In this document: positions 1 to 64,000 of the stretch, piece after piece
How positions within the stretch are numbered: the stretch's first letter is position 1
How the letters are laid out: each line of letters begins with the position of its first letter
From: Epithemia pelagica
Lineage: Eukaryota > Protista > Bacillariophyta
Direction of reading: 5' to 3'
Assembly (NCBI GenBank): GCA_946965045.2
Contig: OX337236.1
Span: 1,488,001-1,552,000 of the forward strand
DNA length: 64,000 nucleotides
Made by a program: the position numbers and the translations under genes
The notes under the pieces: model-generated
What the model saw: the letters and a program-made list of their open reading frames with translations, nothing else
What the model was told of the DNA's origin: nothing
Database searches by the model: none

Positions 1-328
1 GACTCTGACCAAAAATTTGTGTAAGACCATTGCCGAGGTGATGGAGAAGAATGACAAAGAAAACGGATACAATCGCACTTACAGCTACAACACTCCTGAC
101 TTGGATCACACCGGCAATATTCCTCGCCCTTTGGATAATCTGTTTCAAGATGAAGAAGTCAATGCTCTTGTTCAAAACTACTTCGAACTCGGTGATGACA
201 ATGATCTGTTCACCTATCTTGGTGGCGAAGACGATGGTGTGGCAGACCAGGCTTTTTCGCGTGATGAATACGGCATGTACTCCAGACTCCAGAAGTGCAG
301 TGAATCGCTGGAAATACCCGACTGGTAG
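1..328 (+). CDS. 3' end of an unidentified protein-coding gene entering from the left edge
   Basis: Frame is open from base 2 (TLTKNLCKTIAE...) to TAG at 326-328. Composition is acidic and protein-like; no motif recognised. Confidence 0.5.
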   Translation, partial: TLTKNLCKTIAEVMEKNDKENGYNRTYSYNTPDLDHTGNIPRPLDNLFQDEEVNALVQNYFELGDDNDLFTYLGGEDDGVADQAFSRDEYGMYSRLQKCSESLEIPDW

Positions 329-407
329 GCTCCAAGACAACAAAGTCGACGAGAAGGAGTCCGAAGAAACGACCCCTGAGAATTGAGCGATTGTGATATG
401 TGTACTG

Positions 408-1001
408 AAATACAATATGAGTGCCAATCGAGAGATATAAGGGCTTCTGCTTTTATCGTATACCAATATGCTATTATCAATACCACATGCATCCTGGTCA
501 GCAGAACGAACGAAGAAAAACAAAATTCATAATATATGCTTTCCTAGTCAATTTATAATTCTTTGTTGCTGTATGATGAGAATATGAATTTAACTCTGCC
601 GTTGTAGCGATTCATGCCCGTTATCGAACACAGCAATTCTCTCTAACGTCTTGCTACCTGTTCCTACGAGCTTTCAAACAAAAAGTCTTGTTTCAGTCAT
701 TCCAGAACGGTTGGGCGTCTTACATTACTACTAGAGATTCGTCAAGGGTAAGTCCCCACTCACATTTTACGCGGTTGGAGGTGCACCTCCAAATCATACC
801 ATGACTGACCATTAAAATATTCATTGCTATATCATTGCCATATATATTTAACCGTTTCATCAACCGCCATGTTTGCTCAATTGTACTTTTTACTCTAGTG
901 TCCGTCCGTTTTCGGAACAGCTGGTCTTTCTGGAAATTCCCACCCCAGACCCCAAGCCTTCCGGCCCACCCGTCCCGTTCATACTGAACTCAGACGAACA
1001 A
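408..1001 (+). repeat. 594-bp dispersed direct repeat, copy 1
   Basis: AAATACAATATGAGTGCC...CAGACGAACAA matches 42139-42732; five substitutions seen by eye. Confidence 0.95.
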
Positions 1002-1119
1002 TCCACCTCGCGCGTCGTTTCTCTTGTAAAGCAGACTGTAAGGCTGAGATTGCTCTATTGTTTATTCTTCTATTCTAAATCTGGGACATGATTCGGGTAT
1101 GCATCAGGTGAGGGCAAGG

Positions 1120-2385
1120 CTACAAGGCTAGTAGCGATGGCTCCAATCGACCTTCTTCATGTGCCAGTCTCAGTTTGGACAGTGCTTTTTGACAAAGCCG
1201 TCTTCCATATTCAGCAGAAACCTGCATTCTCTTTCCGACCTCATCAAAACTCATTGCTTCTCCCCATTTGCCACGAGTTGCCACTTTAGGAAAGGAGGAA
1301 GTTGACACCTGATCGTTCTTCTCGGCATCATGGTCATTCGTCAACCCGTACCTCCAACTTAAAGCCTCGGCTTCCTTGGGTCTGAGAAATTTGCCCAGTT
1401 CTCTTCTTAACAGTTCCGAATCAATCGATGACGAGGACAACGAGGTCAATGAAGATGTCATCTGAACATCGGATTCGAGATCTTTACCTTGTTGCATCCA
1501 CGTCTCAAAGGACAACATGCCTCCTCTTCTTCGTCGTCTCTGTACTTGCATCGCTCGTGCCAGCTGCGCTTCCGAAAGTCCAGCGGCTTCGGCCAACTCT
1601 CGGGCTTCTTTCGCTTCCATCCAGGCCTTTTCGTCGCCAAAAGCATCGCCATCCACTGAAAGGCCCAATGTTTTGGATGCCATGGCTAATTTGTTGACGG
1701 CTGTCGTCACATGTGCCGGTACACGCACCAAATCGTCACGTTCGGCGATACAACGGAGGACGGCAGCTCTGATCCAATATACTGCATAGGTCGAAAATCG
1801 GCCTCCAATCTCAGGATTCCAACGATCCACTGCTCGGCTCAGTCCAATAGCGCCTTCTTGAACCAGATCGTCAATACTCAAACTTTGCAAGCTTCGCTTC
1901 TTGTGTTTTGGTGTTCCCACAACGTCTTTAACGACGTAGTACACAAGACCCATGTTCCGTGTGATCAGAGACTCTCGTGCTTTATGGCCAGCGTCCAAGG
2001 CAGATTCGTACGCGTCCAAATCTTCCCCATACCCTGACGCTTCACATATCATCAATCTTGGAAGAGACTGTTTCCCCAATTTCGCAAGTTCGTCATGCTC
2101 GACCTGCTTGAGTCGTCGCAATTCCACAGCGTCCCCCAACAATCGTAGTTGTTCTTCATTCGACGGGTATTTTTGGTGCCGTGCCATGTTCAGCTTTTCT
2201 GAAACCAAATCAATGTCCTTGGAAGCGTCCGTAGAAGATGCCATTAATCCGTACTGTTTAAAATGGCTTCTTGTTGTTCTCCAGGGCGTCATTCTTGACA
2301 CAAAAGCTGTAACTTGGCCATCGTGGCCTGCTAGTGCGAAGATGAAAAAGAAGGCAGCGAGAAGGGGATTGCTTGGTAATGCCAT
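1120..2385 (-). CDS. Nuclear-encoded, plastid-targeted sigma-70 family RNA polymerase sigma factor
   Basis: Region 2 motifs LITRNMGLV, DDLVQEGAIGLSRAVDRW, RFSTYAVYWIR; region 4 HTH MSFDEVGKRMQVSAEYGRRLCQKALSKLR. N-terminal signal peptide ends VTA-F. Confidence 0.92.
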   Translation of the reverse strand: MALPSNPLLAAFFFIFALAGHDGQVTAFVSRMTPWRTTRSHFKQYGLMASSTDASKDIDLVSEKLNMARHQKYPSNEEQLRLLGDAVELRRLKQVEHDELAKLGKQSLPRLMICEASGYGEDLDAYESALDAGHKARESLITRNMGLVYYVVKDVVGTPKHKKRSLQSLSIDDLVQEGAIGLSRAVDRWNPEIGGRFSTYAVYWIRAAVLRCIAERDDLVRVPAHVTTAVNKLAMASKTLGLSVDGDAFGDEKAWMEAKEARELAEAAGLSEAQLARAMQVQRRRRRGGMLSFETWMQQGKDLESDVQMTSSLTSLSSSSIDSELLRRELGKFLRPKEAEALSWRYGLTNDHDAEKNDQVSTSSFPKVATRGKWGEAMSFDEVGKRMQVSAEYGRRLCQKALSKLRLAHEEGRLEPSLLAL

Positions 2386-3148
2386 GTTAAAACTCTGTTT
2401 GTATTGGTAATTGTGTGCACATACGATGGTTTACGATCCGTGAACATGGAGTGAACAACTAAGTATTAGTAGGTGTTCGGTTGCAGTGATGCTTCATTTT
2501 GCTGATCCAGAAACTGTTCTCATGTTGCTGCTGATGTGTCATGTTGTGTCGCAAGTCGCCCGAGTCACTCTGCCCTCATTCCCGTATCGCTAGTACACTA
2601 CAAGGCATAGTCAGTTCCAAAAAATTGTTCAGTTATTACAGTTTGTAAGCAGTCAGCTGAGTGCCAGCACAGAGCACAGAGCACAGACTACCGACACCGA
2701 TAACTGACGGGATGACTCTATCAAAGTCAAGAACGGACATCTTTAACTGACGTATTTAACTTACATAGGTCGGTAGTAGCATTAGACATGTCAGTGGTCT
2801 CTGTTCTCTCTTCCAGGTAGACAGGCTACCTTTGGAACCAGACCATGGATCCCACTTCCCACATTTCTTTGCCTGAGCCAAAAAGCAATGGTGGTTCGAT
2901 TCGACAAGATTGGCAGGCACTTTGTCTGCCACTGGTTGCTCTCCTGTTTTAATGTCGCGCACTTATAGGCGGATGTCGTCACCATGTAGCCGTCCTATCA
3001 TATGGAGAGGGAAATCATGGACAAGAGATGAATAAGATTGATGTTGCTCCTATGAGGGAAGAACTGAAACAATTGTCGACTTTCTGCTATTCCCCTTAAG
3101 GGAACTCTGTTCAAACTACGTTAAAGTGGTTGCTTTTGGAGCCTGCTC

Positions 3149-4168
3149 TTACTTCTCTGACACATCCAGTTTTGTCCGGCTTGTTTTTCTAGTGGGAGAC
3201 CGAGTACTTTTGCTGTTGCCAGCACTTGCACCGGCTTGCTTCTGTTGCAGCCTTCTTCGTTCACTCAGTTGGAATGCTGGTGGCAAAGTGCTGAGGTACG
3301 CTTCACATTCGGGTGTGCCGTACTGTATACCAGCGCTACCACCATATTTCCTTGGCCGAACATGCTCTAGAGACGTTCTTCGTGTCTGTTTCGTCTGGGA
3401 TTTGTTTTGTTGACCTCCTGCCCATAAACTCCACTTTTCTTCGCTTACTGGACTCGCACTGCCGCAAGCCGAGCTTCTTCGAGAAACATGAGTAGCATGA
3501 GAAACGCTTTCTTCGGCGTCCAATCCACCGCCCATTGCAGAGTTGAACGATCTTGTGGATTCCTCTTTTCGCATCAAGCTTTTTCGGATACGATTCTGTG
3601 TAGTGTCGTTCTTGTCTCCGTTATAAGTTACTTCAAAGCCTCCTTCCTCTTGATCTTGCTTCTCCGAATGCTTCTTTTTCGTAGAAGATTTCTTCTTTTT
3701 CGTTGCAGCCTTGGTATCAGCTTTCTTATCAGTCTTTTGTTCCGTTTTCTTGTCATGTTTCTTCTTCTCCGACTTCTTGGTCGTCTTCGATTCTGGCTTT
3801 GAATCCGACATCTGGTCGTCTTCAGCATCCCATTCATCGCCATCGAAATCAAAATCGTTTGCCATTCCAAAGCTTCCGTCTCCAAGACTACTCGTATCGT
3901 CTCCAGGAACAGCCCATGCTGGATCGATTGTGCTGCTACTTCCAAGCTCCTCTGTTCTTGCCGTAGAGGTTTCTACTTGCTTAGGTGTAGCTTCTGTATC
4001 TGTTTTATCAGATACTTTGAGCTTTCTGGAGCTGCCTGTCCTACGAGTAGACTTGCGTTCGCCCGATGACTTGGACTTGGTTCCATTCTTGCCACTACGC
4101 GAGGCAGCTGCTTCATTCTCGCGAATCGTTTCCTCGAAACATGACAAGGCGGCGCTTACTTGGCTCAT
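3149..4168 (-). CDS. Hypothetical low-complexity Lys/Ser/Asp-rich protein (339 aa)
   Basis: ATG-started 1 kb ORF with disordered composition; no domain recognised. Confidence 0.65.
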   Translation of the reverse strand: MSQVSAALSCFEETIRENEAAASRSGKNGTKSKSSGERKSTRRTGSSRKLKVSDKTDTEATPKQVETSTARTEELGSSSTIDPAWAVPGDDTSSLGDGSFGMANDFDFDGDEWDAEDDQMSDSKPESKTTKKSEKKKHDKKTEQKTDKKADTKAATKKKKSSTKKKHSEKQDQEEGGFEVTYNGDKNDTTQNRIRKSLMRKEESTRSFNSAMGGGLDAEESVSHATHVSRRSSACGSASPVSEEKWSLWAGGQQNKSQTKQTRRTSLEHVRPRKYGGSAGIQYGTPECEAYLSTLPPAFQLSERRRLQQKQAGASAGNSKSTRSPTRKTSRTKLDVSEK

Positions 4169-4775
4169 CGTGTTGGTTTGAGATCCTGTATTTTCTCAAT
4201 CGGTTGTATGGGAGACACAAGGGGGTGTGAAGTTGGACGCTATTATTTTTTTTGTTTCGTGTATGTTTGTCAGAATTTTTGTATCATGCGATCAATGTCG
4301 GGTTGGTGTTCCCGTTCGGCGCCTACCGCCTACGTTACTCCGAATGATCGGACAGGAAGAGGTACATCAATTACAGTCTGTTCCATGGGAGAGCAAACCA
4401 GGGATGCAATAAGCATATGTAAGATGTAAGTATAATGTGAGATGCAGTCTCTGATTTTTGCGATTGCCGCTTTGACGAGCAACTACGAGCACGAGTACAA
4501 TCCATAGCTCTACGAGTATGGATGACTCCATGACTCGGAAGCTCATAATTATTTACAACTCATCGTCCGTCCGATTATCGGAACAGTTATTAAGCATTAT
4601 TGCGGTCAAATGGAAGACTTATCAGGGAGATGGGGAGCGCAATTTGCTCTATTCCCTACCATTATCAAAGGCTTCACAAAGTCACGAGTAGCAGAACCAG
4701 TGCGAGTGGCCGTACCAGCTCGTACACTATAAAAACGGCTTTGGGCTTTGACCTTTGACATCTAAACTACGAGTA

Positions 4776-6488
4776 CGAGCTCCATCAATCGATATGGGTA
4801 ACCGTAGTGGCCCGTGCTTTTCATACCCCCACTGTTTTTTCTACAGTGATTCTAACTTCGTAGGGACACCACTACGGTCATTTTGCACTGCGTAACACCA
4901 CCATGACACACTCAAGCCGGTGTGCACCTCCAACGAAAGGTGCCAGCTCTCTTGCGACCATCAAGGATGCCTAAGAATCAAGTGTACCGTGAGGGAATGG
5001 GCGGGCAGGGATGAGTTGGCTTTTTTTATGGACCGACGGCAAGGTTTTGAAGTCTTCCTTATTTGGCATCCGAAACAGAGGAAGTGACCTTGAGAAGAAG
5101 ACGACGACAACCGATAGAATGCATCCAGCAAGTCACCGATCATACGTCCGCATGCAGCAATCATTTCCTCGTCACTTAATAGACCGAGCACAACATTGGA
5201 AAGCCTCGACCGTTGGTGGCTCAAACGCAACAAAAGCTGATTTGTCCAGACAAAACAAACGTGAACCGTGGGTGGAAGGACTGCTTCTACTGCGACAGAC
5301 GATGGTGGTGCCGGTGGTGCGGCTGATTCCCACAGCACAATTTGAGTGGAAGAAGGAGGGGATGCCGTGAAGCTGATGGGCGGTGGTCGAAGAGCCTTGC
5401 GAGTCGACAACACTCGGCAACAACAACAACAACCCAAAACCCAAACACAACAATCAACTACTCACTCCTCGCTGCCACCGAACGAACAACAACAACACTC
5501 GGCAACAACACTCGACAACGACACTCGGCGGCAAGACTCGGCGACAAGATGGTGTGGTCGTCCTCCTTCTTCTACCGTGCGACGAAACAATCAACTCCTC
5601 GTCTTTTCGTTGCCCTCACCCAACAAATCGAAGCCTCGTCCACTGGTGGTAACAAGCGACGACAACGACAACCACAAGCGGCTCAACTACAAATGGCGAA
5701 ACAATCGGCGACGATGTCACAGCTGATCGATCGAATGAACGAACGAACGAAAGAACGAATGAACGACAACAACAACACTCGGCGACAACAAAAATCCAAA
5801 CACAACAATCAACTACTCACCGCCACTGATCGAACGAACGAACGAATGAACAAACAACAACAAAACCAACACTCGGCAACAACAACAACAACAACAACAA
5901 CCCCCACGCAACAATCAACTATTCGCTGTCACCGAACCCTCTGCCCGAGACTGTGCCCTTCAACAACAGCAAGCGGTGACAACGACAAGCGACGACAACG
6001 GCATGCGACAAGACAGCAAGCGGCAACAACGACAAGCGGCGACAACGACAAGCGACGACAGCGACATCCGACGACAATGACATACTCAACAATCAACTGC
6101 TCGTTTCGGCCAAAAGACAAAACATTCGGCGACCACGGCACGGCAACAGCACCATACTCAACACCGAAACGATTGCCTATTGTACGACCTACGACACAGA
6201 GAAGCATGTACTAAGCTAGATAGATGTTCTGTACTAGTAGCTGTTTACATGCATACTCGTAGATGAGGCGGGTTGATTATTGTGCTAGCGCCGCCTCACC
6301 ATGGTGATGGTGTGGGTGCAGTTGGTGAGAAGAATCTCGCAACAAAATGTGCAAGAGCATGAGGGCAATTCATTTTACTTTAGGAAAATGTATGGTGTAG
6401 TGAATCTCGTAGGGCCGGAAGTTCAACCGAGTATCGGAAACGTGAAGCACGGGCCACTACGGTAACCCATATCGATTGATGGAGCTCG
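4776..6488. mobile_element. Non-autonomous TIR element, Tc1/mariner-like by TA TSD, with low-complexity CAA/GAC interior
   Basis: 4774-4819 and 6445-6490 are inverted repeats matching at 45/46 positions including the outer TA. No transposase ORF inside. Confidence 0.8.
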
Positions 6489-7338
6489 TAATATCACATA
6501 TCAAAATCTTCTGTCTGAAGTTCGAAGCTTTGGCCCCGAGACTGGAGATGGAGACCTAGAACTGTCAGCCATCTCAGACGCTTGCCAAATGGTTGGTCTC
6601 CCAGGGAAATCGAAACGCCACTGGCCATGAAGTTTGCCTCCGAATCCGAAGGATGAGTTGCTCCTCCATGCCATCCGTGGACGCCCTTTCTGAAGGCACG
6701 AAAAATCTCACGGGTTTGTTCATTCGCTCGTTTGCAGTACTTTTCATTCATTTAGTTATCGTCTTTTTTTGTAAAAGCTGGTGCTCGAGATGTCACAACG
6801 AAGTGGCATCTTTCATCCTTCTCGGGTCTCAAGTTTATCGGCTCGAGGACAAGAGGATCCTATATCATGATACTAGGGGTCTTACCACAGTTTAAGCTGT
6901 AAATGATTGTGGAAGTGCATCCATGGATGAAGGTCTACAAAGAAAGAACCTGTTTGAACTCAAGGGAGACACCGGCATGTTCTACATGCGACAAGCGTTC
7001 CATGTCTCACAGGGCGATCCCGGCCTACATTCGTATTTCGTAACTTCTACTTCTATCTGCCCCTCCATCCAACTATCTATCATCTTTCGTTTTCTCGTAC
7101 TTCTATGGTCGACAGGAACCTTCGTACAAGTTGTAGATCGTGGACTCCATTCTTTGCCAATTGCCAGAGTTGCATTCTCGTTACAACCACTGTTCAGCGG
7201 ATATCTTTGCATAAGCCCAAGTTTTGAAAGTTGGTTGGGTACATGACTGGTCATCTTTAGCCTCATTTTTTGTTTTGTGGCTTGTCGCGAGTAAGCTAGG
7301 AAGTCTATCCTGTGTGGTGTTACGCCCGATCTCCATAA

Positions 7339-8130
7339 GGCTATCTCCACCCGGGGCCGCTAAAGGTCCAAAAACCGCTATCGAACGCCATCTCCTCTAA
7401 CCGCTAAACAGCTTCGCTATCCGCATTTTTGCCGCTATTTTTTGGGGCCCCGAATAGCGGGGAAAATAGCGGATAGCGGAGCAAAATATAGCCGTCGGCA
7501 TAAATAAATTAACGTCTGCTGCCAACAGTTTCTCTCGTGTCGAAAACATGACAATGGCACGTATTGATTTGTGACGATCGCTTACCATCTCTTTTTCCAT
7601 TGTTGTGTTCCCTACTTCCTACAATGGGACAAGAACCATGCACAGCAAGACGATTCGAGGATCACGGATCGGAAGGAATGCAACAATCAAACAAATGCAT
7701 CATTCAAACTATTGATGTGTTCGATTATCAGACAATCAATCGGAAATCGGACAGGGAATACAATAGGACGATTGGACTGCAACCTACAACCTACATCTAC
7801 ATTGGCCATGAACAACAACATGATTCACCATGACAGTCAACAATGAAGAGGGAGAACAACGAGTCCTCCATCTTTGGTTTATGCTTTGTGCTCTCGTCTC
7901 TCGTTGATTGTCTTGTTTGAATTCCGCAACTTCTGCGGCCGCACCCCTTTTTAACCGAAACAAGAGAGGGCATATGCGCAATGCGTACGCGCAACGCGAG
8001 ATAGCGGCGTTCTTTTGACGGAGATCGTGGAGTTTATTTCCCTTTGGCTCCGCTAATCCGCTATCCGGATAGCGAGGCCAATCAGAAAGCCCCAATACGT
8101 CAGCATAGCGGGGCTCGGGTGGAGATAGCC
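7339..8130. mobile_element. PIF/Harbinger (Tourist-like) MITE, 792 bp
   Basis: Perfect 15-bp TIRs GGCTATCTCCACCCG (7339-7353) and CGGGTGGAGATAGCC (8116-8130). TAA TSD at 7336-7338 and 8131-8133. About ten subterminal CCGCTA/TAGCGG motifs. Confidence 0.88.
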
Positions 8131-8488
8131 TAAGGACCCCAACTCCTGCTCCCCTAGGACTAATTTGGTCCAAGAACTCGAGGAGTATGATGAAGAAATC
8201 AAAAGACACTCTGATAACTTAGACCATGTTTTCAAAAAGGAGCCAAAATCAAGAGCGAAAAGAGAAGCGGAAGATGTTTCTTCGTCGGTTGTGTATTCAG
8301 GGTGAAGATTTCCCAACAACCATCGCTTGGATAGAAAGGGATAAGCAAGAACTCCATTAAAAACTCAGTATATATCATATCTGGCCAAACTCATTGAGAA
8401 GTTTGATTTCAAGTCACAGATTGCCATCTAATCTGGAACCACGATCAATCAGACATCGTTGACGCCGAATAGACGGTTTTCCCCTTCA

Positions 8489-9625
8489 TTAATTCACCAA
8501 AACTGTGGAGTTCAGCCGCTCAAGTCTTGCTTGAGCTTCTCTCATGTTAACTTTAACTGTCCGGACTTTGCCAGTAAGTTGGACAAGCCCTGCTTTTGCT
8601 CCTGGTGGTTTGATGATATCCCGGCATTGAGTCATGGACACCGGGACGACAGGACTACCACTGGCTTTTGACTGCTTGGCTGCTAGAGCCGCCGCGTCCA
8701 TGACAACTTCTTCAGGCAAGGACGGTCTTCCGTCGCTGCGAATGACCACATGACTGCCGGGACATCCCGCAGCGTGCATCCAGAAATCACTTCCATCACG
8801 GTGTTGTGGTGACATGGTGAGTATGTCATTGTCTTCTGCTTTCTTTCCCACTCGAATTTCAATATTTTCAAAGGAGTAGTACCTCCGATAAGGGAGTCTG
8901 TGTGGCTCACTTGACCGTGGACCCTTCTTCTTGGGTGGACCTCTTTCCGGTCGTGACGGTGGCTTGTCATCCAATCCCAAATCAATCGCAAGCTCAGCCG
9001 CTTTTTTCGGTAGAACAATGCTACCCTTTTTTGCTTTGATCTCACCCAAAATAGTTTCAAGCGCGTTGAGAGATTGCAGCCGATTCTTCAATTCCTGAAG
9101 ATCCGATTCCAAGGCATCGACATTGGGGCATTTTTCGAGGTCTTCCAATAGTGCGTTTGGGTTTGTGCTCAACTCTTCGACCACTACTTTTGCTTTTTCC
9201 AAGCGCTCATGGGCCTTCCCGACCTTTTTGTGACATCTCATTAGTTGTCGCTGGACTTCTTTCTTCAGACCTCCCATGTTCCACTCGCTATCAATCGTCT
9301 TGGAAAGCTCTGTCTCTTGCACGTCTCCAGAAGCGGTCATAAACATCGAACGGGAGCGGCTACTGTGATCACGGCCAGTCCACTGCCAATCTTCCAATCT
9401 TTTCACAAGGCTGCAAGATATGATACGGGTCGCCCATTGATGCCGATTGCAACGATGGTTGGTAAGAAAACGTTTCGTCAGACGTGCATCGGCTTGGAAC
9501 AATGCACGTTCGCCAGCTCTAAAAAGCGGTGCGAAGCCCTCGACGCTGGCGATCAAAAGAAAAGCCATCACGAACCAATACATCGAACTGATTGGTCTCG
9601 GAGCGACGAACCGCGAAGCTGCCAT
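8489..9625 (-). CDS. NFACT RNA-binding (DUF814-type) domain protein, probably plastid-targeted
   Basis: C-terminal IRVGKKAEDNDILT...DFWMHAAGCPGSHVVIR...DAAALAAKQSK motif; central coiled coil; signal peptide with VEG-FAP. First in-frame ATG at 9625. Confidence 0.85.
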   Translation of the reverse strand: MAASRFVAPRPISSMYWFVMAFLLIASVEGFAPLFRAGERALFQADARLTKRFLTNHRCNRHQWATRIISCSLVKRLEDWQWTGRDHSSRSRSMFMTASGDVQETELSKTIDSEWNMGGLKKEVQRQLMRCHKKVGKAHERLEKAKVVVEELSTNPNALLEDLEKCPNVDALESDLQELKNRLQSLNALETILGEIKAKKGSIVLPKKAAELAIDLGLDDKPPSRPERGPPKKKGPRSSEPHRLPYRRYYSFENIEIRVGKKAEDNDILTMSPQHRDGSDFWMHAAGCPGSHVVIRSDGRPSLPEEVVMDAAALAAKQSKASGSPVVPVSMTQCRDIIKPPGAKAGLVQLTGKVRTVKVNMREAQARLERLNSTVLVN

Positions 9626-9856
9626 GGTGATCCAAGGAGTGCTGACCAACGATGCCGACGGCCAACAAAGAACTCCGCTCACGCTAGAGGATTTTGTGAC
9701 GTCATCTGAGGTGTCAAACGCGGTTAGAGGTTAGAGGGTTAGGGAGGATCAAAAGGACTATCATGGGAGAAAGACGTAGCCTATGATCCGTTGACAATCG
9801 TAGGAGTAATTCGATACTGTTTTTTGTGAAACAAAGATAGAAACAATGAAAGGTCA

Positions 9857-12800
9857 TTAAATAATGTTAAAAACTTTTTTGAGTTTGATGACCAACCGCC
9901 AATCCTCGTTCTCTAGTTGTTCCTTGAAGTGGGCCTTCAACGCGTCGATTGATTCACGGGTGAGTTTCGAATAGAGCATGTTAGAAGAATCAAACTGTCG
10001 TCCATACGTAATGGTAGGGTTCCCCTCGTTGACGATCTTGCAGGCAACTGATGATCCCTTGCGAGCAGTCTGCTGTTCTCTTCCATTGCTCTCAATTGAA
10101 GTTACGTTACCAACAAAAAGTCCATCCAACGCGGGAACACAAAGAGGTGTCCCGACCTTGAGAATTCCTTCCACAACCTCTATACCCACAATGATGGGGT
10201 CCTTCTGGTTGAAAATATGTTGTGGCAGGATCTTGATGATGCTGGGGAACACAGCTACTGCTGCTGCCTCTTCCCTTCTTCGTTGGTTTAACTCGTCCAT
10301 AAATCTGGTGAACTGATCAAACAAATGATAAATGATATCGGCTGTCATGATTCGTACACCCATCTCAGTCGCATGTTCTCGTGCTTCTCGAGAAACTTCG
10401 ACATCAAAGGCAAGAACCGTCGCGAACTCAGGGTGTCCTTTTTCATTCATAATTGATATTTTTGTGATGTCTCGCTTTTGAACAGTTCCAATACCAATGG
10501 CGCTCACAGGTATAGGAGGTTTTGTTTCTTCCCGGAGGAACTGTAGAAGAGCTTCCAACGCTCCAAGTGTGGATGCTTGGACAAGCACACCAACCTTGTC
10601 AGTCGATAGTTTAGCTTCCAATTTTGTCAGATCGGACATGACTTCAGCTTTGATATCTTCCTCTTCATCGTCTGGACCAACAACCATTACAGGTGTCCCA
10701 GCCATAACCTTTTCCAGGTTGTTTCCGATCACCTTCACTCCAAGAGCACCTTTGATCTCTTTGTGATGTATATATTCACTCTTTATTCGCATCTCACGGC
10801 TTGGAGGAGGTGTCAAGAGGCCTCTGATCTCGGTTACAATAGGCCCGTCCAGTGTACAAAAAACAGCCCGATCTCCCTCTCGAAGGAAGCCATTCACCAC
10901 CAGGACATCAACTGTCATGCCCAAACCATCAATCGCCTTTACCTCCAGAACGGTACATTGAAGGTTCGCGTGCCACATGATTTTCTCTGTGATTTTGCGC
11001 TGGGCCATTTGACAAAGCAAAAGAAGGACATCTTGCACACCTTCACCTGTGACGGCAGACGTCGGAACAAGTGGGATGAAATCAGAATTGCTCCAGTCGT
11101 CATCCCCCATTTCCCAATAAAGATTCGAGTTCACCCCCTGTTCCTGCAATTGGACTTTGGCATCCGTGGCGCGATTGCGGAATTCGGAGAGGGTTCCATC
11201 TTCTTGCACCTTGAGTGCCTCTCGAATGGGTTGGTCTTTGCACGTTTTCCATCCGTAACAGCGATCAACTTTGTTGAGGGCTACAACAAACGGTACACCC
11301 CGATTGACAAGCATATTTAGACTCTCAATCGTTTGTTGTTCAAGACCGTGCATCAGATCGACAACCAAAATAGCAACGTCGCAAAGAGAGGACCCTCTAG
11401 ATCGCAGATTGGTAAACGATTCGTGACCTGGAGTGTCGATGACTAACATACCAGGAACCTTCAAGTCGACCTTCTCGGTCTCATTCAGTTTTGCCGTCTG
11501 AGCCTCCAAAGTCTTCTTCTCAAAATACGTCGCTCCAATTTGTTGAGTGATCCCTCCGGCTTCACCCTCTTGAACGTTCGTTTTTCGAATCTTGTCCAGC
11601 AGCTTTGTTTTACCTGTATCGACATGCCCCATAATCACAACAACAGGGCACCGAAGATCATCTGGCGATCTAGCAGCTAGATTCTTTTGCTCTTGCTCCA
11701 AACGCTTGCGCTTGCCTTCTTCTCTTTTCTGCTTTGCCAAAGCTGCAGCTCTTTCTTCCGCATCTTTGGCAGCCTGTAGAGCCGCATTCTTTTCAGCTTC
11801 TGCACGTTCCCTCTCAGCACGCTCGAGGCCTAGTTGACGTAACCTTTCCTGTTCTTTCTTTTTCTCTAGAGTAACCAAATCTTCGTCTTCGTCCTCTTCT
11901 TGTCCCTTAACTTGCTTCAGTCGTTCAGCCAAGTCGTCGAATTTTCCGTCGTCATCATCGTCAGAGTCAGCGTCCCACTCGTCTCCGGATGATTCTTCCT
12001 CCGCTTTTGCTTCAGGTTCCCCGTCAGCTTCAATAGCGGCTTCTTTTGCGTCTTCAGCAGGTTCTGGTGAATCCTCTTGCGTCACATCGTCTTTCTGAGG
12101 ACTGTCAGGATGCTCATCCGGCTCCCCAGTCTCCTCTTCTTCTTTCTCAGCATCATCCGCTTTATCCTCTTTGGCTTGTCCTTGAAATGATTTTCCTTTC
12201 CCTCTTCTTCTGCGATCGTCGTATACGATTTTCCCTTTCTTTTCACCGTCTTGGTCTGACGATTCACCTTTCACGGGAAGCATTCCAGCAGCTCTCATTG
12301 CTTCGAGTCGCTGCTCCGCCTGACGCTGTTTCAACTTTTGAGCTTTCGTCATGTATGTACCTTCAGCTTTTTGTCGGTCGATTTTCTCTTTTTGTTTCTG
12401 TTTTTTGCGGAGTCGTTCTTCTTCTTTCTTACGCTCTTCCTCGGCTATTCTGGCTTCTTCTTCCTCGATGCGACGGCGTTCAGCTTCCTCTTCCGCGCGA
12501 ATACGCGCCTCTTCTTCTTGCTGTTTCCGAATACGTTCCGCCACCATCTTACCACGAGCGGAAACCTATCAATGAGAATCGAATCAATGCGCAGTGCACA
12601 AGAGTTACAGAACGAAACGTGAGATTCCCCATTCACAACGAACAACAAAACAAACTCAAACATACCTTTGCAGGTGCCGCGGAACCACTTTCTTCCTTTG
12701 ATTCACCACCACCGCCTTTCTTCTTTTTCTTCTTCTTTTTGTTGTCCTTCTTGGCGCCTTCATCATTTCCCAGTCCGGCTTCGGCTAGGAAAGCTGCTGC

Positions 12801-13025
12801 TGCGTCTCCTGCTCCTTCTGACGGTTTTGATTCCGCTGCCTCTTCCTTCTCTATTTTCTCTTGATTCGCTTCAGAAGGCGTATCTGCAGCAGTATCTGGT
12901 TCAGGTACAGTCGGTGCATCTTTGCTTGCTTCTGCCAAGACTGCATCAAAATCAAAATCATCTTCATCGGTGGCCTGAGGCTTTTTGCCTCCACCGCCAC
13001 CACCTTTCTTTTTCGCTTTTCCCAT
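9857..13025 (-). CDS. eIF5B: Eukaryotic translation initiation factor 5B; join(9857..12565,12666..13025), 100-bp intron
   Basis: GTPase motifs GHVDTGKT, GGITQQIGAT, DTPGHESF, NKVD; charged N-terminus. A phase-0 GTATG...ATAG intron (12665-12566) joins the two ORFs in frame. Confidence 0.96.
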
Positions 13026-13383
13026 CTGATTATATCAAAACTGAGTACTTGTAAAGGTCTTTCGATGGCGATGATCCTACGTGTAGGGTTGTCCCGGAGC
13101 AGCTATGTATGTTAACGATGAATGATGAATGAAATGAAGGGACAAGTTGGAAGTTCCAGACGTAGCGAAAACGTTTACCGGCGTCTGTACTGCGGCGGTC
13201 TCCTTGCATTTTCTGTGATTGATTTGGGTAGATACCAGTCTTAGTACATATGGGCAGAGACCTCTAGAGTCTAAAGTGACTTCTAGTACTAAGAAGCCAA
13301 TCCATGTCTATCCCACTCACACTTCCACCGAAATTTTGTGGTCCTTCTACCATAAAACTCGTTATAATGTCAATCTCTTAAAA

Positions 13384-15786
13384 CTACAATCGGGATTTTT
13401 TGTCTGCCCTGGCTTTGGCCAACATTTCTTCGTACTTGGATGAAACCGGAGCCGTCGTCTCAGCGGAAGGACTCGTAGGAGAATTTTCCAACTCCTCCAC
13501 AAGCAGAGAGCGCATTTTTGCAATCGATGTTGACAACTCTGCAGCTTCTGATGAAGAAATATCCTCCCTTAAACCCATCTTGCCGTTCCCTGAGGCAGCC
13601 ACAAGCTTCTCCAAGACTTCCTCAAAGAAATCAGAGTTTTCGTCCTTGATCGCCACGTTTGTGACAGTTTCTTCAGGAACAACATCGTATACCTCAGTCG
13701 CCCCTGAGGTTCTGTCACTCTTACTTCTTGTGATCGCGGCAGACGGTGTAAATGCTGCAGCATCACCTCCTGCTTCTGTTATTATTGAATTGCATGTCTT
13801 TGCAGCTGAGAACAATGCGGCTCGGAGCGTGATGAGAACACCTTCCTGTAGTTCTGGTGGAGAGTTCTTGTACATTTGAATCGCGCCCTCCACACATGCC
13901 AGCAAACTATTGATTCGCTCTGATCGAGGTATTGAAGAGGGTGCTTGTTCTTCTTCTAGATCGTACGAGGCCACACTCATCATGGAGGATCCGGTTGCCG
14001 GACTCGATTGTTGCGATGGTCGGTTGTCACGTGTTCTTGGGTCAGAGGTTGCCGAACGAAAGGCTTCCAAGTTCTTGAGTTCATTGTCGTTAATAGTGAC
14101 ATCACAAGCACTAATTGCAGATAACAAGGCCGCTCTCAAGTTGATCAGGACACCCTGTTGCAGTTCGGGAGGAGAATTTCGGTACATTTGGGTTGCTCCC
14201 TCGATACACGCGAGAAGAGTAATGATGGGAGTTTGTGGCCGGGATACTGCAGGTTCAATGGCACCTCCCATAGAAGAAGTGGCATCTGAGATAGATGCCA
14301 CTGGAGAGGATGCAGTCGCAACTGCCGTTATGGCAGAAGAAGGTGGCGTTGACGTCAAGCGTGTATCTGCTTGTCCGGCCAAGTCTTTTGCGTTTGTAAA
14401 GCTTTCTTGAGGAAACTGCTTAGCTTCTTCACGAAGCATGGTGGAAAGTTCTCCCGCCAAGGCTTCCATTTTTGCTGCTTCTGTACCCTGCAATCGTCCA
14501 GCTCCGAAACCTGCACCTCCTCGATGTTTCAACATCAGACCCATGAGTGTTCGAATATCTCTACGGGTACTTTCCTCGGACGTTGGTTCCTCACCTGTCT
14601 TGGGCAGTTCTTTCGGAGCAGGTGGCTCTTGTACGACTTGTTCATATTCCGCGTCCACGGCATTCTTTTCAGGCGGGGTACTCGTCACGGGTTCCACGAT
14701 GGATTCCAACTTTGGTTGCTCCACGAGTGGTTCGGCGGGAGGAGATGGTGCTGGTGCTGGTGGAGGGCTTTTCTCCAGCACTAAAGATGCGGTCTGTGCT
14801 TTGGCGGGTGGTGAGCCACCCTTTTTCCTTTGCATAAGTCTGTCCTTGTATGAAATTCCCGAGTACGACTTTGGCTTGGTTTCACGATTATCGTCCAACA
14901 TGTAGGGAAGAATCATTTCGTCTGGAGATGTATCCAACATTTCTTTTTCCTTGGCCTTTTGCTCTTCCAGGTATGGATTGACATGTAGTTTAATATTCTG
15001 AATGGATGGATCGGAAAAGACCGCATTGGCTGTTTCATCGTCACCCGAATGACGGGCAATGTTCCTGGAGGAAGAATCACGTTTCAACTGAGCAAAGTAA
15101 ACATCGGCACTGTTGACAATGGCATCCGCATCACGATTTCGGCCAATTTTTCGCCCCATGGCATCGACTCCTCCTTGCATGTAGTTGCCTCTCGGAGCAT
15201 TTGCTTGTTGTTGTGGTGGTGGTGCATACGCCGCATATCCACCAGGTTGTTGCGGAGGGGCAGCCCCTTGCATCATTTCACGAAACATTCGTGCTTGCTC
15301 TTCCACAGAGAGATTATTGGGATCCAACGCCGCGGGTTGTTGTTGTGGTGGTGGTGGTGGTGCGTAATAGGCTTGTTGAGGCTGTGATTGCCGCTCTTTC
15401 GCTCGATTCATCATTTCTCTGAATAATTTCCCTCCACCAGAGGCTTCTTCTTCAGGAGTATGGCTGTTCTTTATTTTATCAATCATTTCCGAGGTGAGTT
15501 CGGCGCCTTCAATGGAATTCGACAAATCTTCGTCGTCGTCGTCGTCTTTCCCATCTTCTGGTCTTCCAAAGCGGCTCATTTGAAAGTAGCGATCGTTCGC
15601 ATCCTCACGGTCCTTATCGTTTCCTGAAAGCGAATTAAGAAAATTATCATTGTCCCAACCCAATCCTCCAACTCGAATTGGTCGAACATGGTGGTAGGCA
15701 CGACGATGCACGGGCATGAATGCCTCCAATCGGCTGCTTCCCAGCCATCCCAGAATAAACACTTGTAGGAACATGGAATAACCCAT
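13384..15786 (-). CDS. Uncharacterised, probably plastid-targeted protein with a duplicated ~40-aa helical module
   Basis: 800-aa ORF; signal peptide ends LEA-F; two copies of LLAC[IV]EGA.QMY.NSPPELQ.GVLI.LRAAL.SA. Confidence 0.8.
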   Translation of the reverse strand: MGYSMFLQVFILGWLGSSRLEAFMPVHRRAYHHVRPIRVGGLGWDNDNFLNSLSGNDKDREDANDRYFQMSRFGRPEDGKDDDDDEDLSNSIEGAELTSEMIDKIKNSHTPEEEASGGGKLFREMMNRAKERQSQPQQAYYAPPPPPQQQPAALDPNNLSVEEQARMFREMMQGAAPPQQPGGYAAYAPPPQQQANAPRGNYMQGGVDAMGRKIGRNRDADAIVNSADVYFAQLKRDSSSRNIARHSGDDETANAVFSDPSIQNIKLHVNPYLEEQKAKEKEMLDTSPDEMILPYMLDDNRETKPKSYSGISYKDRLMQRKKGGSPPAKAQTASLVLEKSPPPAPAPSPPAEPLVEQPKLESIVEPVTSTPPEKNAVDAEYEQVVQEPPAPKELPKTGEEPTSEESTRRDIRTLMGLMLKHRGGAGFGAGRLQGTEAAKMEALAGELSTMLREEAKQFPQESFTNAKDLAGQADTRLTSTPPSSAITAVATASSPVASISDATSSMGGAIEPAVSRPQTPIITLLACIEGATQMYRNSPPELQQGVLINLRAALLSAISACDVTINDNELKNLEAFRSATSDPRTRDNRPSQQSSPATGSSMMSVASYDLEEEQAPSSIPRSERINSLLACVEGAIQMYKNSPPELQEGVLITLRAALFSAAKTCNSIITEAGGDAAAFTPSAAITRSKSDRTSGATEVYDVVPEETVTNVAIKDENSDFFEEVLEKLVAASGNGKMGLREDISSSEAAELSTSIAKMRSLLVEELENSPTSPSAETTAPVSSKYEEMLAKARADKKSRL

Positions 15787-16061
15787 CAGCTCAATCCTGG
15801 CAAGAATGTAACACGATGTTGGGTATAGCAGTCCTTGAGAGCTTCGACCTACTCCGTATATCCCCTCTTGTTGTTCTGTTTCTTTCAGGACGAGGAATCT
15901 TCAGTGATTGTTGTGGATGAGATAGAAAAGTAAAAGTGATGTCTGCGTGACGGACTCGAACTGAGAAAAAATGGATGGAAGCAAACCGTCCAGTTTAAAT
16001 TTAAAATTTAAAAATCCATCAGTCAGTTTTCGAAAGGGACCATCCAACAGAAAATCTGACC

Positions 16062-17108
16062 ATGAAGATACCATTCCGACCAATCCTCTGGATACTTTTT
16101 GCGATAGCTCCATACGCATCATCATGGACAACGCATGTCCATATCTCACACCGTCCTCAATGGAGAACGAGCGACGGGCGAATATCGGAAGCTTCGCTAA
16201 GGTTGTCGTCCTCGTCGTCTTCTTCGACGACGTCTCACGTCGATGCGGCCAAGGAAATCTACTCGATGCCAGCCCTCTACGATCTGGCGTTTTCCTTTCG
16301 AGATTTTGAGCACGAAGTCGACTTTTTACTGGAAACACATGCGAGCCACTCTGGATTTCCAGCTTGTCGTATTCTCGACGTGGGAGCTGGTCCGGCACGA
16401 CATGGCATTGCCGCATTGCAAAAACTATCGGCGTCATCATCCTCCGTGACATGCATTGATGCCTCTCCCGATATGGCAGGCTACGCACAACAATTGGCCA
16501 TTGACGAACTAGACCAAGACCAACGCGAGAACTTTCACTATGTGGTGGACGATTTTCGAACCTTTCAACTCGATAATGTGGAGCTCTTTGATTCGGCATG
16601 GATTTTGTTGGGTTCTCTTCAGCACTTGACCAAAAACTCGGAGGTCGTTCAGTGCTTTTCCTGTATTCATAAGAGTTTGAGATCCAAAGGAACAGTGGTC
16701 ATTGAGTTGCCTCATCCACGAGAAACCTTCACCATGATTGATTGCACTCGAAATGATTGGACGGTGCCCCTGGAAGACGAAAATGGAGCCGATTCTGGGG
16801 AATTAAAAATCATTTGGGGAGATGATGACGATGAGTTTGATCCAATCACGCAAGTGCGACAGTTGACTATTGAGATGAAACTGTCTTCCGATAAAGACCA
16901 CGATGAGACACTGGACAAAACCACGAGCGAAATGAGAAATGTTCGAGGAATCGTTCCAACCAGGCTCTTTACAGCGCAAGAAATGAATGCCTTGGCAACA
17001 ATGGCTGGTTTTGATGTGATTGCCATGTATGGAGCGCTGGAAGAAGGGGTGCCCGTGGATGATGAAGATGCCGCATTCCGTCTCATTTGCGTGTTGCAAA
17101 AGCCGTAG
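16062..17108 (+). CDS. Class I SAM-dependent methyltransferase with N-terminal targeting peptide
   Basis: Motif I ILDVGAGPARHG, followed by VTCIDASPDM, VVDDFRTF, FDSAWILLGSLQHL; signal peptide ends ASS-W. Confidence 0.88.
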   Translation: MKIPFRPILWILFAIAPYASSWTTHVHISHRPQWRTSDGRISEASLRLSSSSSSSTTSHVDAAKEIYSMPALYDLAFSFRDFEHEVDFLLETHASHSGFPACRILDVGAGPARHGIAALQKLSASSSSVTCIDASPDMAGYAQQLAIDELDQDQRENFHYVVDDFRTFQLDNVELFDSAWILLGSLQHLTKNSEVVQCFSCIHKSLRSKGTVVIELPHPRETFTMIDCTRNDWTVPLEDENGADSGELKIIWGDDDDEFDPITQVRQLTIEMKLSSDKDHDETLDKTTSEMRNVRGIVPTRLFTAQEMNALATMAGFDVIAMYGALEEGVPVDDEDAAFRLICVLQKP

Positions 17109-17385
17109 GCCATGTCTTTCTGGTCAAGGAAACATCAACTGTCATCAACCAGGAACCACTTGGACAAGCTTGGCCTGGAGGCGCAAAGATGATGTGAGGT
17201 CGTTGCATGGGTGAAAACGGAATGGTGATTCTTCACCCTTGATGGCTTTGATATCTACGTAATCAATTCGTTTCAAAGAAGAAAGTGACAATTGCATACC
17301 TCGTGCAAAAGCACATCCTCATCTAATGTCATTGAATTGATACGATATCTTTAAGCAACCCTTCTATTCTCTTCATCGCGTTCCG

Positions 17386-19726
17386 TCACAGTCCCCAGAG
17401 CGACGTAGCGTTCGCAAAGTCTGCGTCGCTGAGCGACTCAAAGTCATCAACTACGCTATCTCCTTCATCCTTTCCTCTGCAACCTTTCTTGTTGGCGGTT
17501 CTCGTTTGAAGTTGCTTTGTTCGCTCAGGATTCCTAGTTTGATGGTGGGCGCTTGAATCTTGGGAAGGTGTTGCAAATATTTTGACCAGTTCTTTTGTCT
17601 TTGGTGAAACCGACGCTGGTGTAGATTTGGAAGACAAACTGGTCTTTGGTGAAAACGACGCAACCGGTTTGCCACGCAGATCGACCTCCTTTCCATCTTT
17701 ATAAAATCGTATCCATTCTGGGGCATCAAATGATGGATGGCGTTCTTTGGGATGGAAGACAGTCTCCTGGCTTTCATCACTTTCTCGTTTCTTTTCTCCT
17801 GCCTCTTCGGCATTGATACACTTACTTCCCTGAATGACCACAGCATTTGCGGCATTTTTGTTCTCTGTAGCAACAGCTTGAACAGCAACTTTCCCTTCGG
17901 GTCTTTCCCCCAAAGGTTCGACGAGTCCCTTTTCGTCACAAGTCACAGGGGTAGGATCGGCCTCACAACTGTCTTTCTTGGGCAGGGTTTTTGTGGCACC
18001 GCCTTGTCCCTCCAGAGCTTCAGGGGACAAATGACCCTGGGCGCGATTTAGCGGGTCTTCGGTTGCTTCTTTTGTCCCCTGTTGCACAGGTGGCCGTCTA
18101 AACCTTGCAAAACCTCCAGCTGAGCACTTGCTACCAACCGTAGCAAAACCATCATTGAGGACGTCGTTGCTGTAGATTGGTGCCACATTCGTGCCTGTAC
18201 CACATGCAAATGGCCGTGAAGATTCCGAAGCATCCAACGGATTTTCGAAGGATCCGAATAAACGATCGCCACCTGCAAATCCAGTGTTAGACACGGTATA
18301 CTGATTCGATTCCTCAATCTTTTCAGCACTTGAATGAAGGAATGAATCTGTCGGAAATGATGTGAAAGAGTCGCGCTGAGATTTCCCACATTGAGAATCA
18401 AACATTGCTCCAGCTAGTGGAGTGTCCTCGATCGGGCTCCGTTGTTCGTTCGTGCCGTCCAATGAAAACGACCCAGTTGTGACTGAAACTGGATCAGAAG
18501 CAAAAGCATTGCCAACGAATTCAAATTCATTTCTGGGCGGTTCTGCACTCTCAACATTCATTTTTCGCTTCTTGAAGCGCTCAATACCCTGATCCTTCAC
18601 CATGAGACCTAAACCTACCTCGTGCGGTATGTTACTTGGCTGTATAGATCGTTGGTACGGATATGCATCCCATGAGACATTTTGGACATGACTTCTTGGA
18701 TCACTTTGGCGCGGCTTAGAGAGTCTTGCCCCTCCCCATTTCACTTCAAAGCTGTTTTCTTGATAGTACCTTGGGGTTTGAGACTCTTCGCAGAGCAGGC
18801 TACCAAACGCAGGATCATATTCTCCAGACTCTGGATACTGTTGTAGATGACCAAAGGATGCGTCAATGCCCTGAGCTCTATCTCCGCCGTTTACGTACCT
18901 TTTCGCTGCGAATGGTGGGGGAGGAGAGCGAATCACGACGGCATTTTGCGTCATGGGCTGCACAAAACCTGCAGTATCATTTTGTGGAAGAGCCTCCGAT
19001 TGTCGCCACTGAGACTCCATCATTTCTTGAGAGAACTGAGCAGGACGAGGACTCGTTGAGCGGATGTATTGGGAACCATGGAGCATCGAACGGCGTGGTC
19101 CATTAACTAGAGGTGGTCCATTAAGTAGAGCAGGACCAGATGAATTCTGAGCAGTTAATGGTGGCTGCAATCTAGCAGAAGGCGGTATTACCCGTGATTG
19201 CGTTGGAGGTAATAGCCTGAGGGCATTAGTCAATTGAGCAGGATCCCGAATGCGGCGGTTGGGCACCGGGTTGGGCACCGTACGAGGAGCTACATGGGAA
19301 GATGTGATAATGGCTCCAGTAGGTAAACGCGAGGGGATCCGTCGAGCGGAAGTGCCAGCGGAAACCATAGGGCGACGCACGGAAGGGTCGGTATATCCTC
19401 TCCGTTCTCCGAGAACTGCGGAAGGACCAAGAAATGGACATGAGTGGTGGGAAGTGGGAAGGAAGCCATACAATGTGTGACAAACAATGACGACATTAGA
19501 CATTAACCTTGGAATGCAAAATTATGATGCACATCATGAACTTACTTTCGGAAGAAAGCCTCGGTCTCGTGAGATTGGACGATTGTGACGGAGCTGGGTT
19601 TGTCATCTGCCACATTCCTACGCCAGCGTTTGCTTTTGGCCGAGGTCTTCTTCTTCCAACAGCATTGTTTTGCCTTTCAATGGCTTTTAACCTTGATCGG
19701 CCCGAAGTCATCCAGTAATCACCCAT
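17386..19726 (-). CDS. Hypothetical protein, probably join(17386..19415,19546..19726), ~736 aa
   Basis: Long ORF 17386-19503. A GTAAGT donor at 19545 and CGCAG acceptor at 19416 are both phase 1 and join the 19726 ATG exon in frame. No domain recognised. Confidence 0.65.
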
Positions 19727-20051
19727 GGTTCCACTTCTCAGAGTACCTCAAGAGCGCTTGAAAAATCTATTGTTGCGAACAAGGGACAACGACGTCTCGT
19801 ATTGGAAAAAGGAGAGCGCAAATCCTTCCATCTTCCATGGTGGGAGAGCAAAAAGTGTGATGGAAAGTTTCGCACGACCGTTGCTTCCGAATGTCGACTC
19901 ATAAGCGACTCCATATCGATTTGTTGTCGCACCGCGTTCAACGGTTCTTACATTCAAGATCAGGCGAAAGTGAAAGGACCTTTTCGCGCATTGGTTTTTG
20001 AAATTTCAGTAGCTTTAGTACCGAGTCCTACGTGCGCAAGCACCTCCGTCC

Positions 20052-21773
20052 ATGATGACCATGGCGGAACCCTCTACATCGACGCCAACAACCGAGAACA
20101 TGGCAGACGACGCAAGCACTAACACTCAAACCATCGATAATCAAGCGATCCCGTACGAAGGTGAGGAGAAAGAGTACACCCTCAAGTTTCTTTTCCGTCC
20201 CAAGGCCAGCAAAAACACCAACGTCGCGAAGAACCACTACGCGATTCTCCAAGCCATGCTCCAAGTCTTTCCTGAGATTGTTCTCTTCAACAATCATGGC
20301 GAAATCATCAATCCCAAGAAGCTCAAGACTATTCTGAACTATAACGATTATCTCCGCAATTTCAACCTCCACTTCTCCAAGGGCAATGCTGATAAGAATC
20401 GAGCCCCCATCTACATCGTTGTGCACCGCATTCGTTCAAGGATTCCTGTGAGCCAGATCAGGCGCGACAGCACAATTTCTCACATCTTGTCTGAAGGAAG
20501 AGCTAAAATGACTGTACACGGTTGGAACGAAGATGAAGTTCGCATTTCCAACATTGGTTTCTTCGTCGGATACGATCCTAGTAACATTCTTCATGAAGAA
20601 ATGGATGAATGGATCAAGAAGAAAATCTTTGAAAGTACTGGAACCATGCTCAAAAAGATCCCCAAGTTTCGATGTGGTTTCTCGTCACCATTCCTTGTTG
20701 ATGACGACGGATATCGATTCGCAACCAAGACATTTGACCTCCAATGCCGCCAACAAGATGCTAAGGAATTGATTGAACTGCTGTCGACGACGTATCGCGA
20801 CAATCCTCGATTCGTTTTTCACCGAGTTCGCCACTCTCAACCTGATACTTATCGCCGTGCTATCTTGAAGCAAAACGCATACCTCAAGAAATGTCGAATC
20901 GTACCCATTGAAGGATTATCTTCGGACATGTTGTGGTATGGGATGCGAGAACGTATAAATAGTATTCCTGGAGTACACCGAGTTACCAAACACCGAATGA
21001 CTGGTGAGAAAGGAAGATGGAGCATCCACACTGACATGCTTCATTTCAGTCAAGTCGTCACGGCCGTGAAGGGAAATTTAACACGTTGGGCTGATGAAGT
21101 GAGCGAAGCAAACACAATTCAAACTGGATATTCATTCTTACCAAGATTGGCATTTAAGAAGAACGCATTTGATGACTACGACGACGACGATGACGAATCA
21201 CACGCAAGTTCGTTTCAGACTTACATGACAGCTTGTAGTTCTCTCTATGCTGCCGACGAAGACGATTGTATGAACCCCCCATCGAATTCCGCTCCTGTTG
21301 CTCAAGCATGGGTTTGTCCTATCCAGATCAAAACCGTGGTTGCTGGTCAGAGAACGGAAGAAGCACAAAGCCAGATAACGCAGGACGATTACGACCGTCT
21401 CAAGTCCAAAAATGACAAATTGACCCGTGAAATCCGTGAGCTAAAGGACCAATTCAGACAATTTATGGAGGAACAAAAACAAGCTCGAACCACGACAGTG
21501 AGTCAACAAGAAAAGACCGATTTCAAAGCACTCTTAAAGGCAGCCATGACTGAAATCTGTGAAGAAATGACTCAAATGGCACAATCTCAAAACCAGAACA
21601 CTCCCAATAATAGCGAAGGAAATCGGGCAGAGGCACAAGAGCCAGCCAATAACGATTCAGAACAGCGGGCTACGTCCAATCTTGACGTAAGCATGGCACA
21701 GGCCAATTTGTCCTTTCATGCGGACGAATCCCTGATGCAATCAAGTCTGTTTAGCCATGACTCCGACTCATAG
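20052..21773 (+). CDS. LINE ORF1 (putative nucleic-acid chaperone with C-terminal coiled coil)
   Basis: 573-aa ORF starting 102 nt inside the left TSD and overlapping the ORF2 start by 17 nt; heptad region DYDRLKSKNDKLTREIRELKDQF. Confidence 0.85.
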   Translation: MMTMAEPSTSTPTTENMADDASTNTQTIDNQAIPYEGEEKEYTLKFLFRPKASKNTNVAKNHYAILQAMLQVFPEIVLFNNHGEIINPKKLKTILNYNDYLRNFNLHFSKGNADKNRAPIYIVVHRIRSRIPVSQIRRDSTISHILSEGRAKMTVHGWNEDEVRISNIGFFVGYDPSNILHEEMDEWIKKKIFESTGTMLKKIPKFRCGFSSPFLVDDDGYRFATKTFDLQCRQQDAKELIELLSTTYRDNPRFVFHRVRHSQPDTYRRAILKQNAYLKKCRIVPIEGLSSDMLWYGMRERINSIPGVHRVTKHRMTGEKGRWSIHTDMLHFSQVVTAVKGNLTRWADEVSEANTIQTGYSFLPRLAFKKNAFDDYDDDDDESHASSFQTYMTACSSLYAADEDDCMNPPSNSAPVAQAWVCPIQIKTVVAGQRTEEAQSQITQDDYDRLKSKNDKLTREIRELKDQFRQFMEEQKQARTTTVSQQEKTDFKALLKAAMTEICEEMTQMAQSQNQNTPNNSEGNRAEAQEPANNDSEQRATSNLDVSMAQANLSFHADESLMQSSLFSHDSDS

Positions 21774-24700
21774 AGACGACTATGTAAGCGATTACATAGA
21801 CTTTGCTCTTAATCACTACTCCGACAATTCTACACCCAATCACGACACCGAAGATGATATACTAGACGAACAAGCAGAGAATACCATTCTGGACGATAGA
21901 CAAACGCAACAGCAGAGAAATTACGCAAACAATCCTTATATCGGCACAGCACCACCAGAAGAAAAAGAAGATTATGTCTTCCGAGTATACGGCGCAAATA
22001 CAAATGGCTTCAATCTCGGACGTGATGGTGCAGACTTCTCCAAATTTTGTGAAGAAATGAAGAACCTAGAAGTGGATACTTGGTGTACTTTCGAGCATAA
22101 CCTGGATACATTGAAACCAAAGGTCAGAGAAGTTTTAGACACAACGGTCAGGAAACACTTCGACTACGCAAAACTTGTTACCAGCACCTCATCAATATCT
22201 TTACACCGGAGAAGTACTTTTAAACCAGGAGGAACACTCTTGGTAACACAAGGCCACTCAAGTGGACGAGTGGTTCGACAGGGACACGACAACCTTGGAC
22301 GATTGAGCTATCAGGTCTTATCTTGTAAGAACAGTCGCTCACTGACCATTGTGTCAGCATATCAAGTGTGTCAGCAGCAGATTTTGAACAATAATCGTGT
22401 TGCAAGCAGCACGGCATCATCTCAACAGATCAGTCTTCTTCGACAACAAGGCCGTTCTGAAAACCCTCGCATGGCTTTTGTTCACGACTTGGAAAACTTC
22501 TTAGACGAAAGAATACAAGCAGGGTCGGAAATCCTTCTGCTTGGAGACTTTAACGAAACCTTGAATGAGACTATGGACGGAATGACAAGACTTTGCTCAA
22601 ATTTACAGCTCACTGATCTGATGGAACAGGTAACCAATACGGAAGGCAATTTCGGGACTCACGCTAGAGGCAATCAACGAATCGATTATGCTCTATGTAC
22701 TGAACTGGTCGCACAAAGCGCGGTTAGAGGATGTTATGAACCCTTTGGCGAACGAACTAAAGGAGATCATCGTAATATGATCATTGATTTCGACTCGAGG
22801 ATCCTGTTTGGTAATATGACACAACCTCTCGGACCTATCTCAACAAGGGAGTTTACTGCGAAGGACAGATCGGCGGTTAGAAAATACATACAGGCAAAGC
22901 ACAAATATTTGCAGGAACATAATTTCGGACATCGATTGGCTTCTCTTGAACATGAGTGGAGTGCAGAGACAATGGAGCGATTAGACGCAGACTTCCAACG
23001 CGCTGGAAGATTTGCTGCCAATCAGTGCATCAAGAAACCACGCCAGATCGCATATGTAAGAGAATTAGCTGAACTGCGGAAAAAGAAGAATGTTCTGTTG
23101 AAATTGATATCTCAATACAAACTCCATCGCTCATATGCATCGGGAATCGCTCACGCAACAAGAGAGGGCTGCACATTCACACTTCCTAACAGTCTGGAGG
23201 AATGTATTGAAGAGTGCAAAGAGACTCAACAAAAGATACGGGAGATGACACGCGATGCCGCCACGAATCGTCGGAATGAACAACAGGTTGCTTTAGAAAC
23301 TGCTCGCATTAAGGGCGATACTAAGACTACCAAAGCTATTAAGCACAGAATGGCTGCTGAGAGGACAAAAACGATGTTTAACAAAATCCGCCAGTATCGA
23401 GGAACCCAAAAGACGGGTATTACACGATTGCAAGTACCCGTTGACGCTGACAATGTGAACTACGAACACTGCACAGAGTGGCTAACGATTGATACACCGG
23501 CAGAAATTGAAAGCCGTCTACTGCAACGGAACCAAAAGCACTTTGGGCAAGCCGAGGGCACCTTTCCGACCCAACCTCCCTTCTCCGAATGGGTGGATTG
23601 GGGAGCATCGACACACACCGCTGAACTAATTCTGAACGGTACATGGCAATCTACCGAGTTGGACGATCTTCAACAGTGTCTATTGCGTCACATGGAGAAA
23701 CGAACTGAGCTTGATTTGATGAAAGACACAATTAGCGTTGACGAATGGAGTGCCAAAATTAAAGCGTGGCCTGAATCGACAACGACGTCCCCGTCCGGGT
23801 TTCATCTTTCCCACAGTAAGGCCCTGTTGGCAGCACACGACATAGAGCCAGGAACTGAAAAAGCAAGTGACATCGAACGTATGCGAAATGATCTTATTGA
23901 GTGGCAAGTTGGTCTACTCAACAATGCGATTCGACATCAATATTCTTTCGAAAGGTGGCAAAAGATAGTCAATGTTATGATCCTGAAAGAGCCGTCGAAT
24001 ATCAAGATCCACCGATTGCGCGTTATTCATTTATACGAGCAAGACTATAACTTGCTTTTGGCTGTAAAGTGGAGAAAGTTGATTCAACATGGAGCACAGC
24101 ATCAGTTACTACATGCATCTCAATTTGGTGCCGTTCCAGGTCGTGACGCCGTAATTCCAACAATGATCGAAGAGTTTCAGTACGAAATAAGTCGCGCCAG
24201 CAAGAGACCGATGGTGCACCTCGACTACGATGCAACAGCTTGCTATGACAGAATTGTCATGTCTTTTGGTGGATTAGCATCACGAAGTTTCGGACAGCAT
24301 CGTTCTGTGGTCTTTATCAATGCAACAACACTCACGGAAGCAAAGTATTATCTCAAAACTCAATTGGGAGTGTCTGAGAGATTCTATAAGCATTGTACAA
24401 TATACCCAATTTACGGCTCTGGGCAGGGCGCGGGGAATTCTCCGGCCATCTGGTGTGTGATAAGCTCGATCCTATTCGAGACCTATGAAGACAAGGCACA
24501 TGGAGCAACATTCTATTCTCCTGATCGAAAAACATCTGCCCAAGTACTCATGGTCGGTTTTGTTGATGATACCAGCGGAAGCGTCAACGATTTCCTTCTC
24601 CCGAAAGCAGCCAGTCCTGAACACTATATTCAACGCGCCTCAGCCGATGCACAACGATGGAACGACCTCCTGTCTCTTTCGGGAGGATCTCTGAATCAAA

Positions 24701-27576
24701 GAAAGTGTTCCTACCATTTCTTGTATTATCAATTCACTGTGGATGGTTTGCCCTTCTTGACAAGTGGACGATTTGGCCCCACGATTTCGATCACATTCAA
24801 TGAATCCGCATCCCCGTGTCCATTGAAACAATTGTCTGCGTATGAAAGTCACAAAACGTTGGGAGTGTACAAAGCGCCTTCTTCCACTGATAACTCCCAA
24901 TACACGGCCCTGTGCAAGAAGAATGGTGAACACGCTCGTGTTGTGGCCAGTAGTCCGTTGTCCCGCACTGATGTTTGGGCATACTATCATGCCATTTACC
25001 TACCAAGTGTAACTTACGTCTTCCCGTCATCGTCGCTATCGAAGGAACATTGTGACAAATTGCAACGTGTGTTCAAGAACGCTTTTCTACCACGCTACGG
25101 GTACAACAGACATACACCGAACGCTGTTGTTTTTGGCTCTTCAGACTTTGGAGGACTGGGATTGCGTACATTGTTCATCGAACGAGGGATTGCCCAAATC
25201 TATGGTCTACTAGCTTGTCTGCGCTCTTGTGGTGTTGCTTCCCAATTGGCTAGCATCATGCTAAGCTGGGGACAACTGTTGGCTGGAACTGGATCTCCGA
25301 TTCTGCAAGACACGATAAACGACCTCCCTCATTTGGATCCCATGTGTTGGCTACCGACTCTGCGTGCTTCTTTATCTTGTATGAACTGTACTATCGAGCT
25401 GGCTGATACGCATGTTCCTCCTGTTCAGCGGGAACATGATCTGTTTGTTATGGACAAAGCCCTTACTGTGACTCACAAACCTATTGATTTGCAGTTCATC
25501 AACGCTTGCCGACTATACCTTGGAATCACTTTTCTTAGTGACATGGTTACCCCTGCTGGAACTCAAATTTGTCAATTCGCCTTACAAGGGTATCAATCCA
25601 CGCAAACGCAACCTAAACTATTGTTTCCGTACCAAAATCGACCTGGCAGTAAAGCATGGAAAGTCTGGAAAAACTTTCTCCGAACATTGATCACACCTGG
25701 TACTACGTGCAACCTTCGTGTCTGTCTTGGACGCTGGTTAGTCACTGGTTCTGCTCTCTATCGAGAGTGGAATACTTGTCTTGTTCCAGAACGGAGTCAA
25801 GTCTTGATTCGTACGCCTAACACGGATCAGTTCACAATTTGCATTCCTACTGCCGATTACCGTGGGTTCTGTGCTACTCATTCCAGCTGTCCTCTTCTCC
25901 CCTCCACTGCACTTCCCGTATTTACTCTGCAACGCAACAACGTTCACATTTTGGCGCACTTTGCCTACGCATCTTGCTCCGACCCTACACCTAATCCTTC
26001 TGCATCTTTCCCAGACGTTATTTCCTCCTTGGAGCGTTGGGAAAGAGAACTTCTTTGTGGCGTCTCGTTTTTGTGTCCTCTCGAGCAGCTTCATGCTATT
26101 TTTACGTCACATGACTCGGCAACACAGCTGCCGTTACATCTTTGCGGAGATGGTTCCGTTAATCACTTTGTGGGCTCATTTGGTGGGTCCTGTTCCGATG
26201 ACGCAGGCTTACGATTGTTTCATATCAAGGGACCTGCACCAGGTTATCGTACAACATCGTATCGCGCGGAAAGCTACGCCTTTCTAGCTTGGTTACGCCT
26301 CATCTTTCGACTGTGTGAATTTTTCGAATGCCCGCTGCCGTCACAACTGGCAATTTACTCGGATTCGGAAAGCATGTTGAAGACGATACAGCAACGTTTA
26401 GAGTGGACCGTTGACTACCCCTACACAACAATGAGTCCCGATTGGGATCTTCACCAAGCTATCACAACCACACTGCGCCTATTCCCTAACCTGCCTCACT
26501 GTCAACATGTGAAAGGCCATCAAGACAGATTTTTTGCGTTTGACGATCTTCCTTTACCCGCGCAATTGAATGTGGAGGCAGATGAGCTTGCCTCCCAGTT
26601 TGTATACCCTCCGGATTTGCCAAGCACCATCGTTCCTCTTATCGCAGGCACGGTGGCGCAATTACATTGTGCTACTGGCACCATTACCTCCAACTATCGA
26701 GCCGTACTTCGTCGCTTATACAACGAACCTTTGATCCGCGAGCACATTTGTTCTCGGATGGAATGGTCAACTGACACCTGGAACCTGGTTGACTGGACGT
26801 CTCACTGCAGAGCCGTTCGTGCAAATTTTCCGCGACGCCATTTCTTGTCCAAATACCTCCACAATTGGCTGCCCTTGGGGCATCTAGTTTTGCGCTATGC
26901 TGATCATTACCCAGACACATGTGCCTCTTGTTCTCACCAAGCTCACGAAGATCGCGAGCATTTTCTGCGTTGTCCGGCCCGCCGGTCGTGGATTGGCCCT
27001 CTGTTCGATGACTTGAAGCAATTTTGGCAGGACCAGTCGGTTGCCCCTTCCATTGTCGATCTATTGTCCACTGCACTTCATTCTTGGCTTTCGGATACCC
27101 CTATTTCTCTCCCGTCCCTGACCCCATCATTGGCTCGTGTGGTGGCTCAACAAACTCTTATCGGTTGGGACCAACTGTTTCTTGGTCGCTTCGCTTGTTC
27201 CTGGTCTTCAGTACAAGAGGATCATCTCCGGTCTCTGGAGATTGATTCATCCAAGAGTATTTCCGGCACTGCCTTTGTCTCAGGTACCATTCAACTCTTA
27301 TTTCACCATTTGTTCCTCCTCTGGACTCGTCGCAACGAGGATGTCCATGGACGCGATTCATTGACACGCGAAGCTGCCGCTCTCGTTCTGGCTAAAAGAG
27401 AGATTCGATCCCTTTATCAACACCGTAACGCTGTTCCCACTGAGTTACAGCAGATCTTCTACACCGATCCAGATACACACTTCGACTTTCACACAACCTC
27501 TTCATCTCTTCAGTCCTGGCTTGCTACCTGGAAGCCAGTTATACTACAATCTTCATCTTCACCCAACAACGCCTAA
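21757..27576 (+). CDS. LINE ORF2: AP endonuclease, reverse transcriptase, RNase H, C-terminal CCHC
   Basis: APE: GANTNG, LLGDFNE, RIDY, GDHR. RT: DATACYDRI, GSGQG, GFVDD. RNase H: GDGS, RAES, YSDSES, HVKGHQD, NVEADELA. CCHC: CASC...HFLRC. Confidence 0.95.
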   Translation: MTPTHRDDYVSDYIDFALNHYSDNSTPNHDTEDDILDEQAENTILDDRQTQQQRNYANNPYIGTAPPEEKEDYVFRVYGANTNGFNLGRDGADFSKFCEEMKNLEVDTWCTFEHNLDTLKPKVREVLDTTVRKHFDYAKLVTSTSSISLHRRSTFKPGGTLLVTQGHSSGRVVRQGHDNLGRLSYQVLSCKNSRSLTIVSAYQVCQQQILNNNRVASSTASSQQISLLRQQGRSENPRMAFVHDLENFLDERIQAGSEILLLGDFNETLNETMDGMTRLCSNLQLTDLMEQVTNTEGNFGTHARGNQRIDYALCTELVAQSAVRGCYEPFGERTKGDHRNMIIDFDSRILFGNMTQPLGPISTREFTAKDRSAVRKYIQAKHKYLQEHNFGHRLASLEHEWSAETMERLDADFQRAGRFAANQCIKKPRQIAYVRELAELRKKKNVLLKLISQYKLHRSYASGIAHATREGCTFTLPNSLEECIEECKETQQKIREMTRDAATNRRNEQQVALETARIKGDTKTTKAIKHRMAAERTKTMFNKIRQYRGTQKTGITRLQVPVDADNVNYEHCTEWLTIDTPAEIESRLLQRNQKHFGQAEGTFPTQPPFSEWVDWGASTHTAELILNGTWQSTELDDLQQCLLRHMEKRTELDLMKDTISVDEWSAKIKAWPESTTTSPSGFHLSHSKALLAAHDIEPGTEKASDIERMRNDLIEWQVGLLNNAIRHQYSFERWQKIVNVMILKEPSNIKIHRLRVIHLYEQDYNLLLAVKWRKLIQHGAQHQLLHASQFGAVPGRDAVIPTMIEEFQYEISRASKRPMVHLDYDATACYDRIVMSFGGLASRSFGQHRSVVFINATTLTEAKYYLKTQLGVSERFYKHCTIYPIYGSGQGAGNSPAIWCVISSILFETYEDKAHGATFYSPDRKTSAQVLMVGFVDDTSGSVNDFLLPKAASPEHYIQRASADAQRWNDLLSLSGGSLNQRKCSYHFLYYQFTVDGLPFLTSGRFGPTISITFNESASPCPLKQLSAYESHKTLGVYKAPSSTDNSQYTALCKKNGEHARVVASSPLSRTDVWAYYHAIYLPSVTYVFPSSSLSKEHCDKLQRVFKNAFLPRYGYNRHTPNAVVFGSSDFGGLGLRTLFIERGIAQIYGLLACLRSCGVASQLASIMLSWGQLLAGTGSPILQDTINDLPHLDPMCWLPTLRASLSCMNCTIELADTHVPPVQREHDLFVMDKALTVTHKPIDLQFINACRLYLGITFLSDMVTPAGTQICQFALQGYQSTQTQPKLLFPYQNRPGSKAWKVWKNFLRTLITPGTTCNLRVCLGRWLVTGSALYREWNTCLVPERSQVLIRTPNTDQFTICIPTADYRGFCATHSSCPLLPSTALPVFTLQRNNVHILAHFAYASCSDPTPNPSASFPDVISSLERWERELLCGVSFLCPLEQLHAIFTSHDSATQLPLHLCGDGSVNHFVGSFGGSCSDDAGLRLFHIKGPAPGYRTTSYRAESYAFLAWLRLIFRLCEFFECPLPSQLAIYSDSESMLKTIQQRLEWTVDYPYTTMSPDWDLHQAITTTLRLFPNLPHCQHVKGHQDRFFAFDDLPLPAQLNVEADELASQFVYPPDLPSTIVPLIAGTVAQLHCATGTITSNYRAVLRRLYNEPLIREHICSRMEWSTDTWNLVDWTSHCRAVRANFPRRHFLSKYLHNWLPLGHLVLRYADHYPDTCASCSHQAHEDREHFLRCPARRSWIGPLFDDLKQFWQDQSVAPSIVDLLSTALHSWLSDTPISLPSLTPSLARVVAQQTLIGWDQLFLGRFACSWSSVQEDHLRSLEIDSSKSISGTAFVSGTIQLLFHHLFLLWTRRNEDVHGRDSLTREAAALVLAKREIRSLYQHRNAVPTELQQIFYTDPDTHFDFHTTSSSLQSWLATWKPVILQSSSSPNNA

Positions 27577-27654
27577 CTAACATTCCTACCTGGTTAGTCC
27601 TCGCCTTGTTACCAAGGCCGGGCGCGTCGGTCGACTCTACTCTGCGCGGGTGAG

Positions 27655-27720
27655 TGTATAAATCCTGCCACTACACGCTACAACACGGTGTATACGGCGT
27701 GCAGTGGCAGGATTTATACA
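27655..27720. repeat. 66-nt terminal hairpin; its first 49 nt are the left TIR
   Basis: TGTATAAATCCTGCCACT (27655-27672) pairs perfectly with AGTGGCAGGATTTATACA (27703-27720); the stem extends via ACACGC/GCGTGC with one mismatch. Confidence 0.95.
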
Positions 27721-27735
27721 GTTTATCAGACCCAA
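27721..27735 (+). other. Putative primer-binding site, half-tRNA type
   Basis: GTTTATCAGACCCAA directly follows the hairpin-terminal CA and resembles GGTTATG(G/A)GCCC-type PBSs of Drosophila copia and Ty5. Its reverse complement reads as an anticodon arm: TGGGT-CTGATAA-AC. Confidence 0.45.
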
Positions 27736-27743
27736 GCTGCAGA

Positions 27744-27814
27744 GCTGCAGTGGTATAGAGGTTAATGCTTGCTGTTGGCTCGTAAGGTCAGGGGTTCGAA
27801 TCCCCTCTGCTACA
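27744..27814 (+). ncRNA. tRNA-like element (pseudo-tRNA / Pol III type-2 promoter) in the copia leader
   Basis: A-box-like TGGTATAGAGG (27751-27761); D stem GTAT/ATGC; perfect T arm AGGGG-TTCGAAT-CCCCT (B box GGTTCGAATCC); acceptor stem 5/7 paired; anticodon arm irregular. Confidence 0.7.
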
Positions 27815-28502
27815 GCTTTAAGTTTAAGACCCTCAATTTCTGGGGGCCGCCATATTTGGGGTGTATGGCACAAGACGTTTCCCCGCTGGTATATAGAGCA
27901 TGTTCTCAAGAGAGGCCGTTTGAACCTGAGCCTTCGGGCAACACTGGATCTACCTCTTTGTTCATACGCTATGTGCTAGGTGGACGGGGGAACGAATATG
28001 TATCTTTTATCTAACTCACCAACTATGCTAGCTAAGCTATGCATCATGTGAAACTCCTTGGAGTCTTGCACTCTGCCTTTTGCCCGTACTGGCAGCGGCT
28101 GATCACCGCTTGGGAGTGTTCGCGCTAAGCTACTCGTCACGGTATGCTTGCGGCACTACTTACAGTTCACACTCGTGGTGTGTGTCCCATGGCACTCTCC
28201 CACGTGACGGGGAGCACTCGCTTAAGTGAGCGATTGTTTTGGTAATCTTTTCTCCATACATGAAAATATAGATACCTCCTTTTGCACTGTGCCGACGCAC
28301 ACGTCCTAAGTATTTGTTCTCTGCCGACTGCAGCGCAAACGCAAGTCGACACTACTTGTGCACCTTAATTCCAGGTAGAATCGCAAAATCTGCGATCTGC
28401 ATCACCTTTTGGCAATGCCTCCACACTTCTGTGTTTTTTGCCTGTGTTTTGCTCTGAACCTCTCCTGCTTCTGGCTCTCTTGCTTTCCTTTTGCCTTCCA
28501 CC

Positions 28503-30041
28503 ATGTCTTCATCCACTGCCCCTGAAAATCCCAAGGAAGATTTCAAGGCTGCCGTTAAACGCTGTGGATACAATGATGCCACCGTTACCTACATCATTGA
28601 GCAGGGTTTTGATGATGCTCAATCGTTCATGACTGTTGCGGTCCATCAAGTGCCGTCGATGTTGAAGATGATGGCGAAGACCCCTCCAGAGAACGGGGCC
28701 TTTCCCTTCAGTGCTAACCTGCAGCTCCACGGCTTCCGAATGTGGCTCGAATACCGTTCGTCTCGTGGTCAGGCTCTTAAAGTCTCACTTTTCTCTGATC
28801 CGCCCCTGATCAAGAAATGGACCAAACGTACCCAGGAACTGTTTGCACTCAACAAGGAAGTTGCCTCCGATGAACTGACCCCACCGAAAGAGTTGACTTC
28901 GTTTACTCAGTGGGAGGTGTTTAACGATGCCTTGCTCACGTTCCTCGCACAGCATCGCAATCCCACAACGGGTGTCCCTTTGACATACGTCCTTCGTGAA
29001 ACTAAGCCTGTCGGTTCTGAAGCAAGGAATGCTGCCTACGATACTATCGATGACGATTTGATTGCTACTACTATCCTGCAAGGTGATCAGTATGCCCTTG
29101 ACAATCAACGCGTCTTCACACTGATGAAACCTTTTCTCGTTGGCGGACCTGGCCTGACGTTCATCAAGCCACACCAAAAGAAGAAGGACGGCCGTGAGGC
29201 GTATCTTGCGTTGACTCGCCAAGCTACTGGAACAGCAGCTGTCACCATCCGCAAGAAAGAAGCATACGCTGCTATTGCCGACGCGAAGTTTACAGGCCGC
29301 GGTCGTTTCTCGTATCAACAATATGTTCACCGCCATCAGAAAGCTCATAATACGTTGGCTGAACTTGATGAACCCGTTGCCGAAACCAAAAAGGTAACCA
29401 ATTTCCTCAAAGGTATATCGGATCCCTCTTTGGCGGCGGGAAAGACGGTCGTCAACGGTGACGCAGCAAAGCTTTCTGATTTTGAAGCATGCCAGCAGTA
29501 TTTTGGCACGTTGATTGCTGCATCCCGTACCGACAAGACCAATGACGAGAATCGAAAGATTGCTGGTGTGGGTACGACTAAGACTAGTGGAAAGAAGAAT
29601 GGTCGTAACAAGCAGAATAAAAAGAAGACACGTCATTACAGTTTGGATGAATGGCGCAAGCTCTCTGATGAAGAGAAGGCCGAAATCCTCCGTGCCCGTA
29701 AAGAACAGAAAGACGCTAATGGAAAGCGCAAGGCCGGAGCCGTGCGAACTGAAGATGAAAATGGCTCTCGCAAGTTGAGTAAAACTGAAACTCCAAAGTC
29801 TGATGACATGAAATTGGAGACCACTGACCTGGATGGCGACGACGCGCCGAACCATTCCGAGCCTGATCCTCCTGTTGCTGATGAACCGACTGTTCCCAAA
29901 ACCTCAGCCGGAAACAGTTTCGGACGCTTTGCCCATAGTAAAAAAGGATCTACAAAGCCGCACAACCCTGATGAAACCAAGGAGCCTACAACTGCCGTTG
30001 CGAAAGCTGCCCTTGCTGATAAGGCCACAAAGCAGACCTGA
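28503..30041 (+). CDS. gag: Copia Gag (diatom CoDi type)
   Basis: ATG at 28503; GVPLTYVLRE, DNQRVFTL, DGREAYLAL, KVTNFLKGISDP resemble copia gag; ends in TGA in frame with pol. Confidence 0.85.
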   Translation: MSSSTAPENPKEDFKAAVKRCGYNDATVTYIIEQGFDDAQSFMTVAVHQVPSMLKMMAKTPPENGAFPFSANLQLHGFRMWLEYRSSRGQALKVSLFSDPPLIKKWTKRTQELFALNKEVASDELTPPKELTSFTQWEVFNDALLTFLAQHRNPTTGVPLTYVLRETKPVGSEARNAAYDTIDDDLIATTILQGDQYALDNQRVFTLMKPFLVGGPGLTFIKPHQKKKDGREAYLALTRQATGTAAVTIRKKEAYAAIADAKFTGRGRFSYQQYVHRHQKAHNTLAELDEPVAETKKVTNFLKGISDPSLAAGKTVVNGDAAKLSDFEACQQYFGTLIAASRTDKTNDENRKIAGVGTTKTSGKKNGRNKQNKKKTRHYSLDEWRKLSDEEKAEILRARKEQKDANGKRKAGAVRTEDENGSRKLSKTETPKSDDMKLETTDLDGDDAPNHSEPDPPVADEPTVPKTSAGNSFGRFAHSKKGSTKPHNPDETKEPTTAVAKAALADKATKQT

Positions 30042-33000
30042 GGCTGTGTGCCCAGTGATGAAATTGATAAAACGAATCTTATCCGTCCACATTTCTCACT
30101 TGTAGGCACCCCTACCTTCAGCTTAGCCTTTGCACACCGTTTATGTGCTGCCGTATCACAGTCCCATACCACTGATCCGATTGATCTGACATGTGAAATG
30201 GACTCGCATGCTGACACTTGTTGTGTTGGTCGCAACTTTGTGAAATTCAGGGAACCTGACCGTTACATCACTGTTTCCCCGTTCTCAGAGGAATATAAAC
30301 CCCTCGAGCGTATCCCCGTCACCACGACCGCCACTGTCTGGACTGATGCCCACAACAATAGTTATCTATTGCTGTTTCACGAGTCGTTATTCTTCGGGGA
30401 CCGATTGTCCCAATCATTGATTTGTCCCAATCAACTGCGTTCAAACGGTCTCATTGTCCATGATGTGCCGCGTCAGTTTGACCCTTACAGCACACACAGC
30501 ATTCGTATTCCCGATGCTGACCTGACCATTCCTCTAGAAATGTCCGGTGTCATCTCTGGCTTCGCGACCACGAAGCCAACCCCGGAGGAGCTCGAGTCGC
30601 TCCCACGGATAGTCATGACTGCTGATTCGGTGTGGCACCCTCATTCGTCCACCTTTGCTGCCGCGGAGGAGAAAGCCAATGCATCCAATGCATCTGCTGT
30701 CCGCCAAGTTGATCCGAATTCGATTGCCGCATCCTGCGTCCCGCGATTGGTTGCTGCCGTCCGATCATACGACGAAACCTATGGCTATTGCATGGAACTT
30801 GAGAATGACGAGGATGAACTATGCAACCGCTTAGTTGCTGCCGTTCGAGTGTCCCATCCACCGAGTGCCGAAGACACTGTGGACATTGAGGACCTTGATC
30901 CCGACGAATACTTTCTCAAAGCCGTTAAGTCTGCTTCGTCACGACCAACGAAAGCCGTAAAAGTCTTGCCATCTTCTTCTAAGACTGTACTTGATCCCCA
31001 GACCTTGTCTTCTCGATGGAATGTCGGCCTTACTAAGGCCAAGAAGACTTTACAAGTGACAACCCAGGCTGGGGTCCGAAATGTCCTTGTCCCATCCGAA
31101 CGCAAGGTCCGAAAGAAAGCTCCATGGCTCAAATTCCCGAATGTCAAGGGACGATGGTTTTGCGACGAGATGTTCTCCAAGTGCCCATCGCTTGATCTTC
31201 ACACGGGTGCTTCCGTATTTACTGATGGAAAGGGCTATGATTTTGTCTATCCCTGGAAATCAAAGAAGCAACACCCTGAAGGTCTGATGTCCCTTATCCA
31301 GAATGTCGGAATTCCTCAGACGTTAATTTCTGATGGTGCGCAAGAGCTATTTCATGGACGTTCTCGTGAGATCTGTAATGAGTACCGTATCAAACAAGAA
31401 GTGACCGTCCCTTACAGTCAATGGCAGAATGCCGCCGAAGCGAGCATCCGTGAGTTGAAGAAAGGTGTTATTAGGAAGTTACGTCAAACTGGTGCACCAC
31501 GACGCACATGGTCCTATGCGCTGAAGTGGGTTGCCTCTGTCCGCCAGTTAACTGCCTCTGATATCCCTGAACTTAATGGACGAACGCCATTTGAACACGT
31601 TCTTGGATCGACACCCGACATCTCTCCCATGGCTTTGTTTGATTTCTATCAACCTGTATACTATTATACGCCGTCGCATGACTTCCCTCATGAGCGTAAA
31701 TGTATTGGGCGCTGGCTTGGTCTTGCCGATGACTGTATTGATGACATGGCCTTCAACGTCTTGACAGAGAAAGGTCGAGTTATTGTCCGAAAAGATGTGT
31801 GGGCAATCCCTGACGACGATATGAAAAATCCCACAATCCGTCAACAACTGGAAGTCTATGATGGTCTTATCAAGACTCTCCTTGTGGATACATCGCCGTC
31901 TTCCGATGAAGATGCCGCCAACGTTTCCCCAGATCCACCCGATGATTTCTTTGGAGAAGACGAAAGCGAATCTCTCTTTCCTGCTGCTCTTGACTCCGAT
32001 ACACCTCTCCCTGATGCTGACGACTACACTCCGGAGGAGTTAGACGAATATCTCACAGCCGAAGTCATGCTGCCGCATGGCGGGGACCAGGCCAGAGCCA
32101 AGATCATAGGCCGCTCCAAAGATGAACATGGCCGACCAATTGGCAAACGTGATCCAAATCCAATCTTAGACACACGTTTCTATGACGTGCTGTATCCCGA
32201 TGGATCGACCGAATCTCTTGCTGCCAATCTCATTGCCGAGAACCTTTACTCTCAAGTCGACACTGAGGGCAACTCCTATGCCATTGTAAAGGATATCATT
32301 GGACATCGCAAAACCAAGGACGCTGTCCTCCGAACGGATCCGGACTGGTTGAATGGCCGTAAACGCCATACAACCGTTGGTTGGGAACATGAGTGTGAAC
32401 TCTCCGATGGTTCTACTGTTTGGATCCCTCTCAAAGATCTCAAAAACGATTCGCCTGTACAACTAGCCGAATATGCTGTTGCGGCGGGGCTTGCCAAAGA
32501 ACCGGCCTATGCCTGGTGGGTTCCACATACGTTACGCAAACGTGGTGTGATTCTTGCGAAAGTAAAATCTCGCTATTGGAAACGTACCCACAAATATGGC
32601 ATTGAACTGCCCAAAACCGTTCAAGAAGCTCTTGAGATTGATCGTCGAACGGGGACTGATTTCTGGCGGAAAGCCATCGAAAAGGAGATGAAAAATGTTC
32701 GCATTGCCTTTGAATTCCGTGATGATGACAAAGTACCAATTGGATACAAACATATCCCATGTCATATGGTCTTTGATGTCAAGTCTGATCTTCGCCGTAA
32801 AGCCCGACTGGTTGCCGGCGGGCATAAGACTGATCCACCGAAGGAATCCACGTACTCCAGTGTTGTATCCCGTGATAGCGTACGAATTGCATTCACTATC
32901 GCTGCCCTTAATGGCCTGGACGTGTTGGCCGGGGACGTACAAAATGCATACCTCAATGCACCAACAAAAGAGCGAACTTATATTACGGCGGGACTAGAAT

Positions 33001-34298
33001 TTGGTCCCGAAAACGTTGGCCGACCTGCACTGATTGTTCGTGCTCTGTATGGTTTGAAGAGTTCTGCTGCTCGTTGGCGTGATCACATTGCCGCAACACT
33101 TCGTGAAATGAAGTTCAAAAGTTGCTTGGCTGACCCTGATGTCTGGCTTCGACCTCAAGTCCGACCATCTGATGGGTTCCAATACTATGAGTATGTACTT
33201 GTCTACATAGACGACATACTCTGTGTCAGTCATGATCCGCGATCGATCATGAATGATCTGGAAAAACGGTATACAATCAAACCCGAGAGTATTAAAGACC
33301 CAGACGAATACTTGGGATCTGAGATTCGACACTATACCATACCAGATACTGACGATCCTGAGAACAAACCCCGATGGGCCATGTCCTCCGACAAATATGT
33401 TAAACGTGCCATATCTGAAATTGAGACCGAACTGTCTAAAGTTGGCCAAAAGCTACAGACACGAGTCTCAACTCCGCTTGCCACTGGGTATCGTCCTGAG
33501 ATCGACTCATCTCCTGAACTGGACCCCCGACGTGCAAATTACTATCAGGGACTAATTGGTATCCTTCGTTGGGTTGTGGAACTTGGTCGTATCGATATCA
33601 TTGTTGCCGTATCACAACTGTCCCGATATCTAGCCATGCCACGTGAAGGACACCTCGAACAAACCTTGCACATTTTTGCATACCTAAAAGCGCATGGACG
33701 TTCCACCCTAGTGTTCGACGACACAACTCCGACCTTCGACGAGGATCGTTTCTTCCAGGCAGACTGGTCTGAATACTACCCTGATGCTAGTGACCCTTTG
33801 CCGCCCAATATGCCACCACCTCGTGGACGGGCTGTTACCACAACTTGTTTTGTTGATGCCGATCACGCTGGTTGTCTTGCTACGCGTCGCTCACAAACTG
33901 GTATTCTTATGTTCTTACAACGAGCACCTATCTTGTGGTATTCCAAACGACAGAGTACTGTTGAGACATCAACATTTGGCTCCGAATTTGTCGCAATGAA
34001 GACTGCCATCGAACAGATAGAGGGTTTCCGTTACAAGTTGAGAATGATGGGCATTCCACTTGATGGCGAAACCAATGTGTTCTGTGATAATGAATCTGTG
34101 TTCAAGAGTGCAACCATGCCTGAAGTCACTCTGAAGAAGAAACACAATGCGATTGCTTACCATCGCACACGTGAGGCACAAGCCGCCAACATCGTGCGTA
34201 TCGCCTGGGAAGAAGGTGAAACCAATCTTGCGGACCTGCTGACAAAATCGTTACCAGGACCCCGATTGCGTTTTCTAGCACAACGTGTTTTGTGGTGA
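30042..34298 (+). CDS. pol: Copia Pol: protease, DDE integrase, reverse transcriptase, RNase H
   Basis: PR: MDSHADTCC. IN: WFCD, LISDGAQE, QNAAEASIRELK. RT: KARLVAGG, DVQNAYL, LYGLKSS, YIDDIL. RH: FVDADHAG, STFGSE, CDNESV, NLADLLTK. No internal stops. Confidence 0.96.
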   Translation, partial: GCVPSDEIDKTNLIRPHFSLVGTPTFSLAFAHRLCAAVSQSHTTDPIDLTCEMDSHADTCCVGRNFVKFREPDRYITVSPFSEEYKPLERIPVTTTATVWTDAHNNSYLLLFHESLFFGDRLSQSLICPNQLRSNGLIVHDVPRQFDPYSTHSIRIPDADLTIPLEMSGVISGFATTKPTPEELESLPRIVMTADSVWHPHSSTFAAAEEKANASNASAVRQVDPNSIAASCVPRLVAAVRSYDETYGYCMELENDEDELCNRLVAAVRVSHPPSAEDTVDIEDLDPDEYFLKAVKSASSRPTKAVKVLPSSSKTVLDPQTLSSRWNVGLTKAKKTLQVTTQAGVRNVLVPSERKVRKKAPWLKFPNVKGRWFCDEMFSKCPSLDLHTGASVFTDGKGYDFVYPWKSKKQHPEGLMSLIQNVGIPQTLISDGAQELFHGRSREICNEYRIKQEVTVPYSQWQNAAEASIRELKKGVIRKLRQTGAPRRTWSYALKWVASVRQLTASDIPELNGRTPFEHVLGSTPDISPMALFDFYQPVYYYTPSHDFPHERKCIGRWLGLADDCIDDMAFNVLTEKGRVIVRKDVWAIPDDDMKNPTIRQQLEVYDGLIKTLLVDTSPSSDEDAANVSPDPPDDFFGEDESESLFPAALDSDTPLPDADDYTPEELDEYLTAEVMLPHGGDQARAKIIGRSKDEHGRPIGKRDPNPILDTRFYDVLYPDGSTESLAANLIAENLYSQVDTEGNSYAIVKDIIGHRKTKDAVLRTDPDWLNGRKRHTTVGWEHECELSDGSTVWIPLKDLKNDSPVQLAEYAVAAGLAKEPAYAWWVPHTLRKRGVILAKVKSRYWKRTHKYGIELPKTVQEALEIDRRTGTDFWRKAIEKEMKNVRIAFEFRDDDKVPIGYKHIPCHMVFDVKSDLRRKARLVAGGHKTDPPKESTYSSVVSRDSVRIAFTIAALNGLDVLAGDVQNAYLNAPTKERTYITAGLEFGPENVGRPALIVRALYGLKSSAARWRDHIAATLREMKFKSCLADPDVWLRPQVRPSDGFQYYEYVLVYIDDILCVSHDPRSIMNDLEKRYTIKPESIKDPDEYLGSEIRHYTIPDTDDPENKPRWAMSSDKYVKRAISEIETELSKVGQKLQTRVSTPLATGYRPEIDSSPELDPRRANYYQGLIGILRWVVELGRIDIIVAVSQLSRYLAMPREGHLEQTLHIFAYLKAHGRSTLVFDDTTPTFDEDRFFQADWSEYYPDASDPLPPNMPPPRGRAVTTTCFVDADHAGCLATRRSQTGILMFLQRAPILWYSKRQSTVETSTFGSEFVAMKTAIEQIEGFRYKLRMMGIPLDGETNVFCDNESVFKSATMPEVTLKKKHNAIAYHRTREAQAANIVRIAWEEGETNLADLLTKSLPGPRLRFLAQRVLW

Positions 34299-34577
34299 TT
34301 ACATGATCGAATTCATTGTCCTCACACCCCTCTTTTATTGTCCGAATGGACACCCCTCTTAATTGAGAAAAAATAGTCCTGATGGACCGGCCTCTGCTGA
34401 AACAAGTCGTGGGCGACCTAATCGAAATGCTTCCGATCTAGCTCGCGGGGACTGAATAAATCCCGCCAACAGGTCGCATATTGGCGGATACATGGTCGCA
34501 TATTGGCGAATATGCATCGCCTACATATGCTGCTACGCATCTAGTTTTCTAGTCATAATTTTGGTCTAGCCACTTGT

Positions 34578-34626
34578 TGCACGCCGTATACACCGTGTTG
34601 TAGCGTGTAGTGGCAGGATTTATACA
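34578..34626. repeat. Right 49-bp terminal inverted repeat of the copia element
   Basis: TGCACGCCGTATACACCGTGTTGTAGCGTGTAGTGGCAGGATTTATACA is the reverse complement of 27655-27703. Confidence 0.97.
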
Positions 34627-34781
34627 TGAGTACGGCAGCGTTAAAATAGACTAGGACTTTTTTTTTTTTTTCGCGTTCAACGGTTCTTCGCTTTCCCTGT
34701 TGTGGAATCGCCATCGACTTCCTTGCACTCAGGTTGTCATGTTGTTGCTGGTCGAAATTGACCAGACGTTCGTGGACGCGT

Positions 34782-36266
34782 ATGGAGATATTTGCGATGG
34801 CGTTGATAAGGCTGGCGTTGGTCGCTGGTGTTTTTTTCAAATGGAATATGTTATTGTTGTCGGAAGCAAAGAGTCCATCTTTCCTTGGTAGGCGTTCGAG
34901 AACTCCAGAGGCGTCGTCTACGCTCCTTGAAATGCACCGTTACTATTTGGAACATCCGCCCCATGATCGATCCCTATATGATGTGCTTCATGTGTCCCCA
35001 AACGCCACTTCTGCTGAGATCTCGAAGGCCTACCGACGGTTGTCTCGAAAATACCATCCCGACAAGCAACGCCCTTCAAGTAGGGAAATCAACCAAGCTG
35101 ACAGGACCAGTGAAAATGATTCCCATGAGTTGAATAATGGTGAATCTTGTCGAAACGATGATTCTAATGAACTCCTACAGCAAATGAGAGAAGCCTATGA
35201 TATTCTGAAAGACGACAAGACACGATTGCCGTACCATCAATACGGTTTGGTCGATTCCGCACAGGCACTAGTTCTATTGACAGGGCAGAAGATTTCACCC
35301 TATGGTGACAAAGACCCAGCTATGCTGAATTTGTTTCAGTTAATTGGTCTGTCTCCTTCTGATCACACCAATATATTCGCCACGAATTATCCACAGTCAG
35401 CTCAAGATCGTCGTGAAGAACGAATTCGCGTCGTTGCAGCTGATTTGGTCGAGAAGCTACGTCCATATGTGGAGGGATCAATCTCCATGGAAACACTAAT
35501 CGAGTTGGTCATCTCGGAATACGATGAGCTAAAGCGCTTACCAATGGGGGCTCAGATCTTACGTTGTGTTGGACGTGCCTACCGTGCAGTGGGACAACTA
35601 GTGTTGCATGAAACAGAGAAAAACAGGTCAAAAATTATCCAACATAAAGCAAAAGAGAAGTGGCGCAGAGCAAAACATTACTTGCATGCTGCGGTCCTGA
35701 GTGGACGCGTCGTTCTCTCTGAGAAACAATCAATCAAAGCACCAAAATCACAAGTACTTGGAATCGAACCTACGGAAGTAATGTCCTATGACACACCCTT
35801 TCAGGTCGATGAAATCGAAGGGGAACTGCTGGAAGGTCCGAGTGATGAAGACATTGGACAAAAAGAGTTTGAGAAAGCAAGTCTTGCACGTCTGCATTCC
35901 TTACAACTTGAAGCTCTTTGGAAAATTAGCAAGATTGACTTGGACAAGACGGTCCGAACGGCTTGTTCGCGAATACTACAAAAAGAACAAAGCTACTTCT
36001 TTCCTACTGCACCTCTTTATTCATGTGATTTTGTGCCACCACCTCCACCGCGGGGATTGGCCGCGCCAGTGGCTGACGGCTGGGTAGGAATTCCTCCCCC
36101 TCCTCCCCCGCGGCGGACTCAGAGAGTGAGAGTCACATCATCCTTGGAGAAACCTGTCCAAGCAATTGATGCGCAACAAGCTCGATTCCGAGCTGCTGAA
36201 GCATTAGCCATTCTTGGTGATATCATGGTCCAGCGATCGAAAGAGGATACAGCATGGATGGAGTAA
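34782..36266 (+). CDS. DnaJ/Hsp40 J-domain protein with DnaJ-X-like domain
   Basis: LYDVLHVSPNATSAEISKAYRRLSRKYHPDK (HPD motif); X-domain-like ADLVEKLRPYV...GAQILRCVGRAY; hydrophobic N-terminus. First ATG at 34782. Confidence 0.88.
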   Translation: MEIFAMALIRLALVAGVFFKWNMLLLSEAKSPSFLGRRSRTPEASSTLLEMHRYYLEHPPHDRSLYDVLHVSPNATSAEISKAYRRLSRKYHPDKQRPSSREINQADRTSENDSHELNNGESCRNDDSNELLQQMREAYDILKDDKTRLPYHQYGLVDSAQALVLLTGQKISPYGDKDPAMLNLFQLIGLSPSDHTNIFATNYPQSAQDRREERIRVVAADLVEKLRPYVEGSISMETLIELVISEYDELKRLPMGAQILRCVGRAYRAVGQLVLHETEKNRSKIIQHKAKEKWRRAKHYLHAAVLSGRVVLSEKQSIKAPKSQVLGIEPTEVMSYDTPFQVDEIEGELLEGPSDEDIGQKEFEKASLARLHSLQLEALWKISKIDLDKTVRTACSRILQKEQSYFFPTAPLYSCDFVPPPPPRGLAAPVADGWVGIPPPPPPRRTQRVRVTSSLEKPVQAIDAQQARFRAAEALAILGDIMVQRSKEDTAWME

Positions 36267-36504
36267 TAATACTCCTTTCCAAACGTGTCAAGACTGGCTG
36301 CTGCACTCATTCCCAGAACTTCCTTGACCACGACTTGGTTACACAAAGACGGTAGGTCCCGTTACAGACCATCCTGCAATTAGGTACAGATGTTCAAAAG
36401 GCTTCAAACACGACAGAGAACTTCCTATGTTCCACATGTCAACATGTCCACATTTCAAAACCTCTGCAACTATATAAGACATCTTTGAGACCTTCGAAAC
36501 TGCC

Positions 36505-37053
36505 ATGGCCAAGATATTGTTCCAAGACGGATCTATTGGCCACTATGCACCAAACGTAAACATTCCGGAAAGAAACTTTGTTCATTCTAACGGGCACCAT
36601 GAAGAAGTACCGTCTGTTTCACATGCATGGCTTGTCAATCGTATCACGACTCATTTGGACCGATCCGTGGCATTGATAATGTCCAATACTGACGAAGTTC
36701 AAACAAAGCAACAATGTCTAATTAACTTACTGATCGATGTGCTTCGTTTACAGCCCGATGAAACTATCATTGATGTCATCATTGGTTGTTTGGGCAAGTA
36801 TGGCATCACAGCATACCGGTATATCCCAAAATGTCACAGAGATGTTGTAAATCATAGGGAAGCATATCGAAGACTCAGGTACTACAGACAGAGGCATGGA
36901 ATGGACCATGAGCGTTGTTTGGTACGACTGGGTCCAATTATCCTAGAGCTTCTGAACACGGGTGGCTATTCGGAGCTTCTTCGTGGTGCGCGGGATCTTT
37001 GCCGCCTCAAGCACAGTGACATGAATTTGCCTTCTGTTCACACAACTGGTTGA
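36505..37053 (+). CDS. Hypothetical protein (182 aa)
   Basis: ATG-started ORF with globular-looking composition; no motif recognised. Confidence 0.45.
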   Translation: MAKILFQDGSIGHYAPNVNIPERNFVHSNGHHEEVPSVSHAWLVNRITTHLDRSVALIMSNTDEVQTKQQCLINLLIDVLRLQPDETIIDVIIGCLGKYGITAYRYIPKCHRDVVNHREAYRRLRYYRQRHGMDHERCLVRLGPIILELLNTGGYSELLRGARDLCRLKHSDMNLPSVHTTG

Positions 37054-37607
37054 TTGATGCCGTACCTCTAGGTCTACGCCTATTTCAAATGCTGGGTATC
37101 TCGTTCTTCGTTGAGTTATCTTATCGCAGTACAAATATGATGATTCCAATTTCACGATCAGTCTGTAAACTATTAAACCTCTGCTATGCATTCTCGTTTT
37201 AATTGTCTGGTGGTTTTGATTATGGAATATGTCCCAGCAGGCTCATGACACGTCCTTTGCACAGAGAGTGCTTTACTTTCGACCAACTCGCCGTTCAAAT
37301 CAAAAGAAAAGCTAGCATTATACATTAACTGATCAACAGGTTGTTATCCTTATACTGCGTTGCTTTCACGGCCCACTCACTAAATGGAAGCTCTTTGATG
37401 TCTTGTTTTCGCCACGTCTTCTGTGTAGGCCTTTCCTCCTCCGTATAAGCAAGTGATTTTCTTATAGTGTCGATTTTATAGATCTTTGACTTAGACCAAT
37501 GTGTCATTCGGTTCCTCAGAAAGAACGCATGAAAAGCTTTGTTTTCGAGAGTTGTCTCCAATGCTTCCAGTGTCGTTTTTCTTCCTCCCAACACTGTTAT
37601 CCATAAT

Positions 37608-38348
37608 CTAATCTTCGGGTTCAGGTTTGACGTCAATAGCTCTCCAACGTCCTTGACCATCGAGTTCTGTCGTGAATGTTACCTTTTCTCCCGGTGTGAG
37701 TTTACGGAAACCTTCCTTCAAAATAGCCGATTGGTGAACAAAAAAGCCTTCATCTCTTTGTTTGTCATGTTCTCCTGTAACAATAAATCCGAAACCGCGA
37801 CGGGTGTTATACCAGCGACAAGTACCCTCTAGCTGTGCTCCTTCTTTGATCTGCTCTACCGGCGGCACAGCAACTTCTTTGGCTTCCACGACAGCTGTCT
37901 CTTCGATCTTTGCGATCGTTTCTTCTTTCTCTTCTTCTTCTTTGACTGCTTCGGTGGGTGTTGGCGGTTGAGGATCATGGGCCAGAAGCTCTTCTTTTTG
38001 CTCCTCTAGATTTTCTACAACATTGTCGGTATCGACGACGGGTGTCTCAACGGGAGGCTCCTCGACTGGAGGTGCCTCAATGGTAGCTGCAGTGGCAGCT
38101 ACAGAATCGGACGGATCCTCGGTCGGTGCCAATGCTTCTTCTTGTGCTTTCGGTTCCTCTTTCTTGGGAGGATCTTCGTTGAAGGTTGGGAATTTGAACC
38201 AGTCACCAAACACCATGGGACGGACCGTCAACGACTCTCGCGACAAGTGCTGCCGGGAGCCTTGTACCGGAAGATGGGGCACCCATGCTGAGATAGAAGC
38301 GGGTGCACACAGCGTAAGCAAGGACAAAACAAGGAAAGATCTCGTCAT
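37608..38348 (-). CDS. Cold-shock domain protein, probably plastid-targeted
   Basis: GTCRWYNTRRGFGFI (RNP1) and FFVHQSAI (RNP2), then LTPGEKVTF; signal peptide ends ISA-W. Confidence 0.92.
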   Translation of the reverse strand: MTRSFLVLSLLTLCAPASISAWVPHLPVQGSRQHLSRESLTVRPMVFGDWFKFPTFNEDPPKKEEPKAQEEALAPTEDPSDSVAATAATIEAPPVEEPPVETPVVDTDNVVENLEEQKEELLAHDPQPPTPTEAVKEEEEKEETIAKIEETAVVEAKEVAVPPVEQIKEGAQLEGTCRWYNTRRGFGFIVTGEHDKQRDEGFFVHQSAILKEGFRKLTPGEKVTFTTELDGQGRWRAIDVKPEPED

Positions 38349-39438
38349 GGTTGGCTACAACTGAAGTGGTTTGGCTGATTTCCTTTGGTTCTTCGATTTG
38401 TGGTTGGCTGGCACACTACCGAAGGTAAATGTTCTTTGGTCTGCCGCCATGTGAACGCAAGGTGTCAATCGAAAGTGCGGAAGATACTTTTTTATGAGGT
38501 CTGGCAGTCGCAGGAAATCGAACATGACACTAAAACGCGACTAAGTAGGAATGGACAATGGTACAAAGGAAAATGAAACAGCTACTCTTCCAACATTATT
38601 TGTGCTTGTCGATGCACTCAGGAAGGAAATGAACTCGTCATAACAAAAGAACTCATTTACCTTTAACTCTCCATCGGAGTTTTGCTTCTAGCTAGAGCAA
38701 AACGAAATAGGAGTACTCCTACCTACTCCTAGTTCCTCCAGCTACGAGTAAATTTAAAACCATTTTGAAAGACGTTGGACATCCAAGAGCCCCTTCCATT
38801 CCCATTCCGATCTGCCTCTCATTCATAGAATGATCAAAGGTTTGGAGTATCCGCTCGTTCTCAGGATATCCCCATTCGATTTTCGATCTTTCCGGTGTTT
38901 CGTGGCTTCCAGTTGTGCCGTCCAGCGTTGCCGGTTGTGCGCTCACTTTTTCGCGGGGGGAGGTTGGAATGTGGCTGGGTTGGCGAGTTCCCCCAAAATT
39001 TTCTCGAATACTTAGCAAAGCCACCAAATCTGGGTTTGACTCGCGTGCTTGCTCGATCTTGTTTGTGCAAGAATCCAGCGTCCCGGGGTTTTCCGGTGAT
39101 TTTGGTCATCCCTTACAAGACTTCCGATGGACCGCTGGGTTGTTCTGAACTACTCAAATCCCCACTTTTGAAAATATTCGTCCGGCAAATGGTACATCAA
39201 TGCCGGCGTTGGCTTCTAAATCCCATTACATATTAGAAATTCAGAAGAGGACCGTTGTTTCGAGTTTGTGAAGGCGGATGGGGAGTCGTTGAGGGTGCGG
39301 AACGAGTGCACAAACTGTTTTCGCATCTCCTCTTGTGCTAAGTACGACCTAAGAGGAGAGACCCAAGTGGAGCATCAAGACCCAATTAATCGAATTTCAA
39401 GGGCAGCGGAAGCCGGAAGGGCAGCTCATCCTTGCATC

Positions 39439-41610
39439 ATGGTCACCTCAACCCCCTACATAAAGCCTCCAAGCCCACCACCTCCTCCTGGACAGCCACC
39501 TGTATCTCCCCGAGTGCTTCCTGAAGAGAGACCCGAACAAGGCATGGTGTCGGCAAGAGCAAGAGAAATCTTGGAGAGCATGAGACAACAGCGCGAGTCG
39601 TTCTTGGCGTCACTGAAACCATCGGAAGCAGAAGCAGCTGCACGGCGGTCCTACCAAAACAAAACAGCGTCATCCAAATCATCGCCTACCAACGCTCCTT
39701 CCAAACCTCCACTGTTTACATCCAAAGACGCTCAAGCCTTGACCAAACGATTGAACGACTCCATCAATCAACGTAAAGAACGCCTTGCTCGCTTCTCCAA
39801 TGACAATCAGCAGCAGCAACGATCACCATCGGAGCCATCCTCTCGAAAGATAATGACGCAGTCTCCTCGTAGTTTGGCGACAGCCTCTACTGCAGCCGAA
39901 AGTTGTTCCATTTATTCGTCGCCCACAAATAGTTCGGGCTATGACAGTGATGGGTCACCGGCACAATTTGCACAAATCGAGCTTCCTCTGGCGAGACATC
40001 CAAATTTAGAGGGGATCCTTGAAAACTCGATTGAAACCGAATCGGAGACGGGGAGTGAAAACAGTCCCCTTGTCAAAAAGACGACATCCTGCGACACGAG
40101 CCTCCTTTCGGAAGCCGTGGACAAAGATGAGCGCAGTGTAGACTGGGACGAAGACTTTGACTCCAGTAGGATTGAGGGCGACCGACTAATTGGTCTCCAT
40201 GGCGAGGATGACAGTGACGATTCCACTGAAGAAAACGAAGTCCAGGTTCACATTGCATTGAGTGACAGCGATGGAGAAACGGAATCCAGTAAGCCTGTCG
40301 GTGCGCCCATGATGACCTTATTTGGATACACGGCCTTTGACGAGAGTGTCACCCGGCCGCCCCTCTTGGTGCACTGTAGTTCCCATTCCTCCTCGCACCT
40401 CGACAGTGGGGTGGGCTCGGATGAAAGCCTTCGTCACCGGGTGAGCCGTTCCAATAGTGTCGTCAGCGGCCTCAGCACCTTTAGTGGACCAGCGATGGGA
40501 CCCCTTGGTCATACCGTGGAACAACGGAAAAAGGCCCTGCTCCGAACTCTCAGTACCACTGTAGCAGAGCTGGAAAAGATGAAAGTCGATATTCCATCCG
40601 AACTCTCGTCGGTTGCGTCGCAAAGTTCCACGTCGTCGGCCAACGATGATAATGTTCGTCCCTTGAGAAGGGTTCAAACCACTGGATCGTCCAGCTACAC
40701 TAGCGCGGGTATTAGTTCGGTAAGTTCGTACTCTTTGACAACCAATGGTTCCGACACTTCTGGTTGGGTCAGTCATGACGAGAATTCAAGAAGTTCCTCG
40801 TTCGTTAAGAAGACACAACCGCCAAAAGAAAGTGAGACATCCAAGATAGAACGAAAAGGAAACAGGTCGTCAGACCCCGCTCCTTCACCTCTCTCGTCCA
40901 CCAGTGCGGACAACCCGCTTGGAGATATGAAAGATGATGCATCCGACGCGGAACCAAAGTTACTGTGTAGCCCACCAACACCTCAAAGAAAAGAGCAAAA
41001 ACCAAGAAAGGTAAGCCCAAACAACACCTCCCAGAAAAAGAAGGCTTCTGCAAAGCTCCGTACTCCGTCAAGGAAGAGTCTAGGTCCGGTCGGAAAGAAG
41101 TCATCAAGACCAGGACCCAGAGAACTGGCTGCTATTTGTTTCCCTCGAGGCAATCTTTGGAACATTAGCAAGTCATCAGGTCTTTCGTTTCGAGGACCAA
41201 TCCGCGTGAATCGAAAAAGCGTGTATCGGTCACCGGATTTCATCCGCTTTTCCTCGGAATATCGCTGTGGGGCACGGGGAGGCCTCATGGATCTAGCATC
41301 CCATTCCGGAATGCCAAAAACACAGATTTCGCCACTACGAAAAATTCAAACGACAAGAGTTAATGGTCGTCAAAGATGGAAACTCAAGGCACGAGGGGGT
41401 CATTATCATGTGGCAGTTTGGACCAACATGACGAGAAATATGTTAAGCCCTGCCTCCATTTTCCGTGACTTGAAGCCCCAACACCATGAACCTGTGTCAT
41501 CGAGAGAGGAAGAAATGGTAAGAATACGAGCGAGAAATGCAAGATTGAAAGTTGGGGCTTTGGGAAGCTTCCACTTCATTGCTAATGAGACGCGAAAGGA
41601 GTGTATATGA
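39439..41610 (+). CDS. Hypothetical Ser/Pro-rich disordered protein
   Basis: 2.3 kb uninterrupted ORF; first plausible ATG at 39439; no domain recognised. Confidence 0.7.
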   Translation: MVTSTPYIKPPSPPPPPGQPPVSPRVLPEERPEQGMVSARAREILESMRQQRESFLASLKPSEAEAAARRSYQNKTASSKSSPTNAPSKPPLFTSKDAQALTKRLNDSINQRKERLARFSNDNQQQQRSPSEPSSRKIMTQSPRSLATASTAAESCSIYSSPTNSSGYDSDGSPAQFAQIELPLARHPNLEGILENSIETESETGSENSPLVKKTTSCDTSLLSEAVDKDERSVDWDEDFDSSRIEGDRLIGLHGEDDSDDSTEENEVQVHIALSDSDGETESSKPVGAPMMTLFGYTAFDESVTRPPLLVHCSSHSSSHLDSGVGSDESLRHRVSRSNSVVSGLSTFSGPAMGPLGHTVEQRKKALLRTLSTTVAELEKMKVDIPSELSSVASQSSTSSANDDNVRPLRRVQTTGSSSYTSAGISSVSSYSLTTNGSDTSGWVSHDENSRSSSFVKKTQPPKESETSKIERKGNRSSDPAPSPLSSTSADNPLGDMKDDASDAEPKLLCSPPTPQRKEQKPRKVSPNNTSQKKKASAKLRTPSRKSLGPVGKKSSRPGPRELAAICFPRGNLWNISKSSGLSFRGPIRVNRKSVYRSPDFIRFSSEYRCGARGGLMDLASHSGMPKTQISPLRKIQTTRVNGRQRWKLKARGGHYHVAVWTNMTRNMLSPASIFRDLKPQHHEPVSSREEEMVRIRARNARLKVGALGSFHFIANETRKECI

Positions 41611-42138
41611 TATAGAATTAAATCTATCCATTCCCTTTTGACTCAAGAGGTAAGACACTAACGATATGGAAACCAGGGTGTCGGGGATGGTTCCCATGTT
41701 AACGTCTTTTACCTTGCTACTACGTTCAACAAGCTCTAGAGCTGAGATTTCTAATGGACTTTGTTGTTGCATCTACCTAATCATTTAGATTTATATCTCT
41801 ATGATTTGCATGTTGCCCATTGCCCACTCGTGGTTTTCCAAGAAGCTCCGAAACGAGGACATCGGTAGATTGTGGAAACACAGATAGCGGGAACAGAAGC
41901 AGTAGTCTGTAGGCAATGTGGGGATGTCTGTCCTTCTGTCATATCGTTACTGTCCGCTACACTGTACATGAGATTTTCCTGTAAAAGCAAAACAACGAGC
42001 AACAAGCAATTACAAAACCTGAGCTCAGGTTTTGTCGGAGCAAAAGTTGAAACGACAGAAAACCCGGATTTGACATCATATTTCCCGTGACGTGTCACGC
42101 TCCAGGTTTGGTTTTGTCAATGCTAAAGGATCAGCCTC

Positions 42139-42732
42139 AAATACAATATGAGTGCCAATCGAGAGATATAAGGGCTTCTGCTTTTATCGTATACCAATAT
42201 GCTATTATCAATACCACATGCATCCTGGTCAGCAGAACGAACGAAGAAAAACAAAATTCATAATATATGCTTTCCTAGTCAATTTATAATTCCTTGTTAC
42301 TGTAAGATGATAATATGAATTTAACTCTGCCGTTGTAGCGATTCATGCCCGTTATCGAACACAGCAATTCTCTCTAACGTCTTGCTACCTGTTCCTACGA
42401 GCTTTCAAACAAAAAGTCTTGTTTCAGTCATTCCAGAACGGTTGGGCGTCTTACATTACTACTAGAGATTCGTCAAGGGTAAGTCCCCACTCACATTTTA
42501 CGCGGTTGGAGGTGCACCTCCAAATCATACCATGACTGACCATTAAAATATTCATTGCTATATCATTGCCATATATATTTAACCGTTTCATCAACCGCCA
42601 TGTTTGCTCAATTGTACTTTTTCCTCTAGTGTCCGTCCGTTTTCGGAACAGCTGGTCTTTCTGGAAATTCCCACCCCAGACCCCAAGCCTTCCGGCCCAC
42701 CCGTCCCGTTCATACTGAACTCAGACGAACAA
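42139..42732 (+). repeat. 594-bp dispersed direct repeat, copy 2
   Basis: Matches 408-1001 at offset 41731. Confidence 0.95.
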
Positions 42733-42865
42733 GCAGCAACAACAGCGACGAAAACAGCAACATCAGCTTTGGGTCAAGGGAGCTCTACAAGCCACTAACT
42801 CGCACCAGGCTGCTATTTACAGCTTCTTCTATAGAGAAGCTACTGTTGAGATTTGTGCCTGAGGA

Positions 42866-43822
42866 ATGGAGGAAGAAAAGAAGGAATCGTTGAGGCTGGA
42901 CGAGGAGAAGGAGACTCATCCAATCGCGAGTTTGGTGGGGAGGGAGTTCCCTGTAGATGGCGATAGTGACGGCCACGACGACCCAGATTTACACGGATTG
43001 CCAAGTGAGTTACGTGGGTTACGAGACAAAACGTTTGAATTTGAAGACGAGCTTCACTCTCTAGTGGTCAGTCGGGGATTTGGGGATTTGGATGTTATTT
43101 TGGATCCAAACACAAAGAAGGCTCGATTCCGGGTGACGAGCGGAGCACACGACGAGGTCACTGGGGTATACACGAACGCCTTCAACGAAGACTGGCGTGG
43201 CATTGCGGTAGCACGTGATGGAACTTGCAATATTTTCATCCAGCCTTTGCCTGGCCGTGCCATCACGCGATGCAAGCCTGATATAGCTTTCTGGGGACCG
43301 GCGAAATGCGAGACCATCGTTCGAGCTGGACGTCCTAGAACGACAGTGAAGCACCTGGAAGTGCCACCGAAAATTCATTCAGTGACGCGGGAGCAAATTG
43401 AAAAGGTCAACCCTGATGTGATTTTTCAATTTAGCTGGGGAAACGGAGAAGGTTATGAAGTGAAAGCGATCGATGAAATGATGAATCGAGCTCTTGTGAC
43501 TTATTCACACTGTCAGCCGAGCAACGAGGCTCCAACTTTGGGATTTCTTGTCAAAATTCGCACAGCGAATAAGCGAAACGCTATTGGACAGAAAATCATT
43601 CGTTGCATTGATGTCTATCGGCTACCTCATGGCACGACATTTGAGGATGCCAAGGCAAGCCAGAACGGAGCTAGTCACCATGGATTCTTCCCAGGACAGC
43701 CAGATGTCGTTGTGGAGATTACTCCGCAGGATCTCAGGATTACTCACAATGCTACTATGACTCTTCACCCCCAGCCATTCCGAATTTCTGCAGCTGAAAT
43801 TTATGACATGTTGCAAACTTGA
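42866..43822 (+). CDS. Putative Uma2/DUF820-like PD-(D/E)xK-fold endonuclease
   Basis: SGAHDEV, KPDIAFW and NPDVIFQFSW align by eye with the Uma2 H, PD and PDLVVEV.S motifs. Confidence 0.55.
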   Translation: MEEEKKESLRLDEEKETHPIASLVGREFPVDGDSDGHDDPDLHGLPSELRGLRDKTFEFEDELHSLVVSRGFGDLDVILDPNTKKARFRVTSGAHDEVTGVYTNAFNEDWRGIAVARDGTCNIFIQPLPGRAITRCKPDIAFWGPAKCETIVRAGRPRTTVKHLEVPPKIHSVTREQIEKVNPDVIFQFSWGNGEGYEVKAIDEMMNRALVTYSHCQPSNEAPTLGFLVKIRTANKRNAIGQKIIRCIDVYRLPHGTTFEDAKASQNGASHHGFFPGQPDVVVEITPQDLRITHNATMTLHPQPFRISAAEIYDMLQT

Positions 43823-44172
43823 CATGGTAGGTTTGCCCTCGGCTAATTGTTCGGTACGAGAGGATACTTAGGGGATACGGGCTGTGCGCACCCCGATAGT
43901 CGAAACACAGATGGCAGTCGGCTTGTTGGGGGGCAGTCTGTCCTTTGTCGTTGGTTGGAGAACGAATCTGTTGGTCGGTTATCGGTTGGATTATTTCGCA
44001 GGATCGCCTGGCGAACTTCCCCCAGTTCCCCCACCAAACATGACTCAGACATGACGCTCCATCGTCTCCCCCATCATAACGTGAATCGATCCCATATATT
44101 TTTACTCAGCGTATTAGACATGCCACTCGGTAGTACCTTTCGTCCGCTGAACGAAGTCGTGGAGCGTCGCCA

Positions 44173-45897
44173 ATGGAATCATGCGGACCAGCTTATAAAC
44201 AAGGTTTGATAAATCTGGACTGTCACATGCTCGACGGGCGTGGACGAGGCACTGCCCTCCACACGCAGAGTTGGGAATCGGGGAAATGCGAGCCACGACA
44301 GCTTGCGATCCCACAAAACTGGTCCTCGCGGAGCTATTACAAACCCGTTAATCTCGCGCACCTTCGTCCAAGACTGCTCACAAAGTGTGATTGCGATTCT
44401 TGGGTAGTAGAGGGTATTGCGCGGATAGTGGGGGCGTACCGTGATCGTGTGGCGACTCTATCTACTCAAACACATAACGAAGACCAACGAGTGAACAGAA
44501 ACGTGTGCTCGAAGCGCCGAGGACAGCGATACTCACTCCTTTGTTGGAAACCGGACCACCACCGACAACGAACTTCGAACCGAAACTCGTTCTTGTGGTC
44601 CATTTCCCTCCTCTTCATCAGTTGGTCCATAGAAAGCATGTCGCAGCCCCGATTGCATCTGGCGTCGTCGCAGGAGAAAAGCAACAACGAAAACTCTTGC
44701 AACATTGTTCATCACCCATGGAAAGTTGAAAAGGCAATGACAGGAGCATCTCCATCGGCCGGTCGAGGCGGCGGATGCGGCAGCAGCAGTGGCAACGCCT
44801 CTCACAACATTGATCGATTTTTGACACGATCCAAGCGAAGGAAGCATCCATCATGGGGGTCGGATTCGTCCACTATTTTCACAGAATCCACTGGACAGTC
44901 CTCCCAATCCTCGTTGAAATCGGTTCCAACCTCACCCATTCCAGTTCGAAAGGCAGGTGAAGGGCCTTTTTCCTCGTCACCAGGCCCGGTCTCGTTGGTG
45001 TCTCCATCCCATGGGGAGAGTGGCCTGGAACACCGTGACCAAAGAGGAACCATTGGCTCTGTGGAAATTGTGCTTCGTCGTCAACACCAACCGTCTCCGA
45101 AATCGTATCCCATTGACGTGGATTCTCTGGAAGAATGTCATGATCCACCCAAACGGCCCGGACCAGATCGAGGCTTGGTACGATGGGAAACCACCGATAC
45201 TATCTCCCACAGACCGCCAAGGAGCCCGCGAAGACCTACTACGCCACCCCGTAGTCGATCACCGATACGGACGCGGAGAGTTGCTCTTCCGCCACCTCCG
45301 CCGCCGCATCAGCCCCATTTCCTGCGAAAGGTTCATCCACCCAAGCCGCCGGTTCCCTCGGTACAAACGGGTCCCATTGATGTTGACTCCTTAGAGACCT
45401 ACAAAGAAGATGCCAGTGTGGACTCACTGGCCATGATGAATATTATCGAAGAGTCTGACAACTCAGAGGACCTCTCGGTGGAATGGACCTCATCCAAGCC
45501 TCCTGTTGCCACACGGCAACGAACCAATAGCAGTTCACTCGATACCTCCCTCAGTCCCGATGACATTTCGATACAGTCGGCTAGCAGTGCATTTGATGAT
45601 GAAGACTATGATGGGGACGATGAAGAGCACGCTCCATTGGATTCACTTATGAAACTGGAAAAGTTGGATTTGTTAGCCGAAAGCGACAGCGAAGAAGATT
45701 ATTCAGAGATTCGGAGACAGTTCCACCGGTTTCCGATACTGGATGAAGGGGAAGCACAGCGAGTCCTCTGTGGGTACGTCCGGGGCTTTGAACCACCAGT
45801 CGAGACGGTCGACGTTTTTCCAACCGTTGAAGTTACTCCTCGAAGGAAACCACGAAAAATTCCACCATCACCACGAGATCCAGCCTTTGAAATATAG
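44173..45897 (+). CDS. Hypothetical low-complexity protein (true start possibly 44638)
   Basis: 1.7 kb ORF, Ser/Pro/Asp-rich; repeated PIDVDSLE motif. Confidence 0.6.
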   Translation: MESCGPAYKQGLINLDCHMLDGRGRGTALHTQSWESGKCEPRQLAIPQNWSSRSYYKPVNLAHLRPRLLTKCDCDSWVVEGIARIVGAYRDRVATLSTQTHNEDQRVNRNVCSKRRGQRYSLLCWKPDHHRQRTSNRNSFLWSISLLFISWSIESMSQPRLHLASSQEKSNNENSCNIVHHPWKVEKAMTGASPSAGRGGGCGSSSGNASHNIDRFLTRSKRRKHPSWGSDSSTIFTESTGQSSQSSLKSVPTSPIPVRKAGEGPFSSSPGPVSLVSPSHGESGLEHRDQRGTIGSVEIVLRRQHQPSPKSYPIDVDSLEECHDPPKRPGPDRGLVRWETTDTISHRPPRSPRRPTTPPRSRSPIRTRRVALPPPPPPHQPHFLRKVHPPKPPVPSVQTGPIDVDSLETYKEDASVDSLAMMNIIEESDNSEDLSVEWTSSKPPVATRQRTNSSSLDTSLSPDDISIQSASSAFDDEDYDGDDEEHAPLDSLMKLEKLDLLAESDSEEDYSEIRRQFHRFPILDEGEAQRVLCGYVRGFEPPVETVDVFPTVEVTPRRKPRKIPPSPRDPAFEI

Positions 45898-46267
45898 TTT
45901 GACAAGAATCTGTTGCAGTCCGCTTTTTTATATTTTCGGAAGCATTTGGGATTTATTGCAACCTTCTCGTCAACCAAATACCAAAGAGAAATGTGAGTCT
46001 GGTGTAGCTTATTGAACACAAGAATTTGTAGCTATAATGCCAAGCTTTGTATTTAATCTCAAAAGTAAAGTCAACCATATGATACCTGTTGGCGGAGATT
46101 TGAAAGTAAATCATAGAATCCCATTGTAGGAATAGTCTGGCACTGATGCCCAAAACAGTTGTTGACAAGCCCACGAAACCTGTTTTGGACGACATTTGGA
46201 ATCCAAAGCATAGAGTTTCCTACACAAGCGAAGGGGGGAAAAGTCAGGCAAAACCAACCAAAGTTTG

Positions 46268-47779
46268 TTACGAGTGATTGTATGGAGCATGACGATGAAA
46301 ACCCCTTTGGGATGGTCCCTGATGATTGGACAAGCCTTGCTGCTGTTCTTGTTCCATCCAAGCAATCAGCTCGTGGCGTGGATTGGGGACCAGTTCCAAC
46401 AGTCGTTCCCCATGATCATCCACTTGTCCCATATCGACAAAGGCATACGAGATTCGACCGGCATTACCGCTGCTAGTGCTGCTGCCCAACCATTCTCGAA
46501 CTCGAGGATTTCGTTCTTGCGCATCGCGAAACAAATCATTGGACAAACAATACGCTCCGAGCAGTTGCCGCGAGGATTGCTCCTGTTGTTGTTGTTGTTG
46601 TCGCTCCCACTCTCGTACTCCAATGGTCAAAACGTAGGCATCGTCATCGTCTGTGGGTGGAGACAAGACCAATTTGCCTTGTTGTTTCAAGTGATGCAAG
46701 ACATCCCATTGCTCGGTTTCCATGAGGGCATTGCCGGAACTGCCATCGCGTGGTTTGGCTTTCATATAGGATGCCGGCAAGACGACCAAGACTCGAACAC
46801 GACTATTGCCAAAATAGTGGCAGGCCATGTGAATGCCCTGAACATTGGGGTCCAATCGGTTGCTTCGACCAGGATGATGATGATGATGATCACTCAAGGC
46901 GTCGGCATACGCATAGGCGACATTGGCTCCATCAATGACCACCAACGGTCCCATGGGACCCTTGGTTACGCCTTCCATACGTTCCGTTGGAGGTGGGGCT
47001 CCAATCTCTATATGATGCGAATGAGGGGGACGAGACTTTGTCGATGAAGAATGGGTAATGTTGGATGGTGGCGCCGAATGAGAGTGTGGAGGAGGCCCCT
47101 CTTGTCCTCCACTCATTACAAAATGCGTTGGGTGATGATGTTGATGATGAGACAACCTATAATGATTCGGTTGATTGTGAGTATTGTAATGGTGTTGTGG
47201 TGAATGAAGTGTAGTGTGGGAGGCAGGAAGCTGTTGTGTGGCATAGTGTGATGGTTGTTGATCCGAACCATGGTTCCAAGACTGGTAATGAAGAGGACCA
47301 CCTTTTTGACCCACACCCGAATCGCTCTCTCCGTCGCTGGTATCCATCATCATCATGTCAACACTATCATTATCTTGGTCCTCCTTTGGAACGGCCTTGT
47401 CCCGAGTGCCAATCCCCGTACTACGTGTCGAGGTGGAACCAATCTCGACTCGGTACGAATTGTGGTAGACAGGATGACGTGTTCTTGGTGGCTGATGACG
47501 AGAAGAAGAAGAAAGACCTGCAGCAGCCATTGCCAACGATGAAACACCTCTTGGAGAACCGGACGAATTCGTAGAATGTCTTGCTGCTGCTGGAATACTC
47601 GGTTGGGTCGTCATGGTAGGTCTCTGCCGCTGGGAAGGATGCTGTGGCTGGCGCGAGTGATCATCCCCTGGATACTGTCCTAGTGTTTCCATGGCTTCCG
47701 ACTCATCGTGTTCCCATTCCTCAATTTCATGGTCGTCGACCAAAGGCTTTCCTTCGGTCACCAAGCGGGGACGTACCAT
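46268..47779 (-). CDS. Zc3h12a/Regnase-like PIN (NYN) ribonuclease domain protein
   Basis: VVIDGANVAY, PTDDDDAYVL, CLSNDLFRD catalytic-type Asp motifs; His/Ser-rich disordered N-terminal half. Confidence 0.88.
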   Translation of the reverse strand: MVRPRLVTEGKPLVDDHEIEEWEHDESEAMETLGQYPGDDHSRQPQHPSQRQRPTMTTQPSIPAAARHSTNSSGSPRGVSSLAMAAAGLSSSSRHQPPRTRHPVYHNSYRVEIGSTSTRSTGIGTRDKAVPKEDQDNDSVDMMMMDTSDGESDSGVGQKGGPLHYQSWNHGSDQQPSHYATQQLPASHTTLHSPQHHYNTHNQPNHYRLSHHQHHHPTHFVMSGGQEGPPPHSHSAPPSNITHSSSTKSRPPHSHHIEIGAPPPTERMEGVTKGPMGPLVVIDGANVAYAYADALSDHHHHHPGRSNRLDPNVQGIHMACHYFGNSRVRVLVVLPASYMKAKPRDGSSGNALMETEQWDVLHHLKQQGKLVLSPPTDDDDAYVLTIGVREWERQQQQQQEQSSRQLLGAYCLSNDLFRDAQERNPRVREWLGSSTSSGNAGRISYAFVDMGQVDDHGERLLELVPNPRHELIAWMEQEQQQGLSNHQGPSQRGFHRHAPYNHS

Positions 47780-48041
47780 TGTCCTCCACGCAAGAAAGAG
47801 ACAACTACCGAAAAACTTCCACTCGGAGAGGACGCGCGCGCTTCTAGTCGCGCAACGGATGGCTCACGATCGCGTTTCGATCGCTGCTTTCTGACATTTG
47901 GTTTCCACTCCCAAGCGATGTGACCACGCCAAAACAGCGCAGAAAATCTTCAAGATTTCTAATGTTCTGACCATGACTTGGAGGCGGTCGTCCATCCATA
48001 CAAAGGAACAAACATCCACGAGAAGTGGCTGCTAAAAAGAC

Positions 48042-50366
48042 ATGTTGCGTTCGTCACGATGCTCTCTGTTCCAACGAATGGCATTGAGATCTCGAGGTGC
48101 TGTCCAGAAGAATAGGGCAACGCCTCGTCTTGGTCCACGACGACCGGTCGACACGGCCTTTGGTGTTTGGCACGGCTCGTCAGGTCAGGGACGATCCATG
48201 GTGTCAACGACGTATATAATTGACAGGATCCTTCAACGCCCCAATCCATTGCTCACAAACGTGGACAAGATGCCCCAGTCGACCGATCCACAATCTACTT
48301 CATCCAATTGGCAACGAGTTTCGGTTGGTCCACAACAACAACAACAACAAGAGGTTTTGGTGAATATGGATCGTATTCCCACGTTATCGTCCCGAATAGA
48401 ACCATTCCATGCCACGGCTGCTACCACCAAGGTATTGGAAACCTATCAGCAGGAATTGGAAACGTTCAAGGGCAGCTATAATGGTGGTGGTCATCTTGAG
48501 GAACAACAAAGCCCTGAGTTTTGGAAAGAGTGGAACCGAATCCAGGAACCAGTCTTTGCCTTGGATCGAATGATTGCTTTGTATGTCCAGGTATCGGATC
48601 CGTCCAAGAAACCATTGTGGGAAAAGGAGCACAAGGCGTTTGTGGAGAAGCGGCAACGGTTGGAGCAGACGCACGCACCATGGATTCATACCAGGATTAC
48701 CAACGGACCAGCACCACAATGGACCGACGATACCGGGGACAATGTGGAGGGTAGTAGTGACTTGACTTCCAAACTTGTATTAAATGGTCCCGAAATGGAG
48801 TGGGCTTCGCACTGCCTCCGGATTTATCTGGAAGAACGGTTTGGACCACAACTCGGCCACGACGACGACAACAACAAGAACAATCCAGACGAGACATCTT
48901 ATTCACAACTGGCACAAGCCATTCAGACGAACACGACTCAATTTGCCGCAGATTGTGCCCAAAACAAGGTGACCAATGACACGGTGAGAACCATGTACAA
49001 TATGATTGGATTGTGGGATGAAAGGGCCAAACGGTTGGGATTTCCCGATACGGCTACTCGAATCCTGAAAGATCATCGCCGCATGGCGAATCCAGAGGAA
49101 GTGGAGCCATTGTATCATTCCATCACCGCGCATTGCCTGGAATATTTAAAACCTCGTGACAACGCCGATGAGAAGGAAAAGTTTGCCGTTTTGGAGCAAT
49201 ATTTGAAAAAGAGCGGACCGAAAACGGAAACTAAGAAGGTTATAGAACCTCATGAACAAGACAGACGCGATCAGATCCGACTCGAGCATTATGTCACGTT
49301 GGACGGGGCAATGGTATTTCTTTGTCGACTGGTCAAGTCTCTTTTCAACATTGAAATCGTTCGAGATGAGACAGTTGACGGATGGAGAGCAGACGTCCAA
49401 CTCTTTCATGTGTTTGATCACGAATCCAATTCAACAGGACAAGGACCGCAACATTTGGGATCTTTTTACGTGGATCCGTTCAAAAGGGGTGGAAAGATTG
49501 ATCGGCCTTGCGTCATGCCAATTAGTTCTCGAGGAATTGACGGGACGGTCCCTGTGGTTGCCATGTTGTTACAAATGGAACCTCCCCCCTGGGATACCGA
49601 ACCTCCGTTCATGACCTGGACGGACATCAAACACTTGTTTCATGAAACGGGCCACGTCCTTCAAAACATGTTTCCGCAATCTCGCTGTGGAACACTCATG
49701 GGCCCACATTACATGCCTCGTGATGCGTCGGAAATCCTTCCCCTCTTTATGGAGCATTGGCTACTGGAACGTACAACACTCTATGGCTTGATTGCGACAT
49801 CGGATATTTACATGGATTTTTCAGAGGATTCCGTCGACGCATTGTATCGTACCGTTTGTCGGCAAAAGGCCTTGGACTTGTCCGAACAAGTGTATTTGGC
49901 GTCCTTGGAGTGGACCTTGCTGTCGGGGTTTGAGTTACAGGGAGGCGAAACCATTATGGCGCTTCAACGACGGCTAGGCCAGGAATTGGCACCGCATGTG
50001 GCACCCTCTGGCAAGGACATGACTCCCTTGATTCAAGTCTTGTTGGCCAATGCCACGGGGGATGTCCTGAGTTTTTATTCCTATTTGTGGGCCGACGCCG
50101 TCGCGGCCACCATTATTTCACGTCTCAAGGAGCAATACACGAACAATTCGTCCAGTGATGATGATAATGACGACAACGACGGGGCCACGGTTTCAACAGA
50201 TGCCTTTCGTCGGTTACTGCTGCATCCTGGAGCAGTGGTACCCGCCGCCGAAATACGGTCCGAATGGGGGTTGGGCAATACAGTGTCCCCAAGGCCATTG
50301 CTCGAGCGATACGGTCTCACACGTCCTGACAACGACAGCGAAGACGAAACAGAACCCATAAGCTAG
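48042..50366 (+). CDS. Peptidase family M3 (oligopeptidase A / mitochondrial intermediate peptidase-like)
   Basis: LFHETGH (HExxH), DASE...FMEHW, GSFYVDPFKR, FYSYLWAD; Arg-rich N-terminal presequence. Confidence 0.88.
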   Translation: MLRSSRCSLFQRMALRSRGAVQKNRATPRLGPRRPVDTAFGVWHGSSGQGRSMVSTTYIIDRILQRPNPLLTNVDKMPQSTDPQSTSSNWQRVSVGPQQQQQQEVLVNMDRIPTLSSRIEPFHATAATTKVLETYQQELETFKGSYNGGGHLEEQQSPEFWKEWNRIQEPVFALDRMIALYVQVSDPSKKPLWEKEHKAFVEKRQRLEQTHAPWIHTRITNGPAPQWTDDTGDNVEGSSDLTSKLVLNGPEMEWASHCLRIYLEERFGPQLGHDDDNNKNNPDETSYSQLAQAIQTNTTQFAADCAQNKVTNDTVRTMYNMIGLWDERAKRLGFPDTATRILKDHRRMANPEEVEPLYHSITAHCLEYLKPRDNADEKEKFAVLEQYLKKSGPKTETKKVIEPHEQDRRDQIRLEHYVTLDGAMVFLCRLVKSLFNIEIVRDETVDGWRADVQLFHVFDHESNSTGQGPQHLGSFYVDPFKRGGKIDRPCVMPISSRGIDGTVPVVAMLLQMEPPPWDTEPPFMTWTDIKHLFHETGHVLQNMFPQSRCGTLMGPHYMPRDASEILPLFMEHWLLERTTLYGLIATSDIYMDFSEDSVDALYRTVCRQKALDLSEQVYLASLEWTLLSGFELQGGETIMALQRRLGQELAPHVAPSGKDMTPLIQVLLANATGDVLSFYSYLWADAVAATIISRLKEQYTNNSSSDDDNDDNDGATVSTDAFRRLLLHPGAVVPAAEIRSEWGLGNTVSPRPLLERYGLTRPDNDSEDETEPIS

Positions 50367-50589
50367 TTTCAATCGGTCCAAATGTCCTTTTTACCGACAT
50401 GCGCAGTGTCGTCGTAAACAGCCAACTTGCGATAGCTACTGCACACTGCACCACGTAGAGACTCTGATATGAGGACTATCAAGTTCTCGATTCTAGGTAG
50501 TTGCGCAGTTTTGTAACTTGTTTACATGGAAAAATGCTTTTATCGTAGAACTCGCGTGTAAATGTATCATTGTAATGGTGGTTGCATTT

Positions 50590-51538
50590 CTATAATTCTC
50601 CAATTCCAGCTCCCACCTTTTGCTTCTTGTCCGCGCCGAGTGCTCGGCGACCCTCTTGGACTGCGTCACGAAACTTTTGTGGATCTTGCAACATGGCCTT
50701 CATTTCGTCATTGCCCATCAACTGTTGCAACATTGGATTGGACGCATCTCCTTCCAACAAGGCTTTTCGTGCTTCTTCAATCTTTTCGGCACTGGCCAAA
50801 TCATCCGAGCCCACCAGTTTTTCCAATTCGGACATGAGAGCTCCGCCATTTTGAAAGAGTTCCGTCATGCCATTCAGGGCTTGTGTCATGTATCCAGCCA
50901 TTTCGGGATCCTGAAACATGTTTTGCATCTGTCCAAAGGATTCTTTCATTTTGGCTTTAAAATAGTCGGGATCTGCCTTCATTTTGGCCAATTCATCGGC
51001 AGGAATAATACCGGTCATTTCCAAATTTTTCAACACATCTTCCGGCGACCCCATAAGGGCGTCCAACATGGAGTCATCTGTGAGTGCACTAAAGGCTTCC
51101 TTCATGGATGATTCTAATTCTTCCGGTGTCATTTTGCTCAATTGCTCCATGGCACTCCCGATATCATGCCCCATTTTCTCCAAATATTGCATGGCCGCTG
51201 GATCTTTCATGGCATCTTCCATCATTTTTTGCATGTCGAGGCCACCCGCTGCTCCACCAGCACCAGCAGCTTGTTGTTGTTGTTTCTTGGCCAAATCCTG
51301 CATTTCTTCAAATTTACCACCTCCTTGTTGGCGGCGGTTTCCACCCAATCCAAATTGCGCGACCGTTCCATCCGGCTACGATATATCAACGACGACAAAA
51401 CGACGACAAGCAGAAACGTGATCAGAACCATTGAAACGACGAATGAAAGGCAGCAAGATTCCACAGCCCAAACTACACACTTACAAATACGAACACAGAA
51501 AGCAAAAGGCTCAGGGCACAAAAGACTCTTGGTATCAT
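50590..51538 (-). CDS. Signal-peptide protein with STI1/DP-like Met-rich repeats; join(50590..51375,51485..51538)
   Basis: Exon 1 MIPRVFCALSLLLSVFVF with GTAAGT donor at 51484 and TAG acceptor at 51376, phase 0; motifs MMEDAMKDP, MFQDPEM, MLQDPQKF. Confidence 0.7.
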
Positions 51539-51858
51539 CATGGTCGTCCTTGTTTCGTGTTGCCACTACAAGAGGAAGAAGAATCTCTTTCGTTGGGTCT
51601 TGGATTTTGATTTGTTGGTTGTCGGTGGCAAAGAAGTGCCAGGTGTCAATCGGCCGATATGACGTCAGTCACGCGCCGTGGCCGATTCGGGAATGGGTGA
51701 GTGAATCGGACCACGCGACGCGCGACCGACCCAAAAAGATTCGCGCCACGGCAAAAAAGATATAGGCGTATCTTGAAAAAGACGGGAGAGAATCGTTGAC
51801 CACATCATTCCGCAAGTATATTATAGATCCTGTAGAGATGATGATGATGATGATCAAC

Positions 51859-52824
51859 ATGCCTCGATGGAATGTGTGGAAGGTTGCGGTGTCAGTCGCT
51901 TTGGTGGCGGCATCTGGAAATGGATTTCTGATTGGGGTTCCTAACATTGACCAGAGATTGTGTCAACCATCATGGAAGGAAGCCACACCACGGACGATTG
52001 GCCAAGCAGGGACAAGGGATGAGAGTGATACAACCTTGACTGACATTGACGATAATGATGCGGCCTCGAATTCCGTCGACTCGAACGACGAGATACGAGA
52101 AGGTTTGTTGGAAGATTTGTCCGCCTTGGCCTTTTGTACGTCGCGTGGATTCAATGCCACCCAGAGCGAACGAAACCAAGTCCAACGTATTATTTCGGAA
52201 CTGACCAAGTACAATCCCACGGCAGAACCAGTGGCAGCCTATTACAGCGACACTACTACCAAGGCATTATCATCATCATCATCCAACGCAGTATCCTCCT
52301 TGGCTGGAAAATGGACCTTGATATACACGGATGCACCGGATATCATTTCCTTGGAGGGAAGCCGTAATAGTTTGGCTGTATTGGGTCGAATTGGACAAGA
52401 GTGTGATCCACCCTACATTCGGAATGTCATTGAATGGCGACGACCGTCGTGGGCCGATTTCTTGCCCTTTTCGGGGACGGAACAGGCTCGCATTTTGCAA
52501 AAAGTGGTGACACGAGCGCAAGCTTCACCCCAACGACCCAGTGTGGTGCAATTGGATCTCGTGGGATTGGAACTCGAAAGTCCCAACGATGAAGGATCGA
52601 GTTCTCTAGATACGGATAGGACTCTATCGACGCAGTTGCAGCAACGAGGACTGTTACCGACCCTCTTGAACCAAGCACCCATTCAAATGCAGGGACCTCT
52701 CACGGCACCCTTTGGTGAATTTGAAGTCCTCTATCTCGATTCTCAAATTCGAATCATTCGTACGGGACAAAACTATATTGCCGTCAATCGCCGTATCATT
52801 CCAATCGAAGATGCATGGTTCTAA
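51859..52824 (+). CDS. Plastid lipid-associated protein / fibrillin (PAP_fibrillin)
   Basis: ISELTKYNPT, LAGKWTLIYT, FEVLYLDSQIRIIRTG; signal peptide ends GNG-F. Confidence 0.88.
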   Translation: MPRWNVWKVAVSVALVAASGNGFLIGVPNIDQRLCQPSWKEATPRTIGQAGTRDESDTTLTDIDDNDAASNSVDSNDEIREGLLEDLSALAFCTSRGFNATQSERNQVQRIISELTKYNPTAEPVAAYYSDTTTKALSSSSSNAVSSLAGKWTLIYTDAPDIISLEGSRNSLAVLGRIGQECDPPYIRNVIEWRRPSWADFLPFSGTEQARILQKVVTRAQASPQRPSVVQLDLVGLELESPNDEGSSSLDTDRTLSTQLQQRGLLPTLLNQAPIQMQGPLTAPFGEFEVLYLDSQIRIIRTGQNYIAVNRRIIPIEDAWF

Positions 52825-53158
52825 ACCGACCTCTTGATCGATCGAACCTCGACGACCAACCTGTTCTGGTTGCTTCAAGACGGGAATTCTGCTGATGCTG
52901 CCCGTTTCTACATTTGTTTGGTCACTGACTACCTAGCATCTCCTTTGGCCTTAGAGGAGTACCTCCACGCATTAGACCGTTCATGGAACGGACTTCCACA
53001 TGCATTTGATTGTACACGGTAACCGATCCGGAAAGTCTTGGGGTACAAATCAAGACGGCAAAGTTCACACGTAGATTTTAGCTAATGATGGTTACAGTTT
53101 TGGAACTACACACGTAGTACGTGATACCCTGAATTCGAAGCAGTCGATTTCCTTCTTC

Positions 53159-55279
53159 TTACACCAGACCACCCCGTCCGCTACCAGCCCGGGCGACAGC
53201 AGGATCCACATCTGGAATGGCCGTCCATCCATCAAATCGTCGTTTCCAAACCAGGGCTGACATGAGCAAGACAGTCAAGGCGGCAAACGAGGCCACCAAG
53301 AATTTGGGCATGATTCGGGGAGGAACAAAGCCCAAATCACTAATACGATCCGGTTCATCGTAAATGATGGAATCTTGTCCCGAATGAGACAAACAATTCG
53401 GACCGGTCCAATTGGGAAAGCACGAACACAAGCGTCCCTTGGTACAACGGCCACGAGTGGGTCCACCACAGGCATCGGAGGAGGTGTCGTCGACCGAGGG
53501 ATCACAGACACCACCACCATGTTGAATGAGCAACAACGGAACGGCGTCCTTTTCTTCCTTGTACAATTCCTGGTGACCTTCAATGAAACGACGAGTGGGA
53601 CGTTCCGGTGTAGAGCAACCCACCTTGTGCGCCGAATTGGAGGGATCCTGGTAGACGCGCACCCAGTTGACCTTGTATTCCGGACTGGTTCCCTTGGTCA
53701 TCATGTCGCAAAAGCCATCGGAGAAACCACATTGCATTTGCCATTCGTCCGAATGACAGTCAAATTCCTTACATTTACAGTCCGTCGGACATTTGAGAGG
53801 AAATCCCCATTGCTTGGAGATGGCAGTGTTCATGAGAATGTAACTGGGTTCGGATGAGATGGTGGATCCTAGACCGGCTGCATCGATCGACTCTCCCTTG
53901 AGAGCAAAGACCAATTCATCATCAATGAACCAATGCAGGTAGCCGAGCGATGTTTCCGTAGGTACATCCCATTCCAATCTGTAGACATGAGGCTTTGTGA
54001 AGTGGCTTGCATTGAGTTGACGATTGAAACTCACAGCATCACTCCAATAATCTTGACTCTTCTTGGAATCTGACTGGAAGTGGTTGTAGTTACCGTAAAA
54101 GTTGATGTTCAAGGACGAATTGGCTCCTCCGATCAAGCCGCTGTACCATTGGCCTGGTCCGGGCCACTCGCCAGGTCCTGGTCGATTGCTCGGGCGACCC
54201 GGTGCAACCTGAAAGGAAGCGCTCGCAAAAGCTGAATCAAATTTGCATGGACGAGGAAACCACATGAGAGACGAAAGAACCCTGTCAGCATCCAGTGTCG
54301 TTTACGGGAAAATACAAGTTTCAGCCAACCACTTACGTTGTCCAACGGGACTCTTGAGGAAGGGACCTGTATTTGCCTTGATTCCTCCCGGTTGCGCTTC
54401 AAAAATGTCAATTTCCGGCGCCCCACGTCCAAGATATCTCTCCATGCCATAATGTGCAATGTGTTGACAGCCCGACAATTTTTGAGCATCTCGTGCTTTG
54501 GAGGTACAGACAATGGAGGACCAGGGCCAAATGTGCTCGGAACTTCCTACATAGGTATGACGCGCCAAATTGCCGAGCAACCAGAGGGCGGGCCACAAAC
54601 CACCGACATTGTACTTGCCCGGCAATTGCACTTCGGCCTCAATAATACCACCCGTGAAGCAAAACTTGTTCCACGACTGAATCATGGCCGATTTGAAGTG
54701 CTTGGTCACCCGTGTCTTTTTCTGTTTGGAATCGTCGAATCCAATAATCTCCGTATCCGAAGCTTCACTGAAGATGACTAAGTGGCCGTTCTCAATTTTG
54801 GCATTGTCTGGTGAATAGTAGTGCAATGCATCATTGGTGTAATCATTCTTATCCAATGCAGTCCAACGAGGATCGCCACCATCGCGTAGTTCTCGGCCCG
54901 GCATGTTGAACTCGTCCGAAAAAACCAATTCAAAGGTACGTGGCTCGTAGGTGGGGTACATGGTAGGTGTCGAAGATGGAGCCATGGAGGGCAGGGGGGA
55001 ACTGGTTGGCGCCGGAGACGAGGTTGGTGAGGAATGCTTGTGTTTTTTAAAGCCATCGTCGTCGTCCACACTGTCGTCGTCGTTGCTACTCGGCGGAATC
55101 TTGGGAGGCTTGACATTCAATGGCATGGTAGTCAAGGCTTCATAGGGCGTGTCAGGGTCGATCCAGTCCGCACAAACACATTGCAAAGGACAAACTGCAA
55201 TCACTGCCAGTGCAGTGAACCACAAAGAATAATGGGACCCCGAAAGGCGGTGCATTGGCGTGGTGGCAGGTCGAATCAT
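53159..55279 (-). CDS. KRE6/SKN1-like GH16 beta-glucan transglycosylase; join(53159..54231,54337..55279)
   Basis: WIDPDTP, LVFSDEFN, SAMIQSWNKFCFTGG, GLWPALWLLGNLAR, GRGAPEIDIFE; phase-1 GTAAG intron 54336-54232; C-terminal TM helix. The diatom family is linked to chrysolaminarin branching. Confidence 0.92.
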
Positions 55280-55850
55280 TCTACTACTACCGGTGTTGTC
55301 GCGATCTTTTGAGGGATTCCAAACAGGTAATTTCCAAAGTGGATCTGGTCTCACAAGAATGCAATTGAGAATCGCGATTCTTCCACACTAGAGTGTGCTC
55401 TTCAAATAATGCGACGACTTTGACTTTCTGGGACAAAAGTGGGCTGGAACCAAAGTCGATGCAACCACCGCAACAAACAAAATCCACGACAGAAGATTTG
55501 GACGCATGTGCAACTGCGACGATTTCCTTCGAACCTTTTTCGTTGGTGTGAATGAGCGTCCACATCATACTTTGGACGCAACGTCACTGATGTACATCCG
55601 GGTTTTATTCCCATCGGTCGTTCATGAAGGATAAAGTTGTATATTTATGATAATATCACTGTGGAGCGATAGAGCGTGCTAAATTTCGATTCGGAAGTGG
55701 CCATGGTGTCTTTATTGCAGATGCCTCATTTCTCATTTATTTTTTGAACCTATGCGAATCTCATAAGAGCGGGGACATAGTGTCGACAATGAGCGGCCCT
55801 ATTCCAGGTAGGCAGAGGTACCATTCCACAACCACACTACCAGGGAATGC

Positions 55851-57914
55851 TCACAGACCAAGTTGCTCCAATTCTTGTCGCAATTGGTCTTCGGATGCCA
55901 GTTTCGCTTTCTGATCGTCATTCAAGGTACTCGCATCCTTCTGTTTCAAGTCGTCAATTTGTTTCAAAGTCTTTTTGATTTTACGCGCTCGTTTCTCGGG
56001 GTCACCTGCATCTGCGTTGCTGCTCGCCGCTTGCTGCTGTTCTTCTTGCTGTTGTTGCTGCTGCTGTTCTTGCTCCAACTTCTTTTTCTTTTCCTTTTCC
56101 CGTTTCAAGGCCGATTTGCTCTTGCCTTGTGCACCCGCCGACGACGTACCGACCACGGCACGTTCTCCCTGTGGTGTCTTGACCTTTTGGTCCACCACTC
56201 GGGAGGCCGTTTGTAACGTTCCCTCCTTTTCTCGTCGCAACCGTTCCGCCAAACTGGACCCTCCCACACGGTTGCGAGCCGAAGGAGGCACGTACTTGCC
56301 CGCCGAAGAAGCGGCAGCCGTGGTAGCGGCGGGAGCTGCCTTGGGTCGACCAGGAGGAGCGGAGGTCAAGGTCGCCGTGGATTTGGTCACCGCGTCTGAA
56401 TCAAAACCTTCGGGGGGCGGCGATTGCGGTCGATCGGGATACACGTTTGGTTGGGCGGGACAAAAGGCAGCCTGAAGCAATTTGTCGGGTTCATAATGTT
56501 GGTTATTCCATGGGACAGTCTTGACGGCGTGTCCATTGTATCGAAACAATCGTACACCATTGTCTACATTCATGCGAGGACTGCAGGTACTGCAGAGAAA
56601 CCACCGTGAAGACGGGGACCAATCGTAGCCCACCACGGGTGGTCCTGCCCGCAAGGTACCGGCTGCATTTTCCACGCATCCATTGTTAATCAGTTTTTGC
56701 TTGTTACGATCCCAAAACGACATGCCTCCTGCCATGTTGCCAAAGCCAGCCAAACACAGGAATCGACCATGGGGGGACCACGAGACTACATTGCGATGCG
56801 CATTGCCAAACAAAAAAGTGGCCTTGCCCGTTTTGCCATGATGTAAGGTCCCCAAGGGAGGCATTTTCCCAGCCACGGCGGCAAAACAAGGTGGCTTCGT
56901 AGCATCGGGCAACCAACCGACACTGGCAACCGGTCCTTCTTGGGGTAGGGGAACGGCAACAACATCCGGTTCACCATATCTCATCAAAAAGAGTTGAGAG
57001 GAGCCGTAGTATGACTGTCCAGATTTATCGACTGCCGTTTGCAAGGTCAAAAGAGCGGCATCACCGGCTGGGCTCCAATCTACCTTCATATCTTCGGCTT
57101 GAAAGAGGGATTTGGACAACACGGGAGGAGCATCGGATTTGGTAGTTCCAGGAATGAACCGATACAGTCCGGCTCGTGCGGGTTTGTCTTTGGTTCCAGC
57201 CACAAATGCGGTAAACAAGTAGCTAGGTTGGTTGTTGTTGGTGCTTCCATCACCGGCCGCCGTTTGACGTGGAAGGGAGATGCTCGTAACATTGGTGATG
57301 CGAAGTTTGTCGCTGAATCTTACCGCCGAAGGGTCATTCGATGATGATGATAAGTTGGTCGCTGGATAAAATCGGACTTCGTTCGTGGTGAGCAATGCGG
57401 CCATGCGTTCGTCATGCGTCCACTGCAAATAGGGCCACGAATCTCGTTTAATGTTGCGTTGCGCAAAGGCTCCCACCAACTTTCCCGTAGCCGTTTCCCA
57501 AACTCGAAGATTATTGGGACATATTGTTTCGTGCCATCGTTCCCATGTGAGGAGATAGGAACCATTGGGAGAAAGATCCATCATTTGCACTCCTTTGGTA
57601 TCTTGCGAAAAGAAAGGTGCATCGGAAGAGGACATTGCATTGGAGGGTGCAGCGCCACTCTCAGGTATGGCACACTTGACTAGTCCATGGCCAGTCAAAT
57701 GGACATAGACGTGAGATCCATCGGGTGCCGTGACAAACGGAATGGATGTGGCTCCTTTGCAGAGAAATGGACGTGGAATGGTGGTCTCCACCGACCCATT
57801 CATCACCTGCTCCTCGTCAAGTTCATATACTTCTAGCCCTTCCTTCGATCGGACCAATACCTTGCATGGAGGAAAACTGGAGGGATCCATGGACGCATCT
57901 GTTGCCTCGCCCAT
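55851..57914 (-). CDS. eIF2A: Eukaryotic translation initiation factor 2A
   Basis: Beta-propeller motifs SYYGSSQLF, WSPHGRFLCLAGFGN, SPRMNVDNG; C-terminal EKRARKIKKTLKQIDDLK...QKAKL. First ATG at 57914. Confidence 0.93.
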   Translation of the reverse strand: MGEATDASMDPSSFPPCKVLVRSKEGLEVYELDEEQVMNGSVETTIPRPFLCKGATSIPFVTAPDGSHVYVHLTGHGLVKCAIPESGAAPSNAMSSSDAPFFSQDTKGVQMMDLSPNGSYLLTWERWHETICPNNLRVWETATGKLVGAFAQRNIKRDSWPYLQWTHDERMAALLTTNEVRFYPATNLSSSSNDPSAVRFSDKLRITNVTSISLPRQTAAGDGSTNNNQPSYLFTAFVAGTKDKPARAGLYRFIPGTTKSDAPPVLSKSLFQAEDMKVDWSPAGDAALLTLQTAVDKSGQSYYGSSQLFLMRYGEPDVVAVPLPQEGPVASVGWLPDATKPPCFAAVAGKMPPLGTLHHGKTGKATFLFGNAHRNVVSWSPHGRFLCLAGFGNMAGGMSFWDRNKQKLINNGCVENAAGTLRAGPPVVGYDWSPSSRWFLCSTCSPRMNVDNGVRLFRYNGHAVKTVPWNNQHYEPDKLLQAAFCPAQPNVYPDRPQSPPPEGFDSDAVTKSTATLTSAPPGRPKAAPAATTAAASSAGKYVPPSARNRVGGSSLAERLRREKEGTLQTASRVVDQKVKTPQGERAVVGTSSAGAQGKSKSALKREKEKKKKLEQEQQQQQQQEEQQQAASSNADAGDPEKRARKIKKTLKQIDDLKQKDASTLNDDQKAKLASEDQLRQELEQLGL

Positions 57915-58431
57915 ACTTGTAATAAATGCCGTCCTCGTCAATCTTGTTGGATCCTTTCTTGAGGATGAAAGAGGGGAGAGACTTCGGCACTTGTGGCACT
58001 GGAGAAGTGCGTTGTGGTTGCGGATCGGATAACGGCGACCAATCGGACGCCTTTCTGCGGTCGCATATGAAACGGGGAGAAGCGAAACATATTTAACGGT
58101 CAAATAACGACCGTGACCAGCGGACGTTCGTCCTCAGGTTTTTTGCACGCGGCGATCGTCGCACGGTTTGAGCTTTGCCCATGGATGCGGCGGCCACGTC
58201 CATGCAATTGGTACGAATCCCTGGAACGACGATATACAATAATATCATAACTCGCGGTTGTTGTTGCTTGCCTCTTGTCAACTGCTTCCATAACACAGGC
58301 GCTGAACTTACCTCTTTACGGGTTGTGTGTGGGCTGATTCTTGAGTCGAGGCCGTGAGCGTTCATCCAGAAGTGAACACCGTCAATTGTCATTTTTCAAG
58401 TTGCACACCAGAATCCTTCCCACCGTAAAGC

Positions 58432-59589
58432 ATGTTTCGACGTAAATTTCAATCCAATGGTGGGGGTGGCTTGCCCACAAGTGGTTTACCTACGTCAAGT
58501 GGAGGAGGGGGAGGAGGATCTTCGTCAATCTTTAACTTGGGTGGCACAGGGTCGTCCGTGGACGGTTCCGCCCGAAGCATTCATTTGCAAGCACCGGTCG
58601 TGACCAAATGGAATCGCAGCAGTCGTGCTGTCAAGACTTCGTACATGGTCACATTGGTTTCCTTCTTTGTCATTATATTTGGTTGGAGGTCCTTGTCCTA
58701 TTATCATGCCAAGGTGCACGTGGAATGCAACACTGTCACGTGTACCGTCACGGCTCGTGGGGTGGGAGGCAAACCAGTCAAGGTGGCCGACATACCCCGA
58801 CACCAATTGACAGGTGCTAAACCAGTCAAGGTGAATGCGAAGGGTGTCGTAGTAAAGCATGACGTCAACTTGAACGAAGAATGGAAGTACGAAGTGAACA
58901 AGAAAAAGAAAAGCAGTGCCAACAACTATAAGGGACCGGACAAGGATGGGAATTTCTTGACCTATGTTGTCATGATGAACAATCGAGATCCAAGCGAAGA
59001 AACAAAACAGAAAGAATCCAACACAAACCCAGATCAACCACAATTTGATGAATATGGAGAACTTATCAATGTAAAGAAGGAAGAAGACCGTCCTCCTTCG
59101 GTTGATTTGTCAGCCTTGTTTCCGTTTATGGTTCGAAGCGACAATTCCCAAGACCGGCATGCCTTTTACATTGTATTGCGACAACACGGTATGGCTCAAG
59201 CACGTCGTCGTGTTCGATCTATGGTCCAAAAGGTGGATTCGTACGCCAAACGACGTCGTCACAAATTGAACCTCAAGGAGAGTACATCTCCCGATTGGAA
59301 GGCAGTCTTAATGTTGGTCTTGGGTGGATGCGTCTTTTTGCTGTCCCTCTTGTTGGCCTTGTTTTGGGAAGAAGATGAAGCACTGGGCCATCAACCGGCG
59401 GGAGGACCGGGAGCGCGGCGACGAAACCCACAGCACCACCAACCCTCACGGCAATCGCAACGACAAATCAAGTCGGCCATGAACAAGAATCCCTACCAAC
59501 GAGCCATGCCTTCCAGATATGAAGTCTCGACCGCTCCTAAAACGATGAGCAATTCCATGAACAGTTCGAATGTACGACGGAGAAATTAA
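58432..59589 (+). CDS. Uncharacterised membrane protein with two predicted TM helices
   Basis: Hydrophobic segments YMVTLVSFFVIIFGW and AVLMLVLGGCVFLLSLLLALFW in a 385-aa ORF. Confidence 0.75.
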   Translation: MFRRKFQSNGGGGLPTSGLPTSSGGGGGGSSSIFNLGGTGSSVDGSARSIHLQAPVVTKWNRSSRAVKTSYMVTLVSFFVIIFGWRSLSYYHAKVHVECNTVTCTVTARGVGGKPVKVADIPRHQLTGAKPVKVNAKGVVVKHDVNLNEEWKYEVNKKKKSSANNYKGPDKDGNFLTYVVMMNNRDPSEETKQKESNTNPDQPQFDEYGELINVKKEEDRPPSVDLSALFPFMVRSDNSQDRHAFYIVLRQHGMAQARRRVRSMVQKVDSYAKRRRHKLNLKESTSPDWKAVLMLVLGGCVFLLSLLLALFWEEDEALGHQPAGGPGARRRNPQHHQPSRQSQRQIKSAMNKNPYQRAMPSRYEVSTAPKTMSNSMNSSNVRRRN

Positions 59590-60845
59590 GTTATGTGTTT
59601 TCCCAATGTGTGGAGACTGTTGTTTCTTGCATTCGAATGCTCACTATTCCACAATCGATCGAGCTAATTCCTTATTTAACGGACAGGGTACATGTACTTG
59701 ATTCTTCTTTGCTAGCGGTACCAACGAGCAACCTCGAACAAATGATCTGCACCTTTCAATTTACCCATGACGAATTATCACACTTTGTAAGAACGATCGT
59801 GTAGCCTTCATGGAAAGGCTATCTTTACCCGAAAAAACTCTTTGTAGCGACTCCCAAGGCCGCACGGAAACACTTTCTATCTACCTACCTACCTAGATTT
59901 GCAAAATCTTCGTGCAATTGTACGAGAAAACATCAATTGCTTGCGCTCACGATTGCTTCCAAGATAGATTTTGGTATGTATTCGTCCTTGGTCTACATGG
60001 ATACGATCCAACGCATGGTGGCGTACATTGTATTCGTATGGATACGATCCAACGCATCGTGCGGTCCAATGTCCCTTTGGTTGGAGCAATGCCATGGAGC
60101 ATTCGTGCTCTGCATGCCAAGTGGCGGTGTGACTACAGACTACAACATGTATTGATTCCAAAAAACGCAAAAGAAGGAACTTTATGTTTCCTTTATCGAG
60201 TCTATCAAACAACATCAAACCAATGCCAAAGACAAGATTGTGAGAAAGCGGAACTATGAACTATTCCTCTATCTAACACAATCGTTTTATGCAACAACGA
60301 GTAGATAGACGAACGGGGTCAGTCGCGGAGAATTTGAATACTGCCCAGCGCGTTTTCTCATTCCCATGGCGATCAGTGTGAGTACAGTTTAGAGCACAGA
60401 ACGTCCCCCGGGGCAATTTGGAAAAGATACTATATGCCATAATGTAGATGATACTCCTAATTAATTGAATTCAAATGGCTTTCATGACGTCATAATAAAT
60501 AGGCATCCCCCGTATTCAATCTCTTCAGCGCTGTAGAAAGCAAATGATTGACAAAATTCAAATCCAATCGAAACCCCCCGGACTGCTCACACAAATCTTC
60601 AAACGCAATGTTGTGGTTTCAAAACCCAAACTAACATTTCGATCCTTCATCCATTAAATTTCTTTTTTGGGGACCATCCTCTTCTTGGTCGACGACGACG
60701 AAACAACAATCGGAACCCACTATTCTGGTTGTTGAGATTTGCAAAGTCCAATTCGCCTTTCGTTTTTTCTTTTCGTTTTCGTTCATCGAATCGAGACCCT
60801 TTCTCTTTCCAAAAACGTTACGATCGAAACGAGTTTTGAAACAGC

Positions 60846-63585
60846 ATGAGCATCGGCGTTGGTAATGTGGACACGAACGAAAACAACCCCAATGTACCGC
60901 TTGGAAGAAATCCATCAGCGCCTTCGTCTTTAAATGGCTTGAAAGGCAACATCCCTACTTTGGGAAAGCCTGATGTGGCGCCTTTGTCCAAAGCGGCAGC
61001 CAAGAAAAAAGTGGCTCCCCTTCGCAGTCGATCCAATGGCGTCAACGCCGCGTCTGTGGCCAACAATCATCTCCTTATGGACCCTGCTGCTTCGAAAAAG
61101 AAAAAGGGACCTCCCGTCGCACTCAAGCCACCTAATGCAGCGGCAGCCGCGGCCGCAGCCGCTGCCTTTTATGCGCCCCCACCCTACATGGCCTACGGAC
61201 CACCACCCATGGGAATGCCGCCACCTCCTCCCGGTAAGGCGGGTCAATATGCACCACCACCTCATCCAGCCTATGGCTACCCTCATCCTGCCGCCTATCC
61301 AATGCATCATCACCATCCTCATCATCCGGTCTATGCCTTTCCTCCTCCACCCTATCCCATGCCAACCGCCAGACCAACCAAGGCGGTCACCAAAAAGCCA
61401 AAGAAATCCAAAGCAGCCGCCTCAAAAGCTGCCAAACAAGCACAACAGTCCAAAAAGGTGGCTGCTGCACCTGTAGCTCCTCCACCCCCCGTGCCGTCCA
61501 GTTCCAACGAGGCACTGAAACATCGAATGGCCAGTCGACCACTTCCAATTACCTCTGCACAACAACCTCCAAGTGCGCCTCTTGGAGTGCCTGGAGCCAT
61601 CCCAGGAGATGCCAAGCAAGGAGGAGGACATCCTCTTACTGACATGGATCGACGAGATACCAAACCACAAGTAATGGCTCCTTCTGTAGAGTCTGCCGAG
61701 ACTTCCTGGACTAAGGACGACGATGAGAAACTCAAAACTCTAGTAGAAGAACACGGGAGCAAGAATTGGGACATTATAGCCAAAAAAATGCCAGGCCGAT
61801 CGGAACAAAGCTGTGTTTCGCGATGGCAAAAGGTTTTGAAACCTCAATTGGTCAAGGGACCATGGACCGAAGAGGAAGACAAGAAGCTCATGGAACTCGT
61901 AAAAGAAGTTGGGGCCAAACGATGGACTCACATTGCAGGGGAACTACCGGGTCGAAACGGTAAACAATGCCGAGAGCGATGGCATAATCATTTGAATCCT
62001 TCCATTACCAAAAGGGCGTGGAATGTCGAAGAAGACCGAACCATCTTGGAATGCCACATGTCCATGGGGAATAAATGGGCTGGAATCGCCAAGTATCTTC
62101 CGGGAAGGTAAGTTGTTTTTCCGTAGCAGTATTTGTGGATACGATGAGACCGAGCAACTGATTCCAATTATGTTGTTTGTTTCTAGAACTGACAATGCCA
62201 TCAAGAATCATTGGAACTCGTCCATGAGGAAAAAGGTCGAGAAATATCTGGCACACAAGTTGGGAGTTGACGAATCACAAATCAAGCCCAGAGAAGACGG
62301 TCGGTACGATGGCATGCTGAACGATGTCGATAACTTACTGAGAGCTGTACGGGAATCAGAGCCATCGTCACGAGGAAGCAGTCAATCGAAACGAGCAAAG
62401 TTAAATGCCGCTTCTGCATCTGTCGCCTCGGCATCTCGCATAGGTTTCTTTCCCTACCCCTCCCTGTCGACCTATGCCAACTATTTGTCAACAGGAGAAA
62501 GTGCAGTGTTGCCCTCCACTGCGTGGACATCATGGGCCAGTCAAACAACCTCTCCCTACATAACGGCCCCTCAAACACCACCAGGTGAGAAGAAGGCCGA
62601 TGGCGAATGTTTAAGCGCCAGAAAATCCATTTTCGATGAGACTTCGCCCGGTCTGTTTGGAGGGAACTTGGAAGAACGACTAGGCAACAGTCCTTCGTTT
62701 GGAAAAGTTCAGGGAATGACTCCAGGATCTACCTTTGGAGACACATGTACCACCCCATTCCCCAGCGATACTCAAATGAAGCTGTCACCAGAGGAAGCGG
62801 AAAGCCTTAACAAGACTTTATTTTCCGAAGGAGTCATGACCCCCTTTCCCAAGACTCCCAACTTGAATCAACACCGGCCGAGGGAAGCAATACGATTTCA
62901 CATTGGTTCCATTGAAAAAGAAAACAAAACCAAGATCAGCAACATGAGGTTTGGCGGCTGCGTTCCGATATCGCCCCTGGCGGACAAACGGTCAAGAGCG
63001 GGTCTGTATGACGAGGATGTCTCCATGGATCAAGACTCGGGACCTAGCTTTCCAGACCTGGAAAGGTCAAAGTCTCCCACAGAACAAAAGAATACGTCAC
63101 AGTTTGAAGACGTAATGCCGCCACCAAAGCCGTTCTCCAGCGAGGTTGTCAATCATCTTGCACCTTCTACGGCCAAAAAATCCCATGAGAAAACACCGAC
63201 ACGGGACGTTGATCTGTTTGTTGTACCACCCCATTCGATTGACGCAGACAAGTTTTTGAAGGATTTGGAAACACCAGCCACTAGTCGAACCGTGGAGATG
63301 GGCGAGTCCTTTTGGAATGATGATCCGGACGCAGGGTTGAGTCCAATGCCCATGCATTTCACACCCGCAAGTCGCACAGTTAAAGCAAGCGACAACAATG
63401 CAAGTTCGACCAAGAAAAGGCCCCTGTCGTCAGAGCCATGTCCCGGTCATCAGTCCACGTCGAGTCCTCCAGATTTCAAACGACACAGGAACGAAAGTAG
63501 TAGTCAAGAACAGCAAGCTTCAATTCCAGAGGAGAACAAACGATCCTCCGAAACCAACCATGGAGTCGTTTCGGTCTCCCAGTAG
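60846..63585 (+). CDS. R1R2R3-MYB (MYB3R) transcription factor; join(60846..62107,62187..63585)
   Basis: Three Myb repeats (WTKDDD, KGPWTEEED...KQCRERWHNHL, WNVEED...NKW). A phase-2 GTAAGT...CTAG intron restores GRTDNAIKNHWNS. Confidence 0.95.
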
Positions 63586-64000
63586 CACGATTGATGGGAC
63601 CTTTTCTCCTAGAAGTTAGACGTAAGACATAACGTAGTACGAAACAGTGATGACAATGACAAAAATGTGAAACGCCATTCATCGTCTATCTACCTATGTA
63701 CTCCTACTCCTAGGTTGTTTTGTCCTAAAAAGAAACTGGTTGTCGGTTGTCCATAGGCGATCGCGGGATTCGATTTCCATCTGCTAGCTATAGGAAGCTC
63801 GTGCGCGAGCACATAGGTAGATAGCGATCGTGCAACTGCTAGCTAGGGGTGGACAGCGGAGTACCTACCGTAAACCGTGAACGGTTGCCTACTCCACAAT
63901 CCAAAAAGAATAGCTAGTTTCCTTGTGCAGATTTTTAAACACGAAACTAGTGGTAGAAATAGCTTAAACGGATTGGTACGGTAAGAATTGGGGCTATCCC

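What the first reader, a model, noticed from the sequence alone, without database searches (positions are those of the whole stretch)
27655..27720. 66-nt hairpin left terminus with a flipped, truncated copy at the right end: possible PPT-independent snap-back replication
Seen: the left end folds into an 18-bp perfect stem (24 bp with one mismatch) around an 18-nt loop. The right end has the loop in the opposite orientation, and only GCCAC(TTGT) remains of the inner arm (34569-34577). Inference: a primer at the PBS copies the 18-nt repeat, jumps to the identical 18 nt at the RNA 3' end, and completes the minus strand. Its 3' end (...GCCACT) then anneals near its own 5' end (ACAAGTGGC) and copies the TIR, generating the left hairpin without a PPT. 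The flip/flop arrangement recalls parvoviral ITRs.
Basis: inference. Interest (0 to 1): 0.8.

Follow-up and report, generated by a model that had tools for sequence, protein, structure and literature searches.

The report
Copia copy with folded-back 5' end
One copy of an otherwise ordinary jumping gene, likely from a diatom, has a short DNA hairpin where its left terminal repeat should be, likely a copying slip in which the first short DNA product folded back on itself and was still inserted into the genome, rather than a new way of replicating.

Summary
The hairpin is real: an 18-bp perfect stem, and a 49-bp perfect inverted repeat with the right end. It is the left end of a 6,972-bp Ty1/Copia element with a 4-bp target duplication. 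The element has its clade's polypurine tract (34445-34452) followed by an ordinary 174-bp 3' LTR, with 30 nt identical to the nearest relative's PPT/LTR junction. 0 of 40 LTR|PBS junctions in relatives carry such a hairpin, and a contig from another sample has foreign DNA at the U3 end. Best reading: a one-off reverse-transcription product in which self-primed strong-stop DNA replaced the PPT-primed plus strand and was integrated with two U5 ends. Self-priming is known in vitro for HIV-1 as a dead end; I found no report of an integrated case. Other copies in this genome could not be read. The scan has not noted this hairpin elsewhere, but an unchecked note reports palindrome-ended, Copia-tipped elements in this genome.

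The parts
27651..27654 (+). left 4-bp target-site duplication (TGAG)
   Evidence: same 4 bases at 34627-34630; contigs of runs X1 and X3 join 27650 to 34627, skipping 6976 = 6972 + 4
27655..27703 (-). inverted copy of the last 49 nt of the LTR (inferred minus-strand strong-stop DNA, R-U5); gives a U5-type TG/CA end on the left
   Evidence: 100% complementary to 34578-34626; U5-type rather than U3-type bases at both diagnostic positions of the first 16 nt
27704..27720 (+). last 17 nt of U5, inferred to be re-copied after fold-back; closes the hairpin
   Evidence: simulated fold-back of a 48- or 49-nt strong stop equals the observed 66 nt
27721..27734 (+). primer-binding site GTTTATCAGACCCA; inferred to pair with the anticodon arm of a tRNA half, likely tRNA-Ile
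   Evidence: same motif follows the LTR end in 40 distinct junctions of relatives; the primer identity is inference, not tested
27744..27814 (+). tRNA-like sequence with A- and B-box-like motifs in the 5' leader
   Evidence: ARAGORN tRNA-Pro call; Rfam RF00005 34.2 bits, cut-off 29; follows LTR end + PBS in a contig of run X2; no B-box within 120 nt of the PBS in 40 relatives
28458..30041 (+). gag-position ORF, 527 aa stop to stop, no CCHC knuckle, ends in TGA in frame with pol
   Evidence: no Pfam hit
30042..34298 (+). pol, 1418 aa, order PR-IN-RT-RH (DSHAD at 54; D375-D431-E466; YIDD at 1055; RNase H-type acidic motifs from 1272)
   Evidence: RVT_2 E 2e-17; rve in 15 of 29 aligned members; profile hits to retroviral integrase cores at positions 371-449; motif positions
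34445..34452 (+). polypurine tract GCGGGGAC directly before the LTR's TG
   Evidence: conserved clade motif; inside a 30-nt block identical to relative L001
34453..34626 (+). complete 3' LTR, 174 bp, TG...CA, own terminal inverted repeat of 16 nt with 2 mismatches
   Evidence: relatives' PPT-to-PBS spans are 154-506 nt, median 228 (26 loci)
34554..34559 (+). TATA-like CATAAT, 24 nt before the inferred start of R (34578)
   Evidence: aligns with TATAAT in the L001 LTR; role inferred
34627..34630 (+). right 4-bp target-site duplication (TGAG)
21736..27576 (+). ORF of a non-LTR-type retroelement; the Copia copy sits in its 3' stem-loop/T-run tail (27593-27654 and 34631-34671)
   Evidence: 1946 aa, weak RVT_1 hit E 0.001; tail is multi-copy and variable in runs X1, X3, X5; pre-insertion tail folds at -37.7 kcal/mol, no shuffle control

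Best explanation
This is one copy of a conventional Ty1/Copia LTR retrotransposon, likely of a diatom, whose 5' LTR is replaced by a 66-nt hairpin made of LTR-end sequence, likely because the short minus-strand strong-stop DNA folded back and primed itself during one round of reverse transcription. Shown: the PPT, the complete 3' LTR, the PBS, the 4-bp TSD, and the exact sequence fit of the fold-back. Inferred steps: (1) a tRNA half at the PBS primes copying of about 49 nt (R-U5, RNA start near 34578); (2) the 3' end GCGTGCA pairs back on TACACGC (6 of 7 pairs) and is extended over 17 nt of U5 and into the tRNA primer, so that it ends in a plus-sense PBS; (3) this hairpin stands in for the PPT-primed plus strong-stop DNA and anneals by its PBS to a normal full-length minus strand from a second priming event; (4) both strands are completed, giving linear DNA with a U5 end on each side, which integrase inserts. 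The copy has no U3 promoter upstream and is likely unable to launch itself.
For: PPT|TG junction and 174-bp LTR, with 30 nt identical to nearest relative L001, which has an ordinary 189-bp LTR. Of 20 strong-stop lengths simulated (40-59 nt), only 48 and 49 give the observed 66 nt, exactly, with the C-A mismatch. A 6-of-7 match at a random inverted register in this LTR has frequency 0.0033. The left tip is U5-type at both diagnostic positions. A TATA-like motif lies 24 nt before the inferred start and aligns in L001. 0 of 40 relative junctions have a fold-back; 35 of 40 have a PPT 140-520 nt upstream. Run X5 has foreign DNA before 34452, so the U3 end serves as a terminus in another copy. Run X2 joins 38 nt of LTR end in normal orientation to a PBS. 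Self-priming of minus strong-stop DNA is a known RT reaction that nucleocapsid suppresses (PMC6088434, passages of section 5.1), and this Gag has no CCHC knuckle.
Against: No other copy from the window's own genome could be read, so 'one-off' is not shown. The X2 joint covers only 38 nt of LTR and cannot tell a normal 5' LTR from a flipped hairpin. The X5 flank is one contig in a low-depth metagenome run. The RNA start is unmapped, the 49-nt RNA is not unusually structured (z 0.3), and the DNA hairpin of the strong stop is weak (-5.4 kcal/mol). In HIV-1 such products are called dead ends and are not detected in endogenous reactions (PMC6088434). Relatives are seen mostly as collapsed single LTRs in metagenome contigs, where a rare hairpin copy would be lost. 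29 of 66 loci with enough downstream DNA missed the strict PPT pattern.
Confidence: 0.6

Rival explanations
1. The same fold-back is a recurrent or heritable side route in this family: hairpin-primed plus strands regularly give copies with two U5 ends, some of which spread or seed palindrome-ended non-autonomous elements.
For: The family is young and multi-copy (39 proteins in the cluster; the 15 listed are 98.3-99.6% identical to this POL). Gag lacks a CCHC knuckle. An unchecked note (e1-10289252) reports an element in this genome with 98-bp palindromes at both ends and Copia-like tips; 98 is twice the 49 nt seen here.
Against: No hairpin-type joint listed in runs X1-X6 (tables cut). 0 of 40 in relatives. 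Look-ups by sequence with both ends found no look-alike window, so the palindrome element may belong to another Copia group. The copy lacks U3.
Confidence: 0.15
2. A normal two-LTR insertion was rearranged later: a double template switch during host DNA replication, helped by the LTR's own 16-nt terminal inverted repeat, replaced U3 by an inverted U5 piece.
For: The TSD would survive; U3 and U5 tips match at 14 of 16 nt, which offers one switch point.
Against: By inspection of the junctions, either direction of synthesis needs one of the two switches to use only 1-2 nt of homology in order to leave U5-type bases at the tip and keep the C-A mismatch; fold-back of the strong stop needs no such step.
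Confidence: 0.12
3. One reading: a PPT-free family cycle with an 18-nt R, in which the finished minus strand anneals near its own 5' end and builds the left hairpin, giving flip/flop ends as in parvoviruses.
For: The 18-nt direct repeat and GCCAC at 34569-34573 exist; a PBS follows the hairpin.
Against: PPT and full LTR present and conserved; the model predicts 70 nt, not 66; the U3 end is a terminus in X5; 0 of 40 relatives.
Confidence: 0.05
4. Assembly or library artefact (a fold-back chimera at a repeat edge).
For: No raw reads of the source assembly were available; the site lies in a multi-copy tail.
Against: The hairpin begins exactly at an integrase-type TG next to a clean 4-bp duplication confirmed by an empty-site joint, and its inner junction has the geometry of self-priming.
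Confidence: 0.06

Closest known systems
CoDi Ty1/Copia elements of diatoms (Maumus et al. 2009, PMC2806351; passages and section 18 read, supplements not readable)
   Same: PR-IN-RT-RH order, 7 kb (reported 5.2-8.1 kb), TG/CA LTR of 174 bp (reported 153-844), extended LTR terminal repeat, a stop between gag and pol, no CCHC (reported only in CoDi6.2-6.5), 4-bp TSD as for Blackbeard. The cluster of a 57%-identical relative holds a protein named from Fragilaria crotonensis.
   Different: Described copies have LTR pairs 94-100% identical; this copy has one LTR and a 66-nt hairpin. No CoDi reference sequence was compared, so the CoDi group is unassigned.
Self-priming of HIV-1 minus-strand strong-stop DNA at cTAR (review PMC6088434, passages of section 5.1)
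   Same: The 3' end of the strong-stop DNA folds into a hairpin and RT extends it back over U5.
   Different: Described there as an in vitro dead end suppressed by NC; here the inferred product was completed and integrated. Inferred R-U5 is only about 49 nt.
Conserved Hairpin Site of fungal GalEa Copia elements (Donnart et al. 2017, PMC5445492; passages read)
   Same: A hairpin at the 5' LTR/leader junction in a Copia branch that includes CoDi-like clades.
   Different: The CHS replaces the PBS, lies after an intact 5' LTR and is conserved; here the PBS is intact, the LTR is replaced and the hairpin is not conserved.
Helenus/TRIMp3 (Kojima 2024, PMC10886601; abstract, passages and section 3.6 read)
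   Same: tRNA-like A/B-box sequence in an LTR element; PBS likely matching a tRNA anticodon arm, as reported there for fungal Copia.
   Different: Helenus are short, non-coding, with the tRNA-like part inside both LTRs; here it lies once, behind the PBS of a coding element.
Parvoviral flip/flop hairpin ends and DIRS inverted repeats (recalled, no call)
   Same: A terminal palindrome with a reversed loop; inverted termini.
   Different: No Rep-like or tyrosine-recombinase gene was detected; DDE integrase, PBS, PPT and TSD present; only one end is a hairpin and no second isomer is shown.

Membership tests
Ty1/Copia LTR retrotransposon | pol order PR-IN-RT-RH with Copia-type RT | tested here: met
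   motif order; RVT_2 in 29 of 29 and rve in 15 of 29 aligned members; integrase core hits before RT
Ty1/Copia LTR retrotransposon | PBS directly behind the 5' terminus | tested here: met
   27721-27734; same motif at 40 relative junctions
Ty1/Copia LTR retrotransposon | PPT directly before the 3' LTR | tested here: met
   34445-34452
Ty1/Copia LTR retrotransposon | TG...CA ends and a 4-6 bp target duplication | tested here: met
   4-bp TGAG, empty-site joint
Ty1/Copia LTR retrotransposon | two direct-repeat LTRs in this copy | tested here: not met
   only 18 nt (24 with one mismatch) repeat directly; read as a defect of this copy, since relatives show PPT-LTR-PBS and L020 holds LTR sequence at both ends. 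The copy is therefore filed as an aberrant derivative, not as an intact member.
Ty1/Copia LTR retrotransposon | two direct-repeat LTRs in other copies of the same family | tested here: inconclusive
   X5 flank at the U3 end and X2 LTR-PBS joint of 38 nt fit; no whole copy read
CoDi (diatom Copia) groups | RT clusters with a named CoDi group | not tested
   no named CoDi sequence on hand; only a Fragilaria-named member in a related cluster
Parvovirus-like flip/flop termini | both loop isomers at hairpin ends, and a Rep/NS1 resolvase | tested here: not met
   no Rep-like domain in either ORF; right end is not a hairpin (z -2.2 and -0.8); isomer counts across copies could not be made
GalEa CHS elements | PBS absent, conserved hairpin behind an intact 5' LTR | tested here: not met
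   PBS present; hairpin in 0 of 40 relatives
Self-primed strong-stop product | fold-back point equals the RNA 5' end | not testable with these tools
   no RNA holder listed; TATA-like spacing fits

The most novel reading that the evidence does not exclude
In this Copia family, whose Gag has no zinc knuckle, self-primed strong-stop hairpins routinely replace PPT priming and are integrated, so that LTR elements give rise to inverted-ended copies and to palindrome-ended non-autonomous parasites: a natural, PPT-independent branch of LTR reverse transcription, caught here at its first step.
Probability: 0.15. Interest if true: 0.72.

Novelty: new variant of a known kind. Interest (0 to 1): 0.36.

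Why it matters
As a one-off, it is a genomic record that a reaction known as an in vitro dead end of retroviral reverse transcription can be completed and integrated, that this integrase accepts two U5 ends, and it predicts the RNA start of the family to the base. If recurrent, it offers a route from LTR elements to inverted- or palindrome-ended elements. It is not evidence for a new replication system, and LTR-finding software would miss such copies or call them TIR elements.

Tried and rejected
Own genome: none held, so copies could not be compared; this leaves the main question open. No RNA holder listed. Viral contigs: no POL relative among 32 pattern matches; 14 matches to the 17-nt U5 tip extend to no more than 17-21 nt and were rejected as chance. 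Rfam miRNA hits on the hairpin are far below gathering scores. X3's loose end before 34450 could be a flank or another family's PPT, so it was not counted. Summed contig depth over the LTR is higher than over the body, but it is no copy number and was not used. X4's 172-nt contig covering 34456-34626 fits a repeat bounded at both LTR ends, but depth is 2.9; hint only. A 5-bp TSD reading (TGAGT) was rejected because it breaks the 49-nt repeat and the TG end. Auto-integration (PMC7197481, passages) was rejected because the inner junction is not at an LTR end. A 58-nt strong stop also folds back but gives 70 nt. The tRNA-like sequence as the element's own primer: by inspection it has no complement to the PBS; as a Pol III promoter it lies behind the PBS and meets a T4 run at 28005, so it would not launch the element. 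The 300-bp window repeat at 405/42136 has no match to the leader or tail. Long palindromes in L042 and L057 are not at a PBS. The tree is the quick version only. Paper searches showed no integrated element with such an end; most hits were seen as listings only, Repbase and subscription journals are not covered, and the supplements of PMC2806351 (CoDi LTR and TSD tables) could not be read.

Full report
Observation. The hairpin is as described. 27655-27678 and 27697-27720 are 24-nt arms, 96% complementary, 18 nt apart, and 27655-27703 is a perfect inverted copy of 34578-34626. As DNA it folds at -25 kcal/mol, z -8.7, 0 of 200 shuffles; the last 66 nt of the right end do not form such a hairpin (z -2.2 and -0.8). 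The terminal 18-mer occurs three times in the window, 0.02 expected.

The element. 27655-34626 (6,972 bp) holds a 527-aa ORF ending in TGA and, in the same frame, a 1418-aa pol. Motifs run PR (DSHAD 54), IN (D375, D431, E466), RT (YIDD 1055), RNase H. RVT_2 hits all 29 aligned members and rve 15 of 29; the profile hits retroviral integrase cores. Contigs of runs X1 and X3 join 27650 to 34627, which gives a 4-bp duplication TGAG; the target is a multi-copy tail of a non-LTR element, so that joint may come from a paralogous tail, but it fixes the pre-insertion sequence either way. The POL cluster has 39 members; the 15 listed are 98.3-99.6% identical to this one, so the family is young. A related cluster holds a protein named from Fragilaria crotonensis. 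Size, LTR length, stop between gag and pol and 4-bp TSD fit diatom CoDi elements (PMC2806351, passages and section 18). Host and CoDi group are inferred, not shown.

The PPT is there. I fetched 79 metagenome and 22 MAG-contig loci. Of 91 that reach the end of pol, 66 have at least 350 nt downstream; 37 of these match a strict NNGGGGAC|TG pattern, and 26 loci span from it to the PBS motif over 154-506 nt, median 228. The window has this motif at 34445-34452, so its 3' LTR is 34453-34626, 174 bp, with its own 16-nt terminal inverted repeat with 2 mismatches. The nearest relative with DNA, L001 (82% over the last 223 aa; sister in the quick tree, SH-aLRT 88), shares 30 identical nt across the PPT/U3 junction and has an ordinary 189-bp LTR.

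The hairpin is not a clade feature. With 14 further loci from MAG bins, there are 40 distinct LTR|PBS junctions; none has an inverted copy of its last 15 nt within 150 nt (best 4 mismatches, window 0), and 35 have a PPT 140-520 nt upstream. These are mostly collapsed single LTRs in short-read contigs, which is what direct repeats give, and a rare aberrant copy would not show. For the same family: run X5 has a contig with foreign DNA before 34452, so U3 is a terminus in some copy; run X2 joins the last 38 nt of the LTR, in normal orientation, to a PBS and the tRNA-like leader, which fits a normal 5' LTR but is too short to exclude a flipped hairpin. No strand-change joint was listed in X1-X6, with loose-end tables cut. 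The window's own genome is not held.

Mechanism. The left end reads: reverse complement of the LTR's last 49 nt, then its last 17 nt, then the PBS. [quoted passage not shown] Lengths 48 and 49 reproduce the 66 nt exactly; at 49 the 3' end pairs 6 of 7 with a terminal pair, and the one C-A mismatch is the mismatch seen in the stem. Such a match occurs at 0.33% of random inverted registers in this LTR. The tip carries U5 bases at both positions where U3 and U5 differ. A TATA-like CATAAT lies 24 nt before 34578 and aligns with TATAAT in L001, which fits an RNA start there (inference). Extension into the tRNA primer would leave a plus-sense PBS, the same handle that the normal plus strong-stop DNA carries, so the hairpin could anneal to a normal minus strand and be completed into linear DNA with two U5 ends (inference from the standard scheme, as summarised in PMC7197481, passages). 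A later double template switch in the chromosome needs one switch with 1-2 nt of homology. An artefact is unlikely given the clean TSD but cannot be excluded without reads.

Known systems. Self-priming of minus strong-stop DNA is described for HIV-1 in vitro, as a dead end that nucleocapsid suppresses and that is not detected in endogenous reactions (PMC6088434, passages of section 5.1). This Gag has no CCHC motif, which is usual for CoDi outside CoDi6 (PMC2806351). The GalEa conserved hairpin replaces the PBS behind an intact LTR (PMC5445492, passages), and Helenus carries tRNA-like sequence inside LTRs (PMC10886601, abstract, passages, section 3.6); neither matches. Parvoviral and DIRS ends are recalled comparisons only. 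Nine paper searches showed no integrated element with this kind of end; coverage is limited to open papers, and most hits were seen as listings.

Against my reading. 'One-off' is not shown, the RNA start is unmapped, the strong-stop hairpin is weak (-5.4 kcal/mol) and the corresponding RNA is not unusually structured (z 0.3 for 49 nt, -1.5 for 58 nt). An unchecked note on this genome (e1-10289252) describes a non-coding element with 98-bp palindromes at both ends and Copia-like tips. If its arms are this family's 49-nt R-U5, fold-back is a recurring route; look-ups with this element's ends found no look-alike window, so the link is open.

Verdict. Observation confirmed; interpretation partly supported (fold-back yes, PPT-free replication cycle no). 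An aberrant copy of a conventional Copia family, best explained as an integrated self-primed strong-stop product (0.6). Interest 0.36; 0.72 if the route proves recurrent (probability 0.15).

Noticed in passing
window 30039-30041 and L001-L094: gag and pol are in one frame, separated by a single stop across the clade. Of 48 relative loci with the protease motif, 38 have an in-frame TGA with at least 200 open codons upstream, 4 TGA with the upstream part cut by the contig end, 1 TAG, 3 are fused and 2 show no stop before the contig end; CTA is the commonest next codon (11 of 39). The window has TGA-GGC. It suggests conserved UGA readthrough, as in Candida Tca2 (PMC2194720, abstract).
   Followed up: partly
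window 27744-27814: tRNA-like A/B-box sequence directly behind the PBS, present with variants in other copies of this family but not in 40 relative leaders. Origin (SINE head or captured tRNA) and role unknown.
   Followed up: partly
window 27721-28070: The first 350 nt of the leader are much less covered and more variable than the body in runs X1-X3, with a 98-nt skip in X1: the family has several leader variants.
   Followed up: no
window 21736-27654 and 34631-34671: Non-LTR-type element with a 1946-aa ORF (and a 584-aa ORF at 20019-21773); its 3' stem-loop and T-run tail is shared by many variable copies and is split by the Copia insertion.
   Followed up: partly
window 4774-6490: Element with 46-bp inverted ends (98% complementary) around 16-bp tandem-like repeats; looks like a non-autonomous DNA transposon.
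   Followed up: no
window 405-704 and 42136-42435: 300-bp direct repeat, 98% identical, with no match to the Copia leader or the LINE tail.
   Followed up: partly
L004:1-16134: Head-to-tail copies of a related Copia with a 7,014-bp period sharing single LTRs: a tandem array or an assembly of a circle.
   Followed up: no
L057:1759-2282: Long imperfect palindrome (arms up to 33 nt perfect) downstream of a related pol, with no PBS or PPT near it.
   Followed up: no
L080-L101: Eukaryote-type Copia contigs sit inside several bacterial MAG bins, 13 of the 22 in one bin: likely binning contamination.
   Followed up: no
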